In this document: positions 1 to 52,347 of the stretch, in pieces
Layout of the letters: the number at the start of each line of letters is the position of its first letter
How positions within the stretch are numbered: position 1 is the stretch's first letter
The notes under the pieces: generated by a model
Told to the model about the DNA's origin: nothing
Database searches by the model: none
The model's input: the letters and a program-made list of their open reading frames with translations, nothing else
Virus record (IMG/VR): IMGVR_UViG_3300020039_000013
Reading direction: 5' to 3' (one strand)
DNA length: 52,347 nucleotides
Source: a virus
Made by a program: the position numbers and the translations under genes

Positions 1-171
1 GCAACGTCCGGCGACTGGTCGAGTGCCGCAACGTCCGGCTTTAGGTCGAGTGCCGCAACGTCCGGCGACTGGTCGAGTGCCGCAACGTCCGGCTTTAGGT
101 CGAGTGCCGCAACGTCCGGCTCCGGGTCGAGTGCCGCAACGTCCGGCGAAGAGTCGAGTGCCGCAACGTCT
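1..171 (+). repeat. 27-nt tandem repeat array (about 6 units), continuation of the array at 52107..52347
   Basis: Unit gcaacgtccggcNNNNNNtcgagtgcc is repeated head to tail. Only the two variable codons differ (DW, FR, SG, EE). Confidence 0.95.
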
Positions 172-372
172 AACGCGAACGCTATTGCGCTGGCGTGTGG
201 AAAAAACAGTAAGGCAAAGGGCGTTATTGGCTCGTACGTTGTACTGACAGAATGGGACGATCAACAGAAAAACCTTTTGCTTGCCTCTATGGTGCGGATC
301 GACGGCAAGACCTACAAGCCAGACACCTGGTACACGCTCAAAAACGGAAAGATCGTGGAGGCCAGGGAATGA
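1..372 (+). CDS. 3' portion of the tandem-repeat protein whose 5' portion is 51762..52347 (9-aa unit SSAATSGxx, then a unique C-terminal domain)
   Basis: Frame 1 is open from nt 1 to TGA 370-372 with no start codon. It translates ATSGDWSSAATSGFRSS...NANAIALACGKNSKAKGVIGSYVVLTEWDDQQKNLL... and is in phase with the right-end ORF if the ends overlap by 1 nt. Confidence 0.75.
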   Translation, partial: ATSGDWSSAATSGFRSSAATSGDWSSAATSGFRSSAATSGSGSSAATSGEESSAATSNANAIALACGKNSKAKGVIGSYVVLTEWDDQQKNLLLASMVRIDGKTYKPDTWYTLKNGKIVEARE

Positions 373-596
373 CGGAATGGTATGCCCTGCCGTGTACGTT
401 GGCAGAAATTGAGGCGCTCCCCAGTGAAATATTGCTTTGCAAACACGTCGCGCGGGTATTGCAAGCCGATCCGGGTACGATTCACCAACAGGCGGTTGAC
501 TGCCCGGAACGGCTTGGTTTCCCGGTGATTGTGGCCGGGTCGCGTGTGAAAATTCCAAAACAGCCGTTTTTGAAGTTTATGCGAGGAGAAATATAA
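369..596 (+). CDS. Small helix-turn-helix DNA-binding protein (excisionase/MerR-like HTH_17 type)
   Basis: ATGA start/stop overlap with the upstream ORF. MTEWYALPCTLAEIEALPSEILLCKHVARVLQADPGTIHQQAV...GFPVIVAGSRVKIPKQPFLKFM fits the excisionase-type winged HTH pattern. Confidence 0.6.
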   Translation: MTEWYALPCTLAEIEALPSEILLCKHVARVLQADPGTIHQQAVDCPERLGFPVIVAGSRVKIPKQPFLKFMRGEI

Positions 597-601
597 AGAC
601 A

Positions 602-775
602 ATGAAGCACGCTCCCTGTAAGGTCAATGGTGTGGAATGCCCTGACAGGTCTCCAACTTGTAGGCAGAGCTGCGTAAAATGGTTGGAGTACAGAGCCTAT
701 GTAGACGGAATAAACGAGGCCAGGCAAAAAGACCACGAACGAAGAAAGTCTGTATGGAATAAAAGGAGATGGTAA
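602..775 (+). CDS. Small Cys-rich hypothetical protein (57 aa)
   Basis: ATG 602 to TAA 773-775, tightly packed with its neighbours. Translates MKHAPCKVNGVECPDRSPTCRQSCVKWLEY... Below the ORF-track length cutoff. Confidence 0.45.
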   Translation: MKHAPCKVNGVECPDRSPTCRQSCVKWLEYRAYVDGINEARQKDHERRKSVWNKRRW

Positions 776-777
776 AA

Positions 778-882
778 ATGTATGTTCCGGGCGTTATCGT
801 CGGAGCGATTGGGCTGCTGCTGGCAGAGGTGATATTGCTCACCGCGATCGGAATCGTCCGCGTACACAGGAGGGGGGAATAA
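778..882 (+). CDS. Small single-pass membrane peptide (34 aa)
   Basis: MYVPGVIVGAIGLLLAEVILLTAIGIVRVHRRGE has a hydrophobic core. Preceded by AAAGGAG, and its stop overlaps the next ATG. Confidence 0.4.
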   Translation: MYVPGVIVGAIGLLLAEVILLTAIGIVRVHRRGE

Positions 883-1025
883 TGGCGGTCACAGATATGC
901 CGTATGAGCGGAGGCTATACTGCTACGAGCTGGAGAAGCGTCACATTCTCTTTGGGCCGCACGGTCTTTCCAGCGCGGAGGTAGACAAAGCACTGGCGGC
1001 GCTGCGTAACAAGTGGAGGATTTGA
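882..1025 (+). CDS. Small hypothetical protein (47 aa)
   Basis: ATG overlaps the upstream TAA. The ORF ends 1 nt before the next ATG (1027), the packing typical of phage early genes. Confidence 0.4.
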   Translation: MAVTDMPYERRLYCYELEKRHILFGPHGLSSAEVDKALAALRNKWRI

Positions 1026-1026
1026 G

Positions 1027-1341
1027 ATGTGGTATCACTGTGCGGACTGCGGCCACGTCTTTGAGGACGGCGAGCAAAGGGTAATACGCAACATCCTGGA
1101 CTACATTGACGGCAAGCCTTTGACGGAATTGTATTACGTCTGCCCGGAATGCGGCAGGCAATACGAAACGGCTGGCACATGCCGAAAGTGCGGAGGAGCA
1201 TTTGCCGAGAACGCTTTGGTCGCGGGAATCTATTGCGAGGAATGCCTGGAGCAGCTAATGACGGAAGAAAACATAAAGCTCTATATCCAAGAGGATTTGG
1301 AGGCTTTTGCGGAATGGCTGATCGAGCAGGAGGGCCAATAA
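1027..1341 (+). CDS. Zinc-ribbon hypothetical protein
   Basis: ORF track. Three CxxC pairs: CADCG, CPECG, CRKCG. Confidence 0.6.
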   Translation: MWYHCADCGHVFEDGEQRVIRNILDYIDGKPLTELYYVCPECGRQYETAGTCRKCGGAFAENALVAGIYCEECLEQLMTEENIKLYIQEDLEAFAEWLIEQEGQ

Positions 1342-1536
1342 GTGCTCAGTTGCGAGGGTTTCAAGATGTTTCGCGGCGAAGCGGAAATTGATACGGCCAA
1401 AGGAGCAATACGGTTTTCGGGAGTGTGGCTTTACCACCCAGAAAAGCGAATGTGGTACATCAACGATTGCCCGGTTTTCCCCTTCGGCACAAGTTTTCCC
1501 GAAGAAGATTTTTTAAAAATCCTGTCGGAAGCATAA
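1342..1536 (+). CDS. Hypothetical protein
   Basis: ORF track (GTG start), abutting the upstream stop. Confidence 0.5.
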   Translation: MLSCEGFKMFRGEAEIDTAKGAIRFSGVWLYHPEKRMWYINDCPVFPFGTSFPEEDFLKILSEA

Positions 1537-1627
1537 AAAAGAGCCGTCCCGGTGCGGCAACACCAAAGACGGCAAAGGTAAAAAATCCTATGTGTGCATT
1601 ATAGCACGGTTATGGAGGAGTTGCAAG

Positions 1628-1882
1628 GTGAACAAAAAGAGAAAGAAAACAATGGAAATGAGCGTGGCCGCAAGACGTTCGGCGAAACTGCTTATCGCGT
1701 TTCTGCTGGGTCAGGCGGTACAACTGATCGTGCATTCCGTGGCGCTCAATCTGTGGGAGTACAGGCAGATACCATTCTGCGCGTCGGCGGGTTTTTTGGT
1801 GGCTGTGGCCGTTTTTATGGGAATCAGGATTGCCGTAAAAGAGGACGGCAGCGGCCGGGACGATATGAATTACTATGACTAA
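1628..1882 (+). CDS. Membrane protein, two predicted TM helices
   Basis: In-frame GTG 1628 follows GGAGGAG. Hydrophobic stretches LLIAFLLGQAVQLIV and AGFLVAVAVFMGI. Confidence 0.5.
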   Translation: MNKKRKKTMEMSVAARRSAKLLIAFLLGQAVQLIVHSVALNLWEYRQIPFCASAGFLVAVAVFMGIRIAVKEDGSGRDDMNYYD

Positions 1883-2228
1883 TCAAAGCAGGGTGTGCAA
1901 GGATCGCGTTGTATGTGTTGGCGATCAAAAAATGACCCTTTATGATTGGGCGAAGAAAAACGGAACCAGCCCGGAAACGGCCAACAAACGATGGCGGCGC
2001 GGTGAAAGAGACCCGTTTAAACTCATCGGCAAAAACCAGGCGAAAAAGAAAGCAACGACTAAAGCTATGATCCCGGTGGATATAAGCTGGCAGACGCTGG
2101 AATATCTGGAGCAAACGGCGTGGTGCCGAAAAGGGATGCCGGATGAGTGGGAAATTGCGTGCGATCTCGCCGGTATTCCGAGGTATCACGCGGGCTATCT
2201 GCAATGGCTGATGGAGGCGGCGACATGA
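1875..2228 (+). CDS. Hypothetical protein
   Basis: ORF track, overlapping neighbours by a few nt. Confidence 0.55.
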   Translation: MTNQSRVCKDRVVCVGDQKMTLYDWAKKNGTSPETANKRWRRGERDPFKLIGKNQAKKKATTKAMIPVDISWQTLEYLEQTAWCRKGMPDEWEIACDLAGIPRYHAGYLQWLMEAAT

Positions 2229-2494
2229 CGGAAACAGATGCGGAGATGCAGTCGCTGAGGGCTGAAAACAAAATGCTGAAATCGGCCATATCCTCTTATG
2301 TCGAATCAAATAAGCTGTGCCGGTTTTGCAAATATCTCGACGCCGATTGTACACCGACAGGTAAAGGGTGCCGTCCGCAATGGAGGGGATTAAATGCCGA
2401 AAACCAAATAGCCAAAGGGTATTTGAGATATTCGGACGTTGTGACGGTGCTCAAAGAAGATTACGATCTGACGGTGCAGCTCGTGGAGAGGTAG
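2225..2494 (+). CDS. Hypothetical protein (coiled-coil N-terminus, Cys cluster)
   Basis: Internal ATG at 2225 forms an ATGA overlap with the upstream stop. Translates MTETDAEMQSLRAENKMLK... Confidence 0.55.
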   Translation: MTETDAEMQSLRAENKMLKSAISSYVESNKLCRFCKYLDADCTPTGKGCRPQWRGLNAENQIAKGYLRYSDVVTVLKEDYDLTVQLVER

Positions 2495-2721
2495 GACAAA
2501 AATGCTGATTTACTTTCTTGTTTTTATGGGCGGCGTTGTGTGCGGCGTCGCGTTGCTCGCGCTTGTGTCGGCTGGGAGGTGAGGATATGGACTATACAGA
2601 GCTGGTAAAGGAGCTTCGAGCAAAGCGCCATCGTAACCACCGCCGAATATTGGGGCCTACGCTGGACGGAATATGAATTCTATGCCCGGTGCAATGTGTA
2701 CCCGGCGTGAAAGGAGAAAAA

Positions 2722-3552
2722 ATGAAAGGCTATAAAGTTTTCAACCCGGATTTTACTTGCAGAGGATTCCAGTATGAGGTAGGAAAGACCTACAAGCACA
2801 ACGGGCCTCTTTCTATCTGCCACAGTGGATTCCACTTCTGCCGCAAGGTCGCCGATTGCTTCGGTTACTACGCCTTTGACCCCCGCAACAAAGTGGCAGA
2901 AATCGAGGCAACCGGACTTGTGGAGAGCAAGGAGGATAAGAGCGTCACAGATGAGATCACCATCGTCCGGGAAATCTCCTGGGAGGAAATGCTGACCCTC
3001 GCCAATACCGGAACCGCCTGCACTGGCCTTAATAACACCGGGGACATGAACACCGGGAACTGGAACACCGGGAACTGGAACACCGGGGACTGGAACACCG
3101 GGGACATGAACACCGGGAACAGGAACACCGGGAACAGGAACACCGGGGACATGAACACCGGGAACAGGAACACCGGGAACTGGAACACCGGGGACTGGAA
3201 CACCGGCAACTGGAACACCGGCTTTTTCTCCACCATTACTCCCACGGTTACGCTTTTTGAAAAGCCCACCGACATGACAGCTGCCGAGGTCTGCGAGATT
3301 CTCGGTATCCGAATTCTCAACTGGAATTATGAAAATAATTGGTGGATTTTCAGCCGGAGCATGACAGAGGAAGAAAAATCCGCGCACCCGGAGCACGAGA
3401 CCACGGGAGGCTATTCGAAATCCATTCCATTCAAAGATGCCTGTAAGCTGATGTGGGATAACCTTACCGATAACGAAAAGGCAGCGGTCAAGGCCATCCC
3501 AAACTTTGATGCGGATATCTTCTGCAAAATCACCGGGATCAAGGTGGAATAA
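2722..3552 (+). CDS. Pentapeptide-repeat protein. Its conserved N-terminal domain is paralogous to the one in 51762..52347 (DUF7666-like, provisional).
   Basis: AAGGAG RBS lies before ATG 2722. N-domain: MKGYKVFNPDFTCRGFQYEVGKTYK...CHSGFHFC. It is followed by 13 NTG(D/N)(W/M/R) pentapeptides. Confidence 0.8.
   Translation: MKGYKVFNPDFTCRGFQYEVGKTYKHNGPLSICHSGFHFCRKVADCFGYYAFDPRNKVAEIEATGLVESKEDKSVTDEITIVREISWEEMLTLANTGTACTGLNNTGDMNTGNWNTGNWNTGDWNTGDMNTGNRNTGNRNTGDMNTGNRNTGNWNTGDWNTGNWNTGFFSTITPTVTLFEKPTDMTAAEVCEILGIRILNWNYENNWWIFSRSMTEEEKSAHPEHETTGGYSKSIPFKDACKLMWDNLTDNEKAAVKAIPNFDADIFCKITGIKVE
3034..3213 (+). repeat. 15-nt tandem repeat, 12 near-identical units encoding NTG[DN][WMR], with degenerate units on both flanks (3004-3228)
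   Basis: aacaccggg(g/a)ac(atg/tgg/agg) is repeated in phase with the CDS. Confidence 0.95.
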
Positions 3553-3971
3553 TGGACTGCGCGGAACTTGTAAATCGTCTGCGAAACATCGCAGACGGTG
3601 GCATATACGAAAAGTGCGACGGATGCAAGTACGAGGAAGACTATCCCGATTGCGTTGGGTGTACTCACAAAGCATTTTACGAAGCCGCCGATGCCATAGA
3701 AGCCCTACAAAAGCAAATAGAAGCCTTTGACGATTCCCATGTCTGCCGAATCATCGAGAAAGACGGCGTTACGGAACTGTCGGTTGTGCCGGGGTGGATT
3801 CCCGTTACGGAGCGGCTGCCGGAAGCTGGTACGCGGGTGCTCGTTTATGCGGACAGTCATATTGACTTTGGAATTCTTGAAGAAGACGGGTACTGGACAG
3901 ACTGGCTTTATTACCCAATCCGACCAACTCATTGGATGCCACTGCCCACACCGCCGAAGGAGGAAACATGA
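3552..3971 (+). CDS. DUF551-type phage protein
   Basis: C-terminal WIPVTERLPEAGTRVLVY...THWMPLPTPP matches the DUF551 signature. The N-terminus has CxxC pairs. Confidence 0.7.
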   Translation: MDCAELVNRLRNIADGGIYEKCDGCKYEEDYPDCVGCTHKAFYEAADAIEALQKQIEAFDDSHVCRIIEKDGVTELSVVPGWIPVTERLPEAGTRVLVYADSHIDFGILEEDGYWTDWLYYPIRPTHWMPLPTPPKEET

Positions 3972-4630
3972 TGTTTGAAGAATATGAAGAATACTTCTAC
4001 GAGCCATCTGAGGCCGACACAATCATCGACGAGGCCAAGGAAAAGCTGAACGATCTGTTGACCGAAGAGGTGAAGCAGACCATGAAACAGGCGAGTGAAG
4101 CCAAGCAATCTCTGGAGAAGCTACAGAAAGAAATACGAGAGGCGGAGTACCGGCTTGGAAATCTGAAGTTAGAACACCAGAGGGAAGAGAAAAAGTGGGA
4201 AAACCTTGACCAGTATCATATGCCCCGGCAGTACATCAAGCGGCTTGTGGAGGCGGTCGCCGGTGATTTCGCCCCCGGTGACACCGTGTACGCTCTTGCG
4301 GTCGATTTTCAAAATGAAGAGTGCCCGTTATGCCACGGGAATAAAGAGGTTGAGTGCAAAATTGCGGATAGCCAAGAAGTTTTGTCCATTAACTGTCCCA
4401 CCTGTAAAGGTCGTGGATATCGGTCAAAAAGAATTGATTATATCAAAGAACGCAAGGTGTCGGAAGTCCACCTAAAGTTGTGCTTTGATGACTACCGAGT
4501 TTGCTATTGGAGTAGTAATTGTATTTATTTGGATGGCCGTGATAGCAGCACGGACATTAAAGACATTTTCCACACAAAAGAAGAGGCTGAAAAGGCTTTG
4601 GCAGAACGAGAGCCGGAGGAGAAAGCATGA
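3968..4630 (+). CDS. Coiled-coil protein with a DnaJ-like CxxCxG zinc finger
   Basis: GGAGGA RBS lies before ATG 3968. Motifs CPLCHGNKEVEC and CPTCKGRGY. Confidence 0.55.
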   Translation: MMFEEYEEYFYEPSEADTIIDEAKEKLNDLLTEEVKQTMKQASEAKQSLEKLQKEIREAEYRLGNLKLEHQREEKKWENLDQYHMPRQYIKRLVEAVAGDFAPGDTVYALAVDFQNEECPLCHGNKEVECKIADSQEVLSINCPTCKGRGYRSKRIDYIKERKVSEVHLKLCFDDYRVCYWSSNCIYLDGRDSSTDIKDIFHTKEEAEKALAEREPEEKA

Positions 4631-4926
4631 TAAAGGTATACGGTTGCTCGGATGACCTCGTTGAATGCGAAGGGGCAGAATATCCTAATAATGAGATCGG
4701 GTGCTTTAATCACGATGTTCTTATCACCTTCAAGGACGGAACGGAGATAAAAGTCGGTTATCCGAAAAAAGAGGGTGCAATCTGGTGGATTGAGAGAATG
4801 AACATCGGAACGGCAGATTACGCTATCAGCTATTGCCACGACGAAGACGCCGAGATTTACAGCGACCTGTTTGTGATTGATAGCGATATAGACCGGGTTG
4901 CGGTTGTTCCAAAGGAGGAAACATGA
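4627..4926 (+). CDS. Hypothetical protein
   Basis: ORF track, ATGA overlap upstream. Confidence 0.55.
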   Translation: MIKVYGCSDDLVECEGAEYPNNEIGCFNHDVLITFKDGTEIKVGYPKKEGAIWWIERMNIGTADYAISYCHDEDAEIYSDLFVIDSDIDRVAVVPKEET

Positions 4927-5456
4927 AGAGCGTAATGATAAGCATACGCCCCAAGTGGTGCGAACTGATTGCTTCCGGCAAGAAAACTATTGAGGTGCGT
5001 AAGACCAAGCCCCAAGCGTTGCCGCCGTTCAAGTGCTACATCTGTCAGACGAAAGCACGGTGGGCGTATGCGCTACTGCGGCGGCTGGCGCTCGATGATC
5101 TCGCAGACTGGCTCGCGCGGGGCGCCGGGAAGATAATCGGTGAGTTTGTCTGCGATTGGTGCGATCCGTTTAAGCCTTGCCACGCCGACTTCGCTGAACT
5201 CTCCCTTGGAAGTCTCGTTACTCCCAGCGGACTCTATGAGTATGCCAAGGGAAAAACGCTTTACGGATGGCACATTTCTGATCTGAAGCGGTACGCCGAG
5301 CCGAAAGAGATTTCTGAGTTTAAGCGATGGAATCGGACGGAGCAAACTGCGCCTTGCGCCCATGTTTACGCCCTATACTCTCCCTGCGAGTCGTGTGAAG
5401 AGTGCAACTTAAAAAGAGCGCCCCAAAGTTGGTGCTACGTTGAGGAAACAGAATGA
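4923..5456 (+). CDS. ASCH-domain protein
   Basis: N-terminal MISIRPKWCELIASGKKTIEVRKTKP is the typical ASCH beta-barrel start. Confidence 0.7.
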   Translation: MKSVMISIRPKWCELIASGKKTIEVRKTKPQALPPFKCYICQTKARWAYALLRRLALDDLADWLARGAGKIIGEFVCDWCDPFKPCHADFAELSLGSLVTPSGLYEYAKGKTLYGWHISDLKRYAEPKEISEFKRWNRTEQTAPCAHVYALYSPCESCEECNLKRAPQSWCYVEETE

Positions 5457-5626
5457 AAATCTTAATAAAGCTGTGGCTTACGCTGGTTGTCCTTGCTCCG
5501 ATTTCTATTGTGATATGCAAAGCAGACGATGGGGAAAGTGTTCTTACGACTATCAGCTTGATTGAGCTATTAGTTACCCTTGCGGCGACGCTCGGTCTTG
5601 CCCTGAGATTTATATGGTCATTATAA
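5453..5626 (+). CDS. Small membrane protein (57 aa)
   Basis: ATGA overlap upstream. Two hydrophobic segments. Below the ORF-track cutoff. Confidence 0.4.
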   Translation: MKILIKLWLTLVVLAPISIVICKADDGESVLTTISLIELLVTLAATLGLALRFIWSL

Positions 5627-5639
5627 AGGAGAAAACAGA

Positions 5640-5789
5640 ATGAAATACAAAGTGATTTTTAGCAAATGGGCGTATGTTGAAGCCGACAGCGAGGATGAGG
5701 CGATGGACAAAGCCGCAGACGGAGACACCGTGTATGAGGAGGAAGAAGCTATCGAAGCGTCCGAGGTGGACGAGTTCGTTGTGGAATGA
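5640..5789 (+). CDS. Small acidic protein (49 aa)
   Basis: AAAGGAG RBS. Translates MKYKVIFSKWAYVEADSEDEAMDKAADGDTVYEEEEAIEASEVDEFVVE. Confidence 0.45.
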   Translation: MKYKVIFSKWAYVEADSEDEAMDKAADGDTVYEEEEAIEASEVDEFVVE

Positions 5790-5804
5790 TAAGGAGGAAG
5801 CGGG

Positions 5805-5909
5805 ATGAAACCTTGTGATAATTGCATTGACTATGACGATTGGCAGGGTGGTTGCAAATGGTGCAAAGAACATGAATATGGTTTGTCAAGGAGACAAGAC
5901 GAAGTGTGA
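5805..5909 (+). CDS. Small Cys-rich peptide (34 aa)
   Basis: Strong AAGGAGG RBS 7 nt upstream. Translates MKPCDNCIDYDDWQGGCKWCKEHEYG... Confidence 0.45.
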   Translation: MKPCDNCIDYDDWQGGCKWCKEHEYGLSRRQDEV

Positions 5910-6183
5910 CTTTTACCCTTCAACAGACGTTCGCCCAATTACAACATCTGTGGCGCATTATACGCTCGACCTTGGGAGCGGAACAATCCGGGCAAAACCA
6001 ATTATAACCAACTACGACCTCCTCATCAGCAAAACGCCTGATGAACTGGCAAAAACGATAGTCGGATGGTTGGCAGACGCGGCTGAACTGTGCGGAGAAA
6101 ATCGCCAAGAGTTTGATTTCACAAAAGCGGAAGAATATGCAGTATCGTGGCTCAAAAGCCCGGTGGAGGAGGGTGAGGAATGA
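5815..6183 (+). CDS. Hypothetical protein; start uncertain (possibly ATG 5872)
   Basis: ORF track. No clear RBS. Overlaps 5805..5909 in another frame. Confidence 0.45.
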   Translation: MIIALTMTIGRVVANGAKNMNMVCQGDKTKCDFYPSTDVRPITTSVAHYTLDLGSGTIRAKPIITNYDLLISKTPDELAKTIVGWLADAAELCGENRQEFDFTKAEEYAVSWLKSPVEEGEE

Positions 6184-6524
6184 GCGTATACATCAAGGGC
6201 ATGGAGATGCCGACAAGCTGTGGCGATTGCCCATGCGCGAACGGAGACAGGATGCGCTGCCAAGTGGAAAAGCGCGACTTCGGGTTCTTTGAAGACACCC
6301 GCCCATCTTGGTGTCCTCTCGTACCAGTCCCCAACCACGGACGGCTGGGGGATTTAGATGAACTGTTTAAGCGAATGTTTGTTGGCCCCGATGGTCAGCG
6401 TTATCCAGATAAAGATGTTGATGGGTGGGACCATGCATATACGTTTCGCGGGATAAAGCACGAAATATTATCAGCCCCCACCATCATCCCGGCAAGCACG
6501 GCAGATAAGGGGGGAGAGGGATGA
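6180..6524 (+). CDS. Hypothetical phage protein (Cys cluster, HGRLxDxD motif)
   Basis: ORF track. MEMPTSCGDCPC...CPLVPVPNHGRLGDLDEL is a pattern I recall from Firmicutes phages. Confidence 0.55.
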   Translation: MSVYIKGMEMPTSCGDCPCANGDRMRCQVEKRDFGFFEDTRPSWCPLVPVPNHGRLGDLDELFKRMFVGPDGQRYPDKDVDGWDHAYTFRGIKHEILSAPTIIPASTADKGGEG

Positions 6525-6718
6525 TTCTGACACAAGAAAATGCGTATCAGTATAACGGGAAATACCTCGATGCAAAAAATGGAGTGTTCCATTACTACCC
6601 GCTAAAAGTTGTAAAAAGAAAAACAGGGTATCATGTCATAGACAGACACGACACGATGATGCTCATTCCGCGAGAAAAGGAAGGTGGCATATTTTTTGAT
6701 AAAGTGTTGGAACTGTAA
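6521..6718 (+). CDS. Hypothetical protein
   Basis: ORF track, ATGA overlap. Confidence 0.5.
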   Translation: MILTQENAYQYNGKYLDAKNGVFHYYPLKVVKRKTGYHVIDRHDTMMLIPREKEGGIFFDKVLEL

Positions 6719-6881
6719 AAATTTTATTTCTTGCCTCCACGCAGGACAAGTACATGTGCTGGATGGCGTGGGGCTTCCGTGTGAATGGTATGAAAGAGAA
6801 GACCAGATTCCGAAAGAAGAAACAAAAGTGATTGACGGGATTATTTATCGAAGAATCATTGACGAAGAGGGAGACGGCTGA
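6684..6881 (+). CDS. Hypothetical protein; start uncertain
   Basis: ORF track. Overlaps the upstream gene by 35 nt. Confidence 0.4.
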   Translation: MAYFLIKCWNCKNFISCLHAGQVHVLDGVGLPCEWYEREDQIPKEETKVIDGIIYRRIIDEEGDG

Positions 6882-6883
6882 AT

Positions 6884-7279
6884 ATGGAACTTAAACCTTG
6901 CCCGTTCTGCGGGAACGAAGTCCATCTTAAAGCGATGCCGTTATGGAGACCGGGAGGCCACGGCTATTATGGATGTTATGAGTACATAATCCGATGCGAT
7001 AACATCGAGTGCGGATGCCGTCTCGCCAACCTTGGAAAGAACAACACGATATATTCCACCACGGAAGAAGCGGAGAGAAACGCCGCCGAAGCATGGAACA
7101 GGAGGGCTGGTGACGCTCAGCCCGTCCGGCATGGGCGGTGGGAAGCATCGTACATGGACGATGCTCTTGTGTGTTCCGAGTGTGTTAACTACTGGATTTA
7201 CAAAGGTTACCAATACGATTATCACCACTGCCCCAACTGCGGCGCAAAGATGGATGGAGGGGCAAACCCTGATTGTTGA
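6884..7279 (+). CDS. Lar-family restriction-alleviation-like protein with an extra C-terminal zinc ribbon
   Basis: MELKPCPFCGNEVHL...TEEAERNAAEAWNRRA matches the Lar family signature. C-terminal CSEC...CPNCG. Confidence 0.65.
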   Translation: MELKPCPFCGNEVHLKAMPLWRPGGHGYYGCYEYIIRCDNIECGCRLANLGKNNTIYSTTEEAERNAAEAWNRRAGDAQPVRHGRWEASYMDDALVCSECVNYWIYKGYQYDYHHCPNCGAKMDGGANPDC

Positions 7280-7838
7280 CTATGCCGAACAGATAAAGCA
7301 GTCCGTCACCATGCCGGAAGTAGCGGCGATGTACGGTCTGACCGTCAACCGTTCGCACAAGGCGATCTGTCCATTCCATGAAGATAAAAAGCCGTCCATG
7401 CACGTATACCCCGGTCGGAGAGGTTACTTCTGCTATGTCTGCGGCAAAGGCGGGGATGTAATCACATTTACAGAGCGTCTGTTCGGTCTGACATTTCAGG
7501 ATGCCATGAAAAAACTGAATGGGGACTTCCGGCTTGGACTTCCCATCGGCGCGGAACTGGACGAGGACGCACGGAAAGAAGCTGCCCGGATTGCCTACCA
7601 ACGGCGCAAAGAACAAGAACGCAAGAAGAAACGCCACGAAGCGCTTTTGACGGCCTATCACAGCGCACTTGATGAGTGGATAAGGTTGGATAGCGTGATC
7701 CGTGAAGAAGCCCCGGAAACGCCTTTTGACGGCTTTACAGAGGCATACGCGGACGCGGTGAAACACATAGACTTTGCCGGGTACAAGTTGGACGCGGCGG
7801 AGAGGGAGTTATACGAATTTGAGAAAGGTATTGCATGA
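7254..7838 (+). CDS. CHC2 (primase-type) zinc-finger protein
   Basis: AICPFHEDKKPSMHVYPGRRGYFCYVCGKGGDVITF is a CHC2 zinc finger. The start is chosen at in-frame ATG 7254, which is uncertain. Confidence 0.7.
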   Translation: MEGQTLIVDYAEQIKQSVTMPEVAAMYGLTVNRSHKAICPFHEDKKPSMHVYPGRRGYFCYVCGKGGDVITFTERLFGLTFQDAMKKLNGDFRLGLPIGAELDEDARKEAARIAYQRRKEQERKKKRHEALLTAYHSALDEWIRLDSVIREEAPETPFDGFTEAYADAVKHIDFAGYKLDAAERELYEFEKGIA

Positions 7839-10040
7839 AACATTACGGCGATATAACAAAACTGTCCGGCTATGATCTGCCCGTAGTGGATGTAATAACA
7901 GGCGGTTCGCCCTGTCAGGACTTGTCCGTGGCGGGGAAACGCGCTGGAATGGCAGGAGAGCGAAGCGGACTGTTCATGGAGCAGATACGCATTGTGAAGG
8001 AGATGAGGGAACGTGATAGAGCAAGTGGACGGACAGGTAGGTTTGTTCGACCTCGATACATGGTCTGGGAAAACGTACCCGGAGCATTCAGCTGTAACGG
8101 AGGCAAAGACTTTCAAGCCGTCCTTGAAGAAATCGTCAAAATCGCAGAACCGGAATGCCCCGATTTGTCTGATGCTGTCCAGGGGGGGGGGTGGACAAAA
8201 TCGGGATGTTTGTACTCCGACGTGGGGACATGGAGCATTGCTTGGCGAGTACACGACGCGCAGTTTTGGGGAGTCCCCCAGCGAAGAAAACGTATCGCGC
8301 TTGTCGCAGATTTTGGAGGACTGTCCGCTCCCGAAATACTCTTTGAGCGCAAAGGCTTGTCAGGGGATTTTGAACCGAGCAGAACGGCGGGGGAAGGAAC
8401 TGCCCCCGGAGCTGAAAGCAGCACTGATAGCACAAGCGAACCTGTCAGAGACGGATGGGTTGAACAAGAAGGAACCTACTACGATCCCGGATTCAGAGAT
8501 GACGATACCATCTGTCTGCAAGGAAACGGAATCGACCGAGCCGACACAGCCGGATGCAACGGTCGCGGATGGCGTAGGGGGGGAGTTACACCCTTAACAC
8601 AATCGACCGACCCGCAGTCATGTCCTTCCAAGAAAGAGCCGGTAAACCAGGGGGGGGGCAAAGGAATCCTCATTCAGCATGAACACACCGGAGCCTTGTC
8701 AACAATCAATAACCAATCCGTCTTTGACGGCAGGATTTGATGGGTCAGCGGGGAGCACAGCCGGAAGCATTGGTTTTGCGGAAGAACAGGCGATAACTGC
8801 CAAATCAACCGGGGGGGTATTGCCTCATACGCCGTTGACTGTCGGAACGGAACGGAGAACGAATGTGTAAACGGGACGCTACAAGCGAAAGACCAAGGGA
8901 TCAGTTTGAATCTGAACAACGTAGTCCGGGTATCCTTGTCCTAAACGATCAGGGGGGCAGTGATGGCAGTCAGCTATGACGTGACCGGGACTCTCCGGGC
9001 AGAAATGGGCGGTCATCCTCCATTAGTGCTTGTGTATGAAAGCCACGGACAAGATGCACGGTATCGACCACTCGGCGAGACTTGCGAAACCATATCCGCA
9101 AAATATGGATTAGGGGGGTAATGTTCCCTTAGTGTTGAAATATGAAGAAACTATACAACAAAGCAAGGAATGACCAATGGGAAGAGGATACCGTGTGCAT
9201 GACAGTTATTGCCCGATACGGAACAGGGGGGCAACGTGCCGATTGTTATTGAATACTGCGTAAACGATGACCCCACTCCGAAAGTCAACGGGGGGGCGTA
9301 TGCTACACACTTTCCAGAACGGGACATATCCCCGTTGTCGTGATAGGAGAACATGACATATCAGAAAGTAACAGGGACGTTGAATCCCGGTGCGCATCCG
9401 GGCAGCTACAACGGGCAAGACGCATACAACGATATGCTGGTGATTGATGAAGTACAAAATGATTTCTTGCATAGGGGGGGGTGAAACCTCGCAGACGTTA
9501 GATGCAAGCTATTTTAAAGGTCCAGGAGCAAGAAACGGAAAGGAACGTGAGGTTTTGGCTGTGGAGCCAACATACATGAGTGACCGCAAAGGACACAATG
9601 GCATTTCCGAAAATGGTACGGCGACAACGCTGACAGCACAGGAAAAGGAACGACCGATCATAGGAACAAGTATCGTTCGGCGGCTAACGCCGGATGAATG
9701 TGCTTCCCTCCAAGGTTTCCCGCGTGATTGGTGCAATATCGGGGACTGGACAGACACCAAGGGAAAGAAACACAAGGACGCTGACAGTCCGAAGTATAAA
9801 GCCTACGGCAACAGCATTGCGGTTGGATATGCAAACGGACGAAGCGGTTTCTGGTGCTGGATGGCACGACGGATTTGTGCTCAATATGAACGGCAAATCA
9901 CAATCGGGAGCCTGTTTGATGGAATCGGAGGTTTCCCGCTGGCCTTTGAATCCTGCGGTGCAAAAGCTGTCTGGGCGTCGGAGATTGAAGAATTTCCCAT
10001 AGCTGTAACAAAATACCATTTCCCGGAGGTGGAAATTTGA
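7835..10040 (+). pseudogene. DNA (cytosine-5) methyltransferase with permuted motif order (IV, VI, VIII, TRD modules, IX, X, then I, II) and multiple frame breaks
   Basis: PCQ 7910-7918, ENV 8069-8077, QRRKR 8279-8293 (frame 2). TRD-type peptide modules lie in changing frames over 8500-9480. RRLTPDECASLQGFP starts at 9678, GNSIAV 9807-9824, LFDGIGG 9912-9932. Stop at 10040. Confidence 0.7.
8013..8597 (+). CDS. Out-of-frame ORF embedded in the MTase gene; its product resembles a family seen in Firmicutes ICEs/prophages (...SRLSQILE...YSLSAKACQGILNRAERRGKELP...)
   Basis: 194-codon ORF in frame 0, fully inside the frame-2 MTase ORF 7835..8740. Family recognition is from memory only. Confidence 0.4.
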   Translation: MIEQVDGQVGLFDLDTWSGKTYPEHSAVTEAKTFKPSLKKSSKSQNRNAPICLMLSRGGGGQNRDVCTPTWGHGALLGEYTTRSFGESPSEENVSRLSQILEDCPLPKYSLSAKACQGILNRAERRGKELPPELKAALIAQANLSETDGLNKKEPTTIPDSEMTIPSVCKETESTEPTQPDATVADGVGGELHP

Positions 10041-10828
10041 CCGAAAAAGAATACCGCGCACACCCCGCCATAAGCCGGTCAGAGCTATGGCACATGAACG
10101 AAAGCCCGGAAAAGTTCAAATACTACCGGGAGAACCCGCCAGAGCCTACACCGGCTCTACTGTTCGGGCAGGTGGTGCACAAGCTAATGCTCCAGCCGGA
10201 AACATTCGATGATGACTTTGCCGTGGCCCCGGATGTTGACCGTCGCACGAAGGACGGCAGGGAAGCGTACAACGCCTTTCTGATGGCCTCTGATGGCAAA
10301 GGTATAGTTACACCCGATATGTACGAAACGGCGCAGAGCATGGCACAGAGAGCCTTGCAGGAGCCATTCGTAGCGAAGTTGCTGAACGGACAGAAAGAAG
10401 TGCCGTTTTTCTGGACGGACGAAGATACCGGGATTGATTGCAAGTGCCGCCTTGACTGTCTAAACGAGATAGGGGAAAACCTTATCATCGTGGACTACAA
10501 GAGCTGCACAGACGCAAGCAATGACGGATTCATGCGGGACGCTATCAAGTACGGGTATCATTTCCAGTCTGCTATGTACTCCGAGGGCGTACAGCGAAAC
10601 ACGGGACGCAAGCCGCTTTTCGTGTTCATAGCCCAGGAGAAAACCGAGCCTTACAGCATCAACATCTTTCAGGCAGATGAAGCGTTTGTACAGTACGGAC
10701 GGGACATTATGCGGGAATACCTTGGAATCTACAAATACTGCACGGAAACCGGGGACTTTTACGGATTTTTAGGGAAGTCCGGCATAATTAACACGCTATC
10801 GCTCCCGGCTTGGGCGGCGAAGGAATAG
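10037..10828 (+). CDS. RecE-like PD-(D/E)XK exonuclease (DUF3799/exonuclease VIII C-terminal domain type)
   Basis: TTG start after GGAGGTGG. Motifs FGQVVHKLMLQPETF, KCRLDCL, IVDYKSC, YHFQSAMY, FIAQEKTEPY. Confidence 0.75.
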   Translation: MTEKEYRAHPAISRSELWHMNESPEKFKYYRENPPEPTPALLFGQVVHKLMLQPETFDDDFAVAPDVDRRTKDGREAYNAFLMASDGKGIVTPDMYETAQSMAQRALQEPFVAKLLNGQKEVPFFWTDEDTGIDCKCRLDCLNEIGENLIIVDYKSCTDASNDGFMRDAIKYGYHFQSAMYSEGVQRNTGRKPLFVFIAQEKTEPYSINIFQADEAFVQYGRDIMREYLGIYKYCTETGDFYGFLGKSGIINTLSLPAWAAKE

Positions 10829-10850
10829 GTTATTGGTGCTCAATTAGGAG

Positions 10851-11084
10851 GTGAACAACATTAAAAAGGCAGGATTTGTATCCATAGATGACGGCATAGA
10901 TGTATATAAAAACCATCTGAAAAAGCATTTTGCAAAAATACTTCCGCTAGAAAAGTGGGAAAGTGTTTGCACGTTCTTTGACAAAATGTCTGATGAAGAT
11001 TTTATACAGTTTTGTATGCAATGTGGAAAAGATGAAAAGAAATTCCGTTGGGGACGAAAGGGAAAGAGAGATTCACCTCGTTAA
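10851..11084 (+). CDS. Hypothetical protein in an AT-rich segment; start uncertain
   Basis: ORF track. GC is locally lower than in the neighbours. Confidence 0.4.
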   Translation: MNNIKKAGFVSIDDGIDVYKNHLKKHFAKILPLEKWESVCTFFDKMSDEDFIQFCMQCGKDEKKFRWGRKGKRDSPR

Positions 11085-11120
11085 AATTCAAAAATCCGAA
11101 AACGACAAGGAGGACTAACA

Positions 11121-11972
11121 ATGTCAGAAGAACTCACGGTACAGGAGAGCCAGCAGATGGCGGTTGCGCCGAATATGCCGAACAATGGTATTATGGCGCA
11201 CATGGAAAACATCAATCAAGGCACGGTTGCGATTGAGGCAAGCCGAGCGATTGCGGAGGCGCAGGGAAAGCTTGTCATCGCAAAGCGTTTTCCACGTGAT
11301 GAGATTAGCAGCTATGCCAAGGCCATGGAAGCCTGTCAGCGTCCGTCAATGGCAAGTAAGGCATTCTATTCATTCCCCCGCGCTGGCGGGAAGGTGGAAG
11401 GGCCTACTATCAGATTTGCCGAAGAGCTTGCCCGGTGCTGGGGCAATATAGACTACGGCATTAAGGAACTCTCGCAGGACGATGGCAAGTCCGAAATGCA
11501 AGCCTACGCATGGGATTTGGAAACTAACGCGCAGAGCATTCAGAATTTCACCAATCCGCACATGAGGGAAGTCAACGGTAAAATGAAGTCTCTGACAAGT
11601 CAGAGGGACATTTACGAAAACAATGCTAACATGGCTACCCGGCGTTTGCGCTCCCGGATTCTCGCTATCCTTCCCGCGTGGTTTGTGGAGGATGCTATTG
11701 CAGAGTGCAAGAAAACCCTCGCGGGGAACAATAGCGAACCGCTAATTGACCGAGTGAAGAAGATGGTGGTTCAGTTTAGCAAGTTGGGCGTATCGCAGGA
11801 GCAGATTGAAACCCGGTTGAAGCGAAAAATCGACACTATGACCGCTGATGACCTGGTGGACTACATCGGAATCTATAACGCTATTAAGCAGGGAGAGAGC
11901 AAGGCGGCTGAATGGTTTAGCGGTCAGACCGACACAAGCGATCTGACGGCGGCACTCAAGGAGGAAAAGTAG
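11121..11972 (+). CDS. Single-strand annealing protein (RecT/Red-beta-superfamily-like recombinase; family not resolved)
   Basis: Position between the RecE-like exonuclease and SSB. Conserved-looking core FYSFPRAGGKVEGPTIRFAEELARCWGNIDYG...AYAWDLETN. Confidence 0.6.
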   Translation: MSEELTVQESQQMAVAPNMPNNGIMAHMENINQGTVAIEASRAIAEAQGKLVIAKRFPRDEISSYAKAMEACQRPSMASKAFYSFPRAGGKVEGPTIRFAEELARCWGNIDYGIKELSQDDGKSEMQAYAWDLETNAQSIQNFTNPHMREVNGKMKSLTSQRDIYENNANMATRRLRSRILAILPAWFVEDAIAECKKTLAGNNSEPLIDRVKKMVVQFSKLGVSQEQIETRLKRKIDTMTADDLVDYIGIYNAIKQGESKAAEWFSGQTDTSDLTAALKEEK

Positions 11973-12167
11973 TTGTCAAAGCTCACCAAAAACAAGCTGC
12001 TGAAAGCCATGTTATATTTGAGGGACGAGATTGACCGCTTGCAGGACGCCGTTGAACGATACGACGGTAAGGACAGCAAGGAATGGCGGGAAATCTTGGA
12101 GATTGACCGGATTTGCTTTGAGGCTTGCAAGATGGCAGCAAATAATAGTATGAAGGAGGAAAAATAA
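11973..12167 (+). CDS. Hypothetical protein
   Basis: ORF track (TTG start), abuts both neighbours. Confidence 0.45.
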   Translation: MSKLTKNKLLKAMLYLRDEIDRLQDAVERYDGKDSKEWREILEIDRICFEACKMAANNSMKEEK

Positions 12168-12569
12168 ATGAGCCTGAACCACATTGTTCTGATGGGCCGC
12201 ATTGCTCGTGACCCGGAACTTCGCAAAACGCCTAGTGATGTTTCAGTGGTATCGTTCACCATTGCCGTTGAACGGGACTACAAACAGGGTGACGAGAAAG
12301 TGACCGATTGGATTGACTGTACCGCATGGCGTGGCACGGCGGACTTCATTTCCCGGAACTTTTCTAAGGGGCGAATGATTTGCGTCGAAGGTGCGCTCAA
12401 TTCCCGCAAATGGCAGGATAAAGAGGGGAACAACCGCATTTCGTGGTTTGTCCAGGTATCGAACGTCTACTTTGCCGACAGCAAGAAGGACGCAACTACG
12501 CAGAATCAGACCGCCAGCGCGCCGCAGTTTGAGGAAGCGGAGCAGACAGAGGGCGATCTGCCGTTCTAA
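12168..12569 (+). CDS. ssb: Single-stranded DNA-binding protein
   Basis: MSLNHIVLMGRIARDPELRKT...OB-fold pattern and an acidic C-terminal tip ending DLPF. Confidence 0.9.
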   Translation: MSLNHIVLMGRIARDPELRKTPSDVSVVSFTIAVERDYKQGDEKVTDWIDCTAWRGTADFISRNFSKGRMICVEGALNSRKWQDKEGNNRISWFVQVSNVYFADSKKDATTQNQTASAPQFEEAEQTEGDLPF

Positions 12570-12603
12570 AAATTTACAAAAACAGGAGGAAATAAAAGTG
12601 GAA

Positions 12604-12744
12604 ATGTTTAACGGAATGTTTGGGAAGATTGCAAGCGGAATGTGCCGTTTGTCCATGACCGGGGGTATTGCGGTCAAAACCTCCAACGGGTATAAAACCT
12701 ATAGACCGAAATGCAAAACAAAAATGGAAACGGAATTTCCGTAG
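12604..12744 (+). pseudogene. Truncated N-terminal remnant of a conserved phage protein (MFNGMFGKIASGMCRLSMTGGIAVKTSNGYKTY...)
   Basis: AGGAGG RBS. The conserved N-terminus is followed after about 33 aa by unrelated residues and a stop, where the MTase-derived segment begins. Confidence 0.5.
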
Positions 12745-13430
12745 GTACAGCACATACGCTAAATTCTGTTGACCGCCACGCGGTTGTGTACGATGCGAGA
12801 GGAAACGGAGATGGGGTAATAAGCCCCACCATAACGGGAGATCACCAGAACCGGGTAACGGATTACACGGCCTTGTGCGGAGGAAACGGCCAGTTGAACA
12901 ATATGAGTATGAGTGAACAGGCAAACACGTTTGATACAATGCACGACCAGCAAGCGGTTATGGTAGCCGCCGTAGATTGCAGAAACCTGTATGAATGCCC
13001 AGAAATCAGCAACGCGCTTAAAGCAAAAGCAAACTGTGATTGCCGGGCAGATTCGGAAACTTACCCAATACAAAACAACATAGTCCGTCGACTTACGCCC
13101 ATTGAATGTGAACGTCTGCAAGGATTCCCAGACGGATGGACTGATATAGGAAAATGGATGGACACAAAAGGGAAGAAGCACAAAGAAGCCGATTTGCCCC
13201 GGTACAAGGCGTTAGGAAACAGTATCGCCCTTCCGTTCTGGCAATACCTGGCGCGTCGTATCTGCGCTCAGTACGAACGGGACATTACGATGGGGAGCCT
13301 GTTTGACGGCATTGGTGGTTTCCCGCTTGTATTTGAGCGGTGCGGTGCTAAAGCTGTGTGGGCATCCGAAATCGAAGAGTTCCCTATTGCGGTCACGAAA
13401 CGGCATTTCCCAGAGGATGAAAGTACATGA
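12711..13430 (+). pseudogene. C5-MTase fragment: TRD modules, motif IX and motif X fused to motifs I and II. Motifs IV-VIII are absent.
   Basis: AHTLNSVDRHAVV, PTITGDHQNRVTDYTA, GNGQLNNMSMSEQANTFDTMHDQQAVMV, RRLTPIECERLQGFP, GNSIALP (13215-), LFDGIGG (13299-13319), ASEIEEF. Stop at 13430. Confidence 0.65.
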
Positions 13431-13891
13431 CAAACCCAAAATTCTACTTCGACAGCAGAGAACGTAAGAACGACCACATCAAGGACTACTTTGACCGGCA
13501 CGGGATAGAGTGGGAGGTAAAGGCGCTAAGTTGCGGGGATTACCAATTAGCAGACAATCCAAATCTGGTAATAGAGAGGAAAATGTCGCTTGAGGAAATC
13601 TCCCGCAACCTCCTGAATGCCAAGGACAGCAGCCGCTTTTGGCGGGAAGTCCGCAGAGCGCACGAACATGGAATACAGCTTGTGGTTCTGATCGAAAGCG
13701 GACGGACGGTAAAGACCATCAACGAGGTTGTAAAGTGGAAAAGCCACTATTCTCCGGTAACCGGCAGACGGTTGATTGACGAAATGATACGGTGCGAGAT
13801 GGCGTATGGCGTCCAGTGGGCTTTCTGTGACCGGCGTTCCACGGCAAGGCGGATTATTGAGATTTTGAGCGAAGGAGGGGACGGGAAATAG
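13427..13891 (+). CDS. ERCC4/Mus81-type nuclease domain protein (possible junction resolvase)
   Basis: GDY...VIERKMSLEEI matches the GDxn-ERKxxxD ERCC4 motif. Confidence 0.55.
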   Translation: MTNPKFYFDSRERKNDHIKDYFDRHGIEWEVKALSCGDYQLADNPNLVIERKMSLEEISRNLLNAKDSSRFWREVRRAHEHGIQLVVLIESGRTVKTINEVVKWKSHYSPVTGRRLIDEMIRCEMAYGVQWAFCDRRSTARRIIEILSEGGDGK

Positions 13892-13923
13892 AGAGCAATA
13901 AACAATCGTGTGAAATCCTTGGT

Positions 13924-14505
13924 ATGGCAAAACGCGATATCGCCGCTCTGCTTTGGCTTGGAGGGCAATGCGATTATTGCAAATACGGGAAAAAGGACGA
14001 ATATAGCGGCGCTAATCGTTGGCTTTGCTCCAGGAAAGGCGGCGCTCCTATCATGCTGATAAAGAACTATTCCCCGCAAGTGCTCAAAGCCAATATGCGC
14101 ATTGTCAACGCTACGGAATATGCACTTGTTCTTTATCGCAACAAGCTCCCGAAATTCAACAATGACGGTCAGATGGTGTTCAACTGGTTTTACTGGAAAC
14201 GGGACGGAAAAGAAATTCCGAAGATTCACCCAACGCAGAAAAGCATCGGAACACTGAAAGAACTGATCCGTATTTTCACCGACCCCGGCGACGTTGTGAT
14301 AGACCCATGCGCCGGAAGCGGAAGTTCTCTCCGGGCTGCTTATGAGTTGGGACGCAACAGCTACGGCTTTGAAATCGACAGGAGAATCTTTCAGCGAGCG
14401 CGGGAAGAAATGCTGGAGCCGATTAAAAATCAAGTGGCAATATTCGATGTACAATCAGCGGGATACGACTTCGCCGGTAACCATAAACTGGAGGGATTTT
14501 TTTGA
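13924..14505 (+). CDS. N6/N4 DNA methyltransferase C-terminal portion (beta-class order) lacking the DPPY catalytic motif
   Basis: HPTQKS and VIDPCAGSGSS (AdoMet motif I) are present. No (D/N/S)PP(Y/F) in the ORF or immediately upstream. Confidence 0.6.
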   Translation: MAKRDIAALLWLGGQCDYCKYGKKDEYSGANRWLCSRKGGAPIMLIKNYSPQVLKANMRIVNATEYALVLYRNKLPKFNNDGQMVFNWFYWKRDGKEIPKIHPTQKSIGTLKELIRIFTDPGDVVIDPCAGSGSSLRAAYELGRNSYGFEIDRRIFQRAREEMLEPIKNQVAIFDVQSAGYDFAGNHKLEGFF

Positions 14506-14810
14506 TAATCGCCGTAGACTTTGACGGCACTCTATGCGCGGAGTGCTGGCCGGACATAGGCAGACCGAACGAAGCGCTGATAGCGTGGCTGAAAGAGCAG
14601 AAACGCGCCGGGGCCGAGCTGATACTGTGGACGCTCCGGGAGGACGGCGATCTGGACGAGGCCGTTTTCTGGTGCAAAGAGCGCGGCCTTGTGTTCGACG
14701 CGGTAAACGACAACCTGGAACGGATGAAACAGCAGTACGGCAACAATCCGAGAAAAGTGCACGCCGACGTGTACATTGACGACCGGAATACACTGGTGGA
14801 GAAATTCTGA
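14502..14810 (+). CDS. HAD-superfamily-like small hydrolase
   Basis: TTG start. N-terminal IIAVDFDGTLC (DxDGT nucleophile motif) and C-terminal YIDDRN. Confidence 0.5.
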   Translation: MIIAVDFDGTLCAECWPDIGRPNEALIAWLKEQKRAGAELILWTLREDGDLDEAVFWCKERGLVFDAVNDNLERMKQQYGNNPRKVHADVYIDDRNTLVEKF

Positions 14811-14821
14811 CAGAAGGTAAT

Positions 14822-14929
14822 ATGCGAGAAATACTATTCCGTGGCAAGCGGACGGACAACGGGGAATGGGTGAGCGGCGGAAGCATTATCCATAAAATTA
14901 TTCACGATAACCCGGAATTGCTCAAATAA
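14822..14929 (+). pseudogene. YopX-like N-terminal remnant (35 aa)
   Basis: MREILFRGKRTDNGEWVSGGSII resembles a YopX family N-terminus, but the ORF stops after 35 codons. Confidence 0.45.
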
Positions 14930-14969
14930 CCCGGTATAGATAGAGAGACACAGAAACGGAGGTGATGGC

Positions 14970-16850
14970 TTGTCAGGCTCACTGGTCGAAATACCTGTGT
15001 TCACGGCCGACGATTACACAAGCTCAAATAAACCGTATGAGTTTTTGTATTCGTTCCGGGACAATCCATTCCAACAGCAGCAAATGATAGAGAAGGTCAA
15101 AGCACAAGCCGCGTCGGTCAAAATTAAGGGGTTTATGTCCCTGTGGAATATGTATCTGAAATCCATGAGCGGGGACGTAGCGCCGGAAGGATCGAACGTG
15201 ACAGAGTTTGACGGCTTGCCGTTGAACACGCAACTTGTTTCCGGAAAGTACATTTGCAACGCCGAGGGCGTATCAGTGGTAGACGGCTTTGGGGTACAGA
15301 GGGTTATATGCCCTCACCCCATCGCCCCGGTCAGACGGTTCAAAAACGTGGACACCGGAGAGGAACTATTGGAGATATGGTTTCGGCGAGGCACAAAGGA
15401 AGGGAGGATAAAGGACGAGACACACATAACCCCCAAGGACACCATAGCAAACAACATCTTATCCCTGGCAAAGTTCGGGATCGTGGTAAACAAGCGCAAC
15501 GACAAAGACCTATCCGCCTATCTGATGGACATGGAGGAATACAACTATGACACGCTGAAAGAGGAAAAGTCCGTCAAGCGTCTGGGCTGGGTGGGCGAGG
15601 GCTATCACGAGTTCTCCCCCTACGTCAAGGACATATATTTTGACGGCGAGGACGACTTTGGCGGGATGTTCGGCTCCGTAAAATCCGTTGGTGATTATGA
15701 CGAATGGAAAAGAATTATCCGCAATGTCCGCCGTGAGCGGACAGCGGCGAGGTTTTATCTGGCGGCGTCCTTTGCCAGCACGATATTGAAGCCGTGCGGT
15801 CTCCTCCCCTTCCTGATGCACGTTTGGGGCGGCACAGGCAACGGCAAAACGGTGTTGCTCATGCTGGCCGCGTCCGTGTGGGCTTGCCCGGAAGCGGGAG
15901 AATACGTCACCACATTCAACGGGACGCGATACGCACAGGAAACGCGGGCGGGATTTTTGAATAATCTCCCCATGTGCCTGGACGAGCTGCAAATCCAAAC
16001 CAGCCAGGGCGTGAAGGACTTTGACGATATCATATACCAGCTATGCGAGGGAGTATCAAAATCGCAGGGAAAAGCGTCTGGCGGCCTCAGACGGCAAACC
16101 AGATGGCGCAACGTGATACTGTCCAACGGCGAGCACACGATTATCAAACCCCTGTCAGGCGGCGGGGCCAGAAACCGCGTCATTGAGATCGAAGCGCCCA
16201 CAAAAATCTATTCCGACCTTGTAGGGCTGTGCGAAGTCATCAATCACAACTACGGCTTTGCGGGGCGTGAGTTTGTGGAATGGCTGATGGCCCAGGAAAA
16301 CATGGAGCGGGTGCGGCAGATGCAGAAGGACTATTACCACCAGATTCTGGAGCATGACGTAACGGAGAAACAGGCCGGGAGCGCGTCGGCTATTCTGACC
16401 GCTGATACCATCGTTACCGAGCTGATTTTCCAGGACGGCATGGCGCTGACCGTGGACGAAATGGCCGCTGTGCTGCTGCGCAAGGGCGACATAGACATCA
16501 ATCAAAAAACCCTGGAATGGCTGTACGGCTACATAGCGCAAAACAGCGTACACTTCGAGCATGACAGAAACACCGAGATTTGGGGCAAGGTGGATGAGGA
16601 CAAGCGCATCGTATACTTCATCCGCAGCGTGTTTGAACGGGAGCTGAAGGATCACAACCTCGATCCGAAGTCATTTCTGGCGTGGGCCGTGCGGACAGAA
16701 AAGGTGATCCCCGGCAAGGACAACGCCAGCGCGGTCATGAAGATACCTGGAACGAAGAGCGCTTGCCGTGTGATACAGCTCCGCATGGCCGACGAGCGGG
16801 AAGAAGCGACTTTTACGGAGGTTACGGACGACGAAGAGTTACCATTTTGA
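14970..16850 (+). CDS. DUF927-type replicative helicase / primase-associated NTPase
   Basis: Walker A VWGGTGNGKT and Walker B CLDELQ. 626 aa, adjacent to the iteron region. TTG start after GGAGGTG. Confidence 0.7.
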   Translation: MSGSLVEIPVFTADDYTSSNKPYEFLYSFRDNPFQQQQMIEKVKAQAASVKIKGFMSLWNMYLKSMSGDVAPEGSNVTEFDGLPLNTQLVSGKYICNAEGVSVVDGFGVQRVICPHPIAPVRRFKNVDTGEELLEIWFRRGTKEGRIKDETHITPKDTIANNILSLAKFGIVVNKRNDKDLSAYLMDMEEYNYDTLKEEKSVKRLGWVGEGYHEFSPYVKDIYFDGEDDFGGMFGSVKSVGDYDEWKRIIRNVRRERTAARFYLAASFASTILKPCGLLPFLMHVWGGTGNGKTVLLMLAASVWACPEAGEYVTTFNGTRYAQETRAGFLNNLPMCLDELQIQTSQGVKDFDDIIYQLCEGVSKSQGKASGGLRRQTRWRNVILSNGEHTIIKPLSGGGARNRVIEIEAPTKIYSDLVGLCEVINHNYGFAGREFVEWLMAQENMERVRQMQKDYYHQILEHDVTEKQAGSASAILTADTIVTELIFQDGMALTVDEMAAVLLRKGDIDINQKTLEWLYGYIAQNSVHFEHDRNTEIWGKVDEDKRIVYFIRSVFERELKDHNLDPKSFLAWAVRTEKVIPGKDNASAVMKIPGTKSACRVIQLRMADEREEATFTEVTDDEELPF

Positions 16851-16937
16851 AAGAAATTGTAAATTTTCGTTTCCGGCCGAAATGTTCTGAAAAGTGTCCG
16901 TTTTGCGGTGTTTTCTGAACGTTTCAGGGAATTATGG

Positions 16938-17145
16938 GTTACAAAGTTACAAGGTTACAAAGAAAACGCATATTTATATATATTTGCGTGTGTATAGATT
17001 GGATTGAGGCGTTATATATTCGCATTCCCTTCGCGCGTATATTGGCCTGTAATTTTGTAACCTTGTAACCAGAGCCAAAAAATGTAGGAATTTCAATGCT
17101 TTGCGCGGTTACAAGATTTTCGGTCAAGTTGTAACCGCTGTAACC
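16938..17145. repeat. Putative origin of replication: 8 copies of heptamer GTTACAA/TTGTAAC in both orientations flanking an AT-rich block
   Basis: GTTACAA at 16938, 16946, 16954 and 17108. TTGTAAC at 17055, 17063 and 17129. TGTAAC at 17139. AT-rich tatttatatatatttg at 16971-16986. Confidence 0.6.
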
Positions 17146-17161
17146 GAAGGGGAGGAAATTT

Positions 17162-17335
17162 GTGCGGGATATCACCTATTGCGCTAACCCGGATTGCCCG
17201 TTTGCGGACTGTCCGAGAAGCGTACAGCAGTTAACGGGTAAGACGCTGATTGCCAGCTTTGCCGACCTGGGATGCGTTTGCAAGCGGTTCCGGGCGTGGA
17301 GGAAAGAACAGGGAAAGGAGGAACAGACGGATTGA
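17162..17335 (+). CDS. Small Cys-rich protein (57 aa)
   Basis: GTG after GGGGAGG. Translates MRDITYCANPDCPFADCPRS... Confidence 0.45.
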   Translation: MRDITYCANPDCPFADCPRSVQQLTGKTLIASFADLGCVCKRFRAWRKEQGKEEQTD

Positions 17336-17700
17336 CCGACGAGGAGCTATCCCGCGCCGCAATCAACGAGCAGTACCCGGACAGCAATATGCCCTATGAC
17401 TGGCTGGCGTGGTACAAGCTCCGGGACGTGTACCGGGATTTCAAGGCGGGGAAGATCAGCAAGAAACAGGGCGAGGACGCAAAGAAAAACATTTTTCAGT
17501 CCAGACAGAAAGAGATCAACGAAAAGGAATCTTCACAGGCGGCGTCGCTACGCTTCGGTCAGTTCTGGGCAAAAGTGGAGGACGCCGGACGAGCCTACAT
17601 GAAAGACCCGACCATAGAACACGCGGACGATTTTGTGCGGACTGTTTACGGCGTGGGACGGCTGAAGAGACCGGATGAAACAGAAAAGCCCGCCACCTGA
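17332..17700 (+). CDS. Hypothetical protein
   Basis: In-frame TTG 17332 after AAGGAGG, within track ORF 17272..17700. Confidence 0.5.
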   Translation: MTDEELSRAAINEQYPDSNMPYDWLAWYKLRDVYRDFKAGKISKKQGEDAKKNIFQSRQKEINEKESSQAASLRFGQFWAKVEDAGRAYMKDPTIEHADDFVRTVYGVGRLKRPDETEKPAT

Positions 17701-17890
17701 CGGCGACGGGCGAGCGAACAGAAAGGTATGTGATGGGACAACTTATCCTCTGACCGGGAATAGGTGTAATAAATATACTGTTTAATATACTGTTTCCAAC
17801 AGAGGACGGGGATAAATACCAAATACCAATCCTTTTTATTATAAACAATTATCTTATGTTTGTCAATAGCTATTATGCGAAAGGTGAAAA

Positions 17891-18073
17891 ATGACCGTCA
17901 GTGAAGAACGAAAAGCGCAAATGAGGAAATACTACGCAGAACACAAAGAGGAATACGCCGAGCGCCTGAAAAAATGGGCGACTGAAAACCCGGACAAAAT
18001 ACGAGAGTACAATCACAAGCAGTATCTAAAGCGGAAAGCGAGGAAGGAGGAAGAAAAGAACGGCGTACTGTAA
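17891..18073 (+). CDS. Small basic helical hypothetical protein
   Basis: ORF track, RBS-like aaaggtga upstream. Confidence 0.5.
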   Translation: MTVSEERKAQMRKYYAEHKEEYAERLKKWATENPDKIREYNHKQYLKRKARKEEEKNGVL

Positions 18074-18247
18074 AAAATGCGGCGCGTACATCCCAATCGG
18101 ATCGGATTTTTGCGTGGCTTGTGGCTTTTGGAGCTTTGGAACGAGGATAATCCGACTAAATACATCGGTATGCAAGAAATTGCAAACGGCACACCGTACC
18201 CGACGAGAACATATTATATCAGAGATAAGGCAAAGGGATGGTAATGC

Positions 18248-18619
18248 ATGGCAAAACTGACAGAACACGAACAGCTTTTAAGGGAGTGGCAGAACAGGCT
18301 TGGTTTGCAAGATTGGCGTATAAAATTGGCGGACAACTGCGTACCGGATGACATGACATTACAAGGCGTTGCCGGTGATGTGGATTGGAGCGAATCGATC
18401 AAGACGGCAAGAATTGAAATTCTTGACCCGGCGTTTTATGGGGATCGCATTGTTCCCTTCGATTGGGAAAAAACGCTTGTCCACGAACTGCTGCACCTGA
18501 AGCTGTCCCTTGTGTCCGATAACGTGGACGATCTGCAGGCGCGGTATATGCACCAGATCATAGACGATTTGGCGAGGGCGTTTGTGGATGCAAAACGATT
18601 TGGGAGGGCGGAAACATGA
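18248..18619 (+). CDS. Putative HExxH metallopeptidase-like protein (SprT/ImmA-like, provisional)
   Basis: TLVHELLHLKL HExxH motif in a 123-aa protein. Confidence 0.45.
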   Translation: MAKLTEHEQLLREWQNRLGLQDWRIKLADNCVPDDMTLQGVAGDVDWSESIKTARIEILDPAFYGDRIVPFDWEKTLVHELLHLKLSLVSDNVDDLQARYMHQIIDDLARAFVDAKRFGRAET

Positions 18620-19209
18620 CATATGAAGGAGGAAAGATGAACATCTGGAACACATGGACGGCGGACTACACAAACATCGTCGATTGGAGAGCCGAATACC
18701 TCTGCGAACGGAAGAAGAGAGAAGCGGCAGAGCGGAAATGCGATAAGCTGTATAAGGAACTGAGAGCGCTTGAGAAAAAGAAAGACTATCGCACACCAAA
18801 GCGCATTCTGAAAAACGGCGACTACATGACCGTCCTTTGGGAAGATGGTACAAATACCGTCGTAAAGCGCGGCCAGGACGAGCCGGAAAGCGATTACGCC
18901 GCCTTTACCGCTGCGCTGGGGATCAAGATTTTCGGCTCGAATAGCGCGCTGAAGAAAGTCGTCGGACGGGTAGAAACGCAGAAACCGAAAAAGAAAAAAC
19001 AGACAGAACAGAAAGCGCCGGAGACCGCAGAACAGACGGAAACCGTGATCGACGCCCACGACGAGCCGGTCACGGTAGAAGAAGCCAAACAGAAAGAATT
19101 GTCCGCCGTTGACAGGGAAGCTTTGGAGCGTGTCGCAAAAAGGTTTGATTTGACCGCTGACGAGGCGATCCAGAAAATCATCGAGGCGCAGAAGAGTAAC
19201 GAAGATTAA
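18616..19209 (+). CDS. Hypothetical protein with a Lys/Glu-rich linker
   Basis: ORF track, ATGA overlap. Confidence 0.55.
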   Translation: MTYEGGKMNIWNTWTADYTNIVDWRAEYLCERKKREAAERKCDKLYKELRALEKKKDYRTPKRILKNGDYMTVLWEDGTNTVVKRGQDEPESDYAAFTAALGIKIFGSNSALKKVVGRVETQKPKKKKQTEQKAPETAEQTETVIDAHDEPVTVEEAKQKELSAVDREALERVAKRFDLTADEAIQKIIEAQKSNED

Positions 19210-19229
19210 CAGAGGAAAAGGAGGAAAAA

Positions 19230-20261
19230 ATGTTTGCAATCATCATCGCCGCTGTTGCCCTGATTGGCGGCATTGTTTGTACGGCTGTTTTGAACAAACA
19301 GAAAAACGAAGAATATGAGGAAAACCGAGAATATTACGAGAAACACAAAAACGATTCCTATCGCAAAGTGGTAGAGCCGCAGAAACCGAAAAAAATCACT
19401 TATCCCGTTTTTATCGCAATCGTGCTTTCTCTGGGGATAATCATTGCGAGCTGTGTTGCCATTGTTCCGACAGGATATACAGGTATCTTGACGACTTTCG
19501 GAAGAGTGGAAGACCGAACGATCCCGTCCGGTATTAGCTTTGTCGCACCCTGGCAGAAAGTGATAAAGATGGACAATCGGACGCAGAAGGTACAGATTGA
19601 AACGTCTGCTTTTTCCAGCGACATCCAGCAAGTGGATTTGTTATTGTCCGTGAATTACTGCATAGACCAGGAAACGGCACAGATTTTATACAAAACCGTT
19701 GGAACGGGATATTACGATAATATTATGTTCCCGCGCATCCAGGAAAATACGAAAGCTGTTTTCTCGCAATACAGCGCGGAAAACCTTATTGCGAAACGGG
19801 ACAGTCTTTCGGACACCATCGCGGAAGCCACGGCCAACGACATGAAGCGCTACGGGATTACCATTGTTTCCATCTCGATTGAAGATATTGATTTTACGGA
19901 CGCCTTTACGAATGCCGTTGAAGCCAAACAGGTGGCCGCGCAAAATAAACTGACTGCGGAAACGGAACAGGCGCAGAAAATCATGGAGGAAGAAGCAGCT
20001 GCGGAACGGGCCATTATCGCGGCCAACGCGGAAGCGGAACAGGCCGTTATCGCGGCACAGGCTGATCTTGAAGTCGTACAGATTCAGGCGGAGGCAAGCC
20101 TTTACGCGGGACAGCGCGAGGCCGAAATGAATCAGCGCATTGCGGAAGCTCTGACCGATGACCTGATAGATTACTATTGGATCAAGCAGTGGAACGGCGA
20201 GCTGCCGGATACCGTCCTGGGCGAAAGCAGCAGCTACATGATCGACCTGACAGGAAATTAA
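19230..20261 (+). CDS. SPFH/band-7 (prohibitin/HflC-like) membrane protein
   Basis: N-terminal TM helices, SPFH core (TGYTGILTTFGRVED...ISIEDIDFTDAFTNAVEAKQVA), and an Ala/Glu coiled coil. Confidence 0.85.
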   Translation: MFAIIIAAVALIGGIVCTAVLNKQKNEEYEENREYYEKHKNDSYRKVVEPQKPKKITYPVFIAIVLSLGIIIASCVAIVPTGYTGILTTFGRVEDRTIPSGISFVAPWQKVIKMDNRTQKVQIETSAFSSDIQQVDLLLSVNYCIDQETAQILYKTVGTGYYDNIMFPRIQENTKAVFSQYSAENLIAKRDSLSDTIAEATANDMKRYGITIVSISIEDIDFTDAFTNAVEAKQVAAQNKLTAETEQAQKIMEEEAAAERAIIAANAEAEQAVIAAQADLEVVQIQAEASLYAGQREAEMNQRIAEALTDDLIDYYWIKQWNGELPDTVLGESSSYMIDLTGN

Positions 20262-20370
20262 CAAACAGAAAGGAGGAGAAAAAGGACATAATCGCAGAAA
20301 GGAGGCGAGACCGGAAAGCCGTCACAAAAAACAAAACCAAACACAACAAAATTACTAAATATTTGAAAGA

Positions 20371-20411
20371 AAGATAGTTTAAGATAGTTTCAAGATAGTT
20401 TAAGATAGTTT
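20371..20411 (+). repeat. Four tandem copies of AAGATAGTTT
   Basis: 20371-20380, 20381-20390, 20392-20401, 20402-20411. Confidence 0.95.
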
Positions 20412-20415
20412 TTAA

Positions 20416-20445
20416 GGCCGCTCCGAATGGGGCGGTTTTTCTTTT
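20416..20445 (+). terminator. Rho-independent terminator ending the early + strand operon
   Basis: Stem CCGCTCC / GGGGCGG with a GAAT tetraloop (20418-20435), followed by TTTTTCTTTT. Confidence 0.75.
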
Positions 20446-20920
20446 CCCAAACGCGCAGAAAGAGGTTTTCATTTTTTCAAATCGCAGAAAGCGAAGAAGG
20501 GCGTTTTCAAAAGTCGCAGAAGGGAAATTTTTTTGAAAATTTTTCGCAGAAGGGCGCAGAAAGGGTTTTTCAGAATCGACCGCTCAACCCGCCGCGTTCC
20601 ACCGTTTCCCGCTTTGCTTTGCCGCCTTGCATAGTCGCCGCGCTTATCTCGCGTAATTGCCCCCTAAAACGGCGCACGACGGCGTTTAATGCTTTAGGGG
20701 TATAAGAACATAGCCAAAACCAAAACGCTCTTAAAACGCGTTTAAACGGCTTTAAACGCAAAGCGACAAAATGGCATGGTAAAAGCCGGGGCGCGTGGCT
20801 CCGGCTGATTTGCTTTGTATTGGGCTTTGTAGGGCGCTGGGCGCGTTTTCGCGGAGTGGCTTGTGCTGGGATATGCGCGGCGATCTGCGGCGCGTTCATG
20901 GGCTTTACAGGGCATTAAAA

Positions 20921-20950
20921 AAGCCGGGTCATTTTCCCCGGCTTTAGTAC
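20921..20950 (-). terminator. Rho-independent terminator for the minus-strand operon
   Basis: The minus strand reads AGCCGGGGAAAATGACCCGGCT followed by TTTTTT, just downstream of the stop of 20961..21443. Confidence 0.75.
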
Positions 20951-20960
20951 ACTTCAAGTT

Positions 20961-21443
20961 TTACGCTGTTGCTAATACGCTTTTCGCCTTTGCAAACTTG
21001 CTTTCGGCTCCGTGGATCTGACTTTGAAGTTTTAGCAGCTCTTTTTGCAATTTGTCCCGCTCGGCTATGTGCTTGTTTACCACTTTTTCACCGATCACAT
21101 AGCTATATTTGTTTTGCTCGGCGTCGTGGTTGACTGCCTCCACGGCTTTTTGATAGGCTCGGGCCTTGTCTGTCTCCATCTGATAGAGCATTTCCAGCCG
21201 CCCGGAATAGAATATATAATCCTGCTTTGCTTGCTCTCTTGCAGCGCGTGCCTTTTCTGCTTGTGCTTGCTTGCGTTCGGCCTCTCTTGCGGCGCGTGCG
21301 CTCTCTTTCTGCTGGCGTTCAATCTCCACCGGGGAGGGCGCTGCCGGAATGGCGCAAGCTGTCTTTGTGCGCCGTCTGGCTGGCTGTCGTGCGTATTTGT
21401 GCAATAATGCCCATGCGGTCAATGTTAAAACTAATATAATCAT
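20961..21443 (-). CDS. Membrane-anchored coiled-coil protein
   Basis: ORF track. N-terminal TM helix MIILVLTLTAWALL, then an Ala/Glu/Lys/Gln-rich helix. Confidence 0.6.
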   Translation of the reverse strand: MIILVLTLTAWALLHKYARQPARRRTKTACAIPAAPSPVEIERQQKESARAAREAERKQAQAEKARAAREQAKQDYIFYSGRLEMLYQMETDKARAYQKAVEAVNHDAEQNKYSYVIGEKVVNKHIAERDKLQKELLKLQSQIHGAESKFAKAKSVLATA

Positions 21444-21667
21444 GCCGTCTCGCCTGCCTCACGCGCGATAATTCTTGCAAGCTGCGCGGCGATGGCTCTA
21501 TGTTCAATAATGCTTTGCTTTTCGTATTCGTTTAGATTCTCTTGCCGCTCTAAACCCTCAGCACATGAAATATTCCAGTTATAAGACTTTCCCAGCCGCT
21601 CAATCAATGCGCTATATGTTTTTTCCATTGTAAAGTCCTCCATTTGAAAGAATGTATATTTATACAA
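21440..21667 (-). CDS. Hypothetical protein; start uncertain
   Basis: ORF track, overlaps the downstream gene by 4 nt. Confidence 0.5.
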   Translation of the reverse strand: MYKYTFFQMEDFTMEKTYSALIERLGKSYNWNISCAEGLERQENLNEYEKQSIIEHRAIAAQLARIIAREAGETA

Positions 21668-21988
21668 TTACCATAGTTTGCACGCCATCCAGCCGCTTTT
21701 CCTGTCGGTCATTGTGACAATACAGCTTTTGCGCGTGTGGCTTGCGTCAATTCCGGCGATCTTCTCCCATCTTGATAGGTTTTCAAACTTGAAATATTTT
21801 CGCGCCGGAATTGAAATACCTGTTTTTCGGCGAATTTCTGCGGACAGCTCCCGCCAATTCATCCCGGCGCGGTCAAAAATAACATCCGGCCAAAATTCGG
21901 AGCACATTTCCGCACGATATCCGATTGACGGCCCATAAAAAATATCCATATTCCATTTGCCATGATTCCCGTATTTTTCGCTGTACAT
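21668..21988 (-). CDS. Hypothetical protein
   Basis: Internal ATG (MYSEKYGNHGKW...) preceded by GAGAAAGGA, within track ORF 21668..22012. Confidence 0.5.
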   Translation of the reverse strand: MYSEKYGNHGKWNMDIFYGPSIGYRAEMCSEFWPDVIFDRAGMNWRELSAEIRRKTGISIPARKYFKFENLSRWEKIAGIDASHTRKSCIVTMTDRKSGWMACKLW

Positions 21989-22034
21989 TGTATTTTCCTT
22001 TCTCCCCGTCAAGCCGTTAGGACAGCGGCGTTAT

Positions 22035-22229
22035 TTACTTCGTGCTTTCGAGTTTCGCGGCGTAGTAAAAAATCAACTCGCGGATTGCCTCGGCGTCAAT
22101 GTTAATCGGCTTCGCGCATCCGCTCCAATGGCTCAAGTGAGCGCCATATCCGCCGCTTACTTCGCTGGCTTCTGCGGTGTACATTTTCCGCAGTTGGCTA
22201 ATTTTGTATTCAATATCGGAACGTTCCAT
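22035..22229 (-). CDS. Hypothetical protein
   Basis: ORF track. Confidence 0.45.
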   Translation of the reverse strand: MERSDIEYKISQLRKMYTAEASEVSGGYGAHLSHWSGCAKPINIDAEAIRELIFYYAAKLESTK

Positions 22230-22325
22230 GTTTCGCGCCTCCTATGCTGCAAACTGTTGTCTAAATGCTTCGTTCATGCCCTGCGCCATGAGGGAGAGGA
22301 AAGAAAGAAGTTTTTGCTTCATGGC

Positions 22326-22541
22326 TCAGTCCTCAATCCTAAAGTGCATCCCTTCAAAAATCAGACAACAACCATGAACGGAGGGCAACATAAGTGTTTT
22401 TACTGATTTGTCGCGGATAGACCGTCCGCTATACTGGTATTTATCAAACTGCGATTTAGTCAAAATGAGTATTTCATCCTTGTCCAGCTTCCAACCGTGG
22501 TCGAAAATATACTCTTGCTCTCTGCTATCCCATTTTTTCAT
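22326..22541 (-). CDS. Hypothetical protein
   Basis: ORF track, GGAGG RBS (tatggaggtattttataATG on the minus strand). Confidence 0.55.
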   Translation of the reverse strand: MKKWDSREQEYIFDHGWKLDKDEILILTKSQFDKYQYSGRSIRDKSVKTLMLPSVHGCCLIFEGMHFRIED

Positions 22542-22688
22542 TATAAAATACCTCCATAAAATTTTACTTTACAGAGGCATTGAAAAAGGTTATAATATTT
22601 ATGCCTCTGTTTGATTGTTTGGTAACTTTCTGCCGGGGCTGCCCTGGTTAGCGCCGCAACGCTGCCGGGGCTTTTTTATTTGCTGTTT

Positions 22689-23000
22689 TCAGATGCTAAA
22701 ATCCTCGCCGTATTTCTCTTTGTGTCGCCGCTCGTACTCGCGGAAGAATCCGGCTTTGTCTCCGTCATATTCGCCGCTTGCGTGGATTTCCTCGCGGATG
22801 TCGTCGTCCATCAACTCGACGGCCTGATCAAAGTATTTTGCCTCTGCTATGTCTGCGCGAATTAGGCTTTTGATATAGCCACTTTTGTTTGGTACGCTGC
22901 CCAGCTTGTCAAGTATGTCCTTTTCGGTTTTTTTTACAAGCCGGACATTGACAACAACGGTTTTCTCTTTGTTGTACTTTGCCTGTTTGCTGCCGGTCAT
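22689..23000 (-). CDS. Putative ribbon-helix-helix-type DNA-binding protein with a C-terminal extension
   Basis: KTVVVNVRLVKKTEKDILDKLGSVPNKSGYIKSLIRADI resembles CopG/Arc-like RHH proteins of Firmicutes plasmids and phages. First gene after the minus-strand promoter. Confidence 0.45.
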   Translation of the reverse strand: MTGSKQAKYNKEKTVVVNVRLVKKTEKDILDKLGSVPNKSGYIKSLIRADIAEAKYFDQAVELMDDDIREEIHASGEYDGDKAGFFREYERRHKEKYGEDFSI

Positions 23001-23047
23001 TGCCTCGCCCCCTGTCTGTTTTTGTGTCCCTTGCTTGGTACGTCCTT

Positions 23048-23076
23048 ATATTAGCACGTATGCATTTACTTGTCAA
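23048..23076 (-). promoter_or_regulatory. Sigma-70-type promoter for the minus-strand accessory operon
   Basis: Minus strand: TTGACA (23076-23071), 17 nt, TAATAT (23053-23048). Confidence 0.6.
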
Positions 23077-23310
23077 CACTTGTTTTTAAATTATTTAAAA
23101 TTTTTTGCCCTATCTGCGTTCCCATGCGCGGGGCAACCAATCAGATGGCAATAATACCACGCTAGGCGCTTTGTACGCTGTGCGGCTTTATATTGGTATT
23201 ACTTTATTAAGAGGATTCTTTTTCCCCCCCCTATACATTATATATAAGATCAAGGACTTTGAAAACAAAAAGTAACAATGCTATTTTGCGTGTGTGTAAA
23301 GTGCTTTTAC

Positions 23311-23339
23311 TTGACATTGTTGCCGGTCTGTGCTATTGT
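23311..23339 (+). promoter_or_regulatory. Sigma-70-type promoter upstream of terS (late operon)
   Basis: TTGACA 23311-23316, 17 nt, TATTGT 23334-23339. GTGTAAAG lies 9 nt upstream of the -35. Confidence 0.6.
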
Positions 23340-23377
23340 GGTGTAAAGGAATTTTACTTGACAAGGAGGTTTTGACC

Positions 23378-23920
23378 GTGGCGGAGGATAATAAAGAGCT
23401 TGCTACGAATACAACGCAAGCGGTCAAACGGAGACGTAACCGGCCTGATCTTGCTAATTTTGGCGCGGAGCTTGCACAACCTGGTGATAATTCGCGGTAT
23501 TTGCGGCTTGCTATGGCCTCTCTTGATTTGCCGCCGATTGATATTTCAGATGCGGCGCAGGTGCAACAGCGGCTTACAGACTATTTTACTTTCTGCGTTG
23601 AGAATGATCGCAAGCCATCCGTCATTGGTATGTGTAACTGGTTAGGCATTTCTCGCGATACCGTTAACTCATGGAGGCGAGGAGAATATAGAGATAAAAC
23701 GCACTCCGACTTGATAAACAAAGCATATGCGATGTTGGAGGAGTTAATGAACGATTATATGTTAAATGGTAAGGTTAACCCCGCATCTGGCATCTTTTTG
23801 CTGAAAAACATACACGGGTACCGGGACCAAGTGGACATTGTAGCGGCTCCAGCTTCTTCCCTGGCGGAAAAATCAGTGGAGGAAATAGCTGCAACTTATG
23901 AGGACTTACCGGAAGACTAA
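23378..23920 (+). CDS. terS: Terminase small subunit
   Basis: GTG after AAGGAGG. SVIGMCNWLGISRDTVNSWRRGE HTH and C-terminal GIFLLKNIHGYRDQ are typical of terS. Confidence 0.75.
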   Translation: MAEDNKELATNTTQAVKRRRNRPDLANFGAELAQPGDNSRYLRLAMASLDLPPIDISDAAQVQQRLTDYFTFCVENDRKPSVIGMCNWLGISRDTVNSWRRGEYRDKTHSDLINKAYAMLEELMNDYMLNGKVNPASGIFLLKNIHGYRDQVDIVAAPASSLAEKSVEEIAATYEDLPED

Positions 23921-24353
23921 ATTGTTGTGCATTTTGACGGAAGCGGCGCGTTAATCGGCTGTTTTTGGCCTGTTTTGACCCCTAAAAGTTAAACAAAATA
24001 GGTATTTTGTTTACTTTTTCTGTTATGGTTAACCTGCGCGCACTTTCTGACCGGGATAACGTGCGTACCCACACCCGTGGGGTATGGTAGGGGGAGGGGA
24101 GGGGCCGGGTAAGCCCCAAATGCAACGAAAAATAAAAAAGGCGCGTCTCAAAAATTCCGCAAAAAACAAAAAGGGGCGGTCTGTGTTGCTGGCGTTTTTG
24201 CGGGGTTATTTGACGGGAAAATCAAGGATTGTAAAATTTGCACAAATGATGGGCGGCGACAGTCCCCTGCCCTGTTTTCGGAAAAAAACGGCGCGGCATG
24301 GTGTAACGGGAGCACACGGGTCTTTGACACCCGCAGTATCAGTTCAAGCCTGA

Positions 24354-26039
24354 TTGCCGCAGCCAACGCATCTTCTGATTGGGTGCGCACGGAGCCGAGC
24401 AAGGCAAAAGCTGGAGGAAACGCATATTCCTGTTGATTACGAAAAACTAAAGCAGCGTCTTGTCGGCATGGATGACCTGTCCGCGCTGGAGGACGCTTTT
24501 TCGCTTTGTGTCAATATGGACGACCACGCGACGAACAAAACCGTCCGGGCAAAGGCGCACGGGTTTATCCGGTCTGGCGGCGGGCAAAGGGCGCTGGACT
24601 TATATAACAAGACGCTTCTGTTTGATGCCAGGGCGGGTGACTTTGACTGTGCGTTTCGATATGCCGAAAGCAACCGCGAACTGAAAAAGCAGTTTTATCT
24701 TCCACGCCGCAAACAGTTATATCCCGTTGTGAAGGCATTGGAGGATTTGAACAAGCGCAAGATTCGCCTGTTGGGGATAATGGCTCCGCCTGGTATCGGA
24801 AAAACAACCGTGGCTGAGATGGGGACAATCTGCATGGGCGGCGAAAGACCGGATTTGAGCATTCTGTATTCGTCCCATAGCAATTCATTTCTTCGCGGAT
24901 TGTACGATGAAATACTCAGGATGTTAGACCCGAAAGGGGAATATAGATTTCATGAAATTTATCCTGGTTCAAAAGTAGTAAAAACGAACGCGCAAGATAT
25001 GAGGATCGACCTCGGAGATCGCAAGCGGTTTGAAACCTTTGAATTTAGTTCTGTCGGGTCTGGAAATGCCGGTAAAGTCCGTGCGTCTAATCTGCTTTAT
25101 GCAGATGACCTTGTTGACGGCATTGAAAGCGCGTTATCCAGGGAACGGATGGATAAACTATACCAGCAATACCACACTGACTTGCGGCAACGTATGATCG
25201 GTGATTGCGTTGAACTGTTGATACAAACTCCGTGGAGCGTGCATGATCCGATAGACCGGTTGGAGCAAATGTATTCTGATGATCCGATGGCTCGGTTTAT
25301 ACACCTTCCGGCGCTTGACGAAAACGACGAGAGCAATTTTGATTACCCGAACGGAGTGGGGTTTACAACAAAATTCTATCATGAACAGCGCGACATTATG
25401 GATGATGCAAGCTGGCGGGCGCTATACATGACGCAGCCGATAGAGCGGGAAGGGCAACTATATTGTGAAGAGGAGCTTCGCCGGTATTTTGAGCTTCCTG
25501 ATCGTGAACCGGATGCGATAATCGCCGTGACTGATACAAAGGACACGGGCAAAGACTTCTGTTGTATGCTGATAGCATATCAGTACGGAATAGATTTTTA
25601 TATTCACGATTTGGTTTATGAAAACTATGCTCCGCAGATCATAGACGAGCAGCTTGTTTTGAAACTGCTCGGCAATAAAGTTCAAATGTGCCAATTTGAA
25701 AGCAACGCTGCCGGTGGCCGAACCGCTGATAAGGTACAAGAAAAGATAAAAGCACAGGGCGGGATTACAAAAATCACAAAAAAGTGGACTACGGCAAACA
25801 AGGAAACAAAAATCATCGTTAATTCTCCGTTTGCCAAAGAACACTTTTTGTTTCTTGACAATAGCGTTATAAAGCAAAATAAAGAATACCGCGTATTTCT
25901 GAACGCACTGTGCGGCTATACCTTGACCGGGCGAAACAGTCACGATGACGCACCGGACGCCGTGGCGCAATTGTCGGAGTATGTCCAAAATCTGACCGTA
26001 TCAAAGGTTGAAGCTCTGCGCAGTCCGTTTCGGCGGTAA
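24354..26039 (+). CDS. terL: Terminase large subunit; start uncertain (possibly ATG 24468)
   Basis: Walker A LGIMAPPGIGKTT, Walker B-like LLYADDLVD, and a C-terminal nuclease region with HDDAPDA. Confidence 0.85.
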   Translation: MPQPTHLLIGCARSRARQKLEETHIPVDYEKLKQRLVGMDDLSALEDAFSLCVNMDDHATNKTVRAKAHGFIRSGGGQRALDLYNKTLLFDARAGDFDCAFRYAESNRELKKQFYLPRRKQLYPVVKALEDLNKRKIRLLGIMAPPGIGKTTVAEMGTICMGGERPDLSILYSSHSNSFLRGLYDEILRMLDPKGEYRFHEIYPGSKVVKTNAQDMRIDLGDRKRFETFEFSSVGSGNAGKVRASNLLYADDLVDGIESALSRERMDKLYQQYHTDLRQRMIGDCVELLIQTPWSVHDPIDRLEQMYSDDPMARFIHLPALDENDESNFDYPNGVGFTTKFYHEQRDIMDDASWRALYMTQPIEREGQLYCEEELRRYFELPDREPDAIIAVTDTKDTGKDFCCMLIAYQYGIDFYIHDLVYENYAPQIIDEQLVLKLLGNKVQMCQFESNAAGGRTADKVQEKIKAQGGITKITKKWTTANKETKIIVNSPFAKEHFLFLDNSVIKQNKEYRVFLNALCGYTLTGRNSHDDAPDAVAQLSEYVQNLTVSKVEALRSPFRR

Positions 26040-26056
26040 GTGTAAAGCAAAAATAC

Positions 26057-26085
26057 TTGACAGTATGGTATTATTGTGATAGAAT
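26057..26085 (+). promoter_or_regulatory. Strong sigma-70-type promoter with extended -10
   Basis: TTGACA 26057-26062, 17 nt, TGaTAGAAT ending at 26085. GTGTAAAG 26040-26047 lies 9 nt upstream of the -35. Confidence 0.7.
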
Positions 26086-26119
26086 GTATGTGCAAAAATA
26101 TATTTAGCGGAGTGTGCGG

Positions 26120-26284
26120 ATGCCAAATTGCCCTATATCGTTATCAGACAATGCCGTTGCGATAATCAACGAGGCGTTGTCAGCTGGGAAAGACGTTCAA
26201 GTTTCTGTCAGGGGCAATAAGCTGATAATCTGGGAAATGCACACAAAGAAGAAATATGAAGTGGTCGTTGCAAAGCCGCGCTGA
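26120..26284 (+). CDS. Small hypothetical protein (54 aa) in a promoter-ORF-terminator cassette
   Basis: ATG 26120 to TGA 26282-26284. Translates MPNCPISLSDNAVAIINEALSAGKDVQVSVRGNKLIIWEMHTKKKYEVVVAKPR. Confidence 0.5.
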   Translation: MPNCPISLSDNAVAIINEALSAGKDVQVSVRGNKLIIWEMHTKKKYEVVVAKPR

Positions 26285-26314
26285 TCGGCACAACGGGCAA
26301 CGGCATCAGCCATT

Positions 26315-26365
26315 ACGGGCTAATTGCTTACGAATTGTAGGCGGTTAGTCCGTTTTTTGTTTTTT
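26315..26365 (+). terminator. Rho-independent terminator-like hairpin
   Basis: ACGGGCTAA (26315-26323) pairs with TTAGTCCGT (26345-26353) with one G-U pair. The loop is long (21 nt). Followed by TTTTTGTTTTTT. Confidence 0.5.
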
Positions 26366-26378
26366 GGAGGGTTAGCGC

Positions 26379-27890
26379 GTGAGCGAGGAAGTACGTGTCA
26401 AGGGCATTAAAAACTCAAATGAAGATACTTTTTCCGCTGTCTCTCCTATGGCGCTGCACGGAAGGCGACAGATATTCACGAATGAGGCGGAGATCACGCG
26501 CTCAAACGCGCGTTCTGTCCTCAATGCGGCCATGAAGGTGCATACCCGCAACCGCACGGAAGAGGTCTATCTGGAAAAGTACATTCGCGGTATTCAGCCT
26601 ATCCTTGACCGCGTGAAAATCTATAACAGCGAGATCAATAACAAAATCTGCGTAAATGTTGCTAATGCCATAGTGACATTCAAGTGCTCAGAATTCGCGG
26701 GGGAGCCTATACAGTACATTTCACGTGGCAGTAAAAAGTCCGTGCCGCGTAAGGTAGAAAAGCTCAATTCCTTGATGCTGTCCGAGGGCAAGCAGAGCAA
26801 GGACATGGAGCTTGCCTACAAGATGTTCACACACGGCGTCGGTTATCGACTGGTGCTGAATGATAAAGCGGTGAGGGCCGCCAACGGCGAACTTTTCGAT
26901 GAGGCCCCGTTTGAAGTATTTACACTCGACCCGCGCAACACTTTTGTTATCCGGGCCAACGACGTGACAAAGCGCATTCTGGCGGGTGTGAACTATGTTT
27001 ATTTGGACGAACTGGAAAACCGGGTACGGTATACCGTTTACACGGCCAACGAGACGTTCACGCTGGAGGGAACGGCGACGCAGGTCGCCGAAGGAGTGAC
27101 GGTAAGCGTACACAACTTCGGCATGGTCCCCCTGATTGAATATCCGTGCAACAGCCTTTACATGGGAGCGTTTGAGGTGGTGCTACCCCTGCTGGACGCG
27201 CTGAATACCACGCAGAGCAACCGTCTGGACGGGATCGAACAGTTCATCCAGGCGATGATGGTTTTTGAGGGCGTGGACGTCAGCCAGGAAACGCTCGACG
27301 AGGCCAAGGCCACCGGCGCGATCAAACTGCCGCCCACGCCTGACGGGAAATCCGGGCATCTGTACTATCTCAATGAACAGCTCGACCAAAGCCAGACGCA
27401 GACGCTTGTGGACGATATTTACCAGACGATTCTTGAAATCGTGGGTATGCCGTCGCAGAGCAACGGAAACACCTCTGACAGCTCCAACAACGGCGCTGTC
27501 ATTATGAAAAACGGCTGGTGGAACGCCGAAGCCCGGTCCCTTGAAACAGAAGGCATGTGGAAAGAGGCCGAGACCACGTTTTTGAAGATCGTGCTGAAAA
27601 TCTGCGCGGGGGCCAACGTTCTGACCGGGCTTTCCGTTTCCGACCTGGAGCCGAAATTCGGGCGGCGCAGTTATGAGGACCTTTTGACAAAAACGCAATC
27701 CTTCTCCACGCTGAGAAGCGCAGGTATGCCGTCTATCCAGGCTTTCACATTCTCGAAGCTGTCCAAGGACCCGGAGAGTGATTCGATGGTTTACGACGCC
27801 TACCAGGAAGAGCTTGCCACGCAACTTGACAATTTTCCGCAAGCCGTGAAAGAAAGACAGACGGAAGAAACGGACACGGACGCTGAATAA
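26379..27890 (+). CDS. Portal protein (SPP1 gp6-like)
   Basis: 503 aa directly after the terminase region. GTG after GGAGGG. Sequence pattern is typical of SPP1-type portals. Confidence 0.85.
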   Translation: MSEEVRVKGIKNSNEDTFSAVSPMALHGRRQIFTNEAEITRSNARSVLNAAMKVHTRNRTEEVYLEKYIRGIQPILDRVKIYNSEINNKICVNVANAIVTFKCSEFAGEPIQYISRGSKKSVPRKVEKLNSLMLSEGKQSKDMELAYKMFTHGVGYRLVLNDKAVRAANGELFDEAPFEVFTLDPRNTFVIRANDVTKRILAGVNYVYLDELENRVRYTVYTANETFTLEGTATQVAEGVTVSVHNFGMVPLIEYPCNSLYMGAFEVVLPLLDALNTTQSNRLDGIEQFIQAMMVFEGVDVSQETLDEAKATGAIKLPPTPDGKSGHLYYLNEQLDQSQTQTLVDDIYQTILEIVGMPSQSNGNTSDSSNNGAVIMKNGWWNAEARSLETEGMWKEAETTFLKIVLKICAGANVLTGLSVSDLEPKFGRRSYEDLLTKTQSFSTLRSAGMPSIQAFTFSKLSKDPESDSMVYDAYQEELATQLDNFPQAVKERQTEETDTDAE

Positions 27891-28510
27891 TGTACGCCTT
27901 TGCCGACAAAGCCATAAAGGACATGAACCGGCGCAATCTGCGCGCTTTCGGACGGCTCAAACAGTTAAAGTTTGACGAGCTGAATATTTTGCAAGAAGTG
28001 ACCGCCGCATACGACGATTCGGTTAAACTGGCAAAAAAGCGATATGAGCAGATAGCAGAGGACGCATACGCGGCGGCTTTGATTCGGGCGGGAATTGATA
28101 AGAAAAAGGCCGAAGAAATAGCGGCGGACAGCATCACCGAGGATTGGGTTCTGGATATGCTGGAAGAATACGACCCGGTGACGGAATACCAATTTCTGCC
28201 GGAGGCCGAACGCAAAAAGCAACGCACCATTGAGGCATTGATCGCCACACACGACAAGGGCGAAACCGTTGACCGGGCACTTCGGCTATGGACGCTGCAA
28301 GTGACACAGTACGCGGACAAAAGCGTGGATGAGGCGACAATCGGAGCTTACAAAGACGCCGGTGTAAAAAAAGTCCGTTGGGTAACAGAGCGGGACAACA
28401 AGGTTTGTACTGTCTGCGCAGACCGCGACGGAGAGGTTTTTCCTATTAACAGGATTCCAGATAAACCGCACTATCGGTGTAGATGCGTTCTTTTACCAGT
28501 TGCGGAATAA
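27890..28510 (+). CDS. Head morphogenesis protein (SPP1 gp7 / Mu F-like)
   Basis: C-terminal VRWVTERDNKVCTVCADRDGEVFPINRIPDKPHYRCRCVLLPV is the gp7-family signature. Confidence 0.85.
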   Translation: MYAFADKAIKDMNRRNLRAFGRLKQLKFDELNILQEVTAAYDDSVKLAKKRYEQIAEDAYAAALIRAGIDKKKAEEIAADSITEDWVLDMLEEYDPVTEYQFLPEAERKKQRTIEALIATHDKGETVDRALRLWTLQVTQYADKSVDEATIGAYKDAGVKKVRWVTERDNKVCTVCADRDGEVFPINRIPDKPHYRCRCVLLPVAE

Positions 28511-28597
28511 TATTTACCCACTTTTCACTCCTCCTTTTCAAGCCGCGGCGGCTCGGTTTCTCGTTTTACAACCGTCATTTCACAGAGGAGATAAGGC

Positions 28598-29587
28598 ATG
28601 ACGCTGGATATCATCGTACCGCATTACAAAGAACCGTGGGAAACATGCAAATATCTGTTTGACACCATCGCCACACAGCGCGGCGTCTGCTTTGACAACA
28701 TCCGCGTGATTGCGGTGAACGACGGGGACGATGTTGTTTTTGACCCTGACCGGATACCGGAATACCCATATAAAATCATTTGCCATGTGAAAGCGCATGA
28801 GGGCGTATCGGCGGCGCGGAATTACGGTCTGGACAACAGTAATGCCGATTACGTCATGTTTTGCGACATAGACGACGGTTTTTTAAACAACTACGGTTTA
28901 CATCTTGTGTTTGCCGCCATGCAGGATGGGTACGACTATATCTATTCCAACTTTGTGGAGGAAACATTTACCGCCGACAACACAATGACGATTATCCGGC
29001 ATGACAACGACTTTACTTTCATGCACGGGAAGATATATAAGCGGTCGTTTCTGATCGGGAACAACATCCGATTTGACCCTGCCATGACGCTGCACGAGGA
29101 CGGCTATTTCAACACCGTGGCGATGGTGACGGCGCAAAAAGAGGGAAAATTAAAGTGCATTGAGACGCCGTTTTATCTCTGGCGGTGGAACGACAACAGC
29201 ACGGTCAGAAGCAACCGGGAAGATTTCGTTTTACGGACGTATTACAATGTAATACAAACCCGGATCGGCGCTTGCGAGCAATTAAAGGCTCGCGGGTACG
29301 AGGAAGAATTCAAGACCGCCGTGTGCATGACGGTTTTGAACAGCTATTACGATTTTCAGAAACCGTCTTACCACACGGACAAGAACAAAGAACATCTGTC
29401 CAAAGCGGAAAAGGCGTTCAAGCGGTTTTGGATGAAATACGGCAAGGTATTTCTGGACTGTACCAATCTGCAAATCGCTGAAATCGCGCAGACGGCGCGG
29501 GCCAACGCCTGCAAGAACGGGATGTTGATGGAGCGACAGGATTTGCGCTCGTGGCTCAAACACATCGGGAACGATGTAAAAGCCTGA
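28598..29587 (+). CDS. Family-2 glycosyltransferase (GT-A fold)
   Basis: LDIIVPHYKEP, AVNDGDD, SAARNYGL and MFCDIDD (DxD) motifs. Confidence 0.85.
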   Translation: MTLDIIVPHYKEPWETCKYLFDTIATQRGVCFDNIRVIAVNDGDDVVFDPDRIPEYPYKIICHVKAHEGVSAARNYGLDNSNADYVMFCDIDDGFLNNYGLHLVFAAMQDGYDYIYSNFVEETFTADNTMTIIRHDNDFTFMHGKIYKRSFLIGNNIRFDPAMTLHEDGYFNTVAMVTAQKEGKLKCIETPFYLWRWNDNSTVRSNREDFVLRTYYNVIQTRIGACEQLKARGYEEEFKTAVCMTVLNSYYDFQKPSYHTDKNKEHLSKAEKAFKRFWMKYGKVFLDCTNLQIAEIAQTARANACKNGMLMERQDLRSWLKHIGNDVKA

Positions 29588-29861
29588 AAAGTAAATATCA
29601 AGTGGCTAACCCGGCCAGGTGAAAAGGGAAAACCTATCCCCTGCCACTTGTTATTTTAGGCAATCACAAAGGTAGTGATTTCACGGAAAAACCGTGGGAT
29701 TACTGCCTTTTTTGCATTTTCGGATATTTGCGGGAAACCGCTGGATATATCGCGTCGGAGATGACGCTAAAAAGCGCAAGGCTCGCAGAGAAGCGAGGGT
29801 AAAAAATTCGCAAAATTCAAAAACGTGAGAGAACACGAAAAAACGCAAAGGAGAAAACAAA

Positions 29862-30443
29862 ATGGCAGAACTTGACACCAACGCGATAGCCGAGGTCAAC
29901 GAGACCGAAAACGCGACCGAGACCAACGAGACTGGCAACACCAGCGAAAACGAAGCCCTTGCCAAGCTCCGGGCCGACCTTGCCAAGCAAAAAGCGGCTT
30001 TGGACAAGGCGACAAAGGAGGCGGCGGACTACAAAAAGGCGCTCCGGGCCAAACAGAGCGCGGAGGAAGTGGCCGCCGAGGAAAAGCGCATCTCCGACGA
30101 GGCCAGAGACAAAGAGCTTGCCGATCTGCGCAAGCGTTTCGCGGTGGCCGAGACCTCCAAGAAGGTCATGGGCTTTGTCAGCGACGAGCAGACGGCCAGC
30201 GCCATTGCGGAAGACCTGTACGGCGCGGAGGACGCGGACGCGGCTCTGACGGCCATTCAAAAAGCGTGGACGGCCCGCGAAAAAGCGCTCCGGGCAGAGT
30301 ACGGGAAAATCCCCGCCCCCGGCGCGGGCGGCTCTGACGGCCCGACCGTGACAAGGGAACAGCTTGACGGCATGACCTATCTGCAGCGAAACGAGTTCGC
30401 CAGAAAAAACCCCGATGAATACAACAGACTGATGGGGAGATGA
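29862..30443 (+). CDS. Scaffolding protein
   Basis: Acidic, alanine/lysine-rich helical protein immediately upstream of the major capsid gene. Confidence 0.65.
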   Translation: MAELDTNAIAEVNETENATETNETGNTSENEALAKLRADLAKQKAALDKATKEAADYKKALRAKQSAEEVAAEEKRISDEARDKELADLRKRFAVAETSKKVMGFVSDEQTASAIAEDLYGAEDADAALTAIQKAWTAREKALRAEYGKIPAPGAGGSDGPTVTREQLDGMTYLQRNEFARKNPDEYNRLMGR

Positions 30444-30472
30444 ATCCCCCAAAAACGAAAGGATGAAATCAA

Positions 30473-31309
30473 ATGGCCCAGGTAAACACTACCACCGGCA
30501 CCTATCTTTCCGACCTGTTCAATCCACAGGTCGTGGCTGACCTCATTGATACCAAGCTGACCGACAACATGGTATTCGCTCCTCTGGCGCGGATCGACTA
30601 CACGCTGCAGGGCAGGGCGGGCAATACCGTGACTCTTCCCTATTACAGTTACATCGGCATGGCTTCCACCGTTTCCGAGGGGTACGACATCCCCATTACC
30701 AAGCTGGCACAGACCACCAGCTCCGTAACCATTGTGAAGTACGGCAAGGCTGTACAGATTACCGACGAGGCCGTTCTGTCCGGCTACGGCGACCCCATCG
30801 GCGAAGCGGGCGTGCAGATTGCTACCGCTCTTGACGACGCGATGGACAACGCCCTGCTGTCCGCTCTGGCCGGTAACACCGCCTCCGCGCAGAACTACGC
30901 AACTTCCGGCTCCAGTGTGGCGCTGGCCCCTGCGGACATCCCCCTGGCTCTGGCGAAATTCGGCGAGGACATGGAGGGCGAAAAGGCCCTGATTGTCACC
31001 CCGGATTTCTACGCACAGCTTGTCGGCGAGAACTGGATTCCCGCCTCTGAGATCGCTGCCAACGTTCGTATTCGCGGCGTTGTCGGCATGGCGTATGGCT
31101 GCCAGGTCATCGTGAGCAACCGGCTGAAGACCAGCGGCAACCTGTACATTGTGAAGCCCGGCGCGCTGGCTGTGTTCATTAAGCGCGGTTCCTTCATCGA
31201 GACTGACCGCGACATCCTGAATCAGTCTACCGTTCTGGCCGGTTCCATTCTCGCCGCCCCCTACCTGCTGAATCCGGCTGGCATGATTAAACTGTCTGTC
31301 GGCGCTTGA
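30473..31309 (+). CDS. Major capsid protein
   Basis: 278 aa, position after the scaffold, strong RBS, sequence typical of small HK97-fold capsid proteins. Confidence 0.8.
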   Translation: MAQVNTTTGTYLSDLFNPQVVADLIDTKLTDNMVFAPLARIDYTLQGRAGNTVTLPYYSYIGMASTVSEGYDIPITKLAQTTSSVTIVKYGKAVQITDEAVLSGYGDPIGEAGVQIATALDDAMDNALLSALAGNTASAQNYATSGSSVALAPADIPLALAKFGEDMEGEKALIVTPDFYAQLVGENWIPASEIAANVRIRGVVGMAYGCQVIVSNRLKTSGNLYIVKPGALAVFIKRGSFIETDRDILNQSTVLAGSILAAPYLLNPAGMIKLSVGA

Positions 31310-31326
31310 TAGGGCGGTGAGCTGAC

Positions 31327-31497
31327 ATGATGCTTCACAGGCACTTTGAGGCCGAGAAAAACAAGAATATTACCACGCTTGCGGATGTGACGCCCCACGC
31401 GGAAGAGGAATTTGTTTCCGAGGTTTTTCCGCCCGACGAAGGCCCTGGGGAAGCACCGAAAAAGCGCGGCAGACCACCGAAAAAGACCGAGGAATGA
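31327..31497 (+). CDS. Small protein with an AT-hook-like KKRGRPPKK motif (56 aa)
   Basis: ATG 31327 to TGA 31495-31497. Below the ORF-track cutoff. Confidence 0.4.
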   Translation: MMLHRHFEAEKNKNITTLADVTPHAEEEFVSEVFPPDEGPGEAPKKRGRPPKKTEE

Positions 31498-31515
31498 CAC
31501 AAGGAGGCGGAGATA

Positions 31516-31833
31516 ATGACCGACGCTGAAAAAATCGTATTGGTAAAGGCCATGACCGACGAAACGGACGAGGACGTTATCTCCGCCTTTTTGTCCTTGG
31601 CCGGTGAAGCAATTTACAATCACGCCGACCCTTACAGGACGGGCGACAGAGACGACATATTGTCACGTTACGGCGGAGCACAGGCAAAAGCGGCATCGTA
31701 CTTCATAAACAAAAGAGGCGCGGACGGGCAGACTTCTCACGGGGAAAACGGAATTTCACGCACCTATGAAAGCGGCGATCTTCCCGACTCTCTTCTGAAA
31801 GAAATCACGCCAATATGCGGGGTGTTGAAGTGA
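31516..31833 (+). CDS. Head-tail connector (gp6-like adaptor)
   Basis: Position and N-terminal pattern MTDAEKIVLVKAMTDETDEDVISAFLSLAGEAI. Confidence 0.65.
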   Translation: MTDAEKIVLVKAMTDETDEDVISAFLSLAGEAIYNHADPYRTGDRDDILSRYGGAQAKAASYFINKRGADGQTSHGENGISRTYESGDLPDSLLKEITPICGVLK

Positions 31834-32270
31834 AAGCCCTGAAACGGAATCAAAAGACGTTTTACTACTGCCTGTTCAGCGAGAAAATCCCCATCATTGA
31901 CGAGTACGGGAACGAGACGGGAGAAAGCATCGTGATTTATGCCGACCCCGTACCGATGAAAGCCAACATATCACAGGCTACGGGACAGTCCAATACAGAG
32001 CAGTTCGGCAACTTGGAAAACTACGACAAGGTTATTGTCACCGACGATTTGCGTTGCCCCATTGACGAAAACTCTGTGTTGTTCATCGACAAAGAGCCTG
32101 AATTTACAGAGGGCGTTACGATTGACTACCAACAATCTGACACTCTGTTCGGGGAAAACACCGCGACGCCCGTAACCGTACAAACGCCCGTATATGACTA
32201 CACCGTGCGGCGTGTGGCGAAAAGCCTTAATTCCATCAGCATCGCCGTTAAAAAGGTAAGCGTGTCGTGA
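31815..32270 (+). CDS. Head-tail joining protein; start uncertain
   Basis: ORF track, position in the connector module. Confidence 0.5.
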   Translation: MRGVEVKALKRNQKTFYYCLFSEKIPIIDEYGNETGESIVIYADPVPMKANISQATGQSNTEQFGNLENYDKVIVTDDLRCPIDENSVLFIDKEPEFTEGVTIDYQQSDTLFGENTATPVTVQTPVYDYTVRRVAKSLNSISIAVKKVSVS

Positions 32271-32743
32271 ATATCACCATAAACGTCCAGGGCCTGGACG
32301 AATTGATAGACCAATTGGACGCATACCGTGACAGCTTGCCAAGAAGAACCGACGAGCTGTGCAGACGGCTCGCAGAATACGGTTTGGTGCTGGCAGACGC
32401 AAGTTTCTCCGGCGCGGCCTATGACGGTCCGAAGGACGTAAACGTAACCGTGGAGCCCATAGATAACGGTTATCGCATTGTGGCGGACGGCTCAACAATC
32501 CTGATATTGGAATTTGGTGCGGGCGTTACCTACGGTTACGGGCATCCAAACCCCGGACCATACGGGCCGGGCACATATCCCAGCACAAAAGGACACTGGA
32601 ACGACCCCAACGGCTGGTATCTTCCGAAATCGGCGGGCGGCGGCCACACATGGGGCAACCCGCCAAGCATGACGATGTACAACACGGCGAAAGATATTCA
32701 GCGAGAAATCGAAAGTATAGCACGGGAGGTGTTCGGCGCGTGA
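32267..32743 (+). CDS. HK97 gp10-like head-tail component
   Basis: GTG start. N-terminal VQGLDELIDQLDAY...LEFGAG pattern. Confidence 0.6.
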   Translation: MNITINVQGLDELIDQLDAYRDSLPRRTDELCRRLAEYGLVLADASFSGAAYDGPKDVNVTVEPIDNGYRIVADGSTILILEFGAGVTYGYGHPNPGPYGPGTYPSTKGHWNDPNGWYLPKSAGGGHTWGNPPSMTMYNTAKDIQREIESIAREVFGA

Positions 32744-33141
32744 TTGACATTGAAAACGATGTATTTGATACCGTTGCGAACGCGCTGAGAGCCGCCTACG
32801 AGAACATTTTTGTTGCGGGCGAGTATGTGCCGGCTCCGCCGAAATTCCCCGCTGTGAGCATTGTAGAGGCCGACAACCGCATTGTGGAACGTATGCGCAC
32901 GTTGAATATAGAAAACGCGGCCTCGGTCATGTATGAGGCGAACATTTACAGCAACAAAGTTTCCGGGAAAAAATCAGAGGCAAAAGCCATAGCCGCCACG
33001 ATGGATGAAGCGTTTGCCGCCATAGGCTTTACGCGCACCATGAAAAACCAGGTGCCGAATCTAAACGACGCGACCATTTACAGAATCGTATGCCGATACG
33101 AGGCGATTGTAGACAAAGACCTTTGGATTTACCGGAATTAA
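32740..33141 (+). CDS. Tail completion / terminator-like protein
   Basis: GTGA overlap start within track ORF 32650..33141. Located directly before the major tail gene. Confidence 0.5.
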   Translation: MIDIENDVFDTVANALRAAYENIFVAGEYVPAPPKFPAVSIVEADNRIVERMRTLNIENAASVMYEANIYSNKVSGKKSEAKAIAATMDEAFAAIGFTRTMKNQVPNLNDATIYRIVCRYEAIVDKDLWIYRN

Positions 33142-33168
33142 CGAAAAAAATGAAAGGAAAGACTTGAT

Positions 33169-33669
33169 ATGTCTCAGAGATATTCCACTGCCGGTATGTA
33201 TCTGTGCTATGCGGTAGAGACTACGGCAGGAACGCGGCCTACTACCGGCTATACGGTGATCCCCGAAGTCAAGACCATGCCGAGTTTTAACCCCGCGCCC
33301 GACGCCATTGACAGCACTACGCTAATGGAGACCGAATATCGGACGTATGTGGAGGGTCTGAAAAACCTGGGCGGCGCGCTGGAATACGGCGCGAATCTGA
33401 CCGCCGACCTGATTACCGCATGGGAGACCTGCAACAGCGCGCATGATACCGCCGCCGCAGACGGAAAAGCGACCTGGTTTGCCGTGGTGCATCCCAAGCT
33501 GGACGACGCCGTGTTTTTTGAGGGCGACCCCTCCCCCCTTGGGCTGAATGAGGCGTCCGTTGGCGCTATGGCCGAGACCACGCTGTACATCACCCCGAAC
33601 AGCGCTCCGAAGTGGGAAACCAAGCCCACGCTCGCAACCGCAAGCCAGACCGTTTTGGGAGGTAACTGA
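33169..33669 (+). CDS. Major tail (tube) protein
   Basis: Position before the chaperone pair and tape measure. 166 aa with a strong RBS. Confidence 0.7.
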   Translation: MSQRYSTAGMYLCYAVETTAGTRPTTGYTVIPEVKTMPSFNPAPDAIDSTTLMETEYRTYVEGLKNLGGALEYGANLTADLITAWETCNSAHDTAAADGKATWFAVVHPKLDDAVFFEGDPSPLGLNEASVGAMAETTLYITPNSAPKWETKPTLATASQTVLGGN

Positions 33670-34022
33670 TGGAGGAGAGAATCAATCCCATCTATATCAC
33701 CGATAACGACACTGGCAAGAAGTACGAGCTGGATTTCAACCGCGAAAGCGTGCGTTGGGTGGAAAGCCAGGGGTACAAGGTCGAGGAAACTTTTGATTTG
33801 CCTAACGTGAACATTCCCAAGCTCTTCTACTTCGCGTTTCGGGCCAAGCACAAGAATGTCTCGCTGAATCAGGCGCAGGCCCTCCTTGACAAGATGGGCG
33901 GCATCACAGAGGAAATCGGTATTCGGCTGGTCGACCTTTACCGACAGGCAACCGCCGCCAACAACATCATTCAGGACAAAGAGGATTTGGAAAAAAACTC
34001 CCGTGTGACGGTGGAACTGTAA
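33669..34022 (+). CDS. Tail assembly chaperone (gpG-like)
   Basis: Position. Contains slippery heptamer A AAA AAC near its 3' end. Confidence 0.75.
   Translation: MEERINPIYITDNDTGKKYELDFNRESVRWVESQGYKVEETFDLPNVNIPKLFYFAFRAKHKNVSLNQAQALLDKMGGITEEIGIRLVDLYRQATAANNIIQDKEDLEKNSRVTVEL
33992..33998 (+). other. Programmed -1 ribosomal frameshift slippery site A AAA AAC
   Basis: Zero-frame codons are gaA AAA AAC. The -1 frame is open from here through 34402. Confidence 0.7.
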
Positions 34023-34402
34023 TAGTTCCATCGTCACTCACGGAAATATACGAACACGATTGCCCGTATTACATGGCTATCGGCATGACCTACGAACAAT
34101 ATTGGTATGGCGATCCGCTGATGGTGCGGGCATTTTACAAAGCGGAAAAACTACGCAAACAGCGCATGAATGAAGAAGCGTGGCTCTATGGCGTTTACTC
34201 CTATCGGGCGTTGGACGCCACGGTAGGAAATATGATGCGCAAGAAGGGCGCGCAACCCGCCGAATACCCGCAAAAGCCGATTGAAATGGAAAAACGGGAA
34301 GAGACCGACTTTGACAGGGAACAGCGGGAAGAACAAGAAGCGGTATACGCCAAAGCCTACATGACAAACATGGTTATGGCGGGGAAAAACTGGAAAAAGT
34401 AA
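33998..34402 (+). CDS. Frameshift extension of the tail assembly chaperone (gpGT-like C-terminal part; includes track ORF 34073..34402)
   Basis: The -1 frame has no stops between the slippery site and TAA at 34400-34402. No RBS before ATG 34073. Confidence 0.65.
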   Translation, partial: LPCDGGTVIVPSSLTEIYEHDCPYYMAIGMTYEQYWYGDPLMVRAFYKAEKLRKQRMNEEAWLYGVYSYRALDATVGNMMRKKGAQPAEYPQKPIEMEKREETDFDREQREEQEAVYAKAYMTNMVMAGKNWKK

Positions 34403-34415
34403 AGGAGGTGTGCCT

Positions 34416-36320
34416 ATGGACGAAATCACTACAACGAGATTAACCATTGAAATAGGTGCATCATCTAATGAAGCGGTAGAGCAACTTAATCAAGTATCCG
34501 ATGGTCTGCGGAATCTGCAAAAGTATTCCAAGCAAAACATTAAGATCAATTCCGATGATGTCAGCAAAGCCCACAAAAGAGTAAGTGCGCTTTCCAACAT
34601 TCTAAATTCTTTAAAACGAATTGCTTTTTACCGCGTTATCCGCAGCGCAATCAAGGCGGTCGGCGAAGCATTCAGCGAGGGCGCGGAAAATGCCTATTGG
34701 TACTCCAAGACAATGGGCGATTCTACACGTTATATCGCGGACGCTTACGACAATCTATCCTCTGGCAGTTTTAAAATGAGCAACCAGCTCGGCGCGGCAT
34801 GGGCAACGCTGAAAGCGACGATAACGCCCATTCTGATCGAAATCGTTAAACTTGTCACCCGCGCGGCTGCTGCCATTGCGCAATTTTTCGCCGTTCTCGG
34901 TGGCAGGAGTACATACCTGAAAGCCATCGACTACTCAAAGGCATGGGCCGACACCACGGCGGCAGGCGCGGGCGCGGCTAAAGAGTGGAAAAACCAGCTC
35001 ATGGGTTTTGACGAGATCAACCGACTTGAAGAACCGTCTGCCGGTGGTGGCGGTGGAGGTGCGGCACTTCCCGATTATGGAAGCATGTTTGAGGAGGCAG
35101 AATTGTCGGCGTGGACCGATAAAGTAAAAACGGCACTATCATGGGTTAAAGACCATCTTGATTTGATAAAAGCCGTTGCAATCGGCATAGGGGCGGCAAT
35201 TCTTGCATGGAAGCTGATTAATTTTTTAAACAATCTCTTCAAGATCGGTCTGTCGATGCAGCAAATTCTTGGCTTTGCCATTGCAATTGGAGGAGCAGTT
35301 GTTTATTCGCAAGGTTTTATTGATGCATGGAAAAACGGACCGGATTGGGACAATATTGCAGAAATGATAGGGGGCGTAACAGCCGCCGCAATCGGGCTTG
35401 GGCTTTCAATTGGCGGCGCAGCCGCAGGAATCGTGTTGCTTGTCGGCGGTATTGGAATGCTTGCAATCGGGTTAAAGCAATGGATTACTACCGGCACTTT
35501 ATCCACAAAAGCATTCTGGCTTATGGAGGCAGGAATCGTAGCTGTGGGCATAGGCATTTCCCTTCTGACCGGCTCGTGGATTCCGGCGATTGTGGCAGCG
35601 GCTGTAGGGATGGCGCTTGCAGTATACAACAATTGGGACAGCATCGTTCAAAAAACCAGCGAGTTGCGGGATAAGGTCGTTCAAAAATGGGATGAAATAA
35701 AAACAAACATCACAGCCAAAATAAACAGCATACGCACCGACATTTCCAACGGATGGACGCAGATGAAAAACAGCGTGGTTCAACGTGTTTCGGAAATGTG
35801 GAGCGGCGTTACCGAAAAGTGGGAAGGAATACGCAGTACCATTTCCGGGAAAATCTCCCAAATCAAAAATCTGCTTAATTTTTCCTGGTCTTTGCCGAAG
35901 CCAAAAATGCCGCACATTGATTGGTGGTGGCAGGATATAGGCGGGATATTGAGCATTCCGCGCTTTACCGTTTCGTGGTACGCGCAAGGCGGTATTGTTG
36001 ACGGCGCGACGCTGATCGGGGCCGGGGAAGCCGGAAAAGAAGCGATTATCCCGTTGGAGCGCAATACCGAGTGGATCGGTAAAGTGGCCGCTGAAATGAA
36101 CGCCATACAGTCCAGGCGCGGACAGACGGAAGCCAGAGAGGAAAGCATTGCGGACGGAATAGAGGACAGCGGCATTATTACCGTGCTTTATCAGATTTTG
36201 AGCGTTGCGCAGGACATTTCCCGCACGGACAGAGGCACCGGCAGCGCGGACTTCGATTCCTTTGTCCGCAGTGTTACAAGGGTCCAGAGGCAGCAGGCCA
36301 GAGCTGCCGGGACAGTATAA
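34416..36320 (+). CDS. Tape measure protein
   Basis: 634 aa, helical with Gly/Ala-rich hydrophobic segments, position after the chaperones. ATG after AAGGAGG. Confidence 0.85.
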   Translation: MDEITTTRLTIEIGASSNEAVEQLNQVSDGLRNLQKYSKQNIKINSDDVSKAHKRVSALSNILNSLKRIAFYRVIRSAIKAVGEAFSEGAENAYWYSKTMGDSTRYIADAYDNLSSGSFKMSNQLGAAWATLKATITPILIEIVKLVTRAAAAIAQFFAVLGGRSTYLKAIDYSKAWADTTAAGAGAAKEWKNQLMGFDEINRLEEPSAGGGGGGAALPDYGSMFEEAELSAWTDKVKTALSWVKDHLDLIKAVAIGIGAAILAWKLINFLNNLFKIGLSMQQILGFAIAIGGAVVYSQGFIDAWKNGPDWDNIAEMIGGVTAAAIGLGLSIGGAAAGIVLLVGGIGMLAIGLKQWITTGTLSTKAFWLMEAGIVAVGIGISLLTGSWIPAIVAAAVGMALAVYNNWDSIVQKTSELRDKVVQKWDEIKTNITAKINSIRTDISNGWTQMKNSVVQRVSEMWSGVTEKWEGIRSTISGKISQIKNLLNFSWSLPKPKMPHIDWWWQDIGGILSIPRFTVSWYAQGGIVDGATLIGAGEAGKEAIIPLERNTEWIGKVAAEMNAIQSRRGQTEAREESIADGIEDSGIITVLYQILSVAQDISRTDRGTGSADFDSFVRSVTRVQRQQARAAGTV

Positions 36321-36335
36321 AAAAGGGGCGCGTTT

Positions 36336-36698
36336 ATGGTTTTGACGATCAACGGCATAGACATGACCCCTTTTATTGCAAACCGGGGGCTGAAGTGGCA
36401 AAGAAACGACCTTGACGGCGCGGACGCGGGCAGAACTATGGACGGCACCATGCACCGCATGAGAGTGGCAACAAAAATCCGAATGGATATCACTTGCCGC
36501 CCGCTGAAAAGCACGGAGCTGGCTACGGTGTTGAACACGATTTACCCCGAATATGTGACCGTCACTTACGACGACCCTATGTACGGCAGAGTGACAAAGC
36601 AGATGTATTCCAACAACAACCCGGCGAGCTTCCTTATAAAAAAATCGGATGGCGCCGAGTTGTGGGACGGCGTGACATTTCCGCTGGTGGAAAGGTAA
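36336..36698 (+). CDS. Distal-tail-like small tail protein
   Basis: Position between the tape measure and the large tail protein. Confidence 0.45.
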   Translation: MVLTINGIDMTPFIANRGLKWQRNDLDGADAGRTMDGTMHRMRVATKIRMDITCRPLKSTELATVLNTIYPEYVTVTYDDPMYGRVTKQMYSNNNPASFLIKKSDGAELWDGVTFPLVER

Positions 36699-36701
36699 AA
36701 A

Positions 36702-39329
36702 ATGAAAAAAACATCTAATCTTTACAGATTTCTCCGTGGAAAAACCGGGAGCAAGTATGACGTGCAGGTAATTCAGGGAGGAAATGTATATGGCACGGAT
36801 GTCCTGAAAAAAATCAAAATCGCTCCCGCCCTGTTTGAAGGAAACGGACCGAGCATCGGCAACACCAACAGCACGCAATGCAATCTGACGCTAAGGCTGG
36901 ATTCCGGTGTATGGCCGCGCGCGGCTGAATTCAAGGTGCGGGTGCGGCTTGTGTCCGATGACGGATTGCAACAGTCCGAATGGCTGGATATGGGCACATT
37001 TTACACCGACGAGCGCAGCAAGACCAAAGGCGGAGATCTGAACATTATCGCTTTTGACGCGATGCTGAAAACAGAAACGAGCTGGACGGACAAGGTAACG
37101 CTGCCGGACAACTGGCCCATTACGGCGCGGGCGGCGGCGAATCTGATATCCACGGCAACGGGGATCGAGATCGAATCCATTTCCGAGCTGGACAACACGG
37201 TAGCCTTTGTGGGGCTTGATACGGCGTCAACGGCGCGGGAAGGGCTGGGCACTATCGCGGCGGGGCTGGGCGGCAACTGGAACATCAGCGCGGAAAACAA
37301 ACTGCGTCTTGTCCGTATGCAAAACTATTCCCCCGCCGCCAGACCCAATCTGCTGGACGGCGCAAATGATTTTACCGGGTGGCAGCTTGCTTTAAGCGAC
37401 CAATACTCCGGGTTAACCATCACCGTGGACCCGGATGAGCACTCTGTTGAATGGGTAAACAACACGGGGCTCGTTCAAATAGGCAGGGCAAGCACACCGT
37501 TTTTATCCCTTTTGCCAAATACGGAATATACTCTTTCTTTTCTTGTGCGGTGCGTTAGACCAAGCCGATATTACCCAGGCGTTATTTATGTGTCTTACAA
37601 AGACAAAAACGGAGTGATGCATTCGCTCGCGCAAGAGGACATACCATCGGCGGGCGTTACATCGGAATGGGGACATTTCAGTTTTACTTTCACAAGCGGC
37701 ACGGAAGACGAAAGCAAATCCGTGATAATTACTATCGTTCCGCCAGATTCATCCCCGCAGCCGACATACATGGGACTGAAAAACGTAAAGCTGGAGCTGG
37801 GAGATACCGCAACAGCGTGGAACAACGGCGACGTTCCTGACCCATATGCCGATATCGGCATGAACATGATGGATTTTTCGGACAGCCCCGCACTCTCGCC
37901 GGTGAGCGGCGTTGAACTGGAAACCTACGAAGGGGACAGCGCAGCAGCGGGAAATTCCACCGGGACGGTCATTAAGGCGGCCTGTAATTTCTCCAACAGC
38001 GGAGTCGCTGCCCTGGCGTTGGCAAATCTAACAGGATATGTATATAAGCCGTTTAACGCGACGGGCGCATTGCTCGACCCGGCAGCGGAAATAGGCGATT
38101 ATGTATACATCGACGGGGAGTATTACCAGATATGCCGCATCGAATGGAACATCAACACGTCTGTAACGGCTGGCATCGCGGCGGAGTATGAGGCGGAAAT
38201 CGAGCACGAATATGTTGTTTCCATGACCCCCGCGCAAGCGCTGAAAAAGGCGCTGAATTCCACGGACGAAAAACTGGAAAGCTATTCCACCACCGTCCAG
38301 ATGAACAGCGCCATTCAGCAGAGTGCATCCAACATTACAAGCACGGTGGGCAAGACGATAAAGGAAGTCGCCGGTGGCAATCTGCTGGTGGGCACGGGTG
38401 ATTTCTCCGGTTGGCGCTTTTGGACAAGCACCGCAGCCACGCACAGCGTTGACGCCGCCAATCATCAAGTGGATATTACCGTTCCGGCTGCAAGCAGTTC
38501 CGGCGTATTTTACGCTGACGCGCTCGAACTCGAACCTGGACAGACCTACACATTTTCTTGCTATGCCAAAAAAGCGGGAAGCGTTGGCAGTTTTGGAGTA
38601 GGCATTTATAACGCATCGGCGATTTCCGACGCATATAATCTGTATTTCGGGTCAAGTGATTTTGATACCGAATGGGGAAAAATATCAGGTCAATTTACAG
38701 CTGCGGCGGTTGTAAACGGTCCATATCGGGTTCATCTCAATCTGTATACCGATTCAAACTTCGATACCCCGGCAACATTGAGTTTGAAAGAGATTAAAAT
38801 CGAAAAAGGCACCTTGGCAACGGACTGGACGCCCTCCTGGGAGGACAAGACCACCAGCACGGAAATCATCAGCACCATTAACCAGAGCGCAGAACAAATC
38901 ACCATTGACGCCAGCAAGGTCAACCTGAACGGGTATGTGACGGTGACAAATCTGAGCACAAGCGGAAACACTGTTATCAACGGGGACAATATCAAGACAG
39001 GGAGAATACAAAGTGTAGATGGCGATACATATTTTGATTTGAGCGCCGGCGTTATAAGGGCGTATAGCGAGGACGCAAAAACACTTGTAGTCGTAGGAAA
39101 TATATATAACGCCGCAGCGAATTCATATCAGGTTCTTTCTATGTACTATGTTGACCCAGGCGGAAGCGAAATATATAAAGGCGGGGTTTCTTTTGCGGGT
39201 TCGCCAAACGACGCTTTGCCAACGCTCAATTTTGCGCATACAAACTTTGGCGTAAACGGGATAGACCTTTACGGAACAGAATGGGTATACGACGCGAATT
39301 TGGGGAGATATGTACTTTGCCGGATATGA
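36702..39329 (+). CDS. Large tail/baseplate protein with two internal jelly-roll (carbohydrate-binding-module-like) domains; probable receptor-binding protein
   Basis: 875 aa. Two related segments begin NLLDGANDFTGW... and NLLVGTGDFSGW..., and end LKNVKLELGDTATAW and LKEIKIEKGTLATDW. Confidence 0.6.
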   Translation: MKKTSNLYRFLRGKTGSKYDVQVIQGGNVYGTDVLKKIKIAPALFEGNGPSIGNTNSTQCNLTLRLDSGVWPRAAEFKVRVRLVSDDGLQQSEWLDMGTFYTDERSKTKGGDLNIIAFDAMLKTETSWTDKVTLPDNWPITARAAANLISTATGIEIESISELDNTVAFVGLDTASTAREGLGTIAAGLGGNWNISAENKLRLVRMQNYSPAARPNLLDGANDFTGWQLALSDQYSGLTITVDPDEHSVEWVNNTGLVQIGRASTPFLSLLPNTEYTLSFLVRCVRPSRYYPGVIYVSYKDKNGVMHSLAQEDIPSAGVTSEWGHFSFTFTSGTEDESKSVIITIVPPDSSPQPTYMGLKNVKLELGDTATAWNNGDVPDPYADIGMNMMDFSDSPALSPVSGVELETYEGDSAAAGNSTGTVIKAACNFSNSGVAALALANLTGYVYKPFNATGALLDPAAEIGDYVYIDGEYYQICRIEWNINTSVTAGIAAEYEAEIEHEYVVSMTPAQALKKALNSTDEKLESYSTTVQMNSAIQQSASNITSTVGKTIKEVAGGNLLVGTGDFSGWRFWTSTAATHSVDAANHQVDITVPAASSSGVFYADALELEPGQTYTFSCYAKKAGSVGSFGVGIYNASAISDAYNLYFGSSDFDTEWGKISGQFTAAAVVNGPYRVHLNLYTDSNFDTPATLSLKEIKIEKGTLATDWTPSWEDKTTSTEIISTINQSAEQITIDASKVNLNGYVTVTNLSTSGNTVINGDNIKTGRIQSVDGDTYFDLSAGVIRAYSEDAKTLVVVGNIYNAAANSYQVLSMYYVDPGGSEIYKGGVSFAGSPNDALPTLNFAHTNFGVNGIDLYGTEWVYDANLGRYVLCRI

Positions 39330-39361
39330 AGAGCCGGTTATCACAGTAACGAGGTAAAACC

Positions 39362-40222
39362 ATGAATTTTATCGACATTGCATCCTGGCAAAAGGGAATC
39401 GATCTCGCGGCTCTGTTTGCTCAAAACGAACTTGACGGGGTAATAGTCAAGGCCACCGAGGGAACGGGCTATGTCAACCCGGAATTCAAGGGCTGGGCCG
39501 ATTGGCTCCGGGCGAACAACAAGCCGATGGGTGTATATCATTACTGCATCGGGGACGACCCCACAGCGGAGGCAGAGTATTTTTATAACGCCATCAAAGA
39601 TTATCTTGGCTGTTTTGTACCCTGTGCGGATTACGAATCCCCCGCGACGGACAAGGGTACGGTCTGGCTGAAACAGTTTCTTGACGCTTTTCAGTCTCTG
39701 ACCGGGATAAAGTGCCTTGTGTACGCATCCCTCTATGTTGTCCGGTCACAGGATTTTTCTGCAATCGCCGCTGACGGCTATAAGCTCTGGCTGGCGCAGT
39801 ATGCGGACATGAACCCCACGGGCTTTGTGGAACATCCCTGGCAGGATGGAAGCGTGGCTCCGTTCCGTGGCTTTGTCATGCAGCAGTATTCCTCCAACGG
39901 ACAGTTGAACAGCTGGAACGGCAATCTGGATTTAGATTTGTTTTACGGGACGTCGGATGACTGGAAAGCTCTGTGCGGGAAAACGGAACAGCCGCCCGAA
40001 ACGCTCAAACCCGCAGACCCGGTCATTGTTGCGGCTGTGCTTGCCAACGAGTACGGCACGGGGAAAGACCGCTCGGCCAAACTCCGCGCGGCGGGGTATG
40101 ACCCGGAGAGCGTGCAGAAGAAAATAAACGAGCTATACGGCGTTGCCCTGTCCTGTAAAAAGAAATGCGAGGGCAACATGGAGTACATCAATTCCATTGT
40201 TAAAATCATGCGGCTTTTGTAA
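39362..40222 (+). CDS. Endolysin: GH25 muramidase with a C-terminal Cpl-7-like (CW_7) wall-binding repeat
   Basis: FIDIASWQKGIDL...GVIVKATEGTGYVNPEF...GVYHY for GH25. C-terminal VLANEYGTGKDRSAKLRAAGYDPESVQKKINELYG. Confidence 0.85.
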   Translation: MNFIDIASWQKGIDLAALFAQNELDGVIVKATEGTGYVNPEFKGWADWLRANNKPMGVYHYCIGDDPTAEAEYFYNAIKDYLGCFVPCADYESPATDKGTVWLKQFLDAFQSLTGIKCLVYASLYVVRSQDFSAIAADGYKLWLAQYADMNPTGFVEHPWQDGSVAPFRGFVMQQYSSNGQLNSWNGNLDLDLFYGTSDDWKALCGKTEQPPETLKPADPVIVAAVLANEYGTGKDRSAKLRAAGYDPESVQKKINELYGVALSCKKKCEGNMEYINSIVKIMRLL

Positions 40223-40236
40223 AGGAGGCACATAAA

Positions 40237-40443
40237 ATGAGCGATTGGCTGGAGCGAACGATCAAAACCTTTGTACAGGCGTTTTTCGGCGTAGTGATCC
40301 CGGAGCTGTGCATTGTGCTGTCAGGCGGTTTCCCGGAAAAATGGTCCGCGCTGTGGGGCGTGCTTGCGCCTGTCGTTTCCGCCGCTCTGTCCGCTGCAAT
40401 CTGCGCGGCATGGAACATTATCAAAGAGCGGCTGGATGGATGA
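40237..40443 (+). CDS. Holin
   Basis: 68 aa with two hydrophobic helices, N-terminal RTIKTFVQAFFG pattern, directly after the endolysin. Confidence 0.6.
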   Translation: MSDWLERTIKTFVQAFFGVVIPELCIVLSGGFPEKWSALWGVLAPVVSAALSAAICAAWNIIKERLDG

Positions 40444-40462
40444 AAAATAAGGAGAGGCAGAC

Positions 40463-40756
40463 ATGAGCGACGCGGTAATCGTCGCCCTTATCACGGTAAC
40501 GGCCAACATCATTATTCAGGTGGTGTTGGCCGGAGCGCAAAGCAAAGACCTCCTGGCAAAACTGCAAGCGGAAAGCCAGCTCAACGACGCGAAACTGGAC
40601 GCCAAACTGGAGAAGTTTCAGGCTGTGCAAATCGAGCGCGTAGATGAGTTGAGCCGCCGTGTGGAAAAGCACAATCAGGTGGTGGAGCGGACTTATGCTT
40701 TGGAAGAAAAAGTAGGGCGGCACGACGAACAGCTAAAAACACTTTTTAACAAGTGA
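40463..40756 (+). CDS. N-terminally membrane-anchored coiled-coil protein (lysis accessory?)
   Basis: TM helix VIVALITVTANIIIQVVLAG followed by a helical region. Located in the lysis cassette. Confidence 0.45.
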   Translation: MSDAVIVALITVTANIIIQVVLAGAQSKDLLAKLQAESQLNDAKLDAKLEKFQAVQIERVDELSRRVEKHNQVVERTYALEEKVGRHDEQLKTLFNK

Positions 40757-40764
40757 GGATGAAT

Positions 40765-41022
40765 ATGGCGGAGAAAGAGAGAAGCCAGTATACCTTGGAC
40801 ATTTGGGCGGCCATGGTCGAGCGGACAATCAAGAAACTGTGGTGCATCATTATTTTGCTTATCGCGCTTTTGTTTGGAAGCAATGCGGCGTGGATATGGT
40901 ATGAAAGCCAGTTTGCCGATGAAGTCATCACACAGGAAGTCGAGCAAAACGCCGATAACGGAATCAACAGATTTGTAGGCGGTGATTACTATGGCACACC
41001 AGAGGATCAGAATAACGATTAG
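40765..41022 (+). CDS. Small membrane protein
   Basis: ATG 5 nt after GAGGA. TM helix [21 protein letters not shown]. Confidence 0.5.
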
Positions 41023-41116
41023 ACGGCGCACCAGAAAACACGGCGGCAACACGGGCTACAAGAAGTGCCCCAACTGCGGCGGCGACGGTGTGGTTAAAGT
41101 CCGCAAGAAAAAGTAA
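40991..41116 (+). CDS. Very basic 41-aa peptide with CPNCGG motif
   Basis: [41 protein letters not shown]. Overlaps the upstream gene by 32 nt. Weak RBS. Confidence 0.3.
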
Positions 41117-41129
41117 GGGAGCGGTTACG

Positions 41130-42680
<1,551 letters not shown>

Positions 42681-42694
42681 AAGGAGGATTCATC

Positions 42695-42952
42695 ATGTTT
42701 TCTGTTCACGATTTTATCATGGAGACCCTGCATGGAATGGTAGGCCACTACCCGGATTTCCAGGTACGGGAGTACGCTCTCAACTGGTACGGCAAGGGCA
42801 AGCTCAACGAGGACGACCTTGCCATTGTGGAAACGTGGCTGAATCCCACGCCGGTGGAGGAAACTGAGCCGGAGGGCGAGGAAGCCCCCGAAGAGGAATC
42901 CGAAGAGCAGGAAACAGAACATGACCCTTTGGGCAATTATGTTCTTCTTTAA
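42695..42952 (+). CDS. Hypothetical protein with an acidic C-terminal tail (possibly XkdX-like)
   Basis: AAGGAGG RBS, position after the fibre gene. Confidence 0.45.
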   Translation: MFSVHDFIMETLHGMVGHYPDFQVREYALNWYGKGKLNEDDLAIVETWLNPTPVEETEPEGEEAPEEESEEQETEHDPLGNYVLL

Positions 42953-43013
42953 TTAGCCGCGTCTTTTAAATCAAAAGCAGAAAGGAGAGATAAAAACGCT
43001 CCCTGATTTTGAG

Positions 43014-43799
43014 ATGATTCAGCACCAGTTTTTGGGCGGTCAAGACATTACCATCATTCCCATATCCGACGTGCATCTTGGCTCGGAGGAATGTATGGAA
43101 CAAAGGTTTATAGAGTTTATCGAGACGGTAAAAAACACGCCGAACACTTACCTTACATTGGGCGGGGATTTGATAGATAATGGCACCCGATCCGGGGTCA
43201 GCAACATATTCCGCGCAACCATGCCGCCGAGCCAGCAGAAGAAAGAAATGGCGAATATCCTGTCAGAAGTGCGAGACCGTATTTTGTGTTTCGTCCCCGG
43301 AAACCATGAACGGCGCAGCGGGAAAGACGCGGACGACGACCCATGCTACGATATTGCTGCCAAACTCGACCTTGAACATCTGTACCGCGAAAATATAGCT
43401 TTTCTGAAAATACAGCTGGGCAAGAGGAACCGGGAAAACGGCACAATTGCTTCAGGGGATGAGCGCCCCACGTATATCCTCACTGTAACGCACGGCGCTG
43501 GCGGAGGTATTCTGACTGGTGCGGCCGTGAACCGAAACGAGAGATTTGCATGCGTTCTGGACGGGTGCGACGCACTGATCATAGGCCATACGCATAAACC
43601 GTTTACTACGCAGCCGGGGAAGATTTTTATTGACCCGCGCAACAACAAAGTATCTGTCAAGCCGTTCAAGGTGATTTCTTCGACGAGCTGGCTGGAATAC
43701 GGAGGGTACGCGGCGCAAAAGATGTTATTGCCGTCCACACACTGCTTGCAGACGCTGACATTAAAGGGCGACCACAAAGAAATGTCGGTGACGATGTGA
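43014..43799 (+). CDS. Calcineurin-like metallophosphoesterase
   Basis: ISDVHLG, GGDLIDN, GNHE and IIGHTH motifs in canonical order. Confidence 0.8.
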   Translation: MIQHQFLGGQDITIIPISDVHLGSEECMEQRFIEFIETVKNTPNTYLTLGGDLIDNGTRSGVSNIFRATMPPSQQKKEMANILSEVRDRILCFVPGNHERRSGKDADDDPCYDIAAKLDLEHLYRENIAFLKIQLGKRNRENGTIASGDERPTYILTVTHGAGGGILTGAAVNRNERFACVLDGCDALIIGHTHKPFTTQPGKIFIDPRNNKVSVKPFKVISSTSWLEYGGYAAQKMLLPSTHCLQTLTLKGDHKEMSVTM

Positions 43800-43993
43800 A
43801 GGAGTACACCAACAGCCAAATCGCCGCGCTGATCGACGAGCACATCCACAATTGCCGTGACCGGGACATACTCAAATCCCGTTATATTGATGGCTTGACA
43901 TACGAGCGATTAGCGGAAAAATACGACCTATCCACGCAGCGCGTGAAAACTATTGTTTATAAGTCCCAGCAAAAGTTGATACGCTATCTCTGA
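43796..43993 (+). CDS. Small sigma-70 region-4-like HTH protein (possible late regulator)
   Basis: RDILKSRYIDGLTYERLAEKYDLSTQRVKTIVYKSQQKL resembles sigma region 4 / LuxR-type HTH. Confidence 0.55.
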   Translation: MKEYTNSQIAALIDEHIHNCRDRDILKSRYIDGLTYERLAEKYDLSTQRVKTIVYKSQQKLIRYL

Positions 43994-44016
43994 AAGATAG
44001 CCGAAAAGAGTACAAA

Positions 44017-44057
44017 AGACGACCCGTTGATTGATTTCGACAGGCCGTCTTTTTTTA
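44017..44057 (+). terminator. Rho-independent terminator ending the late operon
   Basis: AGACGACC pairs with GGCCGTCT (one mismatch), followed by TTTTTTT. Confidence 0.65.
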
Positions 44058-44078
44058 TACACTTTTGCCAGAAAGAAG

Positions 44079-44201
44079 GTGCGCCGATTGGGTAGTTATG
44101 ATAACGACTGGCTGTTTTTGGACGACGATTTGTTTTGCGTCTGGTTTGAGAACGACATCTGCGAAAACGAGCGGAACGAAGAGCCGGAGGAACCCGACTG
44201 A
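44079..44201 (+). CDS. Small acidic peptide (40 aa)
   Basis: GTG after AGAAAGAAGG. Its stop overlaps ATG 44201 (TGATG). Confidence 0.3.
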   Translation: MRRLGSYDNDWLFLDDDLFCVWFENDICENERNEEPEEPD

Positions 44202-44587
44202 TGCCGTGGGAGATGTACGAGCCGAACCCGGTCAGAACGGGGGCTATTGATTGCTCTACACGGGCTTTGGCAAAAGCGCTGGATATCTCTTGGGAACGGG
44301 CCTATCTTCTCAAATCCGTAAATGGGTTCCTCATGGGTAATGAGGGCGTAGCGGACGAAGTATGGGGAAGCGTTCTTAGGCAACATGGGTTTACACGACA
44401 TGTCGTTCCTGACACATGCCCTGATTGCTACACAATTGAGGACTTTTGCGCCGATCACCCGGAGGGTACATATGTGGTCAAAAGCGACGAACATGTAGCA
44501 ACAATCGTCGATGGCATACTCTATGATTCTTGGCCCTCACAAGGTAAAACAGTAATTTTCTACTGGACAAACAGAAAGGATGAATAA
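44201..44587 (+). CDS. Hypothetical protein with a possible Cys/His/Asp peptidase-like triad
   Basis: GAIDCSTRALAKAL near the N-terminus and EHVATIVDGILYDSW near the C-terminus. A family I recall from phages, function unknown. Confidence 0.5.
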   Translation: MPWEMYEPNPVRTGAIDCSTRALAKALDISWERAYLLKSVNGFLMGNEGVADEVWGSVLRQHGFTRHVVPDTCPDCYTIEDFCADHPEGTYVVKSDEHVATIVDGILYDSWPSQGKTVIFYWTNRKDE

Positions 44588-44589
44588 AC

Positions 44590-45099
44590 ATGGCCTATCC
44601 GTACAACTCTTATCAAAACCCTTATCAGTATTACCCCGTGTATCAGCAACCGCAGTATCAGCAACCGCAACAGCCTGTTCAACAGAGCGTTCAGCAGACG
44701 CCACCCGTGTATTCAAGCGGAATTATTTGGGTATCCGGCCTAATGGAAGCCCAAGCCTATCCAATCGCCCCTAATAACGCAGTTGCTCTTTGGGCGAAAG
44801 ACGGTAAGACGATATATCTCAAACAGGCAGATGCTACAGGTAAGCCCACCATGACCGTGTATGACCTCGTAGAACGCGCTGAGAGCGCTTCTAACGACGG
44901 GCAAGGCGCAGGGGATAAATCAACCGCCTATGCCACCAAAGACGAACTGAGCGCAGTTGTCGGCGTCGTGAAGGGCTTTGACGAGCTTATAGGTAGCATC
45001 AAGTCTGACATTGACACTATGAAAACCGATATGTACGGCGCTGTAAGCAAGCGGCGCGTGTCGAAAAAGGCTGTGGAGGCGGCAGAAGATGATGAATAA
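44590..45099 (+). CDS. Protein with a Q/Y/P-rich low-complexity N-terminus
   Basis: MAYPYNSYQNPYQYYPVYQQPQYQQPQQPVQQSVQQTPPVY, then a globular part. Good RBS. Confidence 0.6.
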   Translation: MAYPYNSYQNPYQYYPVYQQPQYQQPQQPVQQSVQQTPPVYSSGIIWVSGLMEAQAYPIAPNNAVALWAKDGKTIYLKQADATGKPTMTVYDLVERAESASNDGQGAGDKSTAYATKDELSAVVGVVKGFDELIGSIKSDIDTMKTDMYGAVSKRRVSKKAVEAAEDDE

Positions 45100-45286
45100 T
45101 CCCATGCAGATGCTTCAAGCCCTCAAAAGCAATCCCGTACAGTTTTTGATGCAGAGGAAGTTCAATATCCCCGCGAACATGGCAAGCGACCCAAACGCTA
45201 TCATTCAGCACTTGCTTTCCACAAACCAAATCAGCCAAGAGCAAGTCAACCGCGCCTATCAGCAGATAGGACAGTTCAAAAGATAA
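45089..45286 (+). CDS. Small helical hypothetical protein
   Basis: ORF track, GGAGG RBS. Confidence 0.5.
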   Translation: MMNNPMQMLQALKSNPVQFLMQRKFNIPANMASDPNAIIQHLLSTNQISQEQVNRAYQQIGQFKR

Positions 45287-45580
45287 AAACGCAAAATCAC
45301 GTTTTTAAGTGGGCATTTTGAGAAAAAATCAAGGAATTTGCCCCGATAAAACGTAAATAGTTTCTTCTAAAGTGCAAATATGGCACTTAAAAAGAAAGAT
45401 TTTGCACTTTGAAATGTAGTTAAATTCTCTCCACGAATTACAGCAAAAGTGTAATTGGTGGAGAAAAAACGTATCTTTTCTTCTACCGAGTGCGCATTAG
45501 GTGGAAGTTTAGAGACCCCGTAGTAAATCTGTCTGCTACGGGCTTACCCCCAACAATTAGGGGAGAAAGGAAAATTAAAT

Positions 45581-46414
45581 ATGGACTCCGAAAACATGGT
45601 TATGCCTGTCGCTCCCGCTTATGGCGGTGGCTATGGCAACGGCGGCTTCGGTGGCTTTGGCGGCGACTGGGGTTGGATCATTCTTCTCCTGCTGTGCGCT
45701 AACGGCGGCTGGGGCGGTTTTGGTGGCTTCGGTGGCATGGGCGGAATGATGGGCCTCGGCTTTGACTTCCCCTGGCTGCTCAACGGTCAGCAGAACGTGT
45801 CGAACAACGTCTCTGACGGCTTCCGGGACGCTCAGCTTCACGACAGCGTGACCTCCGTGCGTGACGGCGTAAGCAATCTGGCTACACAGCTCTGCGGTTG
45901 CTGCGGCGACATTCAGAACACCCTTTGCAGCGGATTCGCTGGCGTGACCGCTTCTGTAAACGGCGCTCAGAACGCCATTGCACAGCAGCTCTATTCCAAC
46001 GAGATCGCTTCTCTGAACCGTAGCTTTGCCGAGCAGACCGCTAATACTGCTGGCTTCACCGCCACCAACACCGGGATTGCCGACCTCAAGTACACCATTG
46101 CAAGTGAGGCTTGTGCGGATCGTGCCGCCGTGACGGCTGGCATTCAGACTGTTCTGGATAAGCTGTGCGCTCTGGAACTGGATTCTGCCAAGCGTGAAGC
46201 CGCTGATCTCCGTCAGCAGTTGAACATGGCCCAGCTTGCGGCTTCTCAGACCGCTCAAAATGCGTTTATCTCCCAGGGCTTTGCAAACGAGGTTGACGCT
46301 CTGTACAACCGTCTGAACTCCTGCCCTGTGCCTACCACTCCTGTCTATGGACGCACTCCCATCTTCACCTGCAACAGCGGGTGCGGATGCAGCGGCAACG
46401 GCTTTGTGAACTGA
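45581..46414 (+). CDS. Gly-rich, membrane-spanning, Cys-rich protein of unknown function
   Basis: GGGYGNGGFGGFGGDWGW, TM helix IILLLLCA, second Gly-rich block, then a Q/N/A/S/T-rich region with CGCCG and a C-terminal CNSGCGCSGNG. Confidence 0.65.
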   Translation: MDSENMVMPVAPAYGGGYGNGGFGGFGGDWGWIILLLLCANGGWGGFGGFGGMGGMMGLGFDFPWLLNGQQNVSNNVSDGFRDAQLHDSVTSVRDGVSNLATQLCGCCGDIQNTLCSGFAGVTASVNGAQNAIAQQLYSNEIASLNRSFAEQTANTAGFTATNTGIADLKYTIASEACADRAAVTAGIQTVLDKLCALELDSAKREAADLRQQLNMAQLAASQTAQNAFISQGFANEVDALYNRLNSCPVPTTPVYGRTPIFTCNSGCGCSGNGFVN

Positions 46415-46424
46415 GGTAACTGCC

Positions 46425-46877
46425 ATGGCAAAGGTTCTTACGACTACCGATCAGAATGTGGCTCTTAATGGCACCATTCCGTTCGACTATGTATCTATCC
46501 CGTGCAACAAAGGCTGTGTTGTGCCTATTACAACCGGGGTTCTATCTTTGCGCGGCGGTTCCAATCAGCCCGCACGGTATGAGGTGAAACTTCAATCGAA
46601 CGTGGCTGTCCCCGAAGGTGGGGCTGTGACCCCTCTGGCTTTGGCAATCACGTTGAACGGCGTTGCGATCCCCGACAGCGTGGCGATTATTACCCCTGCT
46701 GCGGCAGAGGACGTATGGCACATTAACACGTCTACAACGATCAATGTACCTTGTAATTGCTGCGTGTCTGTGTCTGCCGCCTATGTTGACGCTACAGAAG
46801 ATGACGCGACGGTTACGCCTACGCCGTCTATTTTCGTGAGACGCAGAGCTTCGCTTGAAGCTATCCGCGTAGCCTAA
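46425..46877 (+). CDS. Beta-rich 150-aa protein with CNKGC and CNCC motifs, unknown function
   Basis: ORF track, RBS, 10-nt spacing from the upstream gene. Confidence 0.6.
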   Translation: MAKVLTTTDQNVALNGTIPFDYVSIPCNKGCVVPITTGVLSLRGGSNQPARYEVKLQSNVAVPEGGAVTPLALAITLNGVAIPDSVAIITPAAAEDVWHINTSTTINVPCNCCVSVSAAYVDATEDDATVTPTPSIFVRRRASLEAIRVA

Positions 46878-46894
46878 CGGGAAGGAGGACGAAT

Positions 46895-47353
46895 ATGGAA
46901 CATCTTGAAGGAATCCTTAAACTGGCCGATAACGAGCTGGAAAGCATTTTAAAAAATGGCAAATTCCGCTCCCGCGAGGAAATTGAGAGCGTCGGAGAGC
47001 TCATCGACATGGCGAAAGACATCTACTGCATTTGGGAGTATGAGGACGGCGCTATGGAGGATGAAATGTCCTATGCTGACGGTATGAGCTATCAGCGGCG
47101 CGGTGGGAATCGTTCTTACCGTGGAGGCAGCTACGACGGAGGATCCTATGCTCGTGGGCGCAGAGGAAACGTAAAGCGCGACAGCATGGGCCGGTATGCC
47201 CGTGAGGGTGCTTATCGCGGCTCCTATCGCGGTTACGCCCGCGACGGAAAAGAAGAGTACATGGAACAACTGCGTGATATGATGGAGGATGCCCCGGATG
47301 AAAAGACCCGGCAGAGCATCCAGCGCATGATTACGCAGATGGAACAAGGCTGA
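46895..47353 (+). CDS. Protein with a central Arg/Gly/Tyr/Ser-rich low-complexity region flanked by helices
   Basis: Strong GAAGGAGG RBS. SYQRRGGNRSYRGGSYDGGSYARGRRGNVKRDSMGRYAREGAYRGSYRGYARDG. Confidence 0.65.
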   Translation: MEHLEGILKLADNELESILKNGKFRSREEIESVGELIDMAKDIYCIWEYEDGAMEDEMSYADGMSYQRRGGNRSYRGGSYDGGSYARGRRGNVKRDSMGRYAREGAYRGSYRGYARDGKEEYMEQLRDMMEDAPDEKTRQSIQRMITQMEQG

Positions 47354-47370
47354 CCCCTTGAAAAAGGGAG

Positions 47371-47402
47371 AGGGCGAGAGGATTATTCCTCCCGCCCTTT
47401 TA
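47371..47402 (+). terminator. Rho-independent terminator after the cargo cluster
   Basis: AGGGCGAGAGGA pairs with TCCTCCCGCCCT (one mismatch, TTAT loop), followed by TTT. Confidence 0.65.
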
Positions 47403-47405
47403 CAT

Positions 47406-47564
47406 TTATCTCATTTTCCTATATGCCGGGAACTTCAGTGTTTCCTCATGGATAGCAATACAAACGTCGCAAGGTGGAAAGTCAGGTAAACAATTACGAT
47501 GAATACAAGTATCGCAATCGTTTTTTCCCGTTAAAAATAAACTTTTAATCTTATCCGTATTCAT
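47406..47564 (-). CDS. Possible small Cys-rich ORF (52 aa)
   Basis: MNTDKIKSLFLTGKNDCDTCIHRNCLPDFPPCDVCIAIHEE... No good RBS. Confidence 0.25.
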   Translation of the reverse strand: MNTDKIKSLFLTGKNDCDTCIHRNCLPDFPPCDVCIAIHEETLKFPAYRKMR

Positions 47565-47609
47565 TTATCAACCGCATATACGATAAACACGGCACTTGTC
47601 AAGAACTTT

Positions 47610-47634
47610 TTGTAAACCACCGTGTAAACCATAG
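47610..47634 (+). repeat. Putative integrase arm-type site (left), tandem TGTAAACCA
   Basis: TTGTAAACCACCGTGTAAACCATAG. A near-identical copy lies at 47831-47854. Confidence 0.6.
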
Positions 47635-47745
47635 AAAGACTTTTTGTTGCTTTTTGCAACTTTTTACACTATCGCCCTGCAAAAAGAAAAAACCCTGCAA
47701 CCATTGAGATTACAGGATTTTTCCTTAATAACGCACCCTCGGTTT

Positions 47746-47788
47746 TGGTGGAGATAAGCGGGATCGAACCGCTGACCTCTTGAATGCC
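47746..47788 (-). other. attP core: 3' portion of a tRNA gene (T-arm, acceptor 3' strand, CCA)
   Basis: Minus strand reads ...AGGTCAGCGGTTCGATCCCGCTTATCTCCACCA. No complementary 5' acceptor strand or D-arm is present upstream. Confidence 0.65.
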
Positions 47789-47830
47789 ATTCATTAAGAA
47801 AGTGTTGATATTACAGTATTTTTTTAGCAT

Positions 47831-47854
47831 TTGTAAACCACTTGTAAACCATAG
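47831..47854 (+). repeat. Putative integrase arm-type site (right)
   Basis: TTGTAAACCACTTGTAAACCATAG, a direct repeat of 47610-47634. Confidence 0.6.
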
Positions 47855-47857
47855 CGG

Positions 47858-48985
47858 TCAAAGGGCGTTTGTGATTTTTTTCAAACCGTCAAGGTTGGCG
47901 TGTGTGTACTCCATCGTTTGGGATATGGACGCATGGCCGATCATGGCGGCTTTGTCTTTGTCCGAAATCTCAATGTCTTTCATCAAGGTCGCAAACGTAT
48001 GACGGCAACAATGGGGGACTTTTCGGACGATCCCTGCAGCATCCAACGCCGGATAATAAATCTCTTCCCGGAACTTTTTTGCCGATATTTTTTTGCCGTT
48101 TTCGGAAAAGATGTAACCGGGTTTAATATGCCGTTTTACCAAGGGCAATATTTTAGGGGATATGCCGACAAGCCTGTTTCGACCCGCGTCGGTTTTCAGA
48201 CCGCCGACAAAAAATGACCAGTCCTTTTCTTCGTGATAGTCATTTTCTGTCAGCCCTAAAAGCTCTTCCAAGCGAAAGCCGGTATAGCACAGGATTAGAA
48301 CAAGGTCGATGTGGTTTGCTTTATAATCGTAGTCCGGCGCGTTAACGATATCCCACATCTTCTTCAACTCTACATTTGAAAACGGCTCTCGTGGGTCTTG
48401 TCTTTCCCCGCGCGGCGTTAGGCCCTCCGCATAGTTTTTTTCTGCCAAATCGTTGGACATTGCCATGCGAAACAGCATTGTACCGAGGGCTTTCATATTT
48501 TCTTGTGTCCGCTTTCCCTTGCCACATTTGTCCATGCACTCTTGTAATGTGGCAGTTTTGATGTTTTTGACTTTGTAATACTGTATATCTTTATAATATT
48601 TCCACGCGGCCTTGTAGCAGTTCATTGTGGATTTGGAAACGTCATTTTCGTGCTGAGTGCTCCACTGCTTATAAAGGTCGATCAGGGGCATGTTTTTATT
48701 AACTGCACTTGTCCCGTCCGCTTTTGCCTGCAATATAGGTATGTAGGCCAGGGCGTCCCTTTTCGTCGGGAATCCCCCCTTTGAGACACGCTTTCTGATT
48801 GTTTTTTCTCCGTCATGATAAGTTGCCGCGTTGCATATCGCCGTCCACGTTTTTCCTCTTTTTATTGCCGTTCCCTGCCCGTTTCCGCGCTTTTTCTTTG
48901 TTGGCGTATAGTTGACCGCTCTGCCGCATTGGTAGCAAAAATTGGCGTCCTTTGGCAGCTCACAGCCGCATTTCTGACAGATCAT
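47858..48985 (-). CDS. int: Tyrosine integrase with an N-terminal zinc ribbon
   Basis: MICQKCGCELPKDANFCYQCG at the N-terminus. C-terminal catalytic region HCCRHTFATLM...IGHASISQTMEYTH. Confidence 0.9.
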   Translation of the reverse strand: MICQKCGCELPKDANFCYQCGRAVNYTPTKKKRGNGQGTAIKRGKTWTAICNAATYHDGEKTIRKRVSKGGFPTKRDALAYIPILQAKADGTSAVNKNMPLIDLYKQWSTQHENDVSKSTMNCYKAAWKYYKDIQYYKVKNIKTATLQECMDKCGKGKRTQENMKALGTMLFRMAMSNDLAEKNYAEGLTPRGERQDPREPFSNVELKKMWDIVNAPDYDYKANHIDLVLILCYTGFRLEELLGLTENDYHEEKDWSFFVGGLKTDAGRNRLVGISPKILPLVKRHIKPGYIFSENGKKISAKKFREEIYYPALDAAGIVRKVPHCCRHTFATLMKDIEISDKDKAAMIGHASISQTMEYTHANLDGLKKITNAL

Positions 48986-48991
48986 AATAAC

Positions 48992-49156
48992 TTATTGTAG
49001 GGATAAATCACTTACGGTGCTTTTCAACGATTTTATGCCATTTTTTTCGGAAATCAGTTTCTCCTTTTCGGCTTCCGGCAGCTCCTCAATCATCTTGGCT
49101 TGCTTTTTCAAGTCTTTCTCAAAAAGAATCTTCTGCATTCTTGCGAGTGTAAGCAT
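48992..49156 (-). CDS. Small helical hypothetical protein (54 aa)
   Basis: AGGAGGA RBS 8 nt upstream of the ATG. Located between the HNH gene and int. Confidence 0.5.
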   Translation of the reverse strand: MLTLARMQKILFEKDLKKQAKMIEELPEAEKEKLISEKNGIKSLKSTVSDLSLQ

Positions 49157-49171
49157 TTTCCTGTTCCTCCT

Positions 49172-49978
49172 TTAATCATCGTCTAATGCTGAATACATTT
49201 CAAGTTCATCAACAGAGTAAAGCGAATCTTCTGGATCGAATTTTGCGCTTTTCCCAAGGTTGCAGTCTTGGCAGAGCGTTCTTAGATTGCTTGGCGTGCT
49301 TTTTCCGCCCTTCGATACAGGCTTAATGTGGTCTACATGAAGTTTAACGCCGTCGTCTGCTCTGCGCCCACATATTACGCAACGAAACCCATCGCGTTTC
49401 ATAATGTCGTAGCGAAGAGACGGCGTGACCAGTTTTCTTTGCTCGGCAATATATTCATCTTTTCCGGGCATACGGCGCGTAGAAGCACCGCCCATAGCGT
49501 AACTGACCTCATCTAAGCAAGCGTTCGCAAATTCAACGGTTTCGTCATTAAAGACATGTTTTGTCAAATTTATATCTTCAAGAAATCTGCTGTATTCCTC
49601 TTGCTTAAACTTTTGGCTGTTGGCATAGGTAACTTTTATGTTCTTTATGGTTTTCTTTTTGTTTCGTTCTATTGAATTTCTAAGCATCCAATAAAACTCC
49701 TCGCTGTCGCGGAGGCTTTTTAGCGAAGACAACATTTCGCTAATATTTTGCTTGGCTTTTGCGCCAAACGCCTTTTTGTATGTAGTTCTGATGTTTTCGC
49801 CATGGTCAATCAAAGAGTTCCATGTGTTAACGAAATCTACAGCGGATTGCGCTTTCTGCAATCTTTCTGCTTCGATTGCTGCCATATCAATCAAGGCGTT
49901 GAACCTTTTTTTCTTTTGCTGGATTGCTTTTGAAAGTATAACTATTGAAAGAAAAATCAAAAGAGCAACTAAAATCAT
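49172..49978 (-). CDS. Membrane-anchored protein with a C-terminal HNH nuclease domain
   Basis: N-terminal TM helix MILVALLIFLSIVILS. C-terminal CVICGRR...HVDHIKPVSKGGKSTPSNLRTLCQDCNLGK. Confidence 0.75.
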   Translation of the reverse strand: MILVALLIFLSIVILSKAIQQKKKRFNALIDMAAIEAERLQKAQSAVDFVNTWNSLIDHGENIRTTYKKAFGAKAKQNISEMLSSLKSLRDSEEFYWMLRNSIERNKKKTIKNIKVTYANSQKFKQEEYSRFLEDINLTKHVFNDETVEFANACLDEVSYAMGGASTRRMPGKDEYIAEQRKLVTPSLRYDIMKRDGFRCVICGRRADDGVKLHVDHIKPVSKGGKSTPSNLRTLCQDCNLGKSAKFDPEDSLYSVDELEMYSALDDD

Positions 49979-50213
49979 TTTTCTCGCTCCATCTTTTCCT
50001 TTATGGCCTCAACGATAAATGCGTTGAGGCTTTTTCCTTTTGTCTTTGCAAACTCCTGAAAGTCCTGTTTATTGTACTTTTAGCTTGTTAAGCTAATTTT
50101 GAAATCGCGGTATATGACAAAATACTGCGGTCGGCTGTGCTAAGATGATGCGCGGGATTATTGTAAAGGTAAGGTGATAGCTTTGACGGAACGAGAAGAA
50201 TTAATACAAATTA

Positions 50214-50552
50214 TTAAGGATCACCCTGAGATTTGCGAGCCGCTATTTGAGCTTTTGCGGTCGATGCGAGCACAGACAACTCCTGATCGGTCAGAGACAA
50301 AACCAACCGAATAAGCTCTTGCTGCGCCTCTGTCAGCCCGTCACCATCGGTGGCGGGTATTTTTATTTCTTTAGTCAAATCTTCAATTTCGCAGCCAAAG
50401 TATGCAACCATTTTCATTAGGTTGGCGCGTCTTGGCGTTGTGCCATTTCCCCATCTTGATACTTCCGATCTGTGAAACCCCATTTCCAAAGCGGCAGTAG
50501 TTGGGCTTATGCCTTTTTTGTTGCATTGAAGCAAATAGTTATCGAAAAACAC
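50214..50552 (-). CDS. CI-like XRE-family HTH repressor
   Basis: GTG after GGGAGG. LLQCNKKGISPTTAALEMGFHRSEVSRWGNGTTPRRANLMKMVAYFG is an XRE-type HTH. Divergent from the Cro-like gene. Confidence 0.75.
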   Translation of the reverse strand: MFFDNYLLQCNKKGISPTTAALEMGFHRSEVSRWGNGTTPRRANLMKMVAYFGCEIEDLTKEIKIPATDGDGLTEAQQELIRLVLSLTDQELSVLASTAKAQIAARKSQGDP

Positions 50553-50588
50553 AAAAAACACCTCCCACAATTTGTGCGATTCGCCAAA

Positions 50589-50636
50589 GTGTAAACTTTT
50601 ACAATTTTTGGTGTTGACTGTTGCATAAGTTTACAC
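50589..50636. promoter_or_regulatory. Operator-like inverted repeat GTGTAAACTT / AAGTTTACAC bracketing the -35 and overlapping the spacer of the rightward promoter
   Basis: 10-nt arms at 50589-50598 and 50627-50636 are exact reverse complements. Confidence 0.55.
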
Positions 50637-50642
50637 TATAAT
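50614..50642 (+). promoter_or_regulatory. Rightward (early, PR-like) sigma-70 promoter
   Basis: TTGACT 50614-50619, 17 nt, TATAAT 50637-50642. Confidence 0.7.
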
Positions 50643-50861
50643 GGCCTTGTCGATTGAAAAAGCGCAAAGAAAACCAAGCCCCGGCCATTGGCCCGTGCGA
50701 AAAGATTATTCTATTGCGTCGCAAGCAAAGAATAGCATACTTTGTGAACTTTTGCAACCGATATTTTGACAGCGGCGTTGAAAAACGCTAAAAACTTTCG
50801 GGAAAAAACCGTTAGGAGATGGAAAGAGCGCCCCTGCTGTCACAGGAACGCTCCCCCGGAT

Positions 50862-50972
50862 TCACCGTGGCGTATGCCGCCGATGGGCTTTGGCCGGCTT
50901 CCCGTTGCGCTGATACCGTTTGACTTTAACAGTCATCGGCTCGCGTCTTTTGGGTTTACAGGTTTCTGCCAT
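50862..50972 (-). CDS. Possible very basic 36-aa peptide
   Basis: AAGGTGAAG RBS. MAETCKPKRREPMTVKVKRYQRNGKPAKAHRRHTPR. Confidence 0.3.
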   Translation of the reverse strand: MAETCKPKRREPMTVKVKRYQRNGKPAKAHRRHTPR

Positions 50973-51093
50973 TGCTTCACCTTTTTCCGCCAATCGTAAC
51001 CGAAAGAAAGCGAAACAAAATCCAATTGTATTTTATTGTATTTTAACGAAATATCACGCCGCTGTCAACTTTTATAACGCATGGAGGTGAACA

Positions 51094-51294
51094 ATGAGAG
51101 AAAAATGGACTGGCGATCTCATCGGCAGGATGCACAACGCGGATGTTACGTTTGACGAGCTGGGAGCGGAACTTGGATGGGGCAAGTCTTATATCAGCAT
51201 GATTTTGAATGGGACTCGCAATCCGAACGGCGCACAGGAGAAAATGGAAGCCGCGTTTGAGGCCATCGTCGAAAGAAAAAGGAAGGAGGAATAA
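51094..51294 (+). CDS. Cro-like small HTH protein
   Basis: GGAGGTG RBS. VTFDELGAELGWGKSYISMILNGTRNP is HTH-like. Divergent from the repressor. Confidence 0.6.
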   Translation: MREKWTGDLIGRMHNADVTFDELGAELGWGKSYISMILNGTRNPNGAQEKMEAAFEAIVERKRKEE

Positions 51295-51336
51295 CGGACG
51301 GCAGATTTTATTCTGACGCGAAAAAGCAGGAAGTAT

Positions 51337-51492
51337 TTGCAGAAAACACCGCATCCAAAAATCAGCGTGTCGGATGGAACCTGCCGCCGATTGCAGGAAG
51401 TGGCGTTGGAGGCCGGACAGAGCATATCGGCCATTGCAAATCAGGCGATAACACATGCTCTGAATGAACTGAAATGGGTGGAAGAAGAATAG
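51337..51492 (+). CDS. Possible ribbon-helix-helix protein; start uncertain (TTG)
   Basis: PKISVSDGTCRRLQEVALEAGQSISAIANQAITHALNEL resembles RHH. No ATG in frame. Confidence 0.35.
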   Translation: MQKTPHPKISVSDGTCRRLQEVALEAGQSISAIANQAITHALNELKWVEEE

Positions 51493-51516
51493 CAAAAAAG
51501 GAGGAGCGAAAAAACA

Positions 51517-51765
51517 ATGATTACCCAAATTGACCGTAGCGATATTCCCGGACGTGCCTGCGTGTACAACAATATGGCGTCGCGGGAAGTAGAAGATTTT
51601 GTTGCAACCGGCTGGGACGCCTGCGAAGTAAAAGCCGGAAAATATAAAAACATACACAGCGCTGTGGCGGCATACAGAAGCGCCATCAAAAAATTGCGCG
51701 TCGGTGTGACCGCGTTTGAACGGTCTGAACGGCTGTTTCTGGTAAAGGACAGGGCCGGGGAATGA
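51517..51765 (+). CDS. Hypothetical protein
   Basis: ORF track, AAAGGAGGAG RBS. Confidence 0.55.
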   Translation: MITQIDRSDIPGRACVYNNMASREVEDFVATGWDACEVKAGKYKNIHSAVAAYRSAIKKLRVGVTAFERSERLFLVKDRAGE

Positions 51766-52347
51766 GCGAAGAAATCATTAAGTCCTACAAGGGCTTTGAC
51801 AAGAATCTGAAATGCCATGGAGGGTTTCAGTACGAGATCGGCAAGGAGTATGAAATGGAGGGGCTGATTGAAGCGTGTAACCGGGGTTTCCACGCTTGCG
51901 AAGCTCCGCTGGACGTATTCAAATACTTCCCGCCCACGAAGAGCCGCTATTGTGAAGTAAAGCAGTCCGGCGTGTTTTCACGGGATAACAATGACACCAA
52001 GGTTGCCAGCAGCAAAATCAAGATTGGCGCAGAGATCGGTATTCCTGGTTTGGTTAAAGCGCAAATTAAATGGACGCGGGAGAAATCTGGTAGAGAAGGT
52101 AATCCCACGTCCGGCTCCGGGTCGAGTGCCGCAACGTCCGGCTTTAGGTCGAGTGCCGCAACGTCCGGCTCCGGGTCGAGTGCCGCAACGTCCGGCTCCG
52201 GGTCGAGTGCCGCAACGTCCGGCGACTGGTCGAGTGCCGCAACGTCCGGCGACTGGTCGAGTGCCGCAACGTCCGGCTTTAGGTCGAGTGCCGCAACGTC
52301 CGGCGACTGGTCGAGTGCCGCAACGTCCGGCGACTGGTCGAGTGCCG
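51762..52347 (+). CDS. 5' portion of the tandem-repeat protein. Its N-domain is paralogous to 2722..3552, followed by 9-aa repeats. The ORF runs off the window and continues at 1..372.
   Basis: ATGA overlap start. SYKGFDKNLKCHGGFQYEIGKEYE...CNRGFHAC aligns with the 2722 gene. No stop before the window end. Confidence 0.8.
   Translation, partial: MSEEIIKSYKGFDKNLKCHGGFQYEIGKEYEMEGLIEACNRGFHACEAPLDVFKYFPPTKSRYCEVKQSGVFSRDNNDTKVASSKIKIGAEIGIPGLVKAQIKWTREKSGREGNPTSGSGSSAATSGFRSSAATSGSGSSAATSGSGSSAATSGDWSSAATSGDWSSAATSGFRSSAATSGDWSSAATSGDWSSA
52107..52347 (+). repeat. 27-nt tandem repeat array (about 9 units), continues at 1..171
   Basis: acgtccggcNNNNNNtcgagtgccgca units encoding TSGxxSSAA, with xx = SG, FR, SG, SG, DW, DW, FR, DW, DW. 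Confidence 0.95.

Follow-up and report, generated by a model that had tools for sequence, protein, structure and literature searches.

Paralogous DUF7666 proteins with polymorphic short-repeat arrays in the early operon of a temperate gut phage

Two genes of a temperate gut phage, herein called A and B, encode paralogous proteins that share an N-terminal DUF7666 domain and continue with different arrays of short repeats. We propose that A and B are three-module early accessory proteins that bind a component of the host or of a competitor via the polymorphic array and act in phage-host or phage-phage conflict, a role to which we assign a probability of slightly less than one half (about 0.45). 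Mechanistically, the constant DUF7666 head of about 95 residues would be the working part. The array consists of units with a fixed scaffold, N-T-G in A and S-S-A-A-T-S-G in B, that is followed by a variable dipeptide, and the third module is a small C-terminal domain that is specific to each subfamily. Both proteins would be made early in infection, the polymorphic surface of the array would bind the host or competitor component, and the role would be counter-defence or host takeover and not DNA mimicry. Gene position, together with a weak resemblance to the RIIB protein of phage T4, makes such an anti-defence role plausible, and DNA mimicry is not part of this argument.

Genes A and B and their surroundings

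The whole stretch of DNA that was analysed, hereafter the window, has a length of 52,347 nucleotides. Gene A (2722..3552, plus strand) was delimited by its open reading frame, which begins with an ATG at 2722, preceded by an AGGAG ribosome-binding site, and ends with the stop codon at 3550-3552. Its product of 276 residues, to which an identical protein (P0001) is present in the public collection, matches PHROG 14105 over the full length (E 3e-109). It is composed of a DUF7666 domain (2722..2994, plus strand, residues 1-91) that is modelled by AF2 with a pLDDT of about 80, a pentapeptide array (3034..3228, plus strand), and a mostly helical C-terminal domain (3229..3549, plus strand, residues 170-276; pLDDT 80-96), which is conserved across the alignment of the A family and had no matches in Pfam, PDB and Foldseek searches. 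The stop codon overlaps by 1 nt with a DUF551 gene (3552..3971, plus strand; Pfam DUF551, E 2e-11), and a DUF551 gene is found beside or near the DUF7666 gene also in two other phages, L020 and Pseudomonas phage YA3.

In case of gene B, the ATG at 51762 overlaps the stop codon of the preceding ORF, and the gene runs off the end of the window (5' part 51762..52347, plus strand) to continue in frame from position 1 up to a stop codon at 370-372. The two window ends share 28 nt that lie within a 27-nt tandem repeat, and the contig is therefore a circular assembly that was broken within the array of gene B. The product has 309 residues if the overlap of 28 nt is removed and 318 residues if 1 nt is removed, and because the contig breaks inside the array, the number of units is limited by the assembly, from which the true number is not readable. 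The DUF7666 domain of B (51777..52058, plus strand, residues 6-99; AF2 pLDDT 87-97) is followed by a long helix (residues 93-112), by the nonapeptide array, of which the upstream half lies at 52107..52347 and the downstream half at 1..170 (both plus strand), and by a solenoid cap with a C-terminal beta domain (163..372, plus strand, residues 241-309, stop codon included), which is recognisable in the AF2 model and, as a module, has a match of its own (PHROG 27197). Over its full length, B matches PHROG 4433 (E 1.4e-77).

Both genes belong to one operon that begins with a Cro-like HTH gene (51094..51294, plus strand) and has B as its fourth gene. An HTH_3 repressor-like gene (50214..50570, minus strand; Pfam HTH_3) diverges from this operon, and the position downstream of such a repressor/Cro-like pair bears out the early location that the earlier note had assigned to A and B. 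DUF7666 genes were found in early operons in five independent contexts, namely in the window, in a C. butyricum prophage, in two metagenomic phages and in Salmonella phage ES18. Such a position fits functions in replication, recombination or regulation as well. When 25 kb of the window were compared with phage genomes by megablast, no close relative appeared.

The common origin of the two heads, which had been claimed for about 90 N-terminal residues, is evident from BLASTP (35% identity over 89 residues, E 4e-14) and from a profile comparison of the two family alignments by hhalign (probability 99.7%, E 5e-27, 92 columns). The assignment to a DUF7666-like family was likewise correct: with the Pfam gathering cut-off of 27 bits as the membership threshold, A scores 111 bits against the 95-position model PF24703 (E 4e-32, model positions 1-93), and B scores 120.6 bits (E 4e-35, model positions 1-94). 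The motif C...C..G[FLM]H.C is conserved in both the A and the B family, with C13, C33, G36, H38 and C40 of A and C18, C39, G42, H44 and C46 of B being invariant in the family alignments, and the resulting Cys-Cys-His-Cys set of the head is a putative metal site.

The family of A and B is already catalogued, and as both proteins are ordinary members of it, their locus itself is not new. They are clear members of DUF7666 and of PHROG 14105 and PHROG 4433 without any difference that would set them apart, and NCBI names their relatives "pentapeptide repeat-containing protein" or "DUF7666 domain-containing protein". As these families have no known function, the membership explains no mechanism. Clustering at 50% identity divides the DUF7666 family into at least 6,800 clusters; its members come from phages that infect Firmicutes, Proteobacteria, Bacteroides or cyanobacteria, and the family extends to giant viruses. 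In our literature searches, we found neither a paper that mentions DUF7666 nor a study of the family, and a search on gp53, the ES18 member, returned nothing useful. A and B matched none of the anti-defence families, the sole match in NCBIfam was a weak and meaningless one of B to YdhT, and the PDB search by sequence returned only low-complexity fibrinogen.

Fast change of the arrays through gained, lost and reshuffled units

In gene A, TRF detects a 15-nt unit with 12.5 copies at 3034-3221, which the unit table resolves into 12 NTG[DN][WRM] pentapeptides and a terminal NTGFF. The 27-nt unit of gene B is detected with 8.9 copies at 52107-52347 and 6.3 copies at 1-170, and it encodes at least 13-14 SSAATSGxx nonapeptides, or 13 units plus a degenerate first and a degenerate last one in the unit table. 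These values are close to the 13 and about 15 repeats counted previously, and the identity of the units at the DNA level, also stated then, can be specified as follows. In A, the scaffold sequence AACACCGGG is identical in 11 of the 12 units, the last unit has one synonymous change, and all other variation affects the final two codons (DM, NW, DW, NR). In B, the 21 scaffold positions of the 27-nt unit are identical in 13 of 13 units, and the six polymorphic columns are all found in a single dipeptide (FR, SG, DW or EE), which by random placement of six variable sites among 27 would be expected with a probability of 1/C(27,6), or about 3e-6. Family-wide, the entropy of the dipeptide positions is 2.0-3.2 bits and that of the other positions at most 1.1 bits, except for one position of the B scaffold with 2.0 bits.

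Every genome has uniform codons for the N-T-G scaffold, and these differ synonymously from genome to genome: the window and L020 use AACACCGGG, C. butyricum uses AATACAGGT, and AR1086-1 uses AATACAGGA. Concerted evolution homogenises the arrays within the gene, and the protein sequence N-T-G persists from lineage to lineage. At the same time, the arrays change fast through gain, loss and reshuffling of units: alleles whose flanks are at least 93-95% identical carry 3-16 units in the B type and 4-28 units in the A type, and the order of the units differs, in agreement with the variable loci that the earlier note had expected.

The most variable position of the A-family pentapeptide is position 5 (2.5 bits in 2,285 units), with W in 786 and R in 709 units, C in 372, and Y, F, S, G and L thereafter. 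This W/R/C spectrum also corresponds to what the codon TGG can reach by one mutational step, and part of the dipeptide variety could therefore be due to drift and not to selection. We also considered that the arrays might be targets of a diversity-generating retroelement and rejected this, as the scaffold adenines never vary and one change is from G to T. TRF found no second copy of the array elsewhere in the window, and there was no reverse transcriptase among the window ORFs that were scanned, which constitute a part of all ORFs.

The nonapeptides of relatives end in the pentapeptide of A (SAAS-NTGNR), and the repeat types of A and B therefore look like variants of one design. NTGNR and NTGDW indeed occur within nonapeptides of Pseudomonas and Blautia phages, and among 147 diverse representatives most of those with a tail long enough to be scored have repeats of 8 or 9 residues that end with G and a variable dipeptide. 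We therefore infer a common solenoid design for both arrays. AF2 models B with a mean pLDDT of 88 and a pTM of 0.81, and its array (pLDDT 81-88) is confidently predicted to be a regular strand-turn solenoid with 14 regular strands of 5 residues that are separated by turns of 4 residues. Since this model places the scaffold in the strand and the dipeptide in the turn, the variable dipeptides would form rows along the edges of a beta-solenoid. The secondary structure of the model would agree with two or three units per coil. For the array of A (residues 97-160), AF2 gives a pLDDT of only 30-48, and because of this low confidence the solenoid that had been claimed for both proteins holds for the model of B and is unproven for A. 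Foldseek searches against the PDB gave nothing for A (best E 0.87) and weak generic matches for B, nearly all of them parallel beta-helices, and a solved relative of the head and C-terminal domains was thus not found.

A possible link to RIIB and the proposed role of A and B

RIIB of T4 is a known counter-defence protein that acts against RexAB by an unknown mechanism (PMC10312443). Its C-terminal domain appears to be distantly related to the DUF7666 head, although the signal is weak. In a Foldseek search against BFVD, RIIB models from six phages were matched with E-values of 1.1e-3 to 1.1e-2 and rmsd values of 2.5-3.9 A over about 100-124 columns, with predictions being compared on both sides. 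T4 RIIB carries at about residues 210-305 the same Y.K..(D)C...G...C..G[FL]H.C pattern as DUF7666. The Cys after the His, which is the fourth candidate of the putative metal site, is not conserved in RIIB. Since a query of the large protein collection with the T4 RIIB C-domain returned just 8 close relatives, diverse RIIB sequences were taken from phage genomes. When a DUF7666 HMM was run against 14 such C-domains, the best E-value was 1.4e-4 (T4 RIIB), compared to 0.33 for the best reversed-sequence control. The hhalign comparison of DUF7666 with the RIIB C-domain aligned the motif and gave P-values of 0.011-0.024 at a probability of only 2-4%, and among 11 RIIB C-domains the Pfam DUF7666 model matched none, even with the threshold relaxed to E<=10. 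The literature search did not return any structural study of RIIB domains.

It is conceivable, if rather doubtful, that DUF7666 represents a very large and so far unrecognised class of counter-defence or exclusion proteins, in which the head would be the working module of the RIIB C-domain and the solenoid would present a ladder of di-residues that codes for the host or rival-phage target to be bound and is rewritten by the shuffling of units. If this were true, the small, soluble, repeat-bearing DUF7666 proteins would make the old question of the function of the rII proteins accessible to study. The repeat layout, the fast arrays and the possible RIIB link make it reasonable to choose the DUF7666 family for experimental work on the conflict between phage and host.

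Which other explanations need to be weighed against a role of A and B in binding host or competitor components? The proteins could in principle be a phage-encoded defence that protects the infected or lysogenic cell by superinfection exclusion, with the array recognising proteins of competitor phages. Cells are protected against other phages by sieB, rex and BstA, and the fast-changing arrays would suit the recognition of changing targets. In ES18, gp53 lies directly after the N-like antiterminator gene and before a terminator, between the N-like gene and cIII, which we take to be the ral/sieB slot of the lambda and P22 gene maps, and in Acinetobacter and Pseudomonas phages the DUF7666 gene is located downstream of cI on the same strand. 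However, the window and four other Firmicute contexts have the gene in the Cro-side lytic operon and not beside the repressor, it is also carried by large phages that appear to be lytic, Clostridioides phage AR1086-1 among them, and a search of A and B against PADLOC-DB at E<=1 gave no matches to defence models. Moreover, RIIB, which alone among characterised proteins has a similar domain, counters a defence rather than being one. We therefore regard exclusion as unlikely.

Still less probable is a housekeeping function, in which A and B would serve as rigid spacers or scaffolds for replication, recombination or transcription complexes, with only loose constraints on array length. Primase, exonuclease and DnaC-like genes are indeed among the neighbours of DUF7666 genes, Blautia phages have "replication initiation" annotations there, and the number of units seems to be free over a five-fold range. 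Such a function is difficult to reconcile with the absence of the gene from most related phages and its occurrence in accessory slots, or with the frameshifted copies, which are common among the diverse representatives and to which an annotation of Salmonella phage Emek adds, as expected of a dispensable gene. The presence of two paralogues with different arrays per genome and the maintained dipeptide types point to a surface that matters and not to a mere spacer.

The earlier note had suggested that A could be an anti-restriction or anti-defence DNA mimic like Qnr and MfpA. Its array would then be a quadrilateral beta-helix with a surface that imitates B-DNA and thereby inhibits restriction enzymes or other defences that bind DNA. 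A repeat period of five, an early gene and the net charge of the A protein of -10 (A-family mean about -10) agree with this idea, which we nevertheless consider very improbable. The array does not follow the proposed A(D/N)LXX register: it matches Pentapeptide_2 (PF01469, xNxGx) in two stretches with 57 bits and an E of 1.8e-15 at a cut-off of 26.4 bits, whereas PF00805 and all other pentapeptide models of Pfam had no match to A or B at E<=1; B did not match PF01469 either. The core of a Qnr-type helix is packed by A and L/F, with the small residue standing two positions ahead of the hydrophobic central one. The likeness of A to Qnr, MfpA and AlbG (PF00805) is limited to the five-residue period, as these proteins bury L/F where A has its variable residue, and the invariant residues of A are N and G. 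The W/M/R that had been taken as the central residue occupies the most variable position, which is often R and unfit for a core, and AF2 does not give a confident helix for this array. Finally, Ocr, ArdA and Qnr-like DNA mimics have a strongly and regularly acidic surface that resembles the phosphate backbone, whereas the arrays are about neutral at the level of the sequence (A -2, B -3; A-family mean -0.09 per unit), and the paralogue B has an overall charge of +3. As the repeats belong to PF01469 and not to PF00805, the supposed centre is the most variable position and the arrays are about neutral, the DNA-mimic hypothesis is unsupported, and the tempting label "Qnr-like DNA mimic" is removed by the present analysis.

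That the DNA repeats themselves are functional, as origin iterons or as a binding array with the protein repeats being a by-product, can be practically dismissed despite the tandem arrangement of units of 15 nt and 27 nt, whose cores are identical, in an early region near replication genes and despite the precedents of the lambda origin, which lies within a coding gene, and of the ES18 ori, which is annotated inside gp59, because N-T-G survives the synonymous codon differences between genomes, the frame is open, the same two protein domains always flank the arrays in thousands of clusters, and the array of B is modelled as a well-packed fold.

Comparison with known systems

The arrays of A and B can be compared with several known repeat proteins. 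PF01469 describes the repeats of the mycobacterial PPE-MPTR proteins, while A comes from a phage whose host is a Gram-positive gut bacterium and has no PPE domain; a PDB search found no solved structure of a PF01469-type repeat. With the RTX beta-roll (9-residue units) and the ice-nucleation protein (8/16-residue units), B has in common the 9-residue strand-turn period, the scaffold of small residues and the Gly at the turn. Octapeptides of relatives, such as GGDRSALT and AGYSGAAT, resemble ice-nucleation units of the type AGYGSTxT or AGEDSSLT. However, B did not match the Ice_nucleation and RTX models of Pfam at E<=1, the Ca-binding GGxGxD motif is absent, and unlike these solenoids B is an intracellular, phage-encoded protein with globular domains at both ends.

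TAL effectors with their repeat-variable di-residues also consist of units that are nearly identical at the DNA level and differ almost exclusively in two adjacent codons, and their arrays likewise vary in number and order of the units. This analogy concerns the layout only and does not extend to nucleic-acid binding, as the TAL effector units are helical and comprise 34 residues, whereas the units of A and B comprise 5-9 residues and are predicted to be beta-structured.

The resemblance to T4 RIIB (PF26926) is of a different kind, as it concerns the head and consists of a similar predicted fold, the shared C..G[FL]H.C motif and a weak profile signal against DUF7666. In RIIB, the domain is C-terminal, follows an HTH-like region and is not associated with a repeat array, whereas in A and B it is N-terminal. 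RIIB is expressed before the late genes, and it thus resembles A and B also in being a non-structural phage protein of the time before late gene expression.

Two DUF7666 genes in the early operon of a temperate phage

The integrase, repressor, Cro-like, early-operon, portal, lysin and fibre genes of the window mark it as a temperate, siphovirus-like phage whose host is Gram-positive. A tyrosine integrase, an HNH protein and the HTH repressor are encoded on the minus strand, a Cro-like gene diverges from the repressor, the plus strand carries a long early operon with methyltransferases, a Lar-like protein, a RecE-like exonuclease and a primase-helicase, and an SPP1-type portal, a GH25 + CW_7 lysin and a collagen-like fibre protein are also present. 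Several candidate anti-restriction functions are thus already at the disposal of the phage, as three ORFs of the early operon resemble DNA methyltransferases and a further one has a Lar-like match for restriction alleviation (6884-7279, 7835-8740, 9444-10040 and 12711-13430). The HNH protein (49172-49978, minus strand; 268 aa, with the nuclease domain at the C-terminus) lies between integrase and repressor, a slot typical of accessory genes expressed in lysogens. A 343-aa SPFH/Band 7 protein (19230-20261; Pfam E 1.4e-31; PHROG label "lipoprotein") is located between the replication and packaging modules. The 10-nt tandem repeats at 20371-20411 (AAGATAGTTT x4) and 20723-20759 (AAACGCCTTT x3.6), where long plus-strand ORFs are few, could mark a regulatory or origin region. 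The 530-aa protein with collagen triple-helix repeats (41088-42680), presumably a tail fibre, has 9/18/27-nt tandem repeats of its own (41622-41854).

Within the early operon, gene B comes fourth and gene A follows 2.3 kb beyond; this position is the one support for their designation as early genes in the earlier note. Gene A (2722..3552, plus strand) encodes 276 residues, with an ATG at 2722, AGGAG eight bases upstream and the stop at 3550-3552. The antisense 331-aa minus-strand ORF (2680-3675), which runs uninterrupted across the repeat (PVPGVPVPGV...), is most likely a side effect of the repetitive sequence rather than a gene. Gene B (plus strand) begins at 51762, where it overlaps the preceding stop codon, and continues past the window end; when it is read across the join, its frame is restored and ends at the stop 370-372. 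As the window ends (1-28 and 52320-52347) share a 28-nt overlap within the 27-nt tandem repeat, and as a public contig with an identical protein A has 52,374 bp, 27 nt more than the window, the assembly is circular and was broken within the gene B repeat. Short reads cannot resolve such a repeat, on which both the join and the copy number rest, and the count of 13-14 clean units is therefore limited by assembly. The join itself is sound, since many homologues are single unbroken proteins with the same head, array and tail.

Proteins A and B are two paralogous DUF7666 proteins of three modules, with an N-terminal head, a central tandem array and a C-terminal domain. The heads are 35% identical over 89 aa (E 4e-14), both match the full Pfam DUF7666 model (E 4e-32 for A, 4e-35 for B), and alignments of the two families match each other in hhalign with 99.7% probability (E 5e-27), which bears out the homology suspected earlier. 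Both proteins have full-length PHROG matches labelled unknown function (A, PHROG 14105; B, PHROG 4433), and the repeat of A corresponds to Pfam Pentapeptide_2 (PF01469, xNxGx; E 1.8e-15). At 90% identity, the A architecture comprises >8,000 clusters and the B architecture >4,400, and a head-only profile, run against 1.84 billion representatives, found 6,819 clusters at 50% identity. Among phages with annotation, the A type is represented by Clostridioides phage AR1086-1 and one gut phage record, and the B type by gp53 of Salmonella phage ES18 and by proteins of Pseudomonas, Acinetobacter, Vibrio, Ralstonia, Blautia and Pseudanabaena phages; the match to a Bacteroides phage was confined to the head domain. 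The homologue annotations "ADP-ribosyltransferase", "c-type lectin precursor" and "ATPase" had no supporting Pfam match in the four proteins scanned. The locus is a new member of a known, uncharacterised family, of moderate interest because of the family size, the repeat layout and a possible link to RIIB. DUF7666-like domains were also seen in giant-virus proteins (Hyperionvirus, Sylvanvirus, Megavirus ankyrin-repeat proteins, and DUF4116 proteins; BFVD matches to the model of B), so outside phages the head also occurs together with different types of repeat array.

Repeat layout, turnover and predicted structure

The tandem pentapeptides and nonapeptides noticed earlier were recovered by Tandem Repeats Finder (A: 15-nt unit x12.5, 3034-3221; B: 27-nt unit, 52107-52347 and 1-170) and in unit tables, with 12 NTG[DN][WRM] units plus NTGFF in A, and 13 SSAATSGxx units plus degenerate units at the ends in B. 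In both arrays, a fixed scaffold carries a variable dipeptide. In B, 21 of the 27 nucleotides are invariant over all 13 units, and every polymorphic column falls within the six dipeptide bases, whose four states (FR, SG, DW, EE) are up to four bases apart; in A, 11 of the 12 units agree in all nine scaffold bases, and the dipeptide again has four states (DM, NW, DW, NR). Relatives realize the same layout with other codons: a metagenomic phage has AACACCGGG x16, a C. butyricum prophage has AATACAGGT x19 and AR1086-1 has AATACAGGA. The units are therefore homogenised within each gene, i.e. they evolve in concert, while N-T-G is kept at the protein level across lineages. Pseudomonas and Blautia phages have the 9-mers SAAS-NTGNR and GASS-NTGDW, and by this sequence likeness the 5-mer of A looks like the turn-bearing part of a 9-mer. 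In a survey of 147 diverse representatives, scored only where the tail was long enough, most scorable members had repeats of 8 or 9 residues that close with G and a variable dipeptide.

The arrays turn over fast, and the expectation that these loci are variable was borne out: unit number and order differ between alleles with near-identical flanks (3-16 units in B-type alleles with flanks >=95% identical, 4-28 in A-type alleles with flanks >=93% identical). Differences often resemble a clean internal deletion, as in two pairs of homologues (P0127 equals P0125 minus five units, and P0059 matches the first 12 of the 26 units of P0010), and the longest unit run spans 4-40 in the best 120 A-type homologues. 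Frame changes within the array occur in many database homologues, among them P0251, P0267, P0269, P0271, P0280, P0301, P0332 and P0356, giving runs such as QQPPTRATT and RRIYSRRV, and the homologue in the isolate genome of Salmonella phage Emek is annotated "with frameshift" inside the array; either assembly errors or genuinely frameshift-prone arrays could account for this.

The AlphaFold2 model of B (mean pLDDT 88, pTM 0.81) consists of a beta-rich head, a 20-residue helix, 14 five-residue strands with 4-residue turns and a small beta domain. With S-A-A-T-S as the strand and G-x-x-S as the turn, the variable dipeptide falls in the turn. This regular model and the weak matches to PDB structures (best E 0.017), nearly all of them generic parallel beta-helices, make B a predicted solenoid that belongs to no specific known family. 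In A, good models were obtained of the head (pLDDT about 80) and the helical C-terminal domain (80-96), but not of the pentapeptide array (30-48), and neither sequence nor structure searches gave a PDB resemblance. The solenoid proposal is hence upheld, as a prediction, for B, and stays hypothetical for the array of A.

A possible role in conflict, and alternatives

We tentatively read A and B, at a probability of about 0.45, as early accessory proteins with a part in conflict between phage and host or between phages. The array would serve as a polymorphic binding surface, and the head would be the constant working part. DUF7666 genes lie in the Cro-side early operon also in a C. butyricum prophage and two metagenomic phages, and downstream of cI on the same strand in Acinetobacter phage fLi-Aba02 and Pseudomonas phage YA3, which is read as the leftward early operon. 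In ES18, the DUF7666 gene directly follows an N-like antiterminator and is itself followed by a terminator, a position that we take to be the ral and sieB slot on the lambda and P22 maps. In three unrelated phages, a DUF551 gene adjoins the DUF7666 gene or is two genes away (window 3552-3971; 9735-10004 in L020, a metagenomic phage with an A-type gene; 4488-4925 in YA3). L020 further encodes an Acb2/Tad1 hairpin domain protein (16142-16342) 5 kb downstream in the same operon; such domains are those of a known family of sponges for immune signalling nucleotides.

Superinfection exclusion is the strongest of the alternatives, though we consider it unlikely. More doubtful still is that the two proteins form a housekeeping scaffold.

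A Qnr-like DNA mimic, as hypothesized in the earlier note, is rejected as highly improbable. That hypothesis saw W/M/R as the buried central residue in an A(D/N)LXX register, but neither protein matched the Qnr/MfpA family PF00805 in the Pfam search, and this fifth position is the most variable one in the A family (W, R, C, Y, F, S, G, L; 2.5 bits over 2,285 units). The second position is T/S in 96% of these units, which were counted by their N and G anchors and hence contain N and G throughout. The arrays are near neutral (net charge -2 in A and -3 in B; A-family mean -0.09 per unit), and B as a whole is net positive. A purely DNA-level element, the least probable explanation, is ruled out by the preservation of N-T-G at the protein level between lineages that use other codons.

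Likeness to RIIB

When the model of B was compared with predicted viral structures, DUF7666 proteins ranked first, followed by RIIB from six phages (E 1e-3 to 1e-2, rmsd 2.5-3.9 A, about 100-124 columns), with giant-virus DUF7666 and ankyrin-repeat proteins returned alongside. T4 RIIB shows a DUF7666-like pattern at residues about 210-305 (YAWKVV...DC...GK...C.RGLHVC). An alignment of the RIIB C-domain from 14 diverse phages, compared with the DUF7666 alignments in hhalign, gave P 0.011-0.024 with the motif in register. An HMM of 195 DUF7666 sequences assigned E 1.4e-4 to T4 RIIB and E 0.005 or less to four RIIBs, the best reversed control reaching 0.33. Two results speak against the relationship: Pfam's own DUF7666 model did not detect RIIB, and RIIB proteins do not conserve the Cys that follows the His. 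On balance, we favour a remote homology of the DUF7666 head and the RIIB C-domain, without regarding it as established. RIIB, a protein of no known mechanism, is required to overcome RexAB and is in turn sensed by a CARD-gasdermin defence (PMC10312443).

Follow-up and report, generated by a model that had tools for sequence, protein, structure and literature searches.

A probable overprinted gene in the +1 frame of phage C5-cytosine methyltransferase genes

M.AquI is a split C5-cytosine methyltransferase (MTase) that is active as a heterodimer. Circularly permuted C5-MTases are represented by M.BssHII and by the plant enzyme DRM2, and the multispecific C5-MTases of the Bacillus phages SPR, phi3T and rho11s carry tandem target-recognition domains. 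The phasevarions of Neisseria, Haemophilus and Campylobacter involve DNA methyltransferases that are switched by simple-sequence repeats. In the α/β C5-MTase M.EcoHK31I, according to the account in PMC2836561 of the work of Lee, Kam and Shaw (1995), the β polypeptide is required for activity and carries motif IX, which is absent from α.

Here, we describe a locus in a viral DNA stretch of 52,347 nucleotides (IMG/VR record IMGVR_UViG_3300020039_000013; the whole stretch is referred to as the window), in which approximately 430 bases of a phage C5-MTase gene appear to be read in two frames that lie one base apart. It is highly probable that the nested open reading frame (ORF) at 8013..8597 is a selected coding sequence, and only slightly less so that it represents a genuine overprinted protein-coding gene in the +1 frame of the MTase gene.

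The host methyltransferase gene and the nested frame

The N-terminal ORF of the host gene (7835..8740, + strand, frame 2, 301 amino acids) matches PF00145 (E=4.3e-24) and contains a motif III-like sequence (GDITK), motifs IV (PCQ), VI (ENVPG) and VIII (QRRKR), a linker and the first target-recognition modules. The catalytic motifs IV (PCQ), VI (ENV) and VIII (QxRxR) lie together in frame 2, where direct reading gives PCQ, VWENVPGAF, QRRKRIALVADFGG and ILFE and bears out the canonical motifs (PCQ, ENV, QRRKR and ILFE) listed in the initial annotation of this DNA. Motifs I/II and IX/X are not on this polypeptide but on a separate C-terminal ORF in another frame (9444..10040, + strand, frame 0; PF00145, E=3.3e-14), which comprises, in order, the last module, motif IX (RRLTPDECASLQGFP), motif X (GNSIA), motif I (FDGIGG) and motif II (ASEIEE). 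The MTase frame is interrupted by 19 stops between these two ORFs, and 8598..9443 (+ strand) is an array of target-recognition modules whose frames, read manually, alternate. Motifs I/II and IX/X share one polypeptide with the catalytic motifs in 30 of 53 relatives. Both the window and its intact relatives have the motif order III-IV-VI-VIII-TRD-IX-X-I-II rather than the canonical I-to-X; intact single-frame relatives are 470-711 amino acids long (e.g., L001, 4823..6451), and joining the two termini of the permuted protein restores the normal-order sequence without a seam (...VTKxxFPE followed by MKHxGDITK...). The MTase of the window is circularly permuted and broken across reading frames by clustered poly-G tracts. 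An ORF of the Lar-type restriction alleviation family (Lar_restr_allev) lies at 6884..7279, as a neighbour of the MTase locus.

The nested ORF (8013..8597, + strand, frame 0, 194 codons in the ORF list) lies within the MTase frame, as the initial annotation had reported. It starts with GTG, just 3′ of an in-frame TGA (8004-8006), runs in the +1 frame relative to frame 2 of the MTase (7835..8740), and overlays MTase motifs VI-VIII. Three parts can be distinguished, all on the + strand. The N-terminal part (residues 1-90, 8013..8282) lies over motif VI and the spacer between motifs VI and VIII. A conserved C-terminal helical domain (residues 91-144, 8283..8444, SRLSQILE..PKYSLSAKACQGILNRAERRGKELPPELKAALIAQ), whose alignment contains residues that are invariant across phyla, overlays motif VIII and the subsequent linker. 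The remainder (8445..8597) is a non-conserved tail that differs in length and sequence among relatives; over the same bases, the MTase frame encodes an authentic module, CLQGNGIDRADTAGCNG, that is kept in L003 and L014. The conserved peptides WSGKT, SFGESP and SRLSQILE, which had been placed over MTase motifs from the outset, are indeed the frame 0 reading of the bases that encode those motifs.

The nested start is preceded by a Shine-Dalgarno-like site, AAGGAG (7997..8002, + strand), located 10 nt 5′ of the GTG and formed by the Lys-Glu codons of the MTase peptide IVKEMRE. Among 58 non-redundant relatives, which were retrieved with MTase-frame peptides only, a Shine-Dalgarno-like motif is present 4-18 nt 5′ of the nested start in 57, and the first start codon (ATG in 37, GTG in 19 and TTG in one) falls within two codons of the same alignment column in 55. 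At the sequence level, then, the nested ORF seems to be equipped with translation start signals of its own.

Selection and distribution of the nested frame

The nested frame survived the search for counter-evidence that the initial annotation had suggested (a lack of homologs other than identical loci, together with stops in that frame of homologous MTase genes), since homologs are abundant and 57 of the 58 relatives have no stop in the +1 frame. When the MTase codons were shuffled synonymously, with codon pools taken from the same gene, 2.6 stops were expected in the +1 frame of these loci, with a mean P(open) of 0.085, although the per-locus values should not simply be multiplied because the loci are phylogenetically related. 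For the window itself, the +1 frame remained open over 8012-8440 in 0.6% of shuffles, with 3.8 stops expected. The +2 frame shows no depletion of stops across the 58 loci (7.07 observed vs. 7.11 expected), and stops occur in all three antisense frames. The stop-free zone begins exactly at the conserved nested start codon: 5′ of the nested ORF (7835-8002), the +1 frame carries 4.09 stops and is open in none of the 58 loci, and the N-terminal part (8013..8282) is open in 57 of them, at a mean chance of 0.22 each. One relative (L009) has an intact MTase, yet its nested frame is interrupted by a stop; some lineages may therefore be able to do without the nested ORF. Among diverged homologues, the alternative frame is open more often than chance predicts.

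Frame-specific selection could be followed along the overlap by the Nei-Gojobori method, as the initial annotation had recommended for homologous loci. The pS of the MTase frame falls from 0.78 before the overlap to 0.57, 0.42 and 0.25 along it, and at 8345-8434 the pN/pS is 0.32 in the nested frame (pS 0.70, pN 0.225) vs. 1.44 in the MTase frame. Over 8013..8282, where MTase pS is 0.57, the nested-frame pN/pS is 0.92, compared with 1.47 for the same frame 5′ of the ORF; the N-terminal 90 residues of the nested protein are therefore under weak amino-acid constraint, but are kept free of stops. At MTase codon position 3, the entropy drops from 1.5 bits ahead of the overlap to approximately 1.1 within it and to 0.37 at 8345-8404, where MTase position 1, which corresponds to nested position 3, turns most variable. 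Similarly, identity among 10 remote genes 3′ of motif VIII is 63% in the nested frame vs. 34% in the MTase frame. These values point to purifying selection in the alternative frame together with lowered synonymous change in the host frame. Both frames are under purifying selection, with a balance that shifts along the overlap: the MTase frame is dominant at motifs VI and VIII, whereas dominance passes to the nested frame in the post-VIII linker. The dual-coding option raised in the initial annotation is strongly supported by these tests.

The initial annotation had assigned the nested protein to a family common in Firmicutes integrative elements and prophages. Such a family does exist, but it is much wider than Firmicutes: it is uniform in length and comprises 1765 clusters at E≤1e-3 in a set of 5.8 billion proteins and 4442 clusters (50% identity) in a representative library. 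The same +1 ORF lies inside the annotated C5-MTase coding sequences of all eight GenBank phages checked (GC 0.37-0.65). In the seven of these phages that were shuffled, P(open) ranges from 0.0005 to 0.37, with values of 0.0005-0.003 in low-GC genes and 0.14-0.37 in three high-GC phages. Phages with the nested ORF in an MTase gene include P1-like, Vibrio, Streptococcus, Mycobacterium, Akkermansia, Burkholderia and cyanobacterial phages. By a motif test, the match is located +1 to the frame with ENV and QxRxR in 76 of 80 loci from bacterial genomes; two of the four exceptions (L125 and L158) proved to be nested on inspection, and the other two lie at contig ends. Taking the annotated phages and bacterial genomes together, the nested ORF is in the +1 frame of an MTase in 86 of 88 loci, and none was found outside any MTase gene among these 88, two of which are at contig ends. 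The possibility that the nested domain is an ordinary in-frame domain elsewhere was rejected on this basis. In the same 86 loci, the suggestion that the family originates in an alternative reading frame of MTase genes turns out to be literally true, although the family appears to be selected rather than spurious.

The P1-type nested ORF is located at approximately 73573..74061 of NC_042128.1 and encodes the peptide ...YFLSSKACAGILR. The dmt region of P1/P7/RCS47 matches 492 of 5426 complete E. coli genomes, so that the nested ORF would be present in approximately 9% of them. In normal-order MTases (P1-like, Vibrio, Streptococcus and Thalassovita), the nested ORF ends 3-15 codons past the conserved domain, and the MTase continues in its own frame beyond the nested stop; this layout suggests that a free-standing nested ORF is the general, and probably ancestral, state. 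The arrangement is old and widespread: MTases of both the permuted and the normal order have it, the hosts belong to at least six phyla, and the dmt region of P1, P7 and RCS47 is among the examples.

Poly-G tracts, fusions and other readings

The G10 tract at 8182..8191 (+ strand), which had been pointed out in the initial annotation, lies inside the overlap and is in frame for both ORFs (QGGGW in the MTase and RGGGGQ in the nested protein). A G7-G8 tract is found at the same offset in approximately 20 of 53 relatives, and in L158 an indel at this tract swaps the frames, which argues that it is a real slippage-prone site. A G7 tract (8577..8583, + strand) is located four codons before the nested stop, where the gain or loss of one G would link either the nested ORF or the MTase frame to other modules further 3′. 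At a comparable tract, the pairs L081/L085 and L055/L050 differ in such a way that G7 yields a full-length MTase and G8 yields the nested domain joined to the C-terminal half. Further tracts on the + strand are located in the module array (8598..9443), at 8650 (G9), 8811 (G7), 8952, 9113 and 9226 (G6 each) and 9290 (G7), and a G8 tract lies in the C-terminal MTase ORF (9474-9481, + strand). Tracts of six or more G occur at 1.49/kb in the MTase gene vs. 0.11/kb in its flanks. The frame status of the tracts was read manually, because automated alignments run across short out-of-frame segments and do not discriminate. Tract lengths that differ between near-identical genomes, with a change of frame, were observed among relatives of the window. 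General homopolymer sequencing error is unsupported as an explanation (a T8 tract is in frame in an intact ORF, and a C8 tract is intergenic), although with so few tracts such error may still play a part.

These tracts bear on a reading in which the nested ORF is the 5′ part of a longer gene for the second subunit of a split MTase, or a phase variant in which poly-G slippage links the nested domain, instead of the catalytic half, to the C-terminal half. Such a longer gene would comprise the nested domain, the recognition modules and motifs IX-X-I-II, and frame 0 of the window does hold both the nested ORF and the ORF at 9444..10040 with motifs IX-X-I-II. Uninterrupted fusions of 415-504 amino acids exist in six of the 58 non-redundant relatives (L011, L012, L047, L050, L068 and L071) and in several more redundant ones, approximately one-sixth of the best 150 representatives exceed 400 amino acids with the nested domain at the N-terminus (P0076 is such a fusion), and the fused and unfused states differ by a single G in a G7/G8 tract. 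In addition, split C5-MTases can be active as heterodimers, as described for M.EcoHK31I in PMC2836561. However, several frame 0 stops lie between 8597 and 9444 in the window, the nested ORF is free-standing in the normal-order MTases of the P1-like, Vibrio, Streptococcus and Thalassovita genes, and the fusions could be OFF variants or miscalls of tract length. On balance, we regard this reading as unlikely.

The initial annotation had also offered a product made by frameshifting. Either a ribosomal +1 shift from the MTase frame or slippage at the G10 tract would give a hybrid with the N-terminus of the MTase and the C-terminus of the nested protein. The position of this tract in the overlap, its G7-G8 counterparts and the indel in L158 are compatible with such a product, as is the limitation of strong constraint to the C-terminal third of the nested ORF. 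On the other hand, the nested domain begins at residues 1-20, and never after MTase sequence, in the best 120 and the best 150 database proteins, and this site lacks a tract in many relatives, among them the P1-like, Vibrio and Streptococcus genes. Since the start codon and Shine-Dalgarno-like site are conserved, the depletion of stops spans the whole N-terminal part from the start, and hybrids are absent from the proteins listed, frameshifting is not needed and is very improbable, although slippage by RNA or ribosome would leave no mark in DNA.

It is scarcely credible that the ORF and its “family” are by-products of MTase motif conservation and codon bias, spread as a spurious family by gene callers: the N-terminal WSGKT over WENV does vary as synonymous Val codons predict (S/Y/F/C), high GC does favour open alternative frames, and gene callers often choose the nested frame and truncate the MTase, but this explanation was rejected because the wobble phase and the low pN/pS switch to the nested frame, because that frame is best conserved where the MTase frame is poorly so, and because the depletion of stops is bounded by the start, spares the +2 and antisense frames, and holds in low-GC genes in which an open frame is least expected.

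Possible function and comparison with known systems

If the nested ORF is an overprinted gene, ribosomes would initiate independently at the nested ATG or GTG behind the AAGGAG site on the MTase mRNA, giving a product of approximately 145 residues. Its functional core may be a C-terminal helical hairpin (LSxILE...YxLSxKACxGILxRAxxRGKxLPxxLxxAL), and the long N-terminal part may serve as a disordered lead-in, which must remain open because the start site lies upstream. In two AlphaFold runs, the N-terminal part was predicted to be disordered (pLDDT approximately 50), whereas the C-terminal domain was modelled as helices at residues 91-103, 113-126 and 132-144, with pLDDT of 92-93 over residues 111-140; the helical hairpin is thus predicted with confidence.

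For the window ORF and seven remote ORFs, no curated family was found in Pfam, NCBIfam or PADLOC. A profile search against solved structures gave only a chance match (E=0.038), and a Foldseek search against the PDB, using a model of mostly low confidence, gave nothing below E=1.6. The family phrog_16143, annotated as “DNA methyltransferase,” does not match the nested ORF of the window; it does match relatives (P0113, 3.8e-6; the phage Omega ORF, 5e-11; P0353, 2.4e-5), and its label describes the host gene, not the nested frame. The isoelectric points of the nested proteins (median 6.0) are uninformative about DNA binding. A homology between the nested helical domain and motif IX (RYxLSxKACxGIL vs. 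RxLTxRECxRLQ) is plausible by eye but was rejected on an hhalign probability of 0.1%, and the main MTase frame has its own canonical motif IX (RRLTPxECxxLQGFP). No description of the nested ORF was found in the open-access literature; a prior description elsewhere is possible.

A function tied to the MTase can be inferred because the ORF is never found apart from an MTase gene and adjoins a Lar-type restriction-alleviation gene. The product might assist or regulate the enzyme as its partner, or act as a companion anti-restriction factor, although we would put a role as MTase partner clearly below an even chance. More tentative still is a wider model, in which an ancient hidden gene found across phyla encodes an MTase-associated factor and, in one phage lineage, the poly-G tracts form a combinatorial, slippage-driven methylation switch. 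In such a switch, the tracts would determine whether the catalytic half or the nested factor joins the recognition/AdoMet half, and would also select the recognition modules that are read in frame.

Claims of long overlapping genes on one strand seldom gain acceptance for bacteria and large phages, because the evidence usually comes from one genome. For the nested ORF, the comparative support is very deep and selection switches cleanly from one frame to the other; the ORF also sits in P1, a classic and genetically tractable phage. Genome annotation ignores the nested protein, at least one phage protein family (phrog_16143) is wrongly labelled, and functional or mutational studies of these MTases (“catalytic-dead” variants or synonymous recoding) would alter a second protein unnoticed. 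A product that cooperates with the MTase, or that counters methylation-dependent restriction, would be a new player in the epigenetic conflict between phage and host.

Of the described systems, M.EcoHK31I resembles the nested ORF in that, according to the same paper, its second polypeptide is encoded wholly within a C5-MTase gene, in another frame of the same strand and from its own start; the tolerance of its β N-terminal part to deletion (PMC2836561) is counted as a further likeness. By contrast, the nested chain of M.EcoHK31I supplies motif IX, which is located here in the main frame, as noted above for the hhalign comparison. Moreover, the present ORF lies over motifs IV/VI-VIII, and its family consists of thousands of genes in many phyla; this comparison relies on the description of β in PMC2836561.

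Overprinting of the type represented by gene E within gene D of phiX174 (reviewed in PMC8227390) is likewise same-strand and out-of-frame, with a largely disordered product, and shows suppressed synonymous change in the older frame and a dominance that alternates along the overlap. Unlike in small viruses, the host here is a mobile gene for a cellular-type enzyme, carried on large dsDNA phages, prophages and conjugative elements whose genomes are not size-limited, and the overlap persists across phyla and through circular permutation of the host gene.

The remaining likenesses concern the host gene. Its motif order is rearranged with all motifs retained, as in M.BssHII and DRM2; the break point at the present locus lies between motifs II and III. 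As in the enzymes of SPR, phi3T and rho11s, a long variable region of repeated modules with a T-L core (SYTLNTID, GTLRAE, GTLQAK and VCYTLS) lies between motifs VIII and IX; in contrast to those enzymes, the modules are in different frames, with poly-G tracts between them. As in the phasevarion MTases, homopolymeric G tracts lie within the MTase ORF, and a difference of one G between near-identical genomes alters the product. Unlike phasevarion MTases, however, which have one tract, these genes contain up to 12 and are carried by phages, their tract alleles having been compared across relatives, and in one of the states the C-terminal half is attached to a protein read from another frame.

The permuted methyltransferase gene and its second open frame

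The N-terminal ORF of the methyltransferase (MTase) gene (7835..8740, plus strand; 301 aa, ATG start) encodes a C5 cytosine methyltransferase (PF00145, E=4.3e-24), from which PCQ, ENVPG and QRRKR can be read directly, and a C-terminal ORF (9444..10040; PF00145, E=3.3e-14) carries motifs IX, X, I and II. In intact relatives such as L001, in which the whole gene is read in one frame (541 aa), the motifs are arranged in the order III-IV-VI-VIII-recognition modules-IX-X-I-II, and the MTase of the window is circularly permuted to this same order. The C-terminus (...VTKYHFPE) and the N-terminus (MKHYGDITK...) of the permuted MTase fit seamlessly onto the normal-order sequence of Streptococcus phage Javan105, and intact one-frame MTases of 470-711 aa are present in 30 of 53 related loci. 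The gene is embedded in a phage genome. Its upstream neighbors are an ORF of the Lar restriction-alleviation type (6884..7279) and one with a CHC2 zinc finger (primase-type; 7032-7838), the stop codon of the latter overlapping the MTase ATG (ATGA at 7835-7838); downstream, a DUF3799/PD-(D/E)XK nuclease ORF (10037-10828) begins 4 nt before the end of the C-terminal ORF. Lar-like ORFs again adjoin the MTase in L001 and in two further relatives (L003 and L005).

The nested ORF (8013..8597, plus strand; 194 aa, GTG start), whose codon phase is one base on from that of the MTase ORF, is preceded by a Shine-Dalgarno-like site (AAGGAG at 7997-8002) and has no match in Pfam, NCBIfam, PHROG or PADLOC. 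The two overlapping ORFs described in the initial annotation recur in the ORF list of the window, its pairings of nested-frame peptides with MTase motifs are exact, and the G10 tract that it reported is present at 8182-8191. It left three readings of the nested ORF: genuine dual coding, a product of frameshifting, or a database family that arose by translating the other frame of MTase genes.

Conservation and distribution of the nested frame

Since the comparative sample must not select for the nested frame, 80 viral loci were fetched using MTase-frame peptides only (GL[FY]MEQI and RPR[YW]MVW); these, the window and earlier loci were then pooled and thinned to 58 sequences sharing less than 95% nucleotide identity with each other. 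Across the equivalent of 8012-8440, 57 of the 58 loci have no stop in the +1 frame, where synonymous shuffling of each MTase predicts 2.6 stops and a mean probability of an open frame, P(open), of 0.085 (the window alone, 0.006). This depletion holds separately for each half of the nested ORF. The +2 frame contains the expected number of stops under such shuffling (7.07 observed vs 7.11), all three antisense frames are likewise interrupted by stops (open in 0, 12 and 1 of 58 loci), and in the stretch ahead of the nested start the +1 frame contains 4.09 stops and is open in none of the 58 loci. The sole stop in the nested frame occurs in L009 (3173-3295), a relative with an intact MTase of 500 aa; this relative may be able to do without the nested gene, or its stop may reflect an error in the sequence. 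The first ATG, GTG or TTG past the upstream stop falls within two codons on either side of the 8013 column in 55/58 loci (the start is ATG in 37, GTG in 19 and TTG in one), and 57/58 have an SD-like motif ahead of it. Because the antisense frames bear stops in relatives, two long antisense ORFs that overlap the nested region, of 198 aa (7658-8254, minus strand) and 106 aa (8113-8433, minus strand), look spurious, in line with the early suspicion that the window harbors such ORFs.

Selection also differs between the two frames. Among the 58 loci, the entropy of MTase third positions is approximately 1.5 bits before the overlap and 1.1 bits in 8015-8250, and falls further to 0.7-0.9 over motif VIII and 0.37 at 8345-8404, where the most variable site is the MTase first position, namely the nested third position (1.2-1.4 bits). 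Synonymous difference proportions (pS, Nei-Gojobori) along the MTase agree with this (0.78, 0.57, 0.42, 0.25). At 8345-8434, the nested frame has a pS of 0.70 and a nonsynonymous proportion (pN) of 0.225, a ratio of 0.32, while pN/pS in the MTase frame is 1.44, the value expected of an unconstrained overlapping frame. Thus, the MTase is dominant over its motifs and the nested gene over the linker that follows motif VIII. In ten remote genes, mean pairwise identity past this motif is 63% in the nested frame vs 34% in the MTase frame.

A search with the nested ORF identified relatives in 1765 clusters (E<=1e-3), mostly of 145-200 aa and without Pfam domains, and a full HMMER pass yielded 4442 clusters at 50% identity; in every match listed among the best 150 representatives, the homologous region begins at protein residues 1-20. 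A second, high-GC subfamily adds 1264 clusters of ~156 aa, for which any names given are "hypothetical protein." A translated search matched 115 GenBank phage records. In all eight that were opened (RCS47 (P1-like) dmt, Streptococcus Javan105, Vibrio 1.171.O, Mycobacterium Omega gp127, Akkermansia Chantilly, Pseudanabaena Pan4, Burkholderia Bcep22 gp25 and Faecalibacterium Lelie; locus GC 0.37-0.65), the match sits in the +1 frame of an annotated C5-MTase CDS, with an uninterrupted reading frame of 135-194 codons and, in the seven that were shuffled, a P(open) of 0.0005-0.37. Omega (1062-2366 of its locus) naturally divides its MTase between gp127 (motifs I-VIII) and gp128 (recognition domain, IX, X); the nested ORF (159 codons) lies within gp127, starting upstream of motif IV. 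P1-like dmt (NC_042128.1, ~73573-74061; P1, AF234173; P7, NC_050152) likewise carries this +1 ORF, which is unannotated there (163 codons, P(open) 0.003), and the P1-type dmt region matches 492/5426 complete Escherichia coli genomes, of which the listed records annotate the MTase only. Species-representative bacterial genomes provided at least 572 confirmed loci. Of the best 80, 76 have their match in the +1 frame relative to one that encodes ENV and QxRxR. Four are exceptions: two of these lie at contig ends, and the two inspected are both still nested, one in an N-terminally truncated MTase and the other, L158 (a Fusobacterium MAG), with an indel at a G tract within the overlap. No copy outside an MTase gene was found in the phage records opened or the bacterial loci examined.

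The suspected database family is real and derived from the alternative MTase frame, as the eight phages and 76 of the best 80 bacterial loci attest. Phrog_16143 (139 positions), labelled "DNA methyltransferase," matches nested-frame ORFs (phage Omega ORF, E=5e-11) and not the MTase frame, so that its label seems to be borrowed from the host gene. Gene callers in other assemblies annotate a "hypothetical protein" at the nested ORF and shorten a continuous MTase to its C-terminal part (L001, 5001-5456; L095, 3001-3486; L096, 3001-3474), including in the deposited annotation for Thalassovita litoralis (L095); this is a systematic annotation error of the gene family. Frameshifting is not required to explain the nested ORF. 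Its open frame in 57/58 loci, conserved start and frame-specific selection strongly support the reading of 8013..8597 and the MTase frame as genuine dual coding.

Poly-G tracts and possible frame switching

Nine of the eleven tracts of at least six Gs in the contig fall in 8182-9481 (1.3 kb), and coding in the central part of the gene is spread over several frames. Over 53 loci, the density of such tracts is 1.49/kb inside the gene vs 0.11/kb in the flanks (13-fold); genes with 5-12 tracts (maximum 12) are those read in several frames, and intact genes have 0-3. Dense clusters also occur in L003, L006, L008, L010, L015-L017, L019, L020, L030, L032, L054 and L069. G6-G10 tracts sit at module boundaries, the frame alternates between them, and segments between tracts in the window read authentically in another frame: between G7 and G9 (8584-8650), for example, frame 1 encodes SYTLNTIDRPAV, and the backbone frame is back after G9. 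In two pairs of near-identical phage contigs (L081/L085 and L055/L050, locus position ~3608), a single G separates a G7 from a G8 tract immediately 3′ of the nested domain. The G7 state gives a full-length MTase and a 157-aa nested protein, and the G8 state gives a truncated MTase and a protein of 455-504 aa in which the nested domain is fused to the recognition/IX-X-I-II half; such fusions (415-504 aa) are common among relatives.

This pattern may reflect contingency switching of modules or slippage during expression, or may arise from tract-length miscalls. In L158 (1500-1700), an indel at the equivalent of the window G10 fuses the N-terminal part of the nested ORF to MTase motif VIII and throws the N-terminal part of the MTase into the +2 frame, which shows that this site varies, or is miscalled, in assemblies. 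In 14 "broken" genes, pN/pS is 0.19 and 0.13 for the MTase N-domain and 0.24 for the nested C-domain, with pS saturated; given such strong purifying selection, these genes are not decaying and are not plain pseudogenes.

The predicted product and its closest precedent

AlphaFold predictions with 31 and then 134 sequences gave the same result, in which residues 1-90 have low confidence and are followed by a helical hairpin domain (helices 91-103, 113-126 and 132-144; pLDDT 92-93 over residues 111-140). Every residue that is fully or almost fully conserved across phyla falls in this C-terminal domain, and all are present in the window (L97, S98, E102, L111, A115, C116, G118, I119, L120, R122, A123, R126, G127, K128, L130, P131, L134, A137 and L138). 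No solved structure or curated family resembling the domain was found. Visual comparison suggested a likeness to motif IX, which a profile test did not bear out; the MTase frame carries a motif IX of its own. Consequently, we infer the function of the nested product, like its expression, from sequence. A role linked to the MTase is the best guess, because the ORF is strictly linked to this MTase clade and an anti-restriction gene is its neighbor.

No description of the nested ORF was found in the open-access literature. Judged by its published description, the closest precedent is M.EcoHK31I, in which the alpha gene also encodes, in a different frame, the beta chain that provides motif IX (PMC2836561). 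The nested ORF differs in that it shows no profile match to motif IX, but the two systems are alike in that a second chain is nested in another frame of an MTase gene.

Follow-up and report, generated by a model that had tools for sequence, protein, structure and literature searches.

The segment 9678-10040, which falls within ORF C1 of the 52,347-nucleotide viral DNA analysed here (the window), very probably represents the normal C-terminus of a natural, circularly permuted C5-MTase family of Clostridia phages and prophages. The order in this family is III, IV (PCQ), VI (ENV), VIII (QRRxR), a variable TRD array, IX, X, I and II, where the motif-X helix (..ARRICAQYER-x-x-T-[M/L]-G-) runs straight into motifs I (SLFDGIGGF) and II (SEIEEFP), with a stop codon a few residues past ..FPE. 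As advanced by the original prediction, motifs IX-X are fused in frame to I-II at the C-termini of the plus-strand ORFs 9444-10040 and 12711-13430, which end in HFPEVEI-stop and HFPEDEST-stop, respectively, and the X-to-I junction ARRICAQYERQITIGSLFDGIGGF is contained in one ORF. The start of the ORF at 7835 (ORF A) was also rightly recognised as the residues that come after HFPE in canonical enzymes; in canonical relatives the sequence spanning the break is ..FPEVKHLGD.. or ..FPDMKHYGD... In line with both observations, positions 46-130 of the Pfam profile PF00145 map to ORF A and positions 222-324 to both C-terminal ORFs; profile positions 46-130 come first in the window and 1-45 last, instead of the colinear I-to-X order. 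All the C5-MTase motifs (PF00145/TIGR00675) are present, divided between ORF A (III, IV, VI, VIII) and the two C-terminal ORFs (IX, X, I, II), with no single polypeptide carrying all ten. The order IV-VI-VIII-TRD-IX-X-I-II initially proposed stands as a permutation but not in its first motif, since the break lies between II and III and the gene therefore begins with III.

Features of the permuted C5-MTase locus and its surroundings (module frame is the coordinate modulo 3 of the first codon base)
Feature	Coordinates	Strand	Remarks
ORF A	7835-8740	+	301 aa, N-terminal part of permuted C5-MTase
ORF A motif III, YGDITKL	7844-7864	+	
ORF A motif IV, GGSPCQ	7901-7918	+	start reads MKHYGDITKL..GGSPCQ
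altN	8013-8597	+	194 codons, GTG start, +1 frame relative to MTase, over motifs VI-VIII
ORF A motif VI, ENVPG	8069-8083	+	
G10 tract	8182-8191	+	after motif VI, within MTase and altN frames, both in register through it
ORF A motif VIII, QRRKR	8279-8293	+	
altN conserved helical hairpin, KYSLSAKACQGILNRAERRGKELPPELKAALIAQ	8334-8435	+	
TRD module array	8577-9481	+	alternating frames, eight G tracts besides that at 8182
G tracts of the array	8577 (G7), 8650 (G9), 8811 (G7), 8952 (G6), 9113 (G6), 9226 (G6), 9290 (G7), 9474 (G8)	+	
TRD modules, first three	8584-8655, 8657-8725, 8724-8816	+	frames 1, 2, 0
TRD modules, next three	8816-8932, 8957-9118, 9117-9170	+	frames 2, 2, 0
TRD modules, last four	9181-9231, 9230-9295, 9295-9342, 9353-9481	+	frames 1, 2, 1, 2
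ORF C1	9447-10040	+	ATG at 9447; ORF listing gives TTG at 9444
C1 TRD module, GETSQTLD...TATTLTAQEKERP	9480-9665	+	
C1 motif IX, RRLTPDECASLQGFP	9678-9722	+	
C1 motif X, GNSIAV	9807-9824	+	
C1 X helix	9849-9893	+	
C1 motif I, SLFDGIGGFPL after FWCWMARRICAQYER-QITIG	9909-9941	+	
C1 motif II, ASEIEEFP	9975-9998	+	
Recombination module between C1 and C2	10037-12569	+	context, outside MTase
DUF3799/PD-(D/E)XK exonuclease	10037-10828	+	start overlapped by C1 stop
phrog_3657 protein	11121-11972	+	
SSB	12168-12569	+	
ORF C2	12711-13430	+	239 aa, second stand-alone TRD-IX-X-I-II unit
C2 motif IX	13086-13130	+	
C2 motif X	13215-13232	+	
C2 motif I	13296-13328	+	
C2 motif II	13362-13385	+	
Another MTase-like ORF	13924-14505		N-terminal part without match to its family profile

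The C5-MTase fold is a classic example of tolerance to circular permutation. Its N- and C-termini are adjacent in solved structures, which may let the fold survive: joining the termini and opening the surface loop between II and III would rebuild the same Rossmann-type catalytic domain. The resulting topology is that of 'Type B', the most active of the ten permutation classes engineered in M.MpeI and M.SssI (PMC5944983), and in the window the new N-terminus indeed lies between II and III, with X joined to I. The authors of that work found no natural Type B enzyme in REBASE in 2018, all natural permutants reported up to then being cut in the variable region; they noted this absence as puzzling and suggested a handicap in SAM binding as the reason (PMC5944983). 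A large natural family with Type B topology would answer this puzzle. The engineered versions are laboratory, single-TRD, CG-specific enzymes, whereas the phage family is natural and multi-TRD, with a direct junction lacking any added linker. Moreover, engineered fragments [62-279] and [280-61], divided in the same way as ORF A and C1 or C2 here, complemented each other, although only partially, and complementation failed or was very weak for M.SssI (PMC5944983). On the other hand, the Type H enzymes M.BssHII, M.Alw26I, M2.Eco31I, M.Esp3I and M2.BsaI are natural and also place IX-X before I through an X-to-I fusion, but their break is in the variable region (TRD/IX-X-I-...-VIII); that order is not found in the window, which reads III...X-I-II. 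Literature searches on natural Type B permutants, phase-variable phage C5-MTases, multispecific Clostridia prophage MTases and overlapping genes in MTases returned nothing on this family beyond PMC5944983.

The comparison with related genomes, set beforehand as the check on this architecture, revealed that it is not unique to this genome. IMG/VR yielded at least 597 loci and GTDB genomes at least 582, and across hundreds of loci from phages and Clostridia both the start (the native Met of FP-x-MKH-x-GDI) and the stop immediately past motif II are shared. Among 77 classified loci of phage contigs, 43 are single-chain permuted, 10 two-ORF, 15 fragmented and 9 canonical; in bacterial genomes (80 classified) the corresponding figures are 12, 4, 7 and 51, together with 4 'A only' loci, 1 Type-H-like and 1 without a III-VIII match. 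Of the two explanations originally offered, a fused array broken by insertions and a genuinely rearranged or split enzyme, it is the second that these loci support. Intact single-ORF proteins such as P0144, P0168, P0210 and P0241-P0344 (the latter of 379-630 aa, one of them occurring on 50 contigs) follow the signature M-K-H-x-GDI ... PCQ ... ENV ... QRRxR ... TRDs ... IX ... X ... FDGIGGF ... SEIE ... FPE-stop. The MKH start is present in 209 of the 228 fetched proteins beginning with M-x-H-x-GDI, and PCQ precedes FDGIGGF in 125 fetched proteins, the reverse order occurring in none of them. In an alignment of 47 intact homologues the catalytic residues P26 C27 Q28, E80 N81 and Q149 R150 R151 R153 are invariant, as are F342 D343 G344 I345 G346 G347 and E364. 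A search with C1 gave 7577 matching proteins, the best 120 of which are all 150-300 aa long and cover 49-100% of the ORF (at least 62% in 119 of them); all 20 matches that were read end a few residues past motif II, and 8 of these start M-x-K-M-I-S-C like C1.

In a tree of the III-VIII part the permuted members form two large clades that contain no other forms, one of 49 and one of 24. Two relatives in the clade of this family (L036 and L139) have a Type-H-like IX-X-I-II-III-IV-VI-VIII order in one ORF. The two-ORF form, found at 14 loci, combines a III-VIII ORF of ~205-250 aa with an overlapping altN-TRD-IX-X-I-II ORF. TRD-like modules (T-L / GGN-x-P-x-V signatures) number ~2-9, and both number and order vary among homologues of 379-743 aa. 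P0241 was modelled with AlphaFold (pTM 0.69): III-VIII and X-I-II are mostly at pLDDT 75-95, the TRD region is poor (below 35), and the best PDB matches of the model are M.HhaI, M.MpeI, M.HaeIII and DNMT1. Altogether, sequence, model and engineered analogues suggest that the permuted enzyme would transfer methyl groups to cytosine C5. Two other ways of connecting the separated ends were considered and discarded: no intein- or intron-like sequence links HFPE to MKH, and the two ends have unrelated neighbours; and circular permutation of the contig itself does not apply, since both ends lie inside the window and differ in their flanks. Against INPHARED, a megablast with 7000-14600 as query returned only one match, of 69 nt.

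In the window itself the picture is more complex, and 7835-10040 is not one reading frame, a point on which the original prediction has to be corrected; it had also missed the poly-G frame changes at 8577-9481, the embedded +1 ORF at 8013-8597 and the break between II and III. After motif VIII, ORF A continues with a linker and a first TRD module (ICLQGNGIDRADTAGCNGRGW), its reading being out of register with the MTase modules from 8584 on. The TRD modules lie in alternating frames over about 0.9-1.3 kb and are mostly separated at G6-G10 runs. Across 7835-10040 the MTase-like reading shifts frame ~12 times, 8 of them at G6-G9 runs, and 9 of the 11 runs of at least six G in the 52 kb window fall within 8182-9481. 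Gly-Gly pairs are encoded by GGGGGG in 8 of 15 cases in the MTase locus versus 0 of 31 in other genes. The window modules match those of intact homologues with third-position-biased differences, while several short ones (9117-9170, 9181-9231) have no homologue among the fetched loci. Modules were defined by hand, as tblastn mapping with the fetched proteins was confounded by the many database 'proteins' that are mis-framed translations.

Changing frame at G runs alone opens no stop-free route between 7835 and 10040, three segments (8816-8954, 9117-9228 and 9295-9476) being closed by stops in every frame. What the phage carries is therefore an enzyme that is either split, into III-VIII and two alternative TRD-IX-X-I-II fragments, or partly decayed. 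Should methylation occur in this phage, the split enzyme would be responsible, the single III-VIII fragment presumably complementing either TRD-IX-X-I-II fragment, each with its own specificity. The second of these fragments, C2, holds about four TRD modules (...AHTLNSVDRHAV; YDARGNGDGVISPTITGDHQNRVTDYTAL; ...) and matches phrog_16427 (profile length 235) across almost its whole length. Its start sits within a small ORF (12605-12744); III-VIII is missing upstream, and neither an obvious Shine-Dalgarno sequence nor any other recognisable ribosome-binding site is present. This feature of C2, together with the segments closed in all frames, indicates that the array could be a partly or wholly decaying remnant instead of a working split enzyme. 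The more extreme possibility, that the permuted family is real but the window locus is a pseudogene array with no functional piece, is unlikely, yet the best placed of the alternatives. It would account for the lack of a single-chain path, for the modules without homologues and for the start of C2, and the MTase-like ORF at 13924-14505 likewise lacks an N-terminal match to its family profile. Nevertheless, the III-VIII ORF, C1 and C2 are intact and keep all their catalytic motifs, third positions account for most of the differences between C1 and C2, the boundaries of C1 (M-x-K-MISC...HFPE) recur in other contigs, and the G tracts are maintained, not decayed.

Comparison of relatives revealed how these tracts behave. 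Loci L080 and L081, 99.9% identical, are separated by just two indels, both of them G7 versus G8; L053, with G6, has the single-chain form, and L078, with G7, the two-ORF form; and L077 (G7) and L016 (G8) have identical flanks. At the tract homologous to the G10 at 8182, the cultured phages FP_Toutatis and Lelie have G9 and G14, respectively, and this is the only indel between them in 1605 aligned nt. Runs of at least six G are ~10-fold enriched within these MTase genes compared with the flanks, and between relatives the gain or loss of one G switches the frame fused to TRD-IX-X-I-II. These are thus homopolymer tracts within a coding region whose length sets the frame, as in SSR genes, and they may be hypermutable, tract length setting which frames, and hence which modules, are joined. 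As differences between genomes read from sequence, they show instability, not regulated phase variation, and some of them may be sequencing errors in metagenome assemblies.

An alternative to variation in the DNA would be recoding, in which RNA polymerase slippage or ribosomal frameshifting at G runs yields a mix of full-length isoforms from one genotype. The location of frame changes at homopolymers, and the alternative frames open over some modules in several relatives (e.g., ..KPGG-ARESSFSMNTPEPCQ..), are in keeping with it. However, tract lengths differ among near-identical genomes, so that the DNA itself does vary; slippage is known mainly from runs of A or U, and would be unable to bypass the segments closed in all frames. 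Recoding is consequently improbable. Slightly less probable still is a sequencing artefact, where the frame changes of 8577-9481 would be homopolymer-length errors in a true 735-codon permuted ORF running from 7835 to 10040. The eight changes at G6-G9 runs could be so explained, and some of these junctions are in frame in close relatives (e.g., ..GWRRGGSYTLNTIDRPAV.. in P0122, P0125 and P0137), but three segments are closed in all frames and four changes lie away from G runs, so that no set of G-length corrections yields one ORF. Moreover, large ORFs of 503-875 codons are open elsewhere in the window in spite of its 52 runs of A and 29 of T, 6-8 long; an independent 87%-identical contig (L003) is scrambled in the same way, with ten G runs; and the two cultured phages differ by five G.

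The two IX-X-I-II copies share 91 identical residues over 119 aligned codons and 68% nucleotide identity, their differences being distributed 16/21/77 over codon positions 1, 2 and 3, with a dN of 0.19 and saturated dS. By this pattern they are old paralogues diverged under purifying selection, not a recent duplication, just as had been proposed; the two nucleotide strings then quoted as an example are both present, at 9909 and 13296. The idea that they act as ~360-bp direct repeats bracketing the recombination module finds no support: at 68% identity and with a longest exact match of 14 nt, they are an implausible substrate for homologous recombination. The least credible explanation of the locus, and one largely refuted by the intact permuted homologues, is a breakage specific to this genome, in which a head-to-tail pair of canonical MTases was recently broken by insertion of the recombination module and other DNA, leaving its ends as unique debris: a tandem in-frame duplication would indeed create an X-to-I fusion, L036 and L139 resemble a duplication intermediate or a second way of trimming, and the small ORF adjoining C2 ends inside it and may be truncated, but hundreds of loci whose flanks are unrelated share this N-terminal Met and the stop after FPE, the permuted genes group in large clades, the saturation of synonymous sites speaks against a recent duplication, and a duplication accounts for the origin of the family, not for the state of this genome. 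Head-to-tail fusion is still the likely evolutionary origin of the X-to-I junction, not its proximate state here.

Several known systems share some of the features of the permuted phage family. Plant DRM2 is also a natural C5-MTase with a rearranged motif order (VI-X before I-V), but it is eukaryotic, with the break between V and VI and a single TRD. The Bacillus phage orphan enzymes M.SPRI, M.phi3TI, M.rho11sI and M.H2I carry several tandem TRDs between VIII and IX and are thought to shield the phage from several restriction systems; they keep the canonical I-to-X order, with 3-4 TRDs and no poly-G tracts, in contrast to the permuted frame and ~2-9 TRD-like modules of the family described here. 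The latter, with up to ~nine modules, resembles an extreme form of such multispecific anti-restriction methylation. In-gene repeat tracts whose length sets the reading frame are found in phasevarion mod genes and as poly-G tracts in Campylobacter phages. The MTase locus differs in having up to ten tracts in one gene, at module borders, known from differences between genomes, and raises the idea of phase-variable methylation specificity in gut phages. Canonical relatives are P1 Dmt (C5 half), the Streptococcus phage Javan105 MTase and Vibrio phage CP-T1 gp12, which fall within this subfamily (III-VIII 38-50% identical) and have the same FP-x-[MV]-KH-x-GD junction and the same embedded +1-frame ORF, but run from I to X with few or no G tracts. 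Naturally split C5-MTases exist in M.AquI (alpha/beta) and M.EcoHK31I, where two polypeptides give activity (PMC2836561). Both keep the canonical motif order, unlike the window locus, and the beta subunit of EcoHK31I carries motif IX, whereas altN, the ORF embedded over VI-VIII, contains no recognisable MTase motif. From a practical point of view, permuted members offer ready-made sequences for split or targeted methyltransferase designs. Gene callers now split such loci into 'methyltransferase' or 'hypothetical' fragments of 150-300 aa, and recognising the architecture would improve the annotation of thousands of gut phage contigs.

The embedded ORF altN has an SD-like AAGGAG 10 nt upstream of its GTG and matches 3008 protein clusters. 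Its +1 frame is open in all 148 loci compared, 120 of which keep an ATG start at a conserved place, with only 5 stops over the overlap versus 279 in the +2 frame, and synonymous-site identity rises to 0.60-0.66 in the overlap from 0.40-0.42 outside. A by-product of conservation in the MTase frame was considered and rejected: in very distant pairs the +1 score equals or exceeds that of the main frame, and the +2 frame is full of stops. Searches of Pfam, PHROGs and NCBIfam assigned altN to no family; its AlphaFold model is mostly of low confidence except for one helical hairpin, and Foldseek found no PDB match with E below 1.9.

Taken jointly, these elements could form a layered device that combines a natural Type B multi-TRD C5-MTase, poly-G switching and an ancient embedded altN gene, a tentative reading to which we would give somewhat less than even chances. 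The poly-G tracts at module borders would switch the locus between a single-chain state, a two-chain state (III-VIII plus altN-TRD-IX-X-I-II) and states that are off or of alternative specificity, so that the phage population might gain a bet-hedged set of methylation patterns. The altN product, conserved over ~150 codons from P1 dmt and Vibrio and Streptococcus phages to gut Clostridia phages, could then be an unrecognised partner of the MTase, such as an accessory subunit, a regulator or a protection against methyl-dependent restriction. If translated, altN, which is also present in phage P1 dmt, where it is unannotated, and in Vibrio phage CP-T1 gp12, would rank with the most broadly conserved overlapping genes of tailed phages.

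ORF 9444..10040 ends ...RRLTPDECASLQGFP...GNSIAV...FWCWMARRICAQYERQITIGSLFDGIGGFPL...ASEIEEFPIAVTKYHFPEVEI-stop, ORF 12711..13430 closes with the same order of motifs, and the N-terminal part of ORF 7835 reads MKHYGDITKL...GGSPCQ...ENVPG...QRRKR; positions 46-130 of the PF00145 profile fall on ORF 7835 and positions 222-324 on both C-terminal ORFs. The original prediction, that motifs IX-X run in frame into motifs I-II at the end of two ORFs and that a third begins with the sequence normally following them, was borne out by the ORF list, the sequence and Pfam. Its proposal of a genuinely domain-rearranged or split enzyme was also right, with the same arrangement inherited across the permuted family. 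We assign the locus with high confidence, in both architecture and family, to a natural Type B permutation (a circular permutation cut between motifs II and III), a new variant of the well-known C5-methyltransferase (C5-MTase).

A homologue search with ORF 9444-10040 matched 7577 proteins, the best 120 of which were all 150-300 aa long and covered 49-100% of the query; all 20 homologues read stop a few residues past motif II. A search with residues 1-247 of ORF 7835 gave 8000 proteins, and 13 of the 14 read start at the same M-[KRIL]-H-x-GDI, P0190 being N-terminally truncated. Three of these 14 (P0144, P0168 and P0210) carry, in a single frame, PCQ, ENV, QRRKR, target-recognition modules (TRDs), IX, X, FDGIGGF, SEIE and ..FP-stop. 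P0144 as query retrieved many further intact single-chain members of 379-743 aa, and one single-chain member was found on 50 contigs, an NCBI record among them. PCQ precedes FDGIGGF in 125 fetched proteins and follows it in none, and the catalytic residues are all invariant in a 47-sequence alignment.

Related loci number at least 597 in the scan of IMG/VR and at least 582 in that of GTDB genomes, where nearly all come from Clostridia (Oscillospiraceae, Lachnospiraceae, Acutalibacter, Anaerotruncus and others). As classified from tblastn frames and stops, the phage contigs comprise 43 single-ORF permuted genes, 10 with two overlapping ORFs, 15 fragmented (window included) and 9 canonical I-to-X; the corresponding numbers in bacterial genomes are 12, 4, 7 and 51, together with one IX-X-I-...-VIII locus, four holding only the III-VIII part ('A only') and one without a III-VIII match. 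When the III-VIII part was used for a neighbour-joining tree, permuted genes grouped into two large pure clades (49 and 24 members), which shows the arrangement to be inherited and stable. Type B permuted C5-MTases are widespread in phages of gut-associated Clostridia, and the permuted order is, from these comparisons, a family trait and not an accident of the window genome.

The position of the cut is given by canonical relatives that read across the break: ..SEIESFPIRVTTKRMPEVKHLGDVSEI.. in Javan105, ..KRLPDMKHYGDVSKL.. in locus L068 and ..IRFPEMRHVGDITKL.. in locus L125. The permuted gene starts at the native Met of these relatives, the start being MKH in 209 of the 228 fetched proteins that begin M-x-H-x-GDI, and ends at ..FPE plus 0-20 residues, which therefore places the cut between motifs II and III. 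Motif I follows immediately on the motif-X helix (..ARRICAQYER-x-x-T-[ML]-G-SLFDG..), a junction that would be the expected product of an in-frame tandem duplication. L036 (ORF 3252-4475) and L139, two relatives from the same clade with TRD-IX-X-I-II-III-IV-VI-VIII in a single ORF (BssHII-like order), represent an alternative trimming of such a duplication. Canonical, Type B and Type-H-like topologies (the last cut in the variable region) all occur within one subfamily, as predicted by the permutation-by-duplication model.

Slaska-Kiss et al. 2018 (PMC5944983) constructed M.MpeI and M.SssI in circularly permuted forms; Type B far surpassed the others in activity and, for M.MpeI, came near wild type. 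The 27 natural permuted C5-MTases found in REBASE by the same work were, unlike the present family, all cut in the variable region, and our literature search found no paper describing a natural Type B family. PHROGs holds pieces of the family as 'DNA methyltransferase' with the topology unrecognised (phrog_16427, for example, matches ORF 12711 across nearly its entire length). The AlphaFold model of P0241, a family protein, had a pTM of 0.69, with pLDDT mostly 75-95 in the III-VIII and X-I-II parts and an unreliable TRD region. Its best PDB matches were M.HhaI, M.MpeI, M.HaeIII and DNMT1, at low TM-scores, as expected because a sequential aligner was applied to a permuted chain.

Comparison of the two IX-X-I-II copies of the window aligned 119 codons, with 91 identical residues and 68% nucleotide identity. 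Differences by codon position were 16/21/77, with dN 0.19 and saturated dS, in keeping with the earlier view of diverged paralogs; both are old paralogues kept by purifying selection. Their longest exact match is 14 nt, and they are neither recent repeats nor a recombination substrate.

Between 7835 and 10040 the window does not hold one ORF: past ..CNGRGWRRGG the MTase-like reading is split into roughly twelve segments of alternating frame, and eight of the frame changes fall at G tracts. Nine of the 11 runs of at least six G in the whole 52 kb fall in 8182-9481, and Gly-Gly pairs are written GGGGGG in 8 of 15 cases within MTase segments versus 0 of 31 in other window genes; these tracts are not due to chance. 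In each TRD module with homologues, differences lie mainly at third positions of its own frame, and such modules are therefore real TRD-coding units. The most likely reading of the locus is a split enzyme, in which one catalytic fragment would work with two alternative specificity-plus-cofactor fragments; that the fragmented, possibly split MTase is active as such in this phage is suggested tentatively. A partly or wholly dead locus is less likely but keeps an appreciable probability. Homopolymer errors alone were rejected as the cause, as three segments are closed in all frames and a continuous chain over 7835-10040 was not obtained whichever frames were taken at the tracts. L003, an independent contig with a III-VIII protein 87% identical, is similarly scrambled, with ten G runs.

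Coordinates of features in the window and of altN relatives
Feature	Coordinates	Strand	Remarks
III-VIII ORF (ORF 7835)	7835-8740		301 aa; intact
C1 (listed as ORF 9444)	9447-10040		intact; same boundaries recur in other contigs
C2 (ORF 12711)	12711-13430		intact; about four TRD modules; no obvious Shine-Dalgarno (SD); start inside small ORF with strong SD
altN	8013-8597	+	+1 frame over motifs VI-VIII; reads ..LFDLDTWSGKTYPEHS...SFGESPSEENVSRLSQILEDCPLPKYSLSAKACQGILNRAERRGKELPPELKAAL..
Frame-changing G tracts	8577, 8650, 8811, 8952, 9113, 9226, 9290, 9474		G7, G9, G7, G6, G6, G6, G7, G8
Inter-tract segments	8816-8954, 9117-9228, 9295-9476		stops in all three frames
Small ORF	12584-12744	+	MFNGMFGKIASGMCRLSMTGGIAVKTSNGYKTY...; strong AGGAGG ribosome-binding site; ends inside start of ORF 12711
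ORF 13924	13924-14505	+	193 aa; contains DPCAGSGSS
altN relative, L001	2811-3215
altN relative, L164	1612-2100		phage P1 dmt
altN relative, L165	961-1419		CP-T1 gp12

The second TRD-IX-X-I-II unit may have been acquired by recombination, with the end of the small ORF marking the junction. ORF 13924 aligns with PF01555, the N6/N4 MTase profile, only in the profile's C-terminal part (144-219 of 221); nothing matched its own N-terminal 90 residues. It is perhaps a further methyltransferase of the same gene cluster that has been truncated or rearranged.

An ORF embedded in the +1 frame, altN, has matches in 3008 protein clusters, 868 of them at E<1e-10, and nearly all lie at the cluster N-terminus. 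In five long matches read (P0370, P0377, P0384, P0463 and P0470) it shares a single frame with the TRDs, IX, X, I and II that follow it, and two-ORF loci have it as the N-terminal part of the altN-TRD-IX-X-I-II protein. All of 148 loci keep a +1 ORF of at least 130 codons (median 158), 120 with the ATG at a conserved place and 107 with an SD-like motif upstream. Over the overlap, the +1 frame of 62 loci has 5 stops versus 279 in the +2 frame. Codon identity at identical residues is 0.60-0.66 inside the overlap versus 0.40-0.42 outside. Canonical genes also contain altN (79 of 80 bacterial loci), as does the +1 frame of phage P1 dmt, Vibrio phage CP-T1 gp12 and Streptococcus phage Javan105. In very distant pairs the +1 frame aligned, without stops, at least as well as the main frame: scores for main, +1 and +2 frames were 117, 128 and 35 for window and P1, and 112, 126 and 31 for P1 and Javan105. 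These patterns argue that altN is a real coding frame of ~150 codons limiting synonymous change in the MTase frame. No family in Pfam, PHROG or NCBIfam matched it; its model was confident only for a helical hairpin (residues about 105-147), which had no match in the PDB. M.EcoHK31I, whose beta chain is coded inside alpha in another frame (PMC2836561), is a conceptual precedent. We treat altN as a lead, apart from the verdict on the permuted MTase.

G tracts are also a feature of the relatives, with runs of at least six G about ten times denser inside the MTase genes than in the flanks (0.62 versus 0.063 per kb for single-chain genes, 1.50 versus 0.107 for multi-frame ones). Loci L080 and L081 differ by 3 mismatches over 5385 aligned nt, and their only two indels are G7/G8 differences inside the MTase; L053 (G6, single-chain) and L078 (G7, two-ORF) are set apart over 2378 nt by this single indel. 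L077 and L016 share identical flanks; the G7 tract of L077 puts the TRD array in frame with III-VIII (..SYAVRIRGG-CDGGGKGALVQ..), and the G8 tract of L016 couples the array to the embedded +1 frame instead (..LLMQSESGGG-CDGGGKGALVQ..). Between the cultured Faecalibacterium phages FP_Toutatis and Lelie, 1605 nt align at 98.7% identity with a single indel, G9 versus G14 after motif VI (L002 3321, L166 1821), which gives differing chimeric ORFs. Such differences between near-identical genomes indicate that the tracts are unstable on a short evolutionary time and set the joining of frames. This variation suggests phase-variable expression or specificity, and we infer that tracts may switch reversibly within a population. 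A poly-G switch operating jointly with an embedded gene is a wider reading that we offer with reservation.

In frame 0 of window 8649-8723, an alternative frame over the module SFQERAGKPGGGKGILIQHEHTGALSTINNQSV, open in P0123, P0125, P0361 and L003, reads ..GGAKESSFSMNTPEPCQQSITNPS.. and continues into the next TRD module, so that a tract-length change there would skip one module and not end translation. In L041, L043, L044, L052, L053, L064 and L078 (3501 vs 3586) the III-VIII tblastn match first picks up at query residue 15 or 28, some 60-85 nt past the start of the locus match, and in L051 (3262-3347) query residues 1-27 are in another frame than 28-175; an extra change of frame or a short insertion close to motif IV could account for these matches.

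Follow-up and report, generated by a model that had tools for sequence, protein, structure and literature searches.

Genes and signals of the locus

The window, i.e. the whole stretch of 52,347 nt analysed here (IMG/VR virus record IMGVR_UViG_3300020039_000013), carries six co-oriented genes, g1 to g6, enclosed by two terminators and preceded by a small regulator gene, sig4:

43796–43993, plus strand: sig4, 65 aa, a sigma-70 region 4 / HTH domain only
44014–44057, plus strand: upstream intrinsic terminator, ending the preceding late operon
44201–44587, plus strand: g1, 128 aa, modelled papain-like fold, putative Cys18-His98-Asp109 triad, CPDC motif
44590–45099, plus strand: g2, 169 aa, low-complexity N-terminus, conserved core, short C-terminal motif segment
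45089–45286, plus strand: g3, 65 aa, Met/Gln-rich, its start overlapping the end of g2
45287–45580, plus strand: g3-g4 spacer (leader of g4-g6), structured, with a strong RBS before g4
45581–46414, plus strand: g4, 277 aa, core protein with a head, a predicted long helix and a Pro/Cys-rich tail
46425–46877, plus strand: g5, 150 aa, Cys-bearing, always after g4
46895–47353, plus strand: g6, 152 aa, R/G/Y/S-rich middle and two conserved motifs
47371–47402, T-rich on both strands: closing terminator of the module

A sequence-only reading had proposed the six ORFs, the two terminators, the Cys and Gly motifs and the adjoining attP and integrase gene; all were located where claimed, the ORF check confirming all six frames. 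Gene calls for the source contig agree on the six and add a 37-aa ORF (about 44088–44201), whose sole match is in locus L025 (E = 0.017). Since each of the g1-g6 proteins has relatives in dozens to more than 100 independent loci, these frames are not chance ORFs. The G+C content of the module is that of the rest of the window.

The upstream terminator hairpin (-17.3 kcal/mol, z = -6.0) is followed by U7, and the downstream one (47371–47398; -24.3 kcal/mol, z = -4.5) has a stem of 12 pairs, 8 of them G-C. The structured leader proposed for g4 was borne out as to folding but is not a conserved feature among relatives. The 294-nt spacer has an MFE of -92.3 kcal/mol (z = -6.9 vs shuffled sequence), its stability coming mainly from a hairpin at 45428–45466 (z = -7.3 alone); in relatives its length runs from 48 nt to more than 1 kb (median about 93 nt), and only pieces of it can be aligned, with the closest loci. 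Rfam gave no family match for the spacer. Beyond the module, a fragment resembling the 3' part of tmRNA (47746–47900, minus strand, E = 9.5e-4) adjoins the integrase gene (47858–48985, minus strand). The lysis cassette of the window is separate and upstream (39362–40443, a GH25/CW_7 endolysin and a holin-like gene), with two small ORFs encoding hydrophobic segments after it, up to 41022.

Synteny, breadth of distribution and independence from lysogeny

The module is widely spread in gut and rumen phages and is tightly conserved, with at least 554 confirmed matches in IMG/VR. A majority of the 144 related loci share the g1-g2-g3-g4-g5-g6 order; for the most part, the tail and lysis genes of the 144 show no detectable relationship. 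Co-occurrence of g4, g5 and g6, on which the sequence-only reading had staked its case, is preserved: among 141 g4-bearing loci, g5 is found in 114 and g6 in 70, with g1 in 125, all in the same order. Hit counts across loci show conservation of the module where flanking genes are not conserved (g4 135 and g1 125, vs Tal 0, tape measure 2 and lysin 7). Gene g3 (61 loci by tblastn, 82 by clustering) always lies between g2 and g4; for g6, tblastn gave 70 loci and clustering 73, and an analogue of it (cluster c23) occurs in loci of variant gene order. The sig4 product exceeds the Pfam Sigma70_r4 cut-off (35.3 vs 24.1 bits). No other gene separates sig4 from the upstream terminator, and a gene of this kind is what usually flanks the module on its left: 69 of the 144 loci have a sig4 relative immediately before g1, and a DUF1492-like HTH protein (cluster c13) replaces it in others. 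The sig4/HTH gene and g1-g6 travel as a unit between otherwise unrelated phages.

Several settings were found, the module being co-directional with the neighbouring genes in all cases: (i) In most loci it comes directly after lysis genes. (ii) In about 15 loci it sits inside the head operon, between Phage_min_cap2 and the scaffold/major capsid genes; in two of them, L140 and L143, the minor capsid gene's stop codon and g1 overlap (translational coupling). (iii) In many loci replication genes, not an integrase gene, come after it. (iv) In several other temperate relatives it directly precedes the integrase gene. (v) Butyrivibrio phage Ceridwen, which has no integrase and for which a lytic cycle alone was observed in vitro (PMC7372960), carries it in the conserved order.

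Relatives of g4 reach further, into Crassvirales, one cultured Bacteroides phage and viruses whose assigned hosts are gut methanogens (Methanomassiliicoccales). In crAss-like phage cr125_1 the g4 relative comes after a holin, a LysB/FtsL-like protein and one further gene, while in Bacteroides phage C3_41T2LP it adjoins recombination and replication genes. In Bacteroides phages the g4 relatives have analogous companions, R/Y/D-rich proteins and beta-plus-helix proteins.

This distribution largely refutes what the sequence-only reading mainly proposed, lysogenic-conversion or spore/envelope cargo (a moron) that the prophage would express to its lysogen's advantage; we consider it very improbable. 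The terminators on both sides, the attP and integrase gene next door, and the integrase gene directly following the module in temperate relatives would all suit such cargo. But far from being private to this prophage, the module belongs to the constant gene content of hundreds of phage contigs that are otherwise unrelated; morons are usually far rarer and less constant in position. Nor does the G+C content of the module set it apart from the window. A lysogenic-conversion slot does not accommodate the integrase-free Ceridwen, the loci with replication genes after the module or those in head operons. The suggested link to spores is unlikely as well, with g4 relatives in phages of non-sporulating Bacteroides, in crAss-like phages and in the viruses assigned to archaea.

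The encoded proteins

Searches of Pfam, NCBIfam, PADLOC, PDB and Rfam gave no assignment for g1-g6, and five of the six proteins already have PHROG families, all labelled unknown function. The earlier impression that nothing here resembles standard phage functions holds, none of the six proteins matching an annotated virion, lysis or defence family. By eye, no N-terminal signal peptide or lipobox is present in g1, g2, g3, g5 or g6.

The g1 protein (phrog_3754, E = 7e-27) had been described as possibly Cys/His peptidase-like, and both alignment and modelling agree. D17, C18, H98 and D109 do not vary in either of two alignments (42 and 79 sequences), the CPDC motif (Cys73, Cys76) is conserved, and the AlphaFold2 model (mean pLDDT 93) shows a papain-like fold with Cys18 in helix 14-27, His98 starting strand 98-103 and Asp109 ending strand 106-109, a putative catalytic triad that might serve a peptidase, an isopeptidase or a transglutaminase-like activity. 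This arrangement of a helix Cys followed by His and Asp on adjacent strands, in about 130 residues, recalls clan CA papain-like peptidases (C39 bacteriocin-leader, Josephin-type, viral deubiquitinases). The best PDB matches, all short of significance (lowest E = 0.34, TM 0.44), are of the same kind: Josephin-2, the PaTox protease domain and viral deubiquitinases. Sequence and structure searches detected no relation to transglutaminase families or to any Pfam peptidase family, and the 24 significant matches among BFVD viral models are all uncharacterised phage proteins.

Conserved motifs are combined with low-complexity regions in g2 and g6. Residues 1-43 of g2 (phrog_21718, E = 1e-24) are 74% Q/Y/P/N (family median 60% over the first 35 residues); they precede a conserved core, GIIWVQGEAGAKxYxVAPN...IYLKSADASGMP (alignment A8), and a C-terminal segment with a conserved Y-x-T-K-x-E-L motif. 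In g6, residues 55-112 are 67% R/G/Y/S (family median 65%), and alignment A7 (41 sequences) shows a conserved motif within this middle region, SYARGRGRNARRDSMGRYS, and another, APDE..TR, near the C-terminus. The small g3 protein belongs to phrog_22984 (E = 8e-6).

The g5 protein (phrog_20016, E = 6e-21) has cysteines at 27, 31, 110, 112 and 113 (CNKGC, CNCC), and may have a BclA_C/C1q-TNF-like fold. The BclA C-terminal domain (PF18573) forms the trimeric, C1q/TNF-like knob on fibres of the Bacillus exosporium and on certain phage fibres. It resembles g5 in length, about 150 residues, and is matched by three of 46 g5 family members (best E = 2.5e-5), whereas the window protein stays below threshold (14.7 bits vs 38) and g5 has no collagen-like stalk. 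A g5 profile search of PDB sequences found nothing.

The core protein, g4 (phrog_16490, E = 4e-17), belongs to a family of at least 8000 clusters at 90% identity (1234 at 50%), stand-alone proteins throughout, without a Pfam domain. Sequence and model show three parts, a hydrophobic head, a predicted long helix and a Cys-rich tail. (i) The Gly/aromatic-rich head has a hydrophobic core of about 10 residues; residues 1-72 are 33% Gly (family median for the head 30%) without Lys or Arg (family median zero in the first 60 residues), around WIILLLLCA. Its insertion into a membrane is no more than plausible: a crude free-energy sum for the translocon comes out unfavourable (+3.0 kcal/mol, family median +2.8), on a scale where the control is weak, the window's own holin-like protein scoring +2.3. 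(ii) AlphaFold2 predicts helices at 31-40 and 80-247 (about 168 residues) with disordered flanks; block-mean pLDDT is 74-96 over residues 121-250, and 66 overall for the monomer. (iii) In the Pro/Cys-rich tail the motif CPVPTTPVYGRTPIFTC..GCGC is nearly universal in the family. The eleven cysteines (39, 105, 107, 108, 116, 178, 196, 248, 264, 268, 270) include CGCCG and the C-terminal CNSGCGCSGNG. Foldseek returned no matches for g4, and searching PDB sequences with a g4 profile brought up a fusion glycoprotein, not significantly (E = 3.9). Heptad periodicity was not found in the long helix; with this and the monomer pLDDT, a straight stalk and any oligomeric state are both tentative.

Composition, rather than sequence, is kept in the low-complexity regions of g2 (Q/Y/P), g4 (G/F/W/Y) and g6 (R/G/Y/S), and these could drive formation of a self-assembling or condensate-like matrix, as the sequence-only reading also suggested, with g1 as a transglutaminase-like cross-linker and the cysteines adding disulfide or metal bridges. 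Transglutaminases use a Cys-His-Asp triad, such as g1 has, and the analogous proteins of Bacteroides phages would also suit a matrix. We nevertheless regard it as improbable: the strictly conserved motifs of g2 and g6 speak for specific binding rather than bulk phase behaviour, and g1 lacks a detectable relation to transglutaminases.

A possible membrane-anchored complex or virion-borne structure

We favour, with a probability of only about 35%, a portable module that builds a membrane-anchored complex around g4. It usually lies among late genes (beside the lysis cassette in most loci, beside head genes in some), and judging by gene position alone it is probably expressed late, though not generally so, since the g4 relative of C3_41T2LP lies by recombination and replication genes. 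The products would assemble inside the infected cell into a structural complex with g4 at its centre, the uncharged head entering the cytoplasmic membrane. Phages with unrelated virion proteins and hosts of different phyla keep the composition of this head, which speaks for a docking target found everywhere, a lipid bilayer for example; the cytoplasmic membrane is the one target that Firmicutes, Bacteroides and archaeal hosts all share. The helix (about 25 nm if single and straight) would extend from the membrane, and the tail would offer a docking site for the small protein g5. Through their conserved motifs and low-complexity regions g2 and g6 may join the complex; g1 might cut or cross-link one of the partners, and g3 may be a small helper. 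That no signal peptide or lipobox is visible in the other five proteins would fit assembly on the cytoplasmic side. Such a complex could remodel or mark the membrane late in infection, aiding lysis or egress or excluding superinfecting phages. The shortness of the g4 hydrophobic core and its unfavourable translocon sum count against membrane insertion.

The spanins of phages of Gram-negative hosts (lambda Rz/Rz1, P2 LysB/LysC) offer a comparison. They share with g4 a hydrophobic N-terminus, a long helical domain, conserved cysteines and a proline-rich end; g4 usually comes right after the holin and endolysin genes, and its helix would be similar in length to the envelope-spanning distance. The two are, however, unrelated in sequence and fold, and differ in other ways: (i) the module has no visible lipoprotein partner; (ii) the g4 head does not carry the positive charges that a type II anchor has; (iii) the module has six to seven genes, not two; (iv) its hosts are mostly monoderm Firmicutes; and (v) the crAss-like phage with a g4 relative has a separate LysB-like gene.

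Nearly as likely as the membrane-anchored complex is a virion-borne accessory structure, either a fibre, with g4 as a helical shaft anchored by its hydrophobic N-terminus and g5 as the knob, or a group of proteins that the particle carries and ejects together with its DNA, where the fusion-peptide-like head and long helix of g4 would enter the membrane of the next host in the manner of tape-measure/pilot proteins. A membrane target at entry would equally explain g4 in phages of different host phyla. The settings in head operons, the coupling to the minor capsid gene and the constant co-direction with adjacent genes favour such a structure, as do the sub-threshold similarity of g5 to BclA_C, a collagen-like tail-fibre gene near the module in the window and glycosyltransferase genes near it in relatives. 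Against it, the N-terminal region of g4 is conserved while capsid, portal and tail proteins are unrelated, so that a specific docking site on the particle is hard to picture. The window module is moreover a separate transcription unit behind a terminator, with its own small regulator gene first, and the PHROG families bear no structural annotation. For the ejected form, a folded Cys-bearing domain such as g5 would be an unlikely substrate.

Two kinds of known protein bear comparison with g4. Viral fibres (reovirus sigma1-type) and class I fusion proteins likewise have a hydrophobic Gly-rich N-terminus followed by a very long helix, and depositors have given g4 homologues of crAss-like and Bacteroides phages the unverified labels 'spike protein/glycoprotein' and 'outer capsid protein/viral fiber'; the phages bearing the module are, however, tailed and not known as enveloped, and heptad periodicity was not found in g4. 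The tape-measure/pilot protein Pb2 of phage T5 combines, like g4, a long predicted single helix with Gly-rich hydrophobic segments, possibly membrane-entering. In contrast to tape-measure proteins, g4 lies outside the tail operon and has a Cys-rich tail and dedicated partner genes, and the window has its own tape-measure-sized gene (34410–36320, 636 aa). The roughly 15 head-cluster loci, and the overlap of g1 with the minor capsid stop codon in two, fit a virion role at least equally well.

Genes and signals of the module in the window

Six ORFs lie on the + strand where the sequence-only reading had placed them, and the same six (g1 to g6) appear among the gene calls of the source contig (ENA ERZ3810914, NODE_83, 52,374 bp).

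Table. The module and the lysis-related genes upstream of it
39362-40222: endolysin (GH25 + CW_7), upstream of the module
40237-40443: holin-like gene (phrog_443), upstream of the module
40463-40756 and 40753-41022: small ORFs with hydrophobic segments, after the holin-like gene
43796-43993, +: sig4, 65-aa sigma-70 region 4/HTH protein
44201-44587, +: g1, ORF
44590-45099, +: g2, ORF
45089-45286, +: g3, ORF
45581-46414, +: g4, ORF, 277-aa core protein of the module
46425-46877, +: g5, ORF
46895-47353, +: g6, ORF

The source-contig calls also include a 37-aa ORF upstream of g1, whose sole match is in one other locus (L025, E = 0.017). Hairpin statistics make both flanking terminators convincing, so that the module has its own insulating signals: the upstream terminator is a hairpin (z = -6.0) followed by seven U, and the downstream one is a 12-pair stem (z = -4.5), T-rich on both strands. 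The stretch 44057-44201 showed no clear sigma-70 promoter. The 294-nt spacer between g3 and g4 had been described as a structured leader; it does fold strongly relative to shuffled sequence (z = -6.9), mostly through a single hairpin at 45428-45466, but it is not kept as an element among relatives, where it measures from 48 nt to >1 kb and where even the closest loci align in fragments only. Against Rfam covariance models it gave nothing at the gathering score, and chance-level hits only at a permissive threshold. A conserved riboswitch or leader RNA was rejected, given the variable length and sequence of the spacer and its lack of an Rfam match.

Upstream, the small hydrophobic ORFs are followed (41088-43799) by a collagen-repeat tail-fibre-like gene (530 aa), an 85-aa ORF and a calcineurin-like metallophosphoesterase gene, and then by sig4. 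In most related loci sig4 comes right after the small membrane protein, or one short ORF later, so 41088-43799 looks like a variable insertion and the module does not. This small membrane protein (40753-41022 (+); cluster c8, 41 loci) is conserved together with sig4 and the module and sits just upstream of them. Its N-terminus is helical, it contains one hydrophobic helix, and its C-terminal part carries the motif ...NYIG.DGDI.NGE; it belongs to no PHROG or Pfam family, and was too variable to serve as a search query (h3/c8). The sig4 protein scores 35.3 bits against PF04545 (gathering 24.1) and, being region 4 only, is not a complete sigma factor.

Downstream, the placement of attP made earlier was right: a fragment of the 3' part of tmRNA abuts the integrase gene. 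The fragment, at 47746-47900 (-), aligns to positions 218-374 of the Rfam tmRNA model (E = 9.5e-4, below the gathering score) and overlaps the 3' end of the integrase gene (47858-48985 (-), Phage_integrase). The attP core resembles the 3' portion of a tmRNA (ssrA) gene, and ssrA is probably the integration site of the phage. Between the module terminator and attP sits a 52-aa Cys-rich ORF (CDTC...C...C..C; 47406-47564 (-)), for which no relatives were found among the fetched loci.

Spread of the module and the cargo reading

A search with g4 showed a family of at least 8000 clusters at 90% identity; the 120 matches listed are all unnamed or hypothetical, and none has a Pfam domain. A profile search of a library clustered at 50% identity gave 1234 clusters, the best 150 of which all stand alone as short proteins of 93-367 aa, none of them fused to a known domain. 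We fetched 80 loci from IMG/VR (where at least 554 were confirmed) and 63 from species-representative genomes, the latter mostly phage-sized contigs within rumen or gut MAGs. Comparison by tblastn and ORF clustering revealed a recurring order: lysin, small membrane protein, sig4 or a DUF1492-like HTH protein, and g1-g2-g3-g4-g5-g6, often with a 110-130-aa protein (clusters c9/c41) after g6. Beyond the module comes either an opposite-strand integrase gene or same-strand replication genes (SNF2, DnaD-like and DnaC-like by sequence inspection). The module order is conserved across most of 144 loci.

The grouping of g4 with g5 and g6 proposed from the window is borne out by co-occurrence: among 141 g4 loci, several of the compared loci ending early at contig ends, g1 is present in 125, g5 in 114 and g6 in 70, and clustering found g2 in 108 loci and g3 in 82. 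At a coverage of at least 50%, g4 was matched in 135 loci (median identity 55%) and g1 in 125 (43%), whereas the flanking tail protein was matched in none, the tape measure in two and the lysin in seven; the window tail protein has no relatives in IMG/VR. Thus the module is conserved where neighbouring genes are not. Six structural-looking proteins and a small HTH gene are inherited together in it as a portable set, which does not depend on lysogeny and has the same direction as the genes beside it, usually late genes. Five of the six proteins match PHROG families, all labelled unknown function; these are therefore recurrent phage genes, not oddities of the window genome.

The main claim made from sequence had been that the genes are insulated lysogenic-conversion cargo next to attP. 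The insulation stands, with terminators on both sides, but its interpretation as cargo does not. Butyrivibrio phage Ceridwen has the five core genes (proteins QHJ73765-QHJ73769) immediately behind its lysis genes and a terminator, with a g6-like gene (QHJ73771) two genes further on; no integrase gene was found within the stretch of its record that was read, and its authors note no sign of excisionase genes and saw the phage only in the lytic cycle (PMC7372960). A patchy, temperate-only distribution tied to att and int is contradicted by the conserved order, and many loci continue into replication genes or sit within head genes instead of occupying an att/int slot. Nor is the base composition atypical, G+C being 0.50-0.54 over 44-47 kb versus roughly 0.5 in most of the window. 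Carriage by Ceridwen and the ordinary G+C content rule out the lysogenic-conversion cargo reading, and we give it hardly any credence. The finding itself is real, and more general than the sequence-only reading had supposed.

Module proteins and known systems

The suggestion that g1 is Cys/His peptidase-like fits the predictions. D17-C18, H98 and D109 are invariant in alignments of 42 and 79 sequences, and the AlphaFold2 model (pLDDT 93) has Cys18 in a helix with His98 and Asp109 on neighbouring strands, a predicted arrangement that is papain-like. The top Foldseek matches in the PDB are papain-like enzymes (Josephin-2, PaTox protease domain, viral deubiquitinases), none of them significant (best E = 0.34, TM 0.44), and neither Pfam nor NCBIfam has a match to g1. 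In BFVD there are 24 significant matches, to uncharacterised phage proteins from many host groups; a phage protein under the name 'Peptidase C39 domain' reaches no better than E = 0.01. Sequence relatives of g1 stand alone in Tsamsa-like Bacillus phages and Geobacillus phage GBK2. Given the fold arrangement, the BFVD matches and the stand-alone relatives, g1 is predicted to be a divergent papain-like enzyme, one of a broad family that occurs in many phages.

Residue counts uphold the compositional claims made for g2, g4, g5 and g6. The core protein g4 has 11 cysteines, including CGCCG and a C-terminal GCGC, and a head that is 33% glycine without Lys or Arg; the family median is zero Lys or Arg within the first 60 residues. 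Its model shows a short helix over WIILLLLCA with disordered Gly-rich flanks, one helix spanning residues 80-247 (block-mean pLDDT 74-96 over 121-250), and a disordered Pro/Cys tail, in which the motif CP[VI]P..PVYG..PIF.C..GCGC is nearly universal in the family. The hydrophobic core is short and its crude insertion free energy marginal. The helix is 49% A/Q/N/S/T with few charged residues, and the number of internal repeats differs among relatives; a canonical coiled coil was rejected for want of heptad periodicity. Foldseek found no match for the model, a single helix.

The g5 protein carries CNKGC and CNCC. It resembles BclA_C (PF18573) below threshold, at 14.7 bits versus 38; 3 of 46 family members match this model (best E = 2.5e-5), and no precomputed Pfam domain occurs among 120 listed homologues. 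Profile searches of PDB sequences with g5, g1 and g4 gave nothing significant. In g2, Q/Y/P/N make up 74% of the first 43 residues, and a conserved core lies downstream of this Y/Q/P-rich N-terminus; the middle of g6 is 67% R/G/Y/S, and the protein carries the conserved motif SYARGRGRNARRDSMGRYS. Neither is merely a low-complexity protein. Compositions of this kind, together with the cysteines of g4 and g5, had led to the proposal of a condensate or cross-linked matrix; set beside the conserved core and motif, we regard that as decidedly unlikely. A perfect 15-nt direct repeat at 44640-44669 codes for a repeated Q/Y/P-rich N-terminal segment of g2, which suggests that this low-complexity region grows by slippage.

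The earlier statement that no known family could be assigned holds: no described system fits, and the Pfam, NCBIfam, PADLOC and PDB scans gave no credible match. None of g1-g6 reaches threshold in Pfam or NCBIfam, and apart from the PHROG families, the scans of the six proteins and their family alignments (Pfam, NCBIfam, PHROGs, PADLOC) hit only BclA_C and Baculo_PEP_C, both weakly. The PADLOC anti-phage defence models gave nothing for g1, g2, g3, g5 or g6; the one hit obtained, at E = 1.7e-4 and 18.6 bits, was of the g4 helix to a model of a type I specificity subunit and was taken as spurious. We weighed some particular likenesses: (i) A lysis cassette in disguise was rejected, since a complete one, with endolysin and holin-like gene, is encoded upstream; no lysis family in Pfam or PHROGs matches any of g1-g6. 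(ii) g4 recalls the inner-membrane subunit of a two-component spanin in its hydrophobic head and long helix, it lacks flanking positive charges, its hydrophobicity is marginal, and it shows no heptad pattern. By eye, g1, g2, g3, g5 and g6 have no signal peptide or lipobox, so the module shows no counterpart to the spanin lipoprotein partner, and Cys39 of g4 is not conserved. (iii) A glycocin- or RiPP-like reading, drawn from the C39-like g1, the Cys/Gly tail and the glycosyltransferases of some relatives, was set aside because the window and most loci lack glycosyltransferases and a protein of 277 aa makes an unlikely precursor. (iv) A spore or exosporium link was set aside on the host range of g4 relatives.

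We found no description of the module in the literature; its families are catalogued in PHROGs, bear unverified labels in crAss-like records, and are uncharacterised. We rate the module as new because no known system fits, which does not mean that a new mechanism is shown. In phage annotation, a module so widespread and tightly conserved that has no assigned function marks a real gap.

Head operons, further hosts and a possible role

In about 15 loci the module genes lie inside the head operon: TerL, SPP1-type portal, Phage_min_cap2, module, scaffold, HK97-type capsid, Minor_capsid_2, with details of order differing between loci. Distant counterparts replace some members here, mainly g2, g3 and g6, and the module order is either g2-like, g3-like, g4, g5, g6-like, g1 or the standard one. 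Two of these loci (L140 and L143) have the g1 start overlapping the stop codon of the minor capsid gene. In four others (L114, L127, L101 and L138) the stretch from Phage_min_cap2 to the scaffold gene also contains GT2 and GT1 glycosyltransferase genes and genes for an AgrB-domain protein, an ART-PolyVal protein and an HTH protein, and L114 has a collagen-repeat protein gene just upstream of the minor capsid gene. Judging by the extra glycosyltransferase, AgrB-like and ART-PolyVal genes, this gap is a variable region and appears to be a hotspot for accessory genes.

Outside Firmicutes phages, g4 relatives are clear in many Crassvirales genomes, under the unverified depositor labels 'spike protein/glycoprotein' or 'outer capsid protein/viral fiber'; the relative in crAss-like phage cr125_1 (NC_055900.1, our locus L147) scores 88.8 bits against the g4 profile. 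Another is found in the cultured Bacteroides uniformis phage C3_41T2LP (104 bits), and viruses assigned to Methanomassiliicoccales carry them too. In cr125_1 a holin, a LysB/FtsL-like protein and one whose tail is R/G/Y-rich precede the g4 relative, and a small protein and then one with a helical-looking C-terminal part follow it. In C3_41T2LP, whose module-type proteins are WLZ21182-WLZ21179, proteins similar to those of cr125_1 come after it, along with a 77-aa R/D/Y-rich protein matching the g6 profile weakly (E = 0.007). Neither hhalign nor hmmsearch found homology of these neighbours to the g5, g2 or g6 families, so the parallel to the module in these phages is one of architecture only. 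Several annotated genes of cr125_1 have in-frame stops under genetic code 11, which were read as Gln in our comparisons. Stop-codon reassignment is known for some crAss-like phages, and the in-frame stops of cr125_1 fit this.

The reading we favour, at a probability of roughly 0.35, is a membrane-docked g4 acting in lysis or egress, or in exclusion. The g4 head would dock on a universal target, since its composition is kept in phages that have unrelated virion proteins and hosts from Firmicutes to Bacteroides and possibly archaea, with the cytoplasmic membrane as the simplest candidate. The module proteins may assemble on the cytoplasmic side, as no export signal was seen by eye in the other five, and the frequent adjacency to holin genes suggests a part in lysis, egress or exclusion. 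As the main rival, the module would encode a fibre borne on the virion, or else proteins that are ejected, to which the head-operon context and the shape of g4 lend themselves; the g4 head is, however, conserved across unrelated virions, and the module has a regulator gene and terminators of its own. We hold this rival nearly as probable as the favoured reading. On a more far-reaching view, the g4 family and its partners would be a new, phylum-independent kind of viral apparatus that remodels membranes for egress or entry by means of a fusion-peptide-like head and a long helix, passed as a cassette among and common to gut and rumen Firmicutes siphophages, Bacteroides crAss-like phages and tailed viruses of gut methanogens; this we consider unlikely. 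Should the module act on membranes during lysis or entry, the textbook infection cycle would gain a new component. Experiment is feasible, as two cultured phages, Ceridwen and C3_41T2LP, carry the module or its core.

Elsewhere in the window there are further features. A tRNA-Gln gene (anticodon TTG; 24292-24365 (+)) lies just upstream of a 561-aa ORF (24354-26039), probably the large terminase gene, and slightly overlaps its start. An int-alpA RNA motif from Rfam (29599-29661 (+); 43.7 bits, gathering 35.8) occurs at an unusual site for it, directly downstream of a 329-aa ORF (28598-29587) that is probably the major capsid gene. From 52107 to the window end at 52347 a 27-nt unit is repeated in tandem (8.9 copies, 92% identity); the array may represent iterons, operator repeats or an origin.
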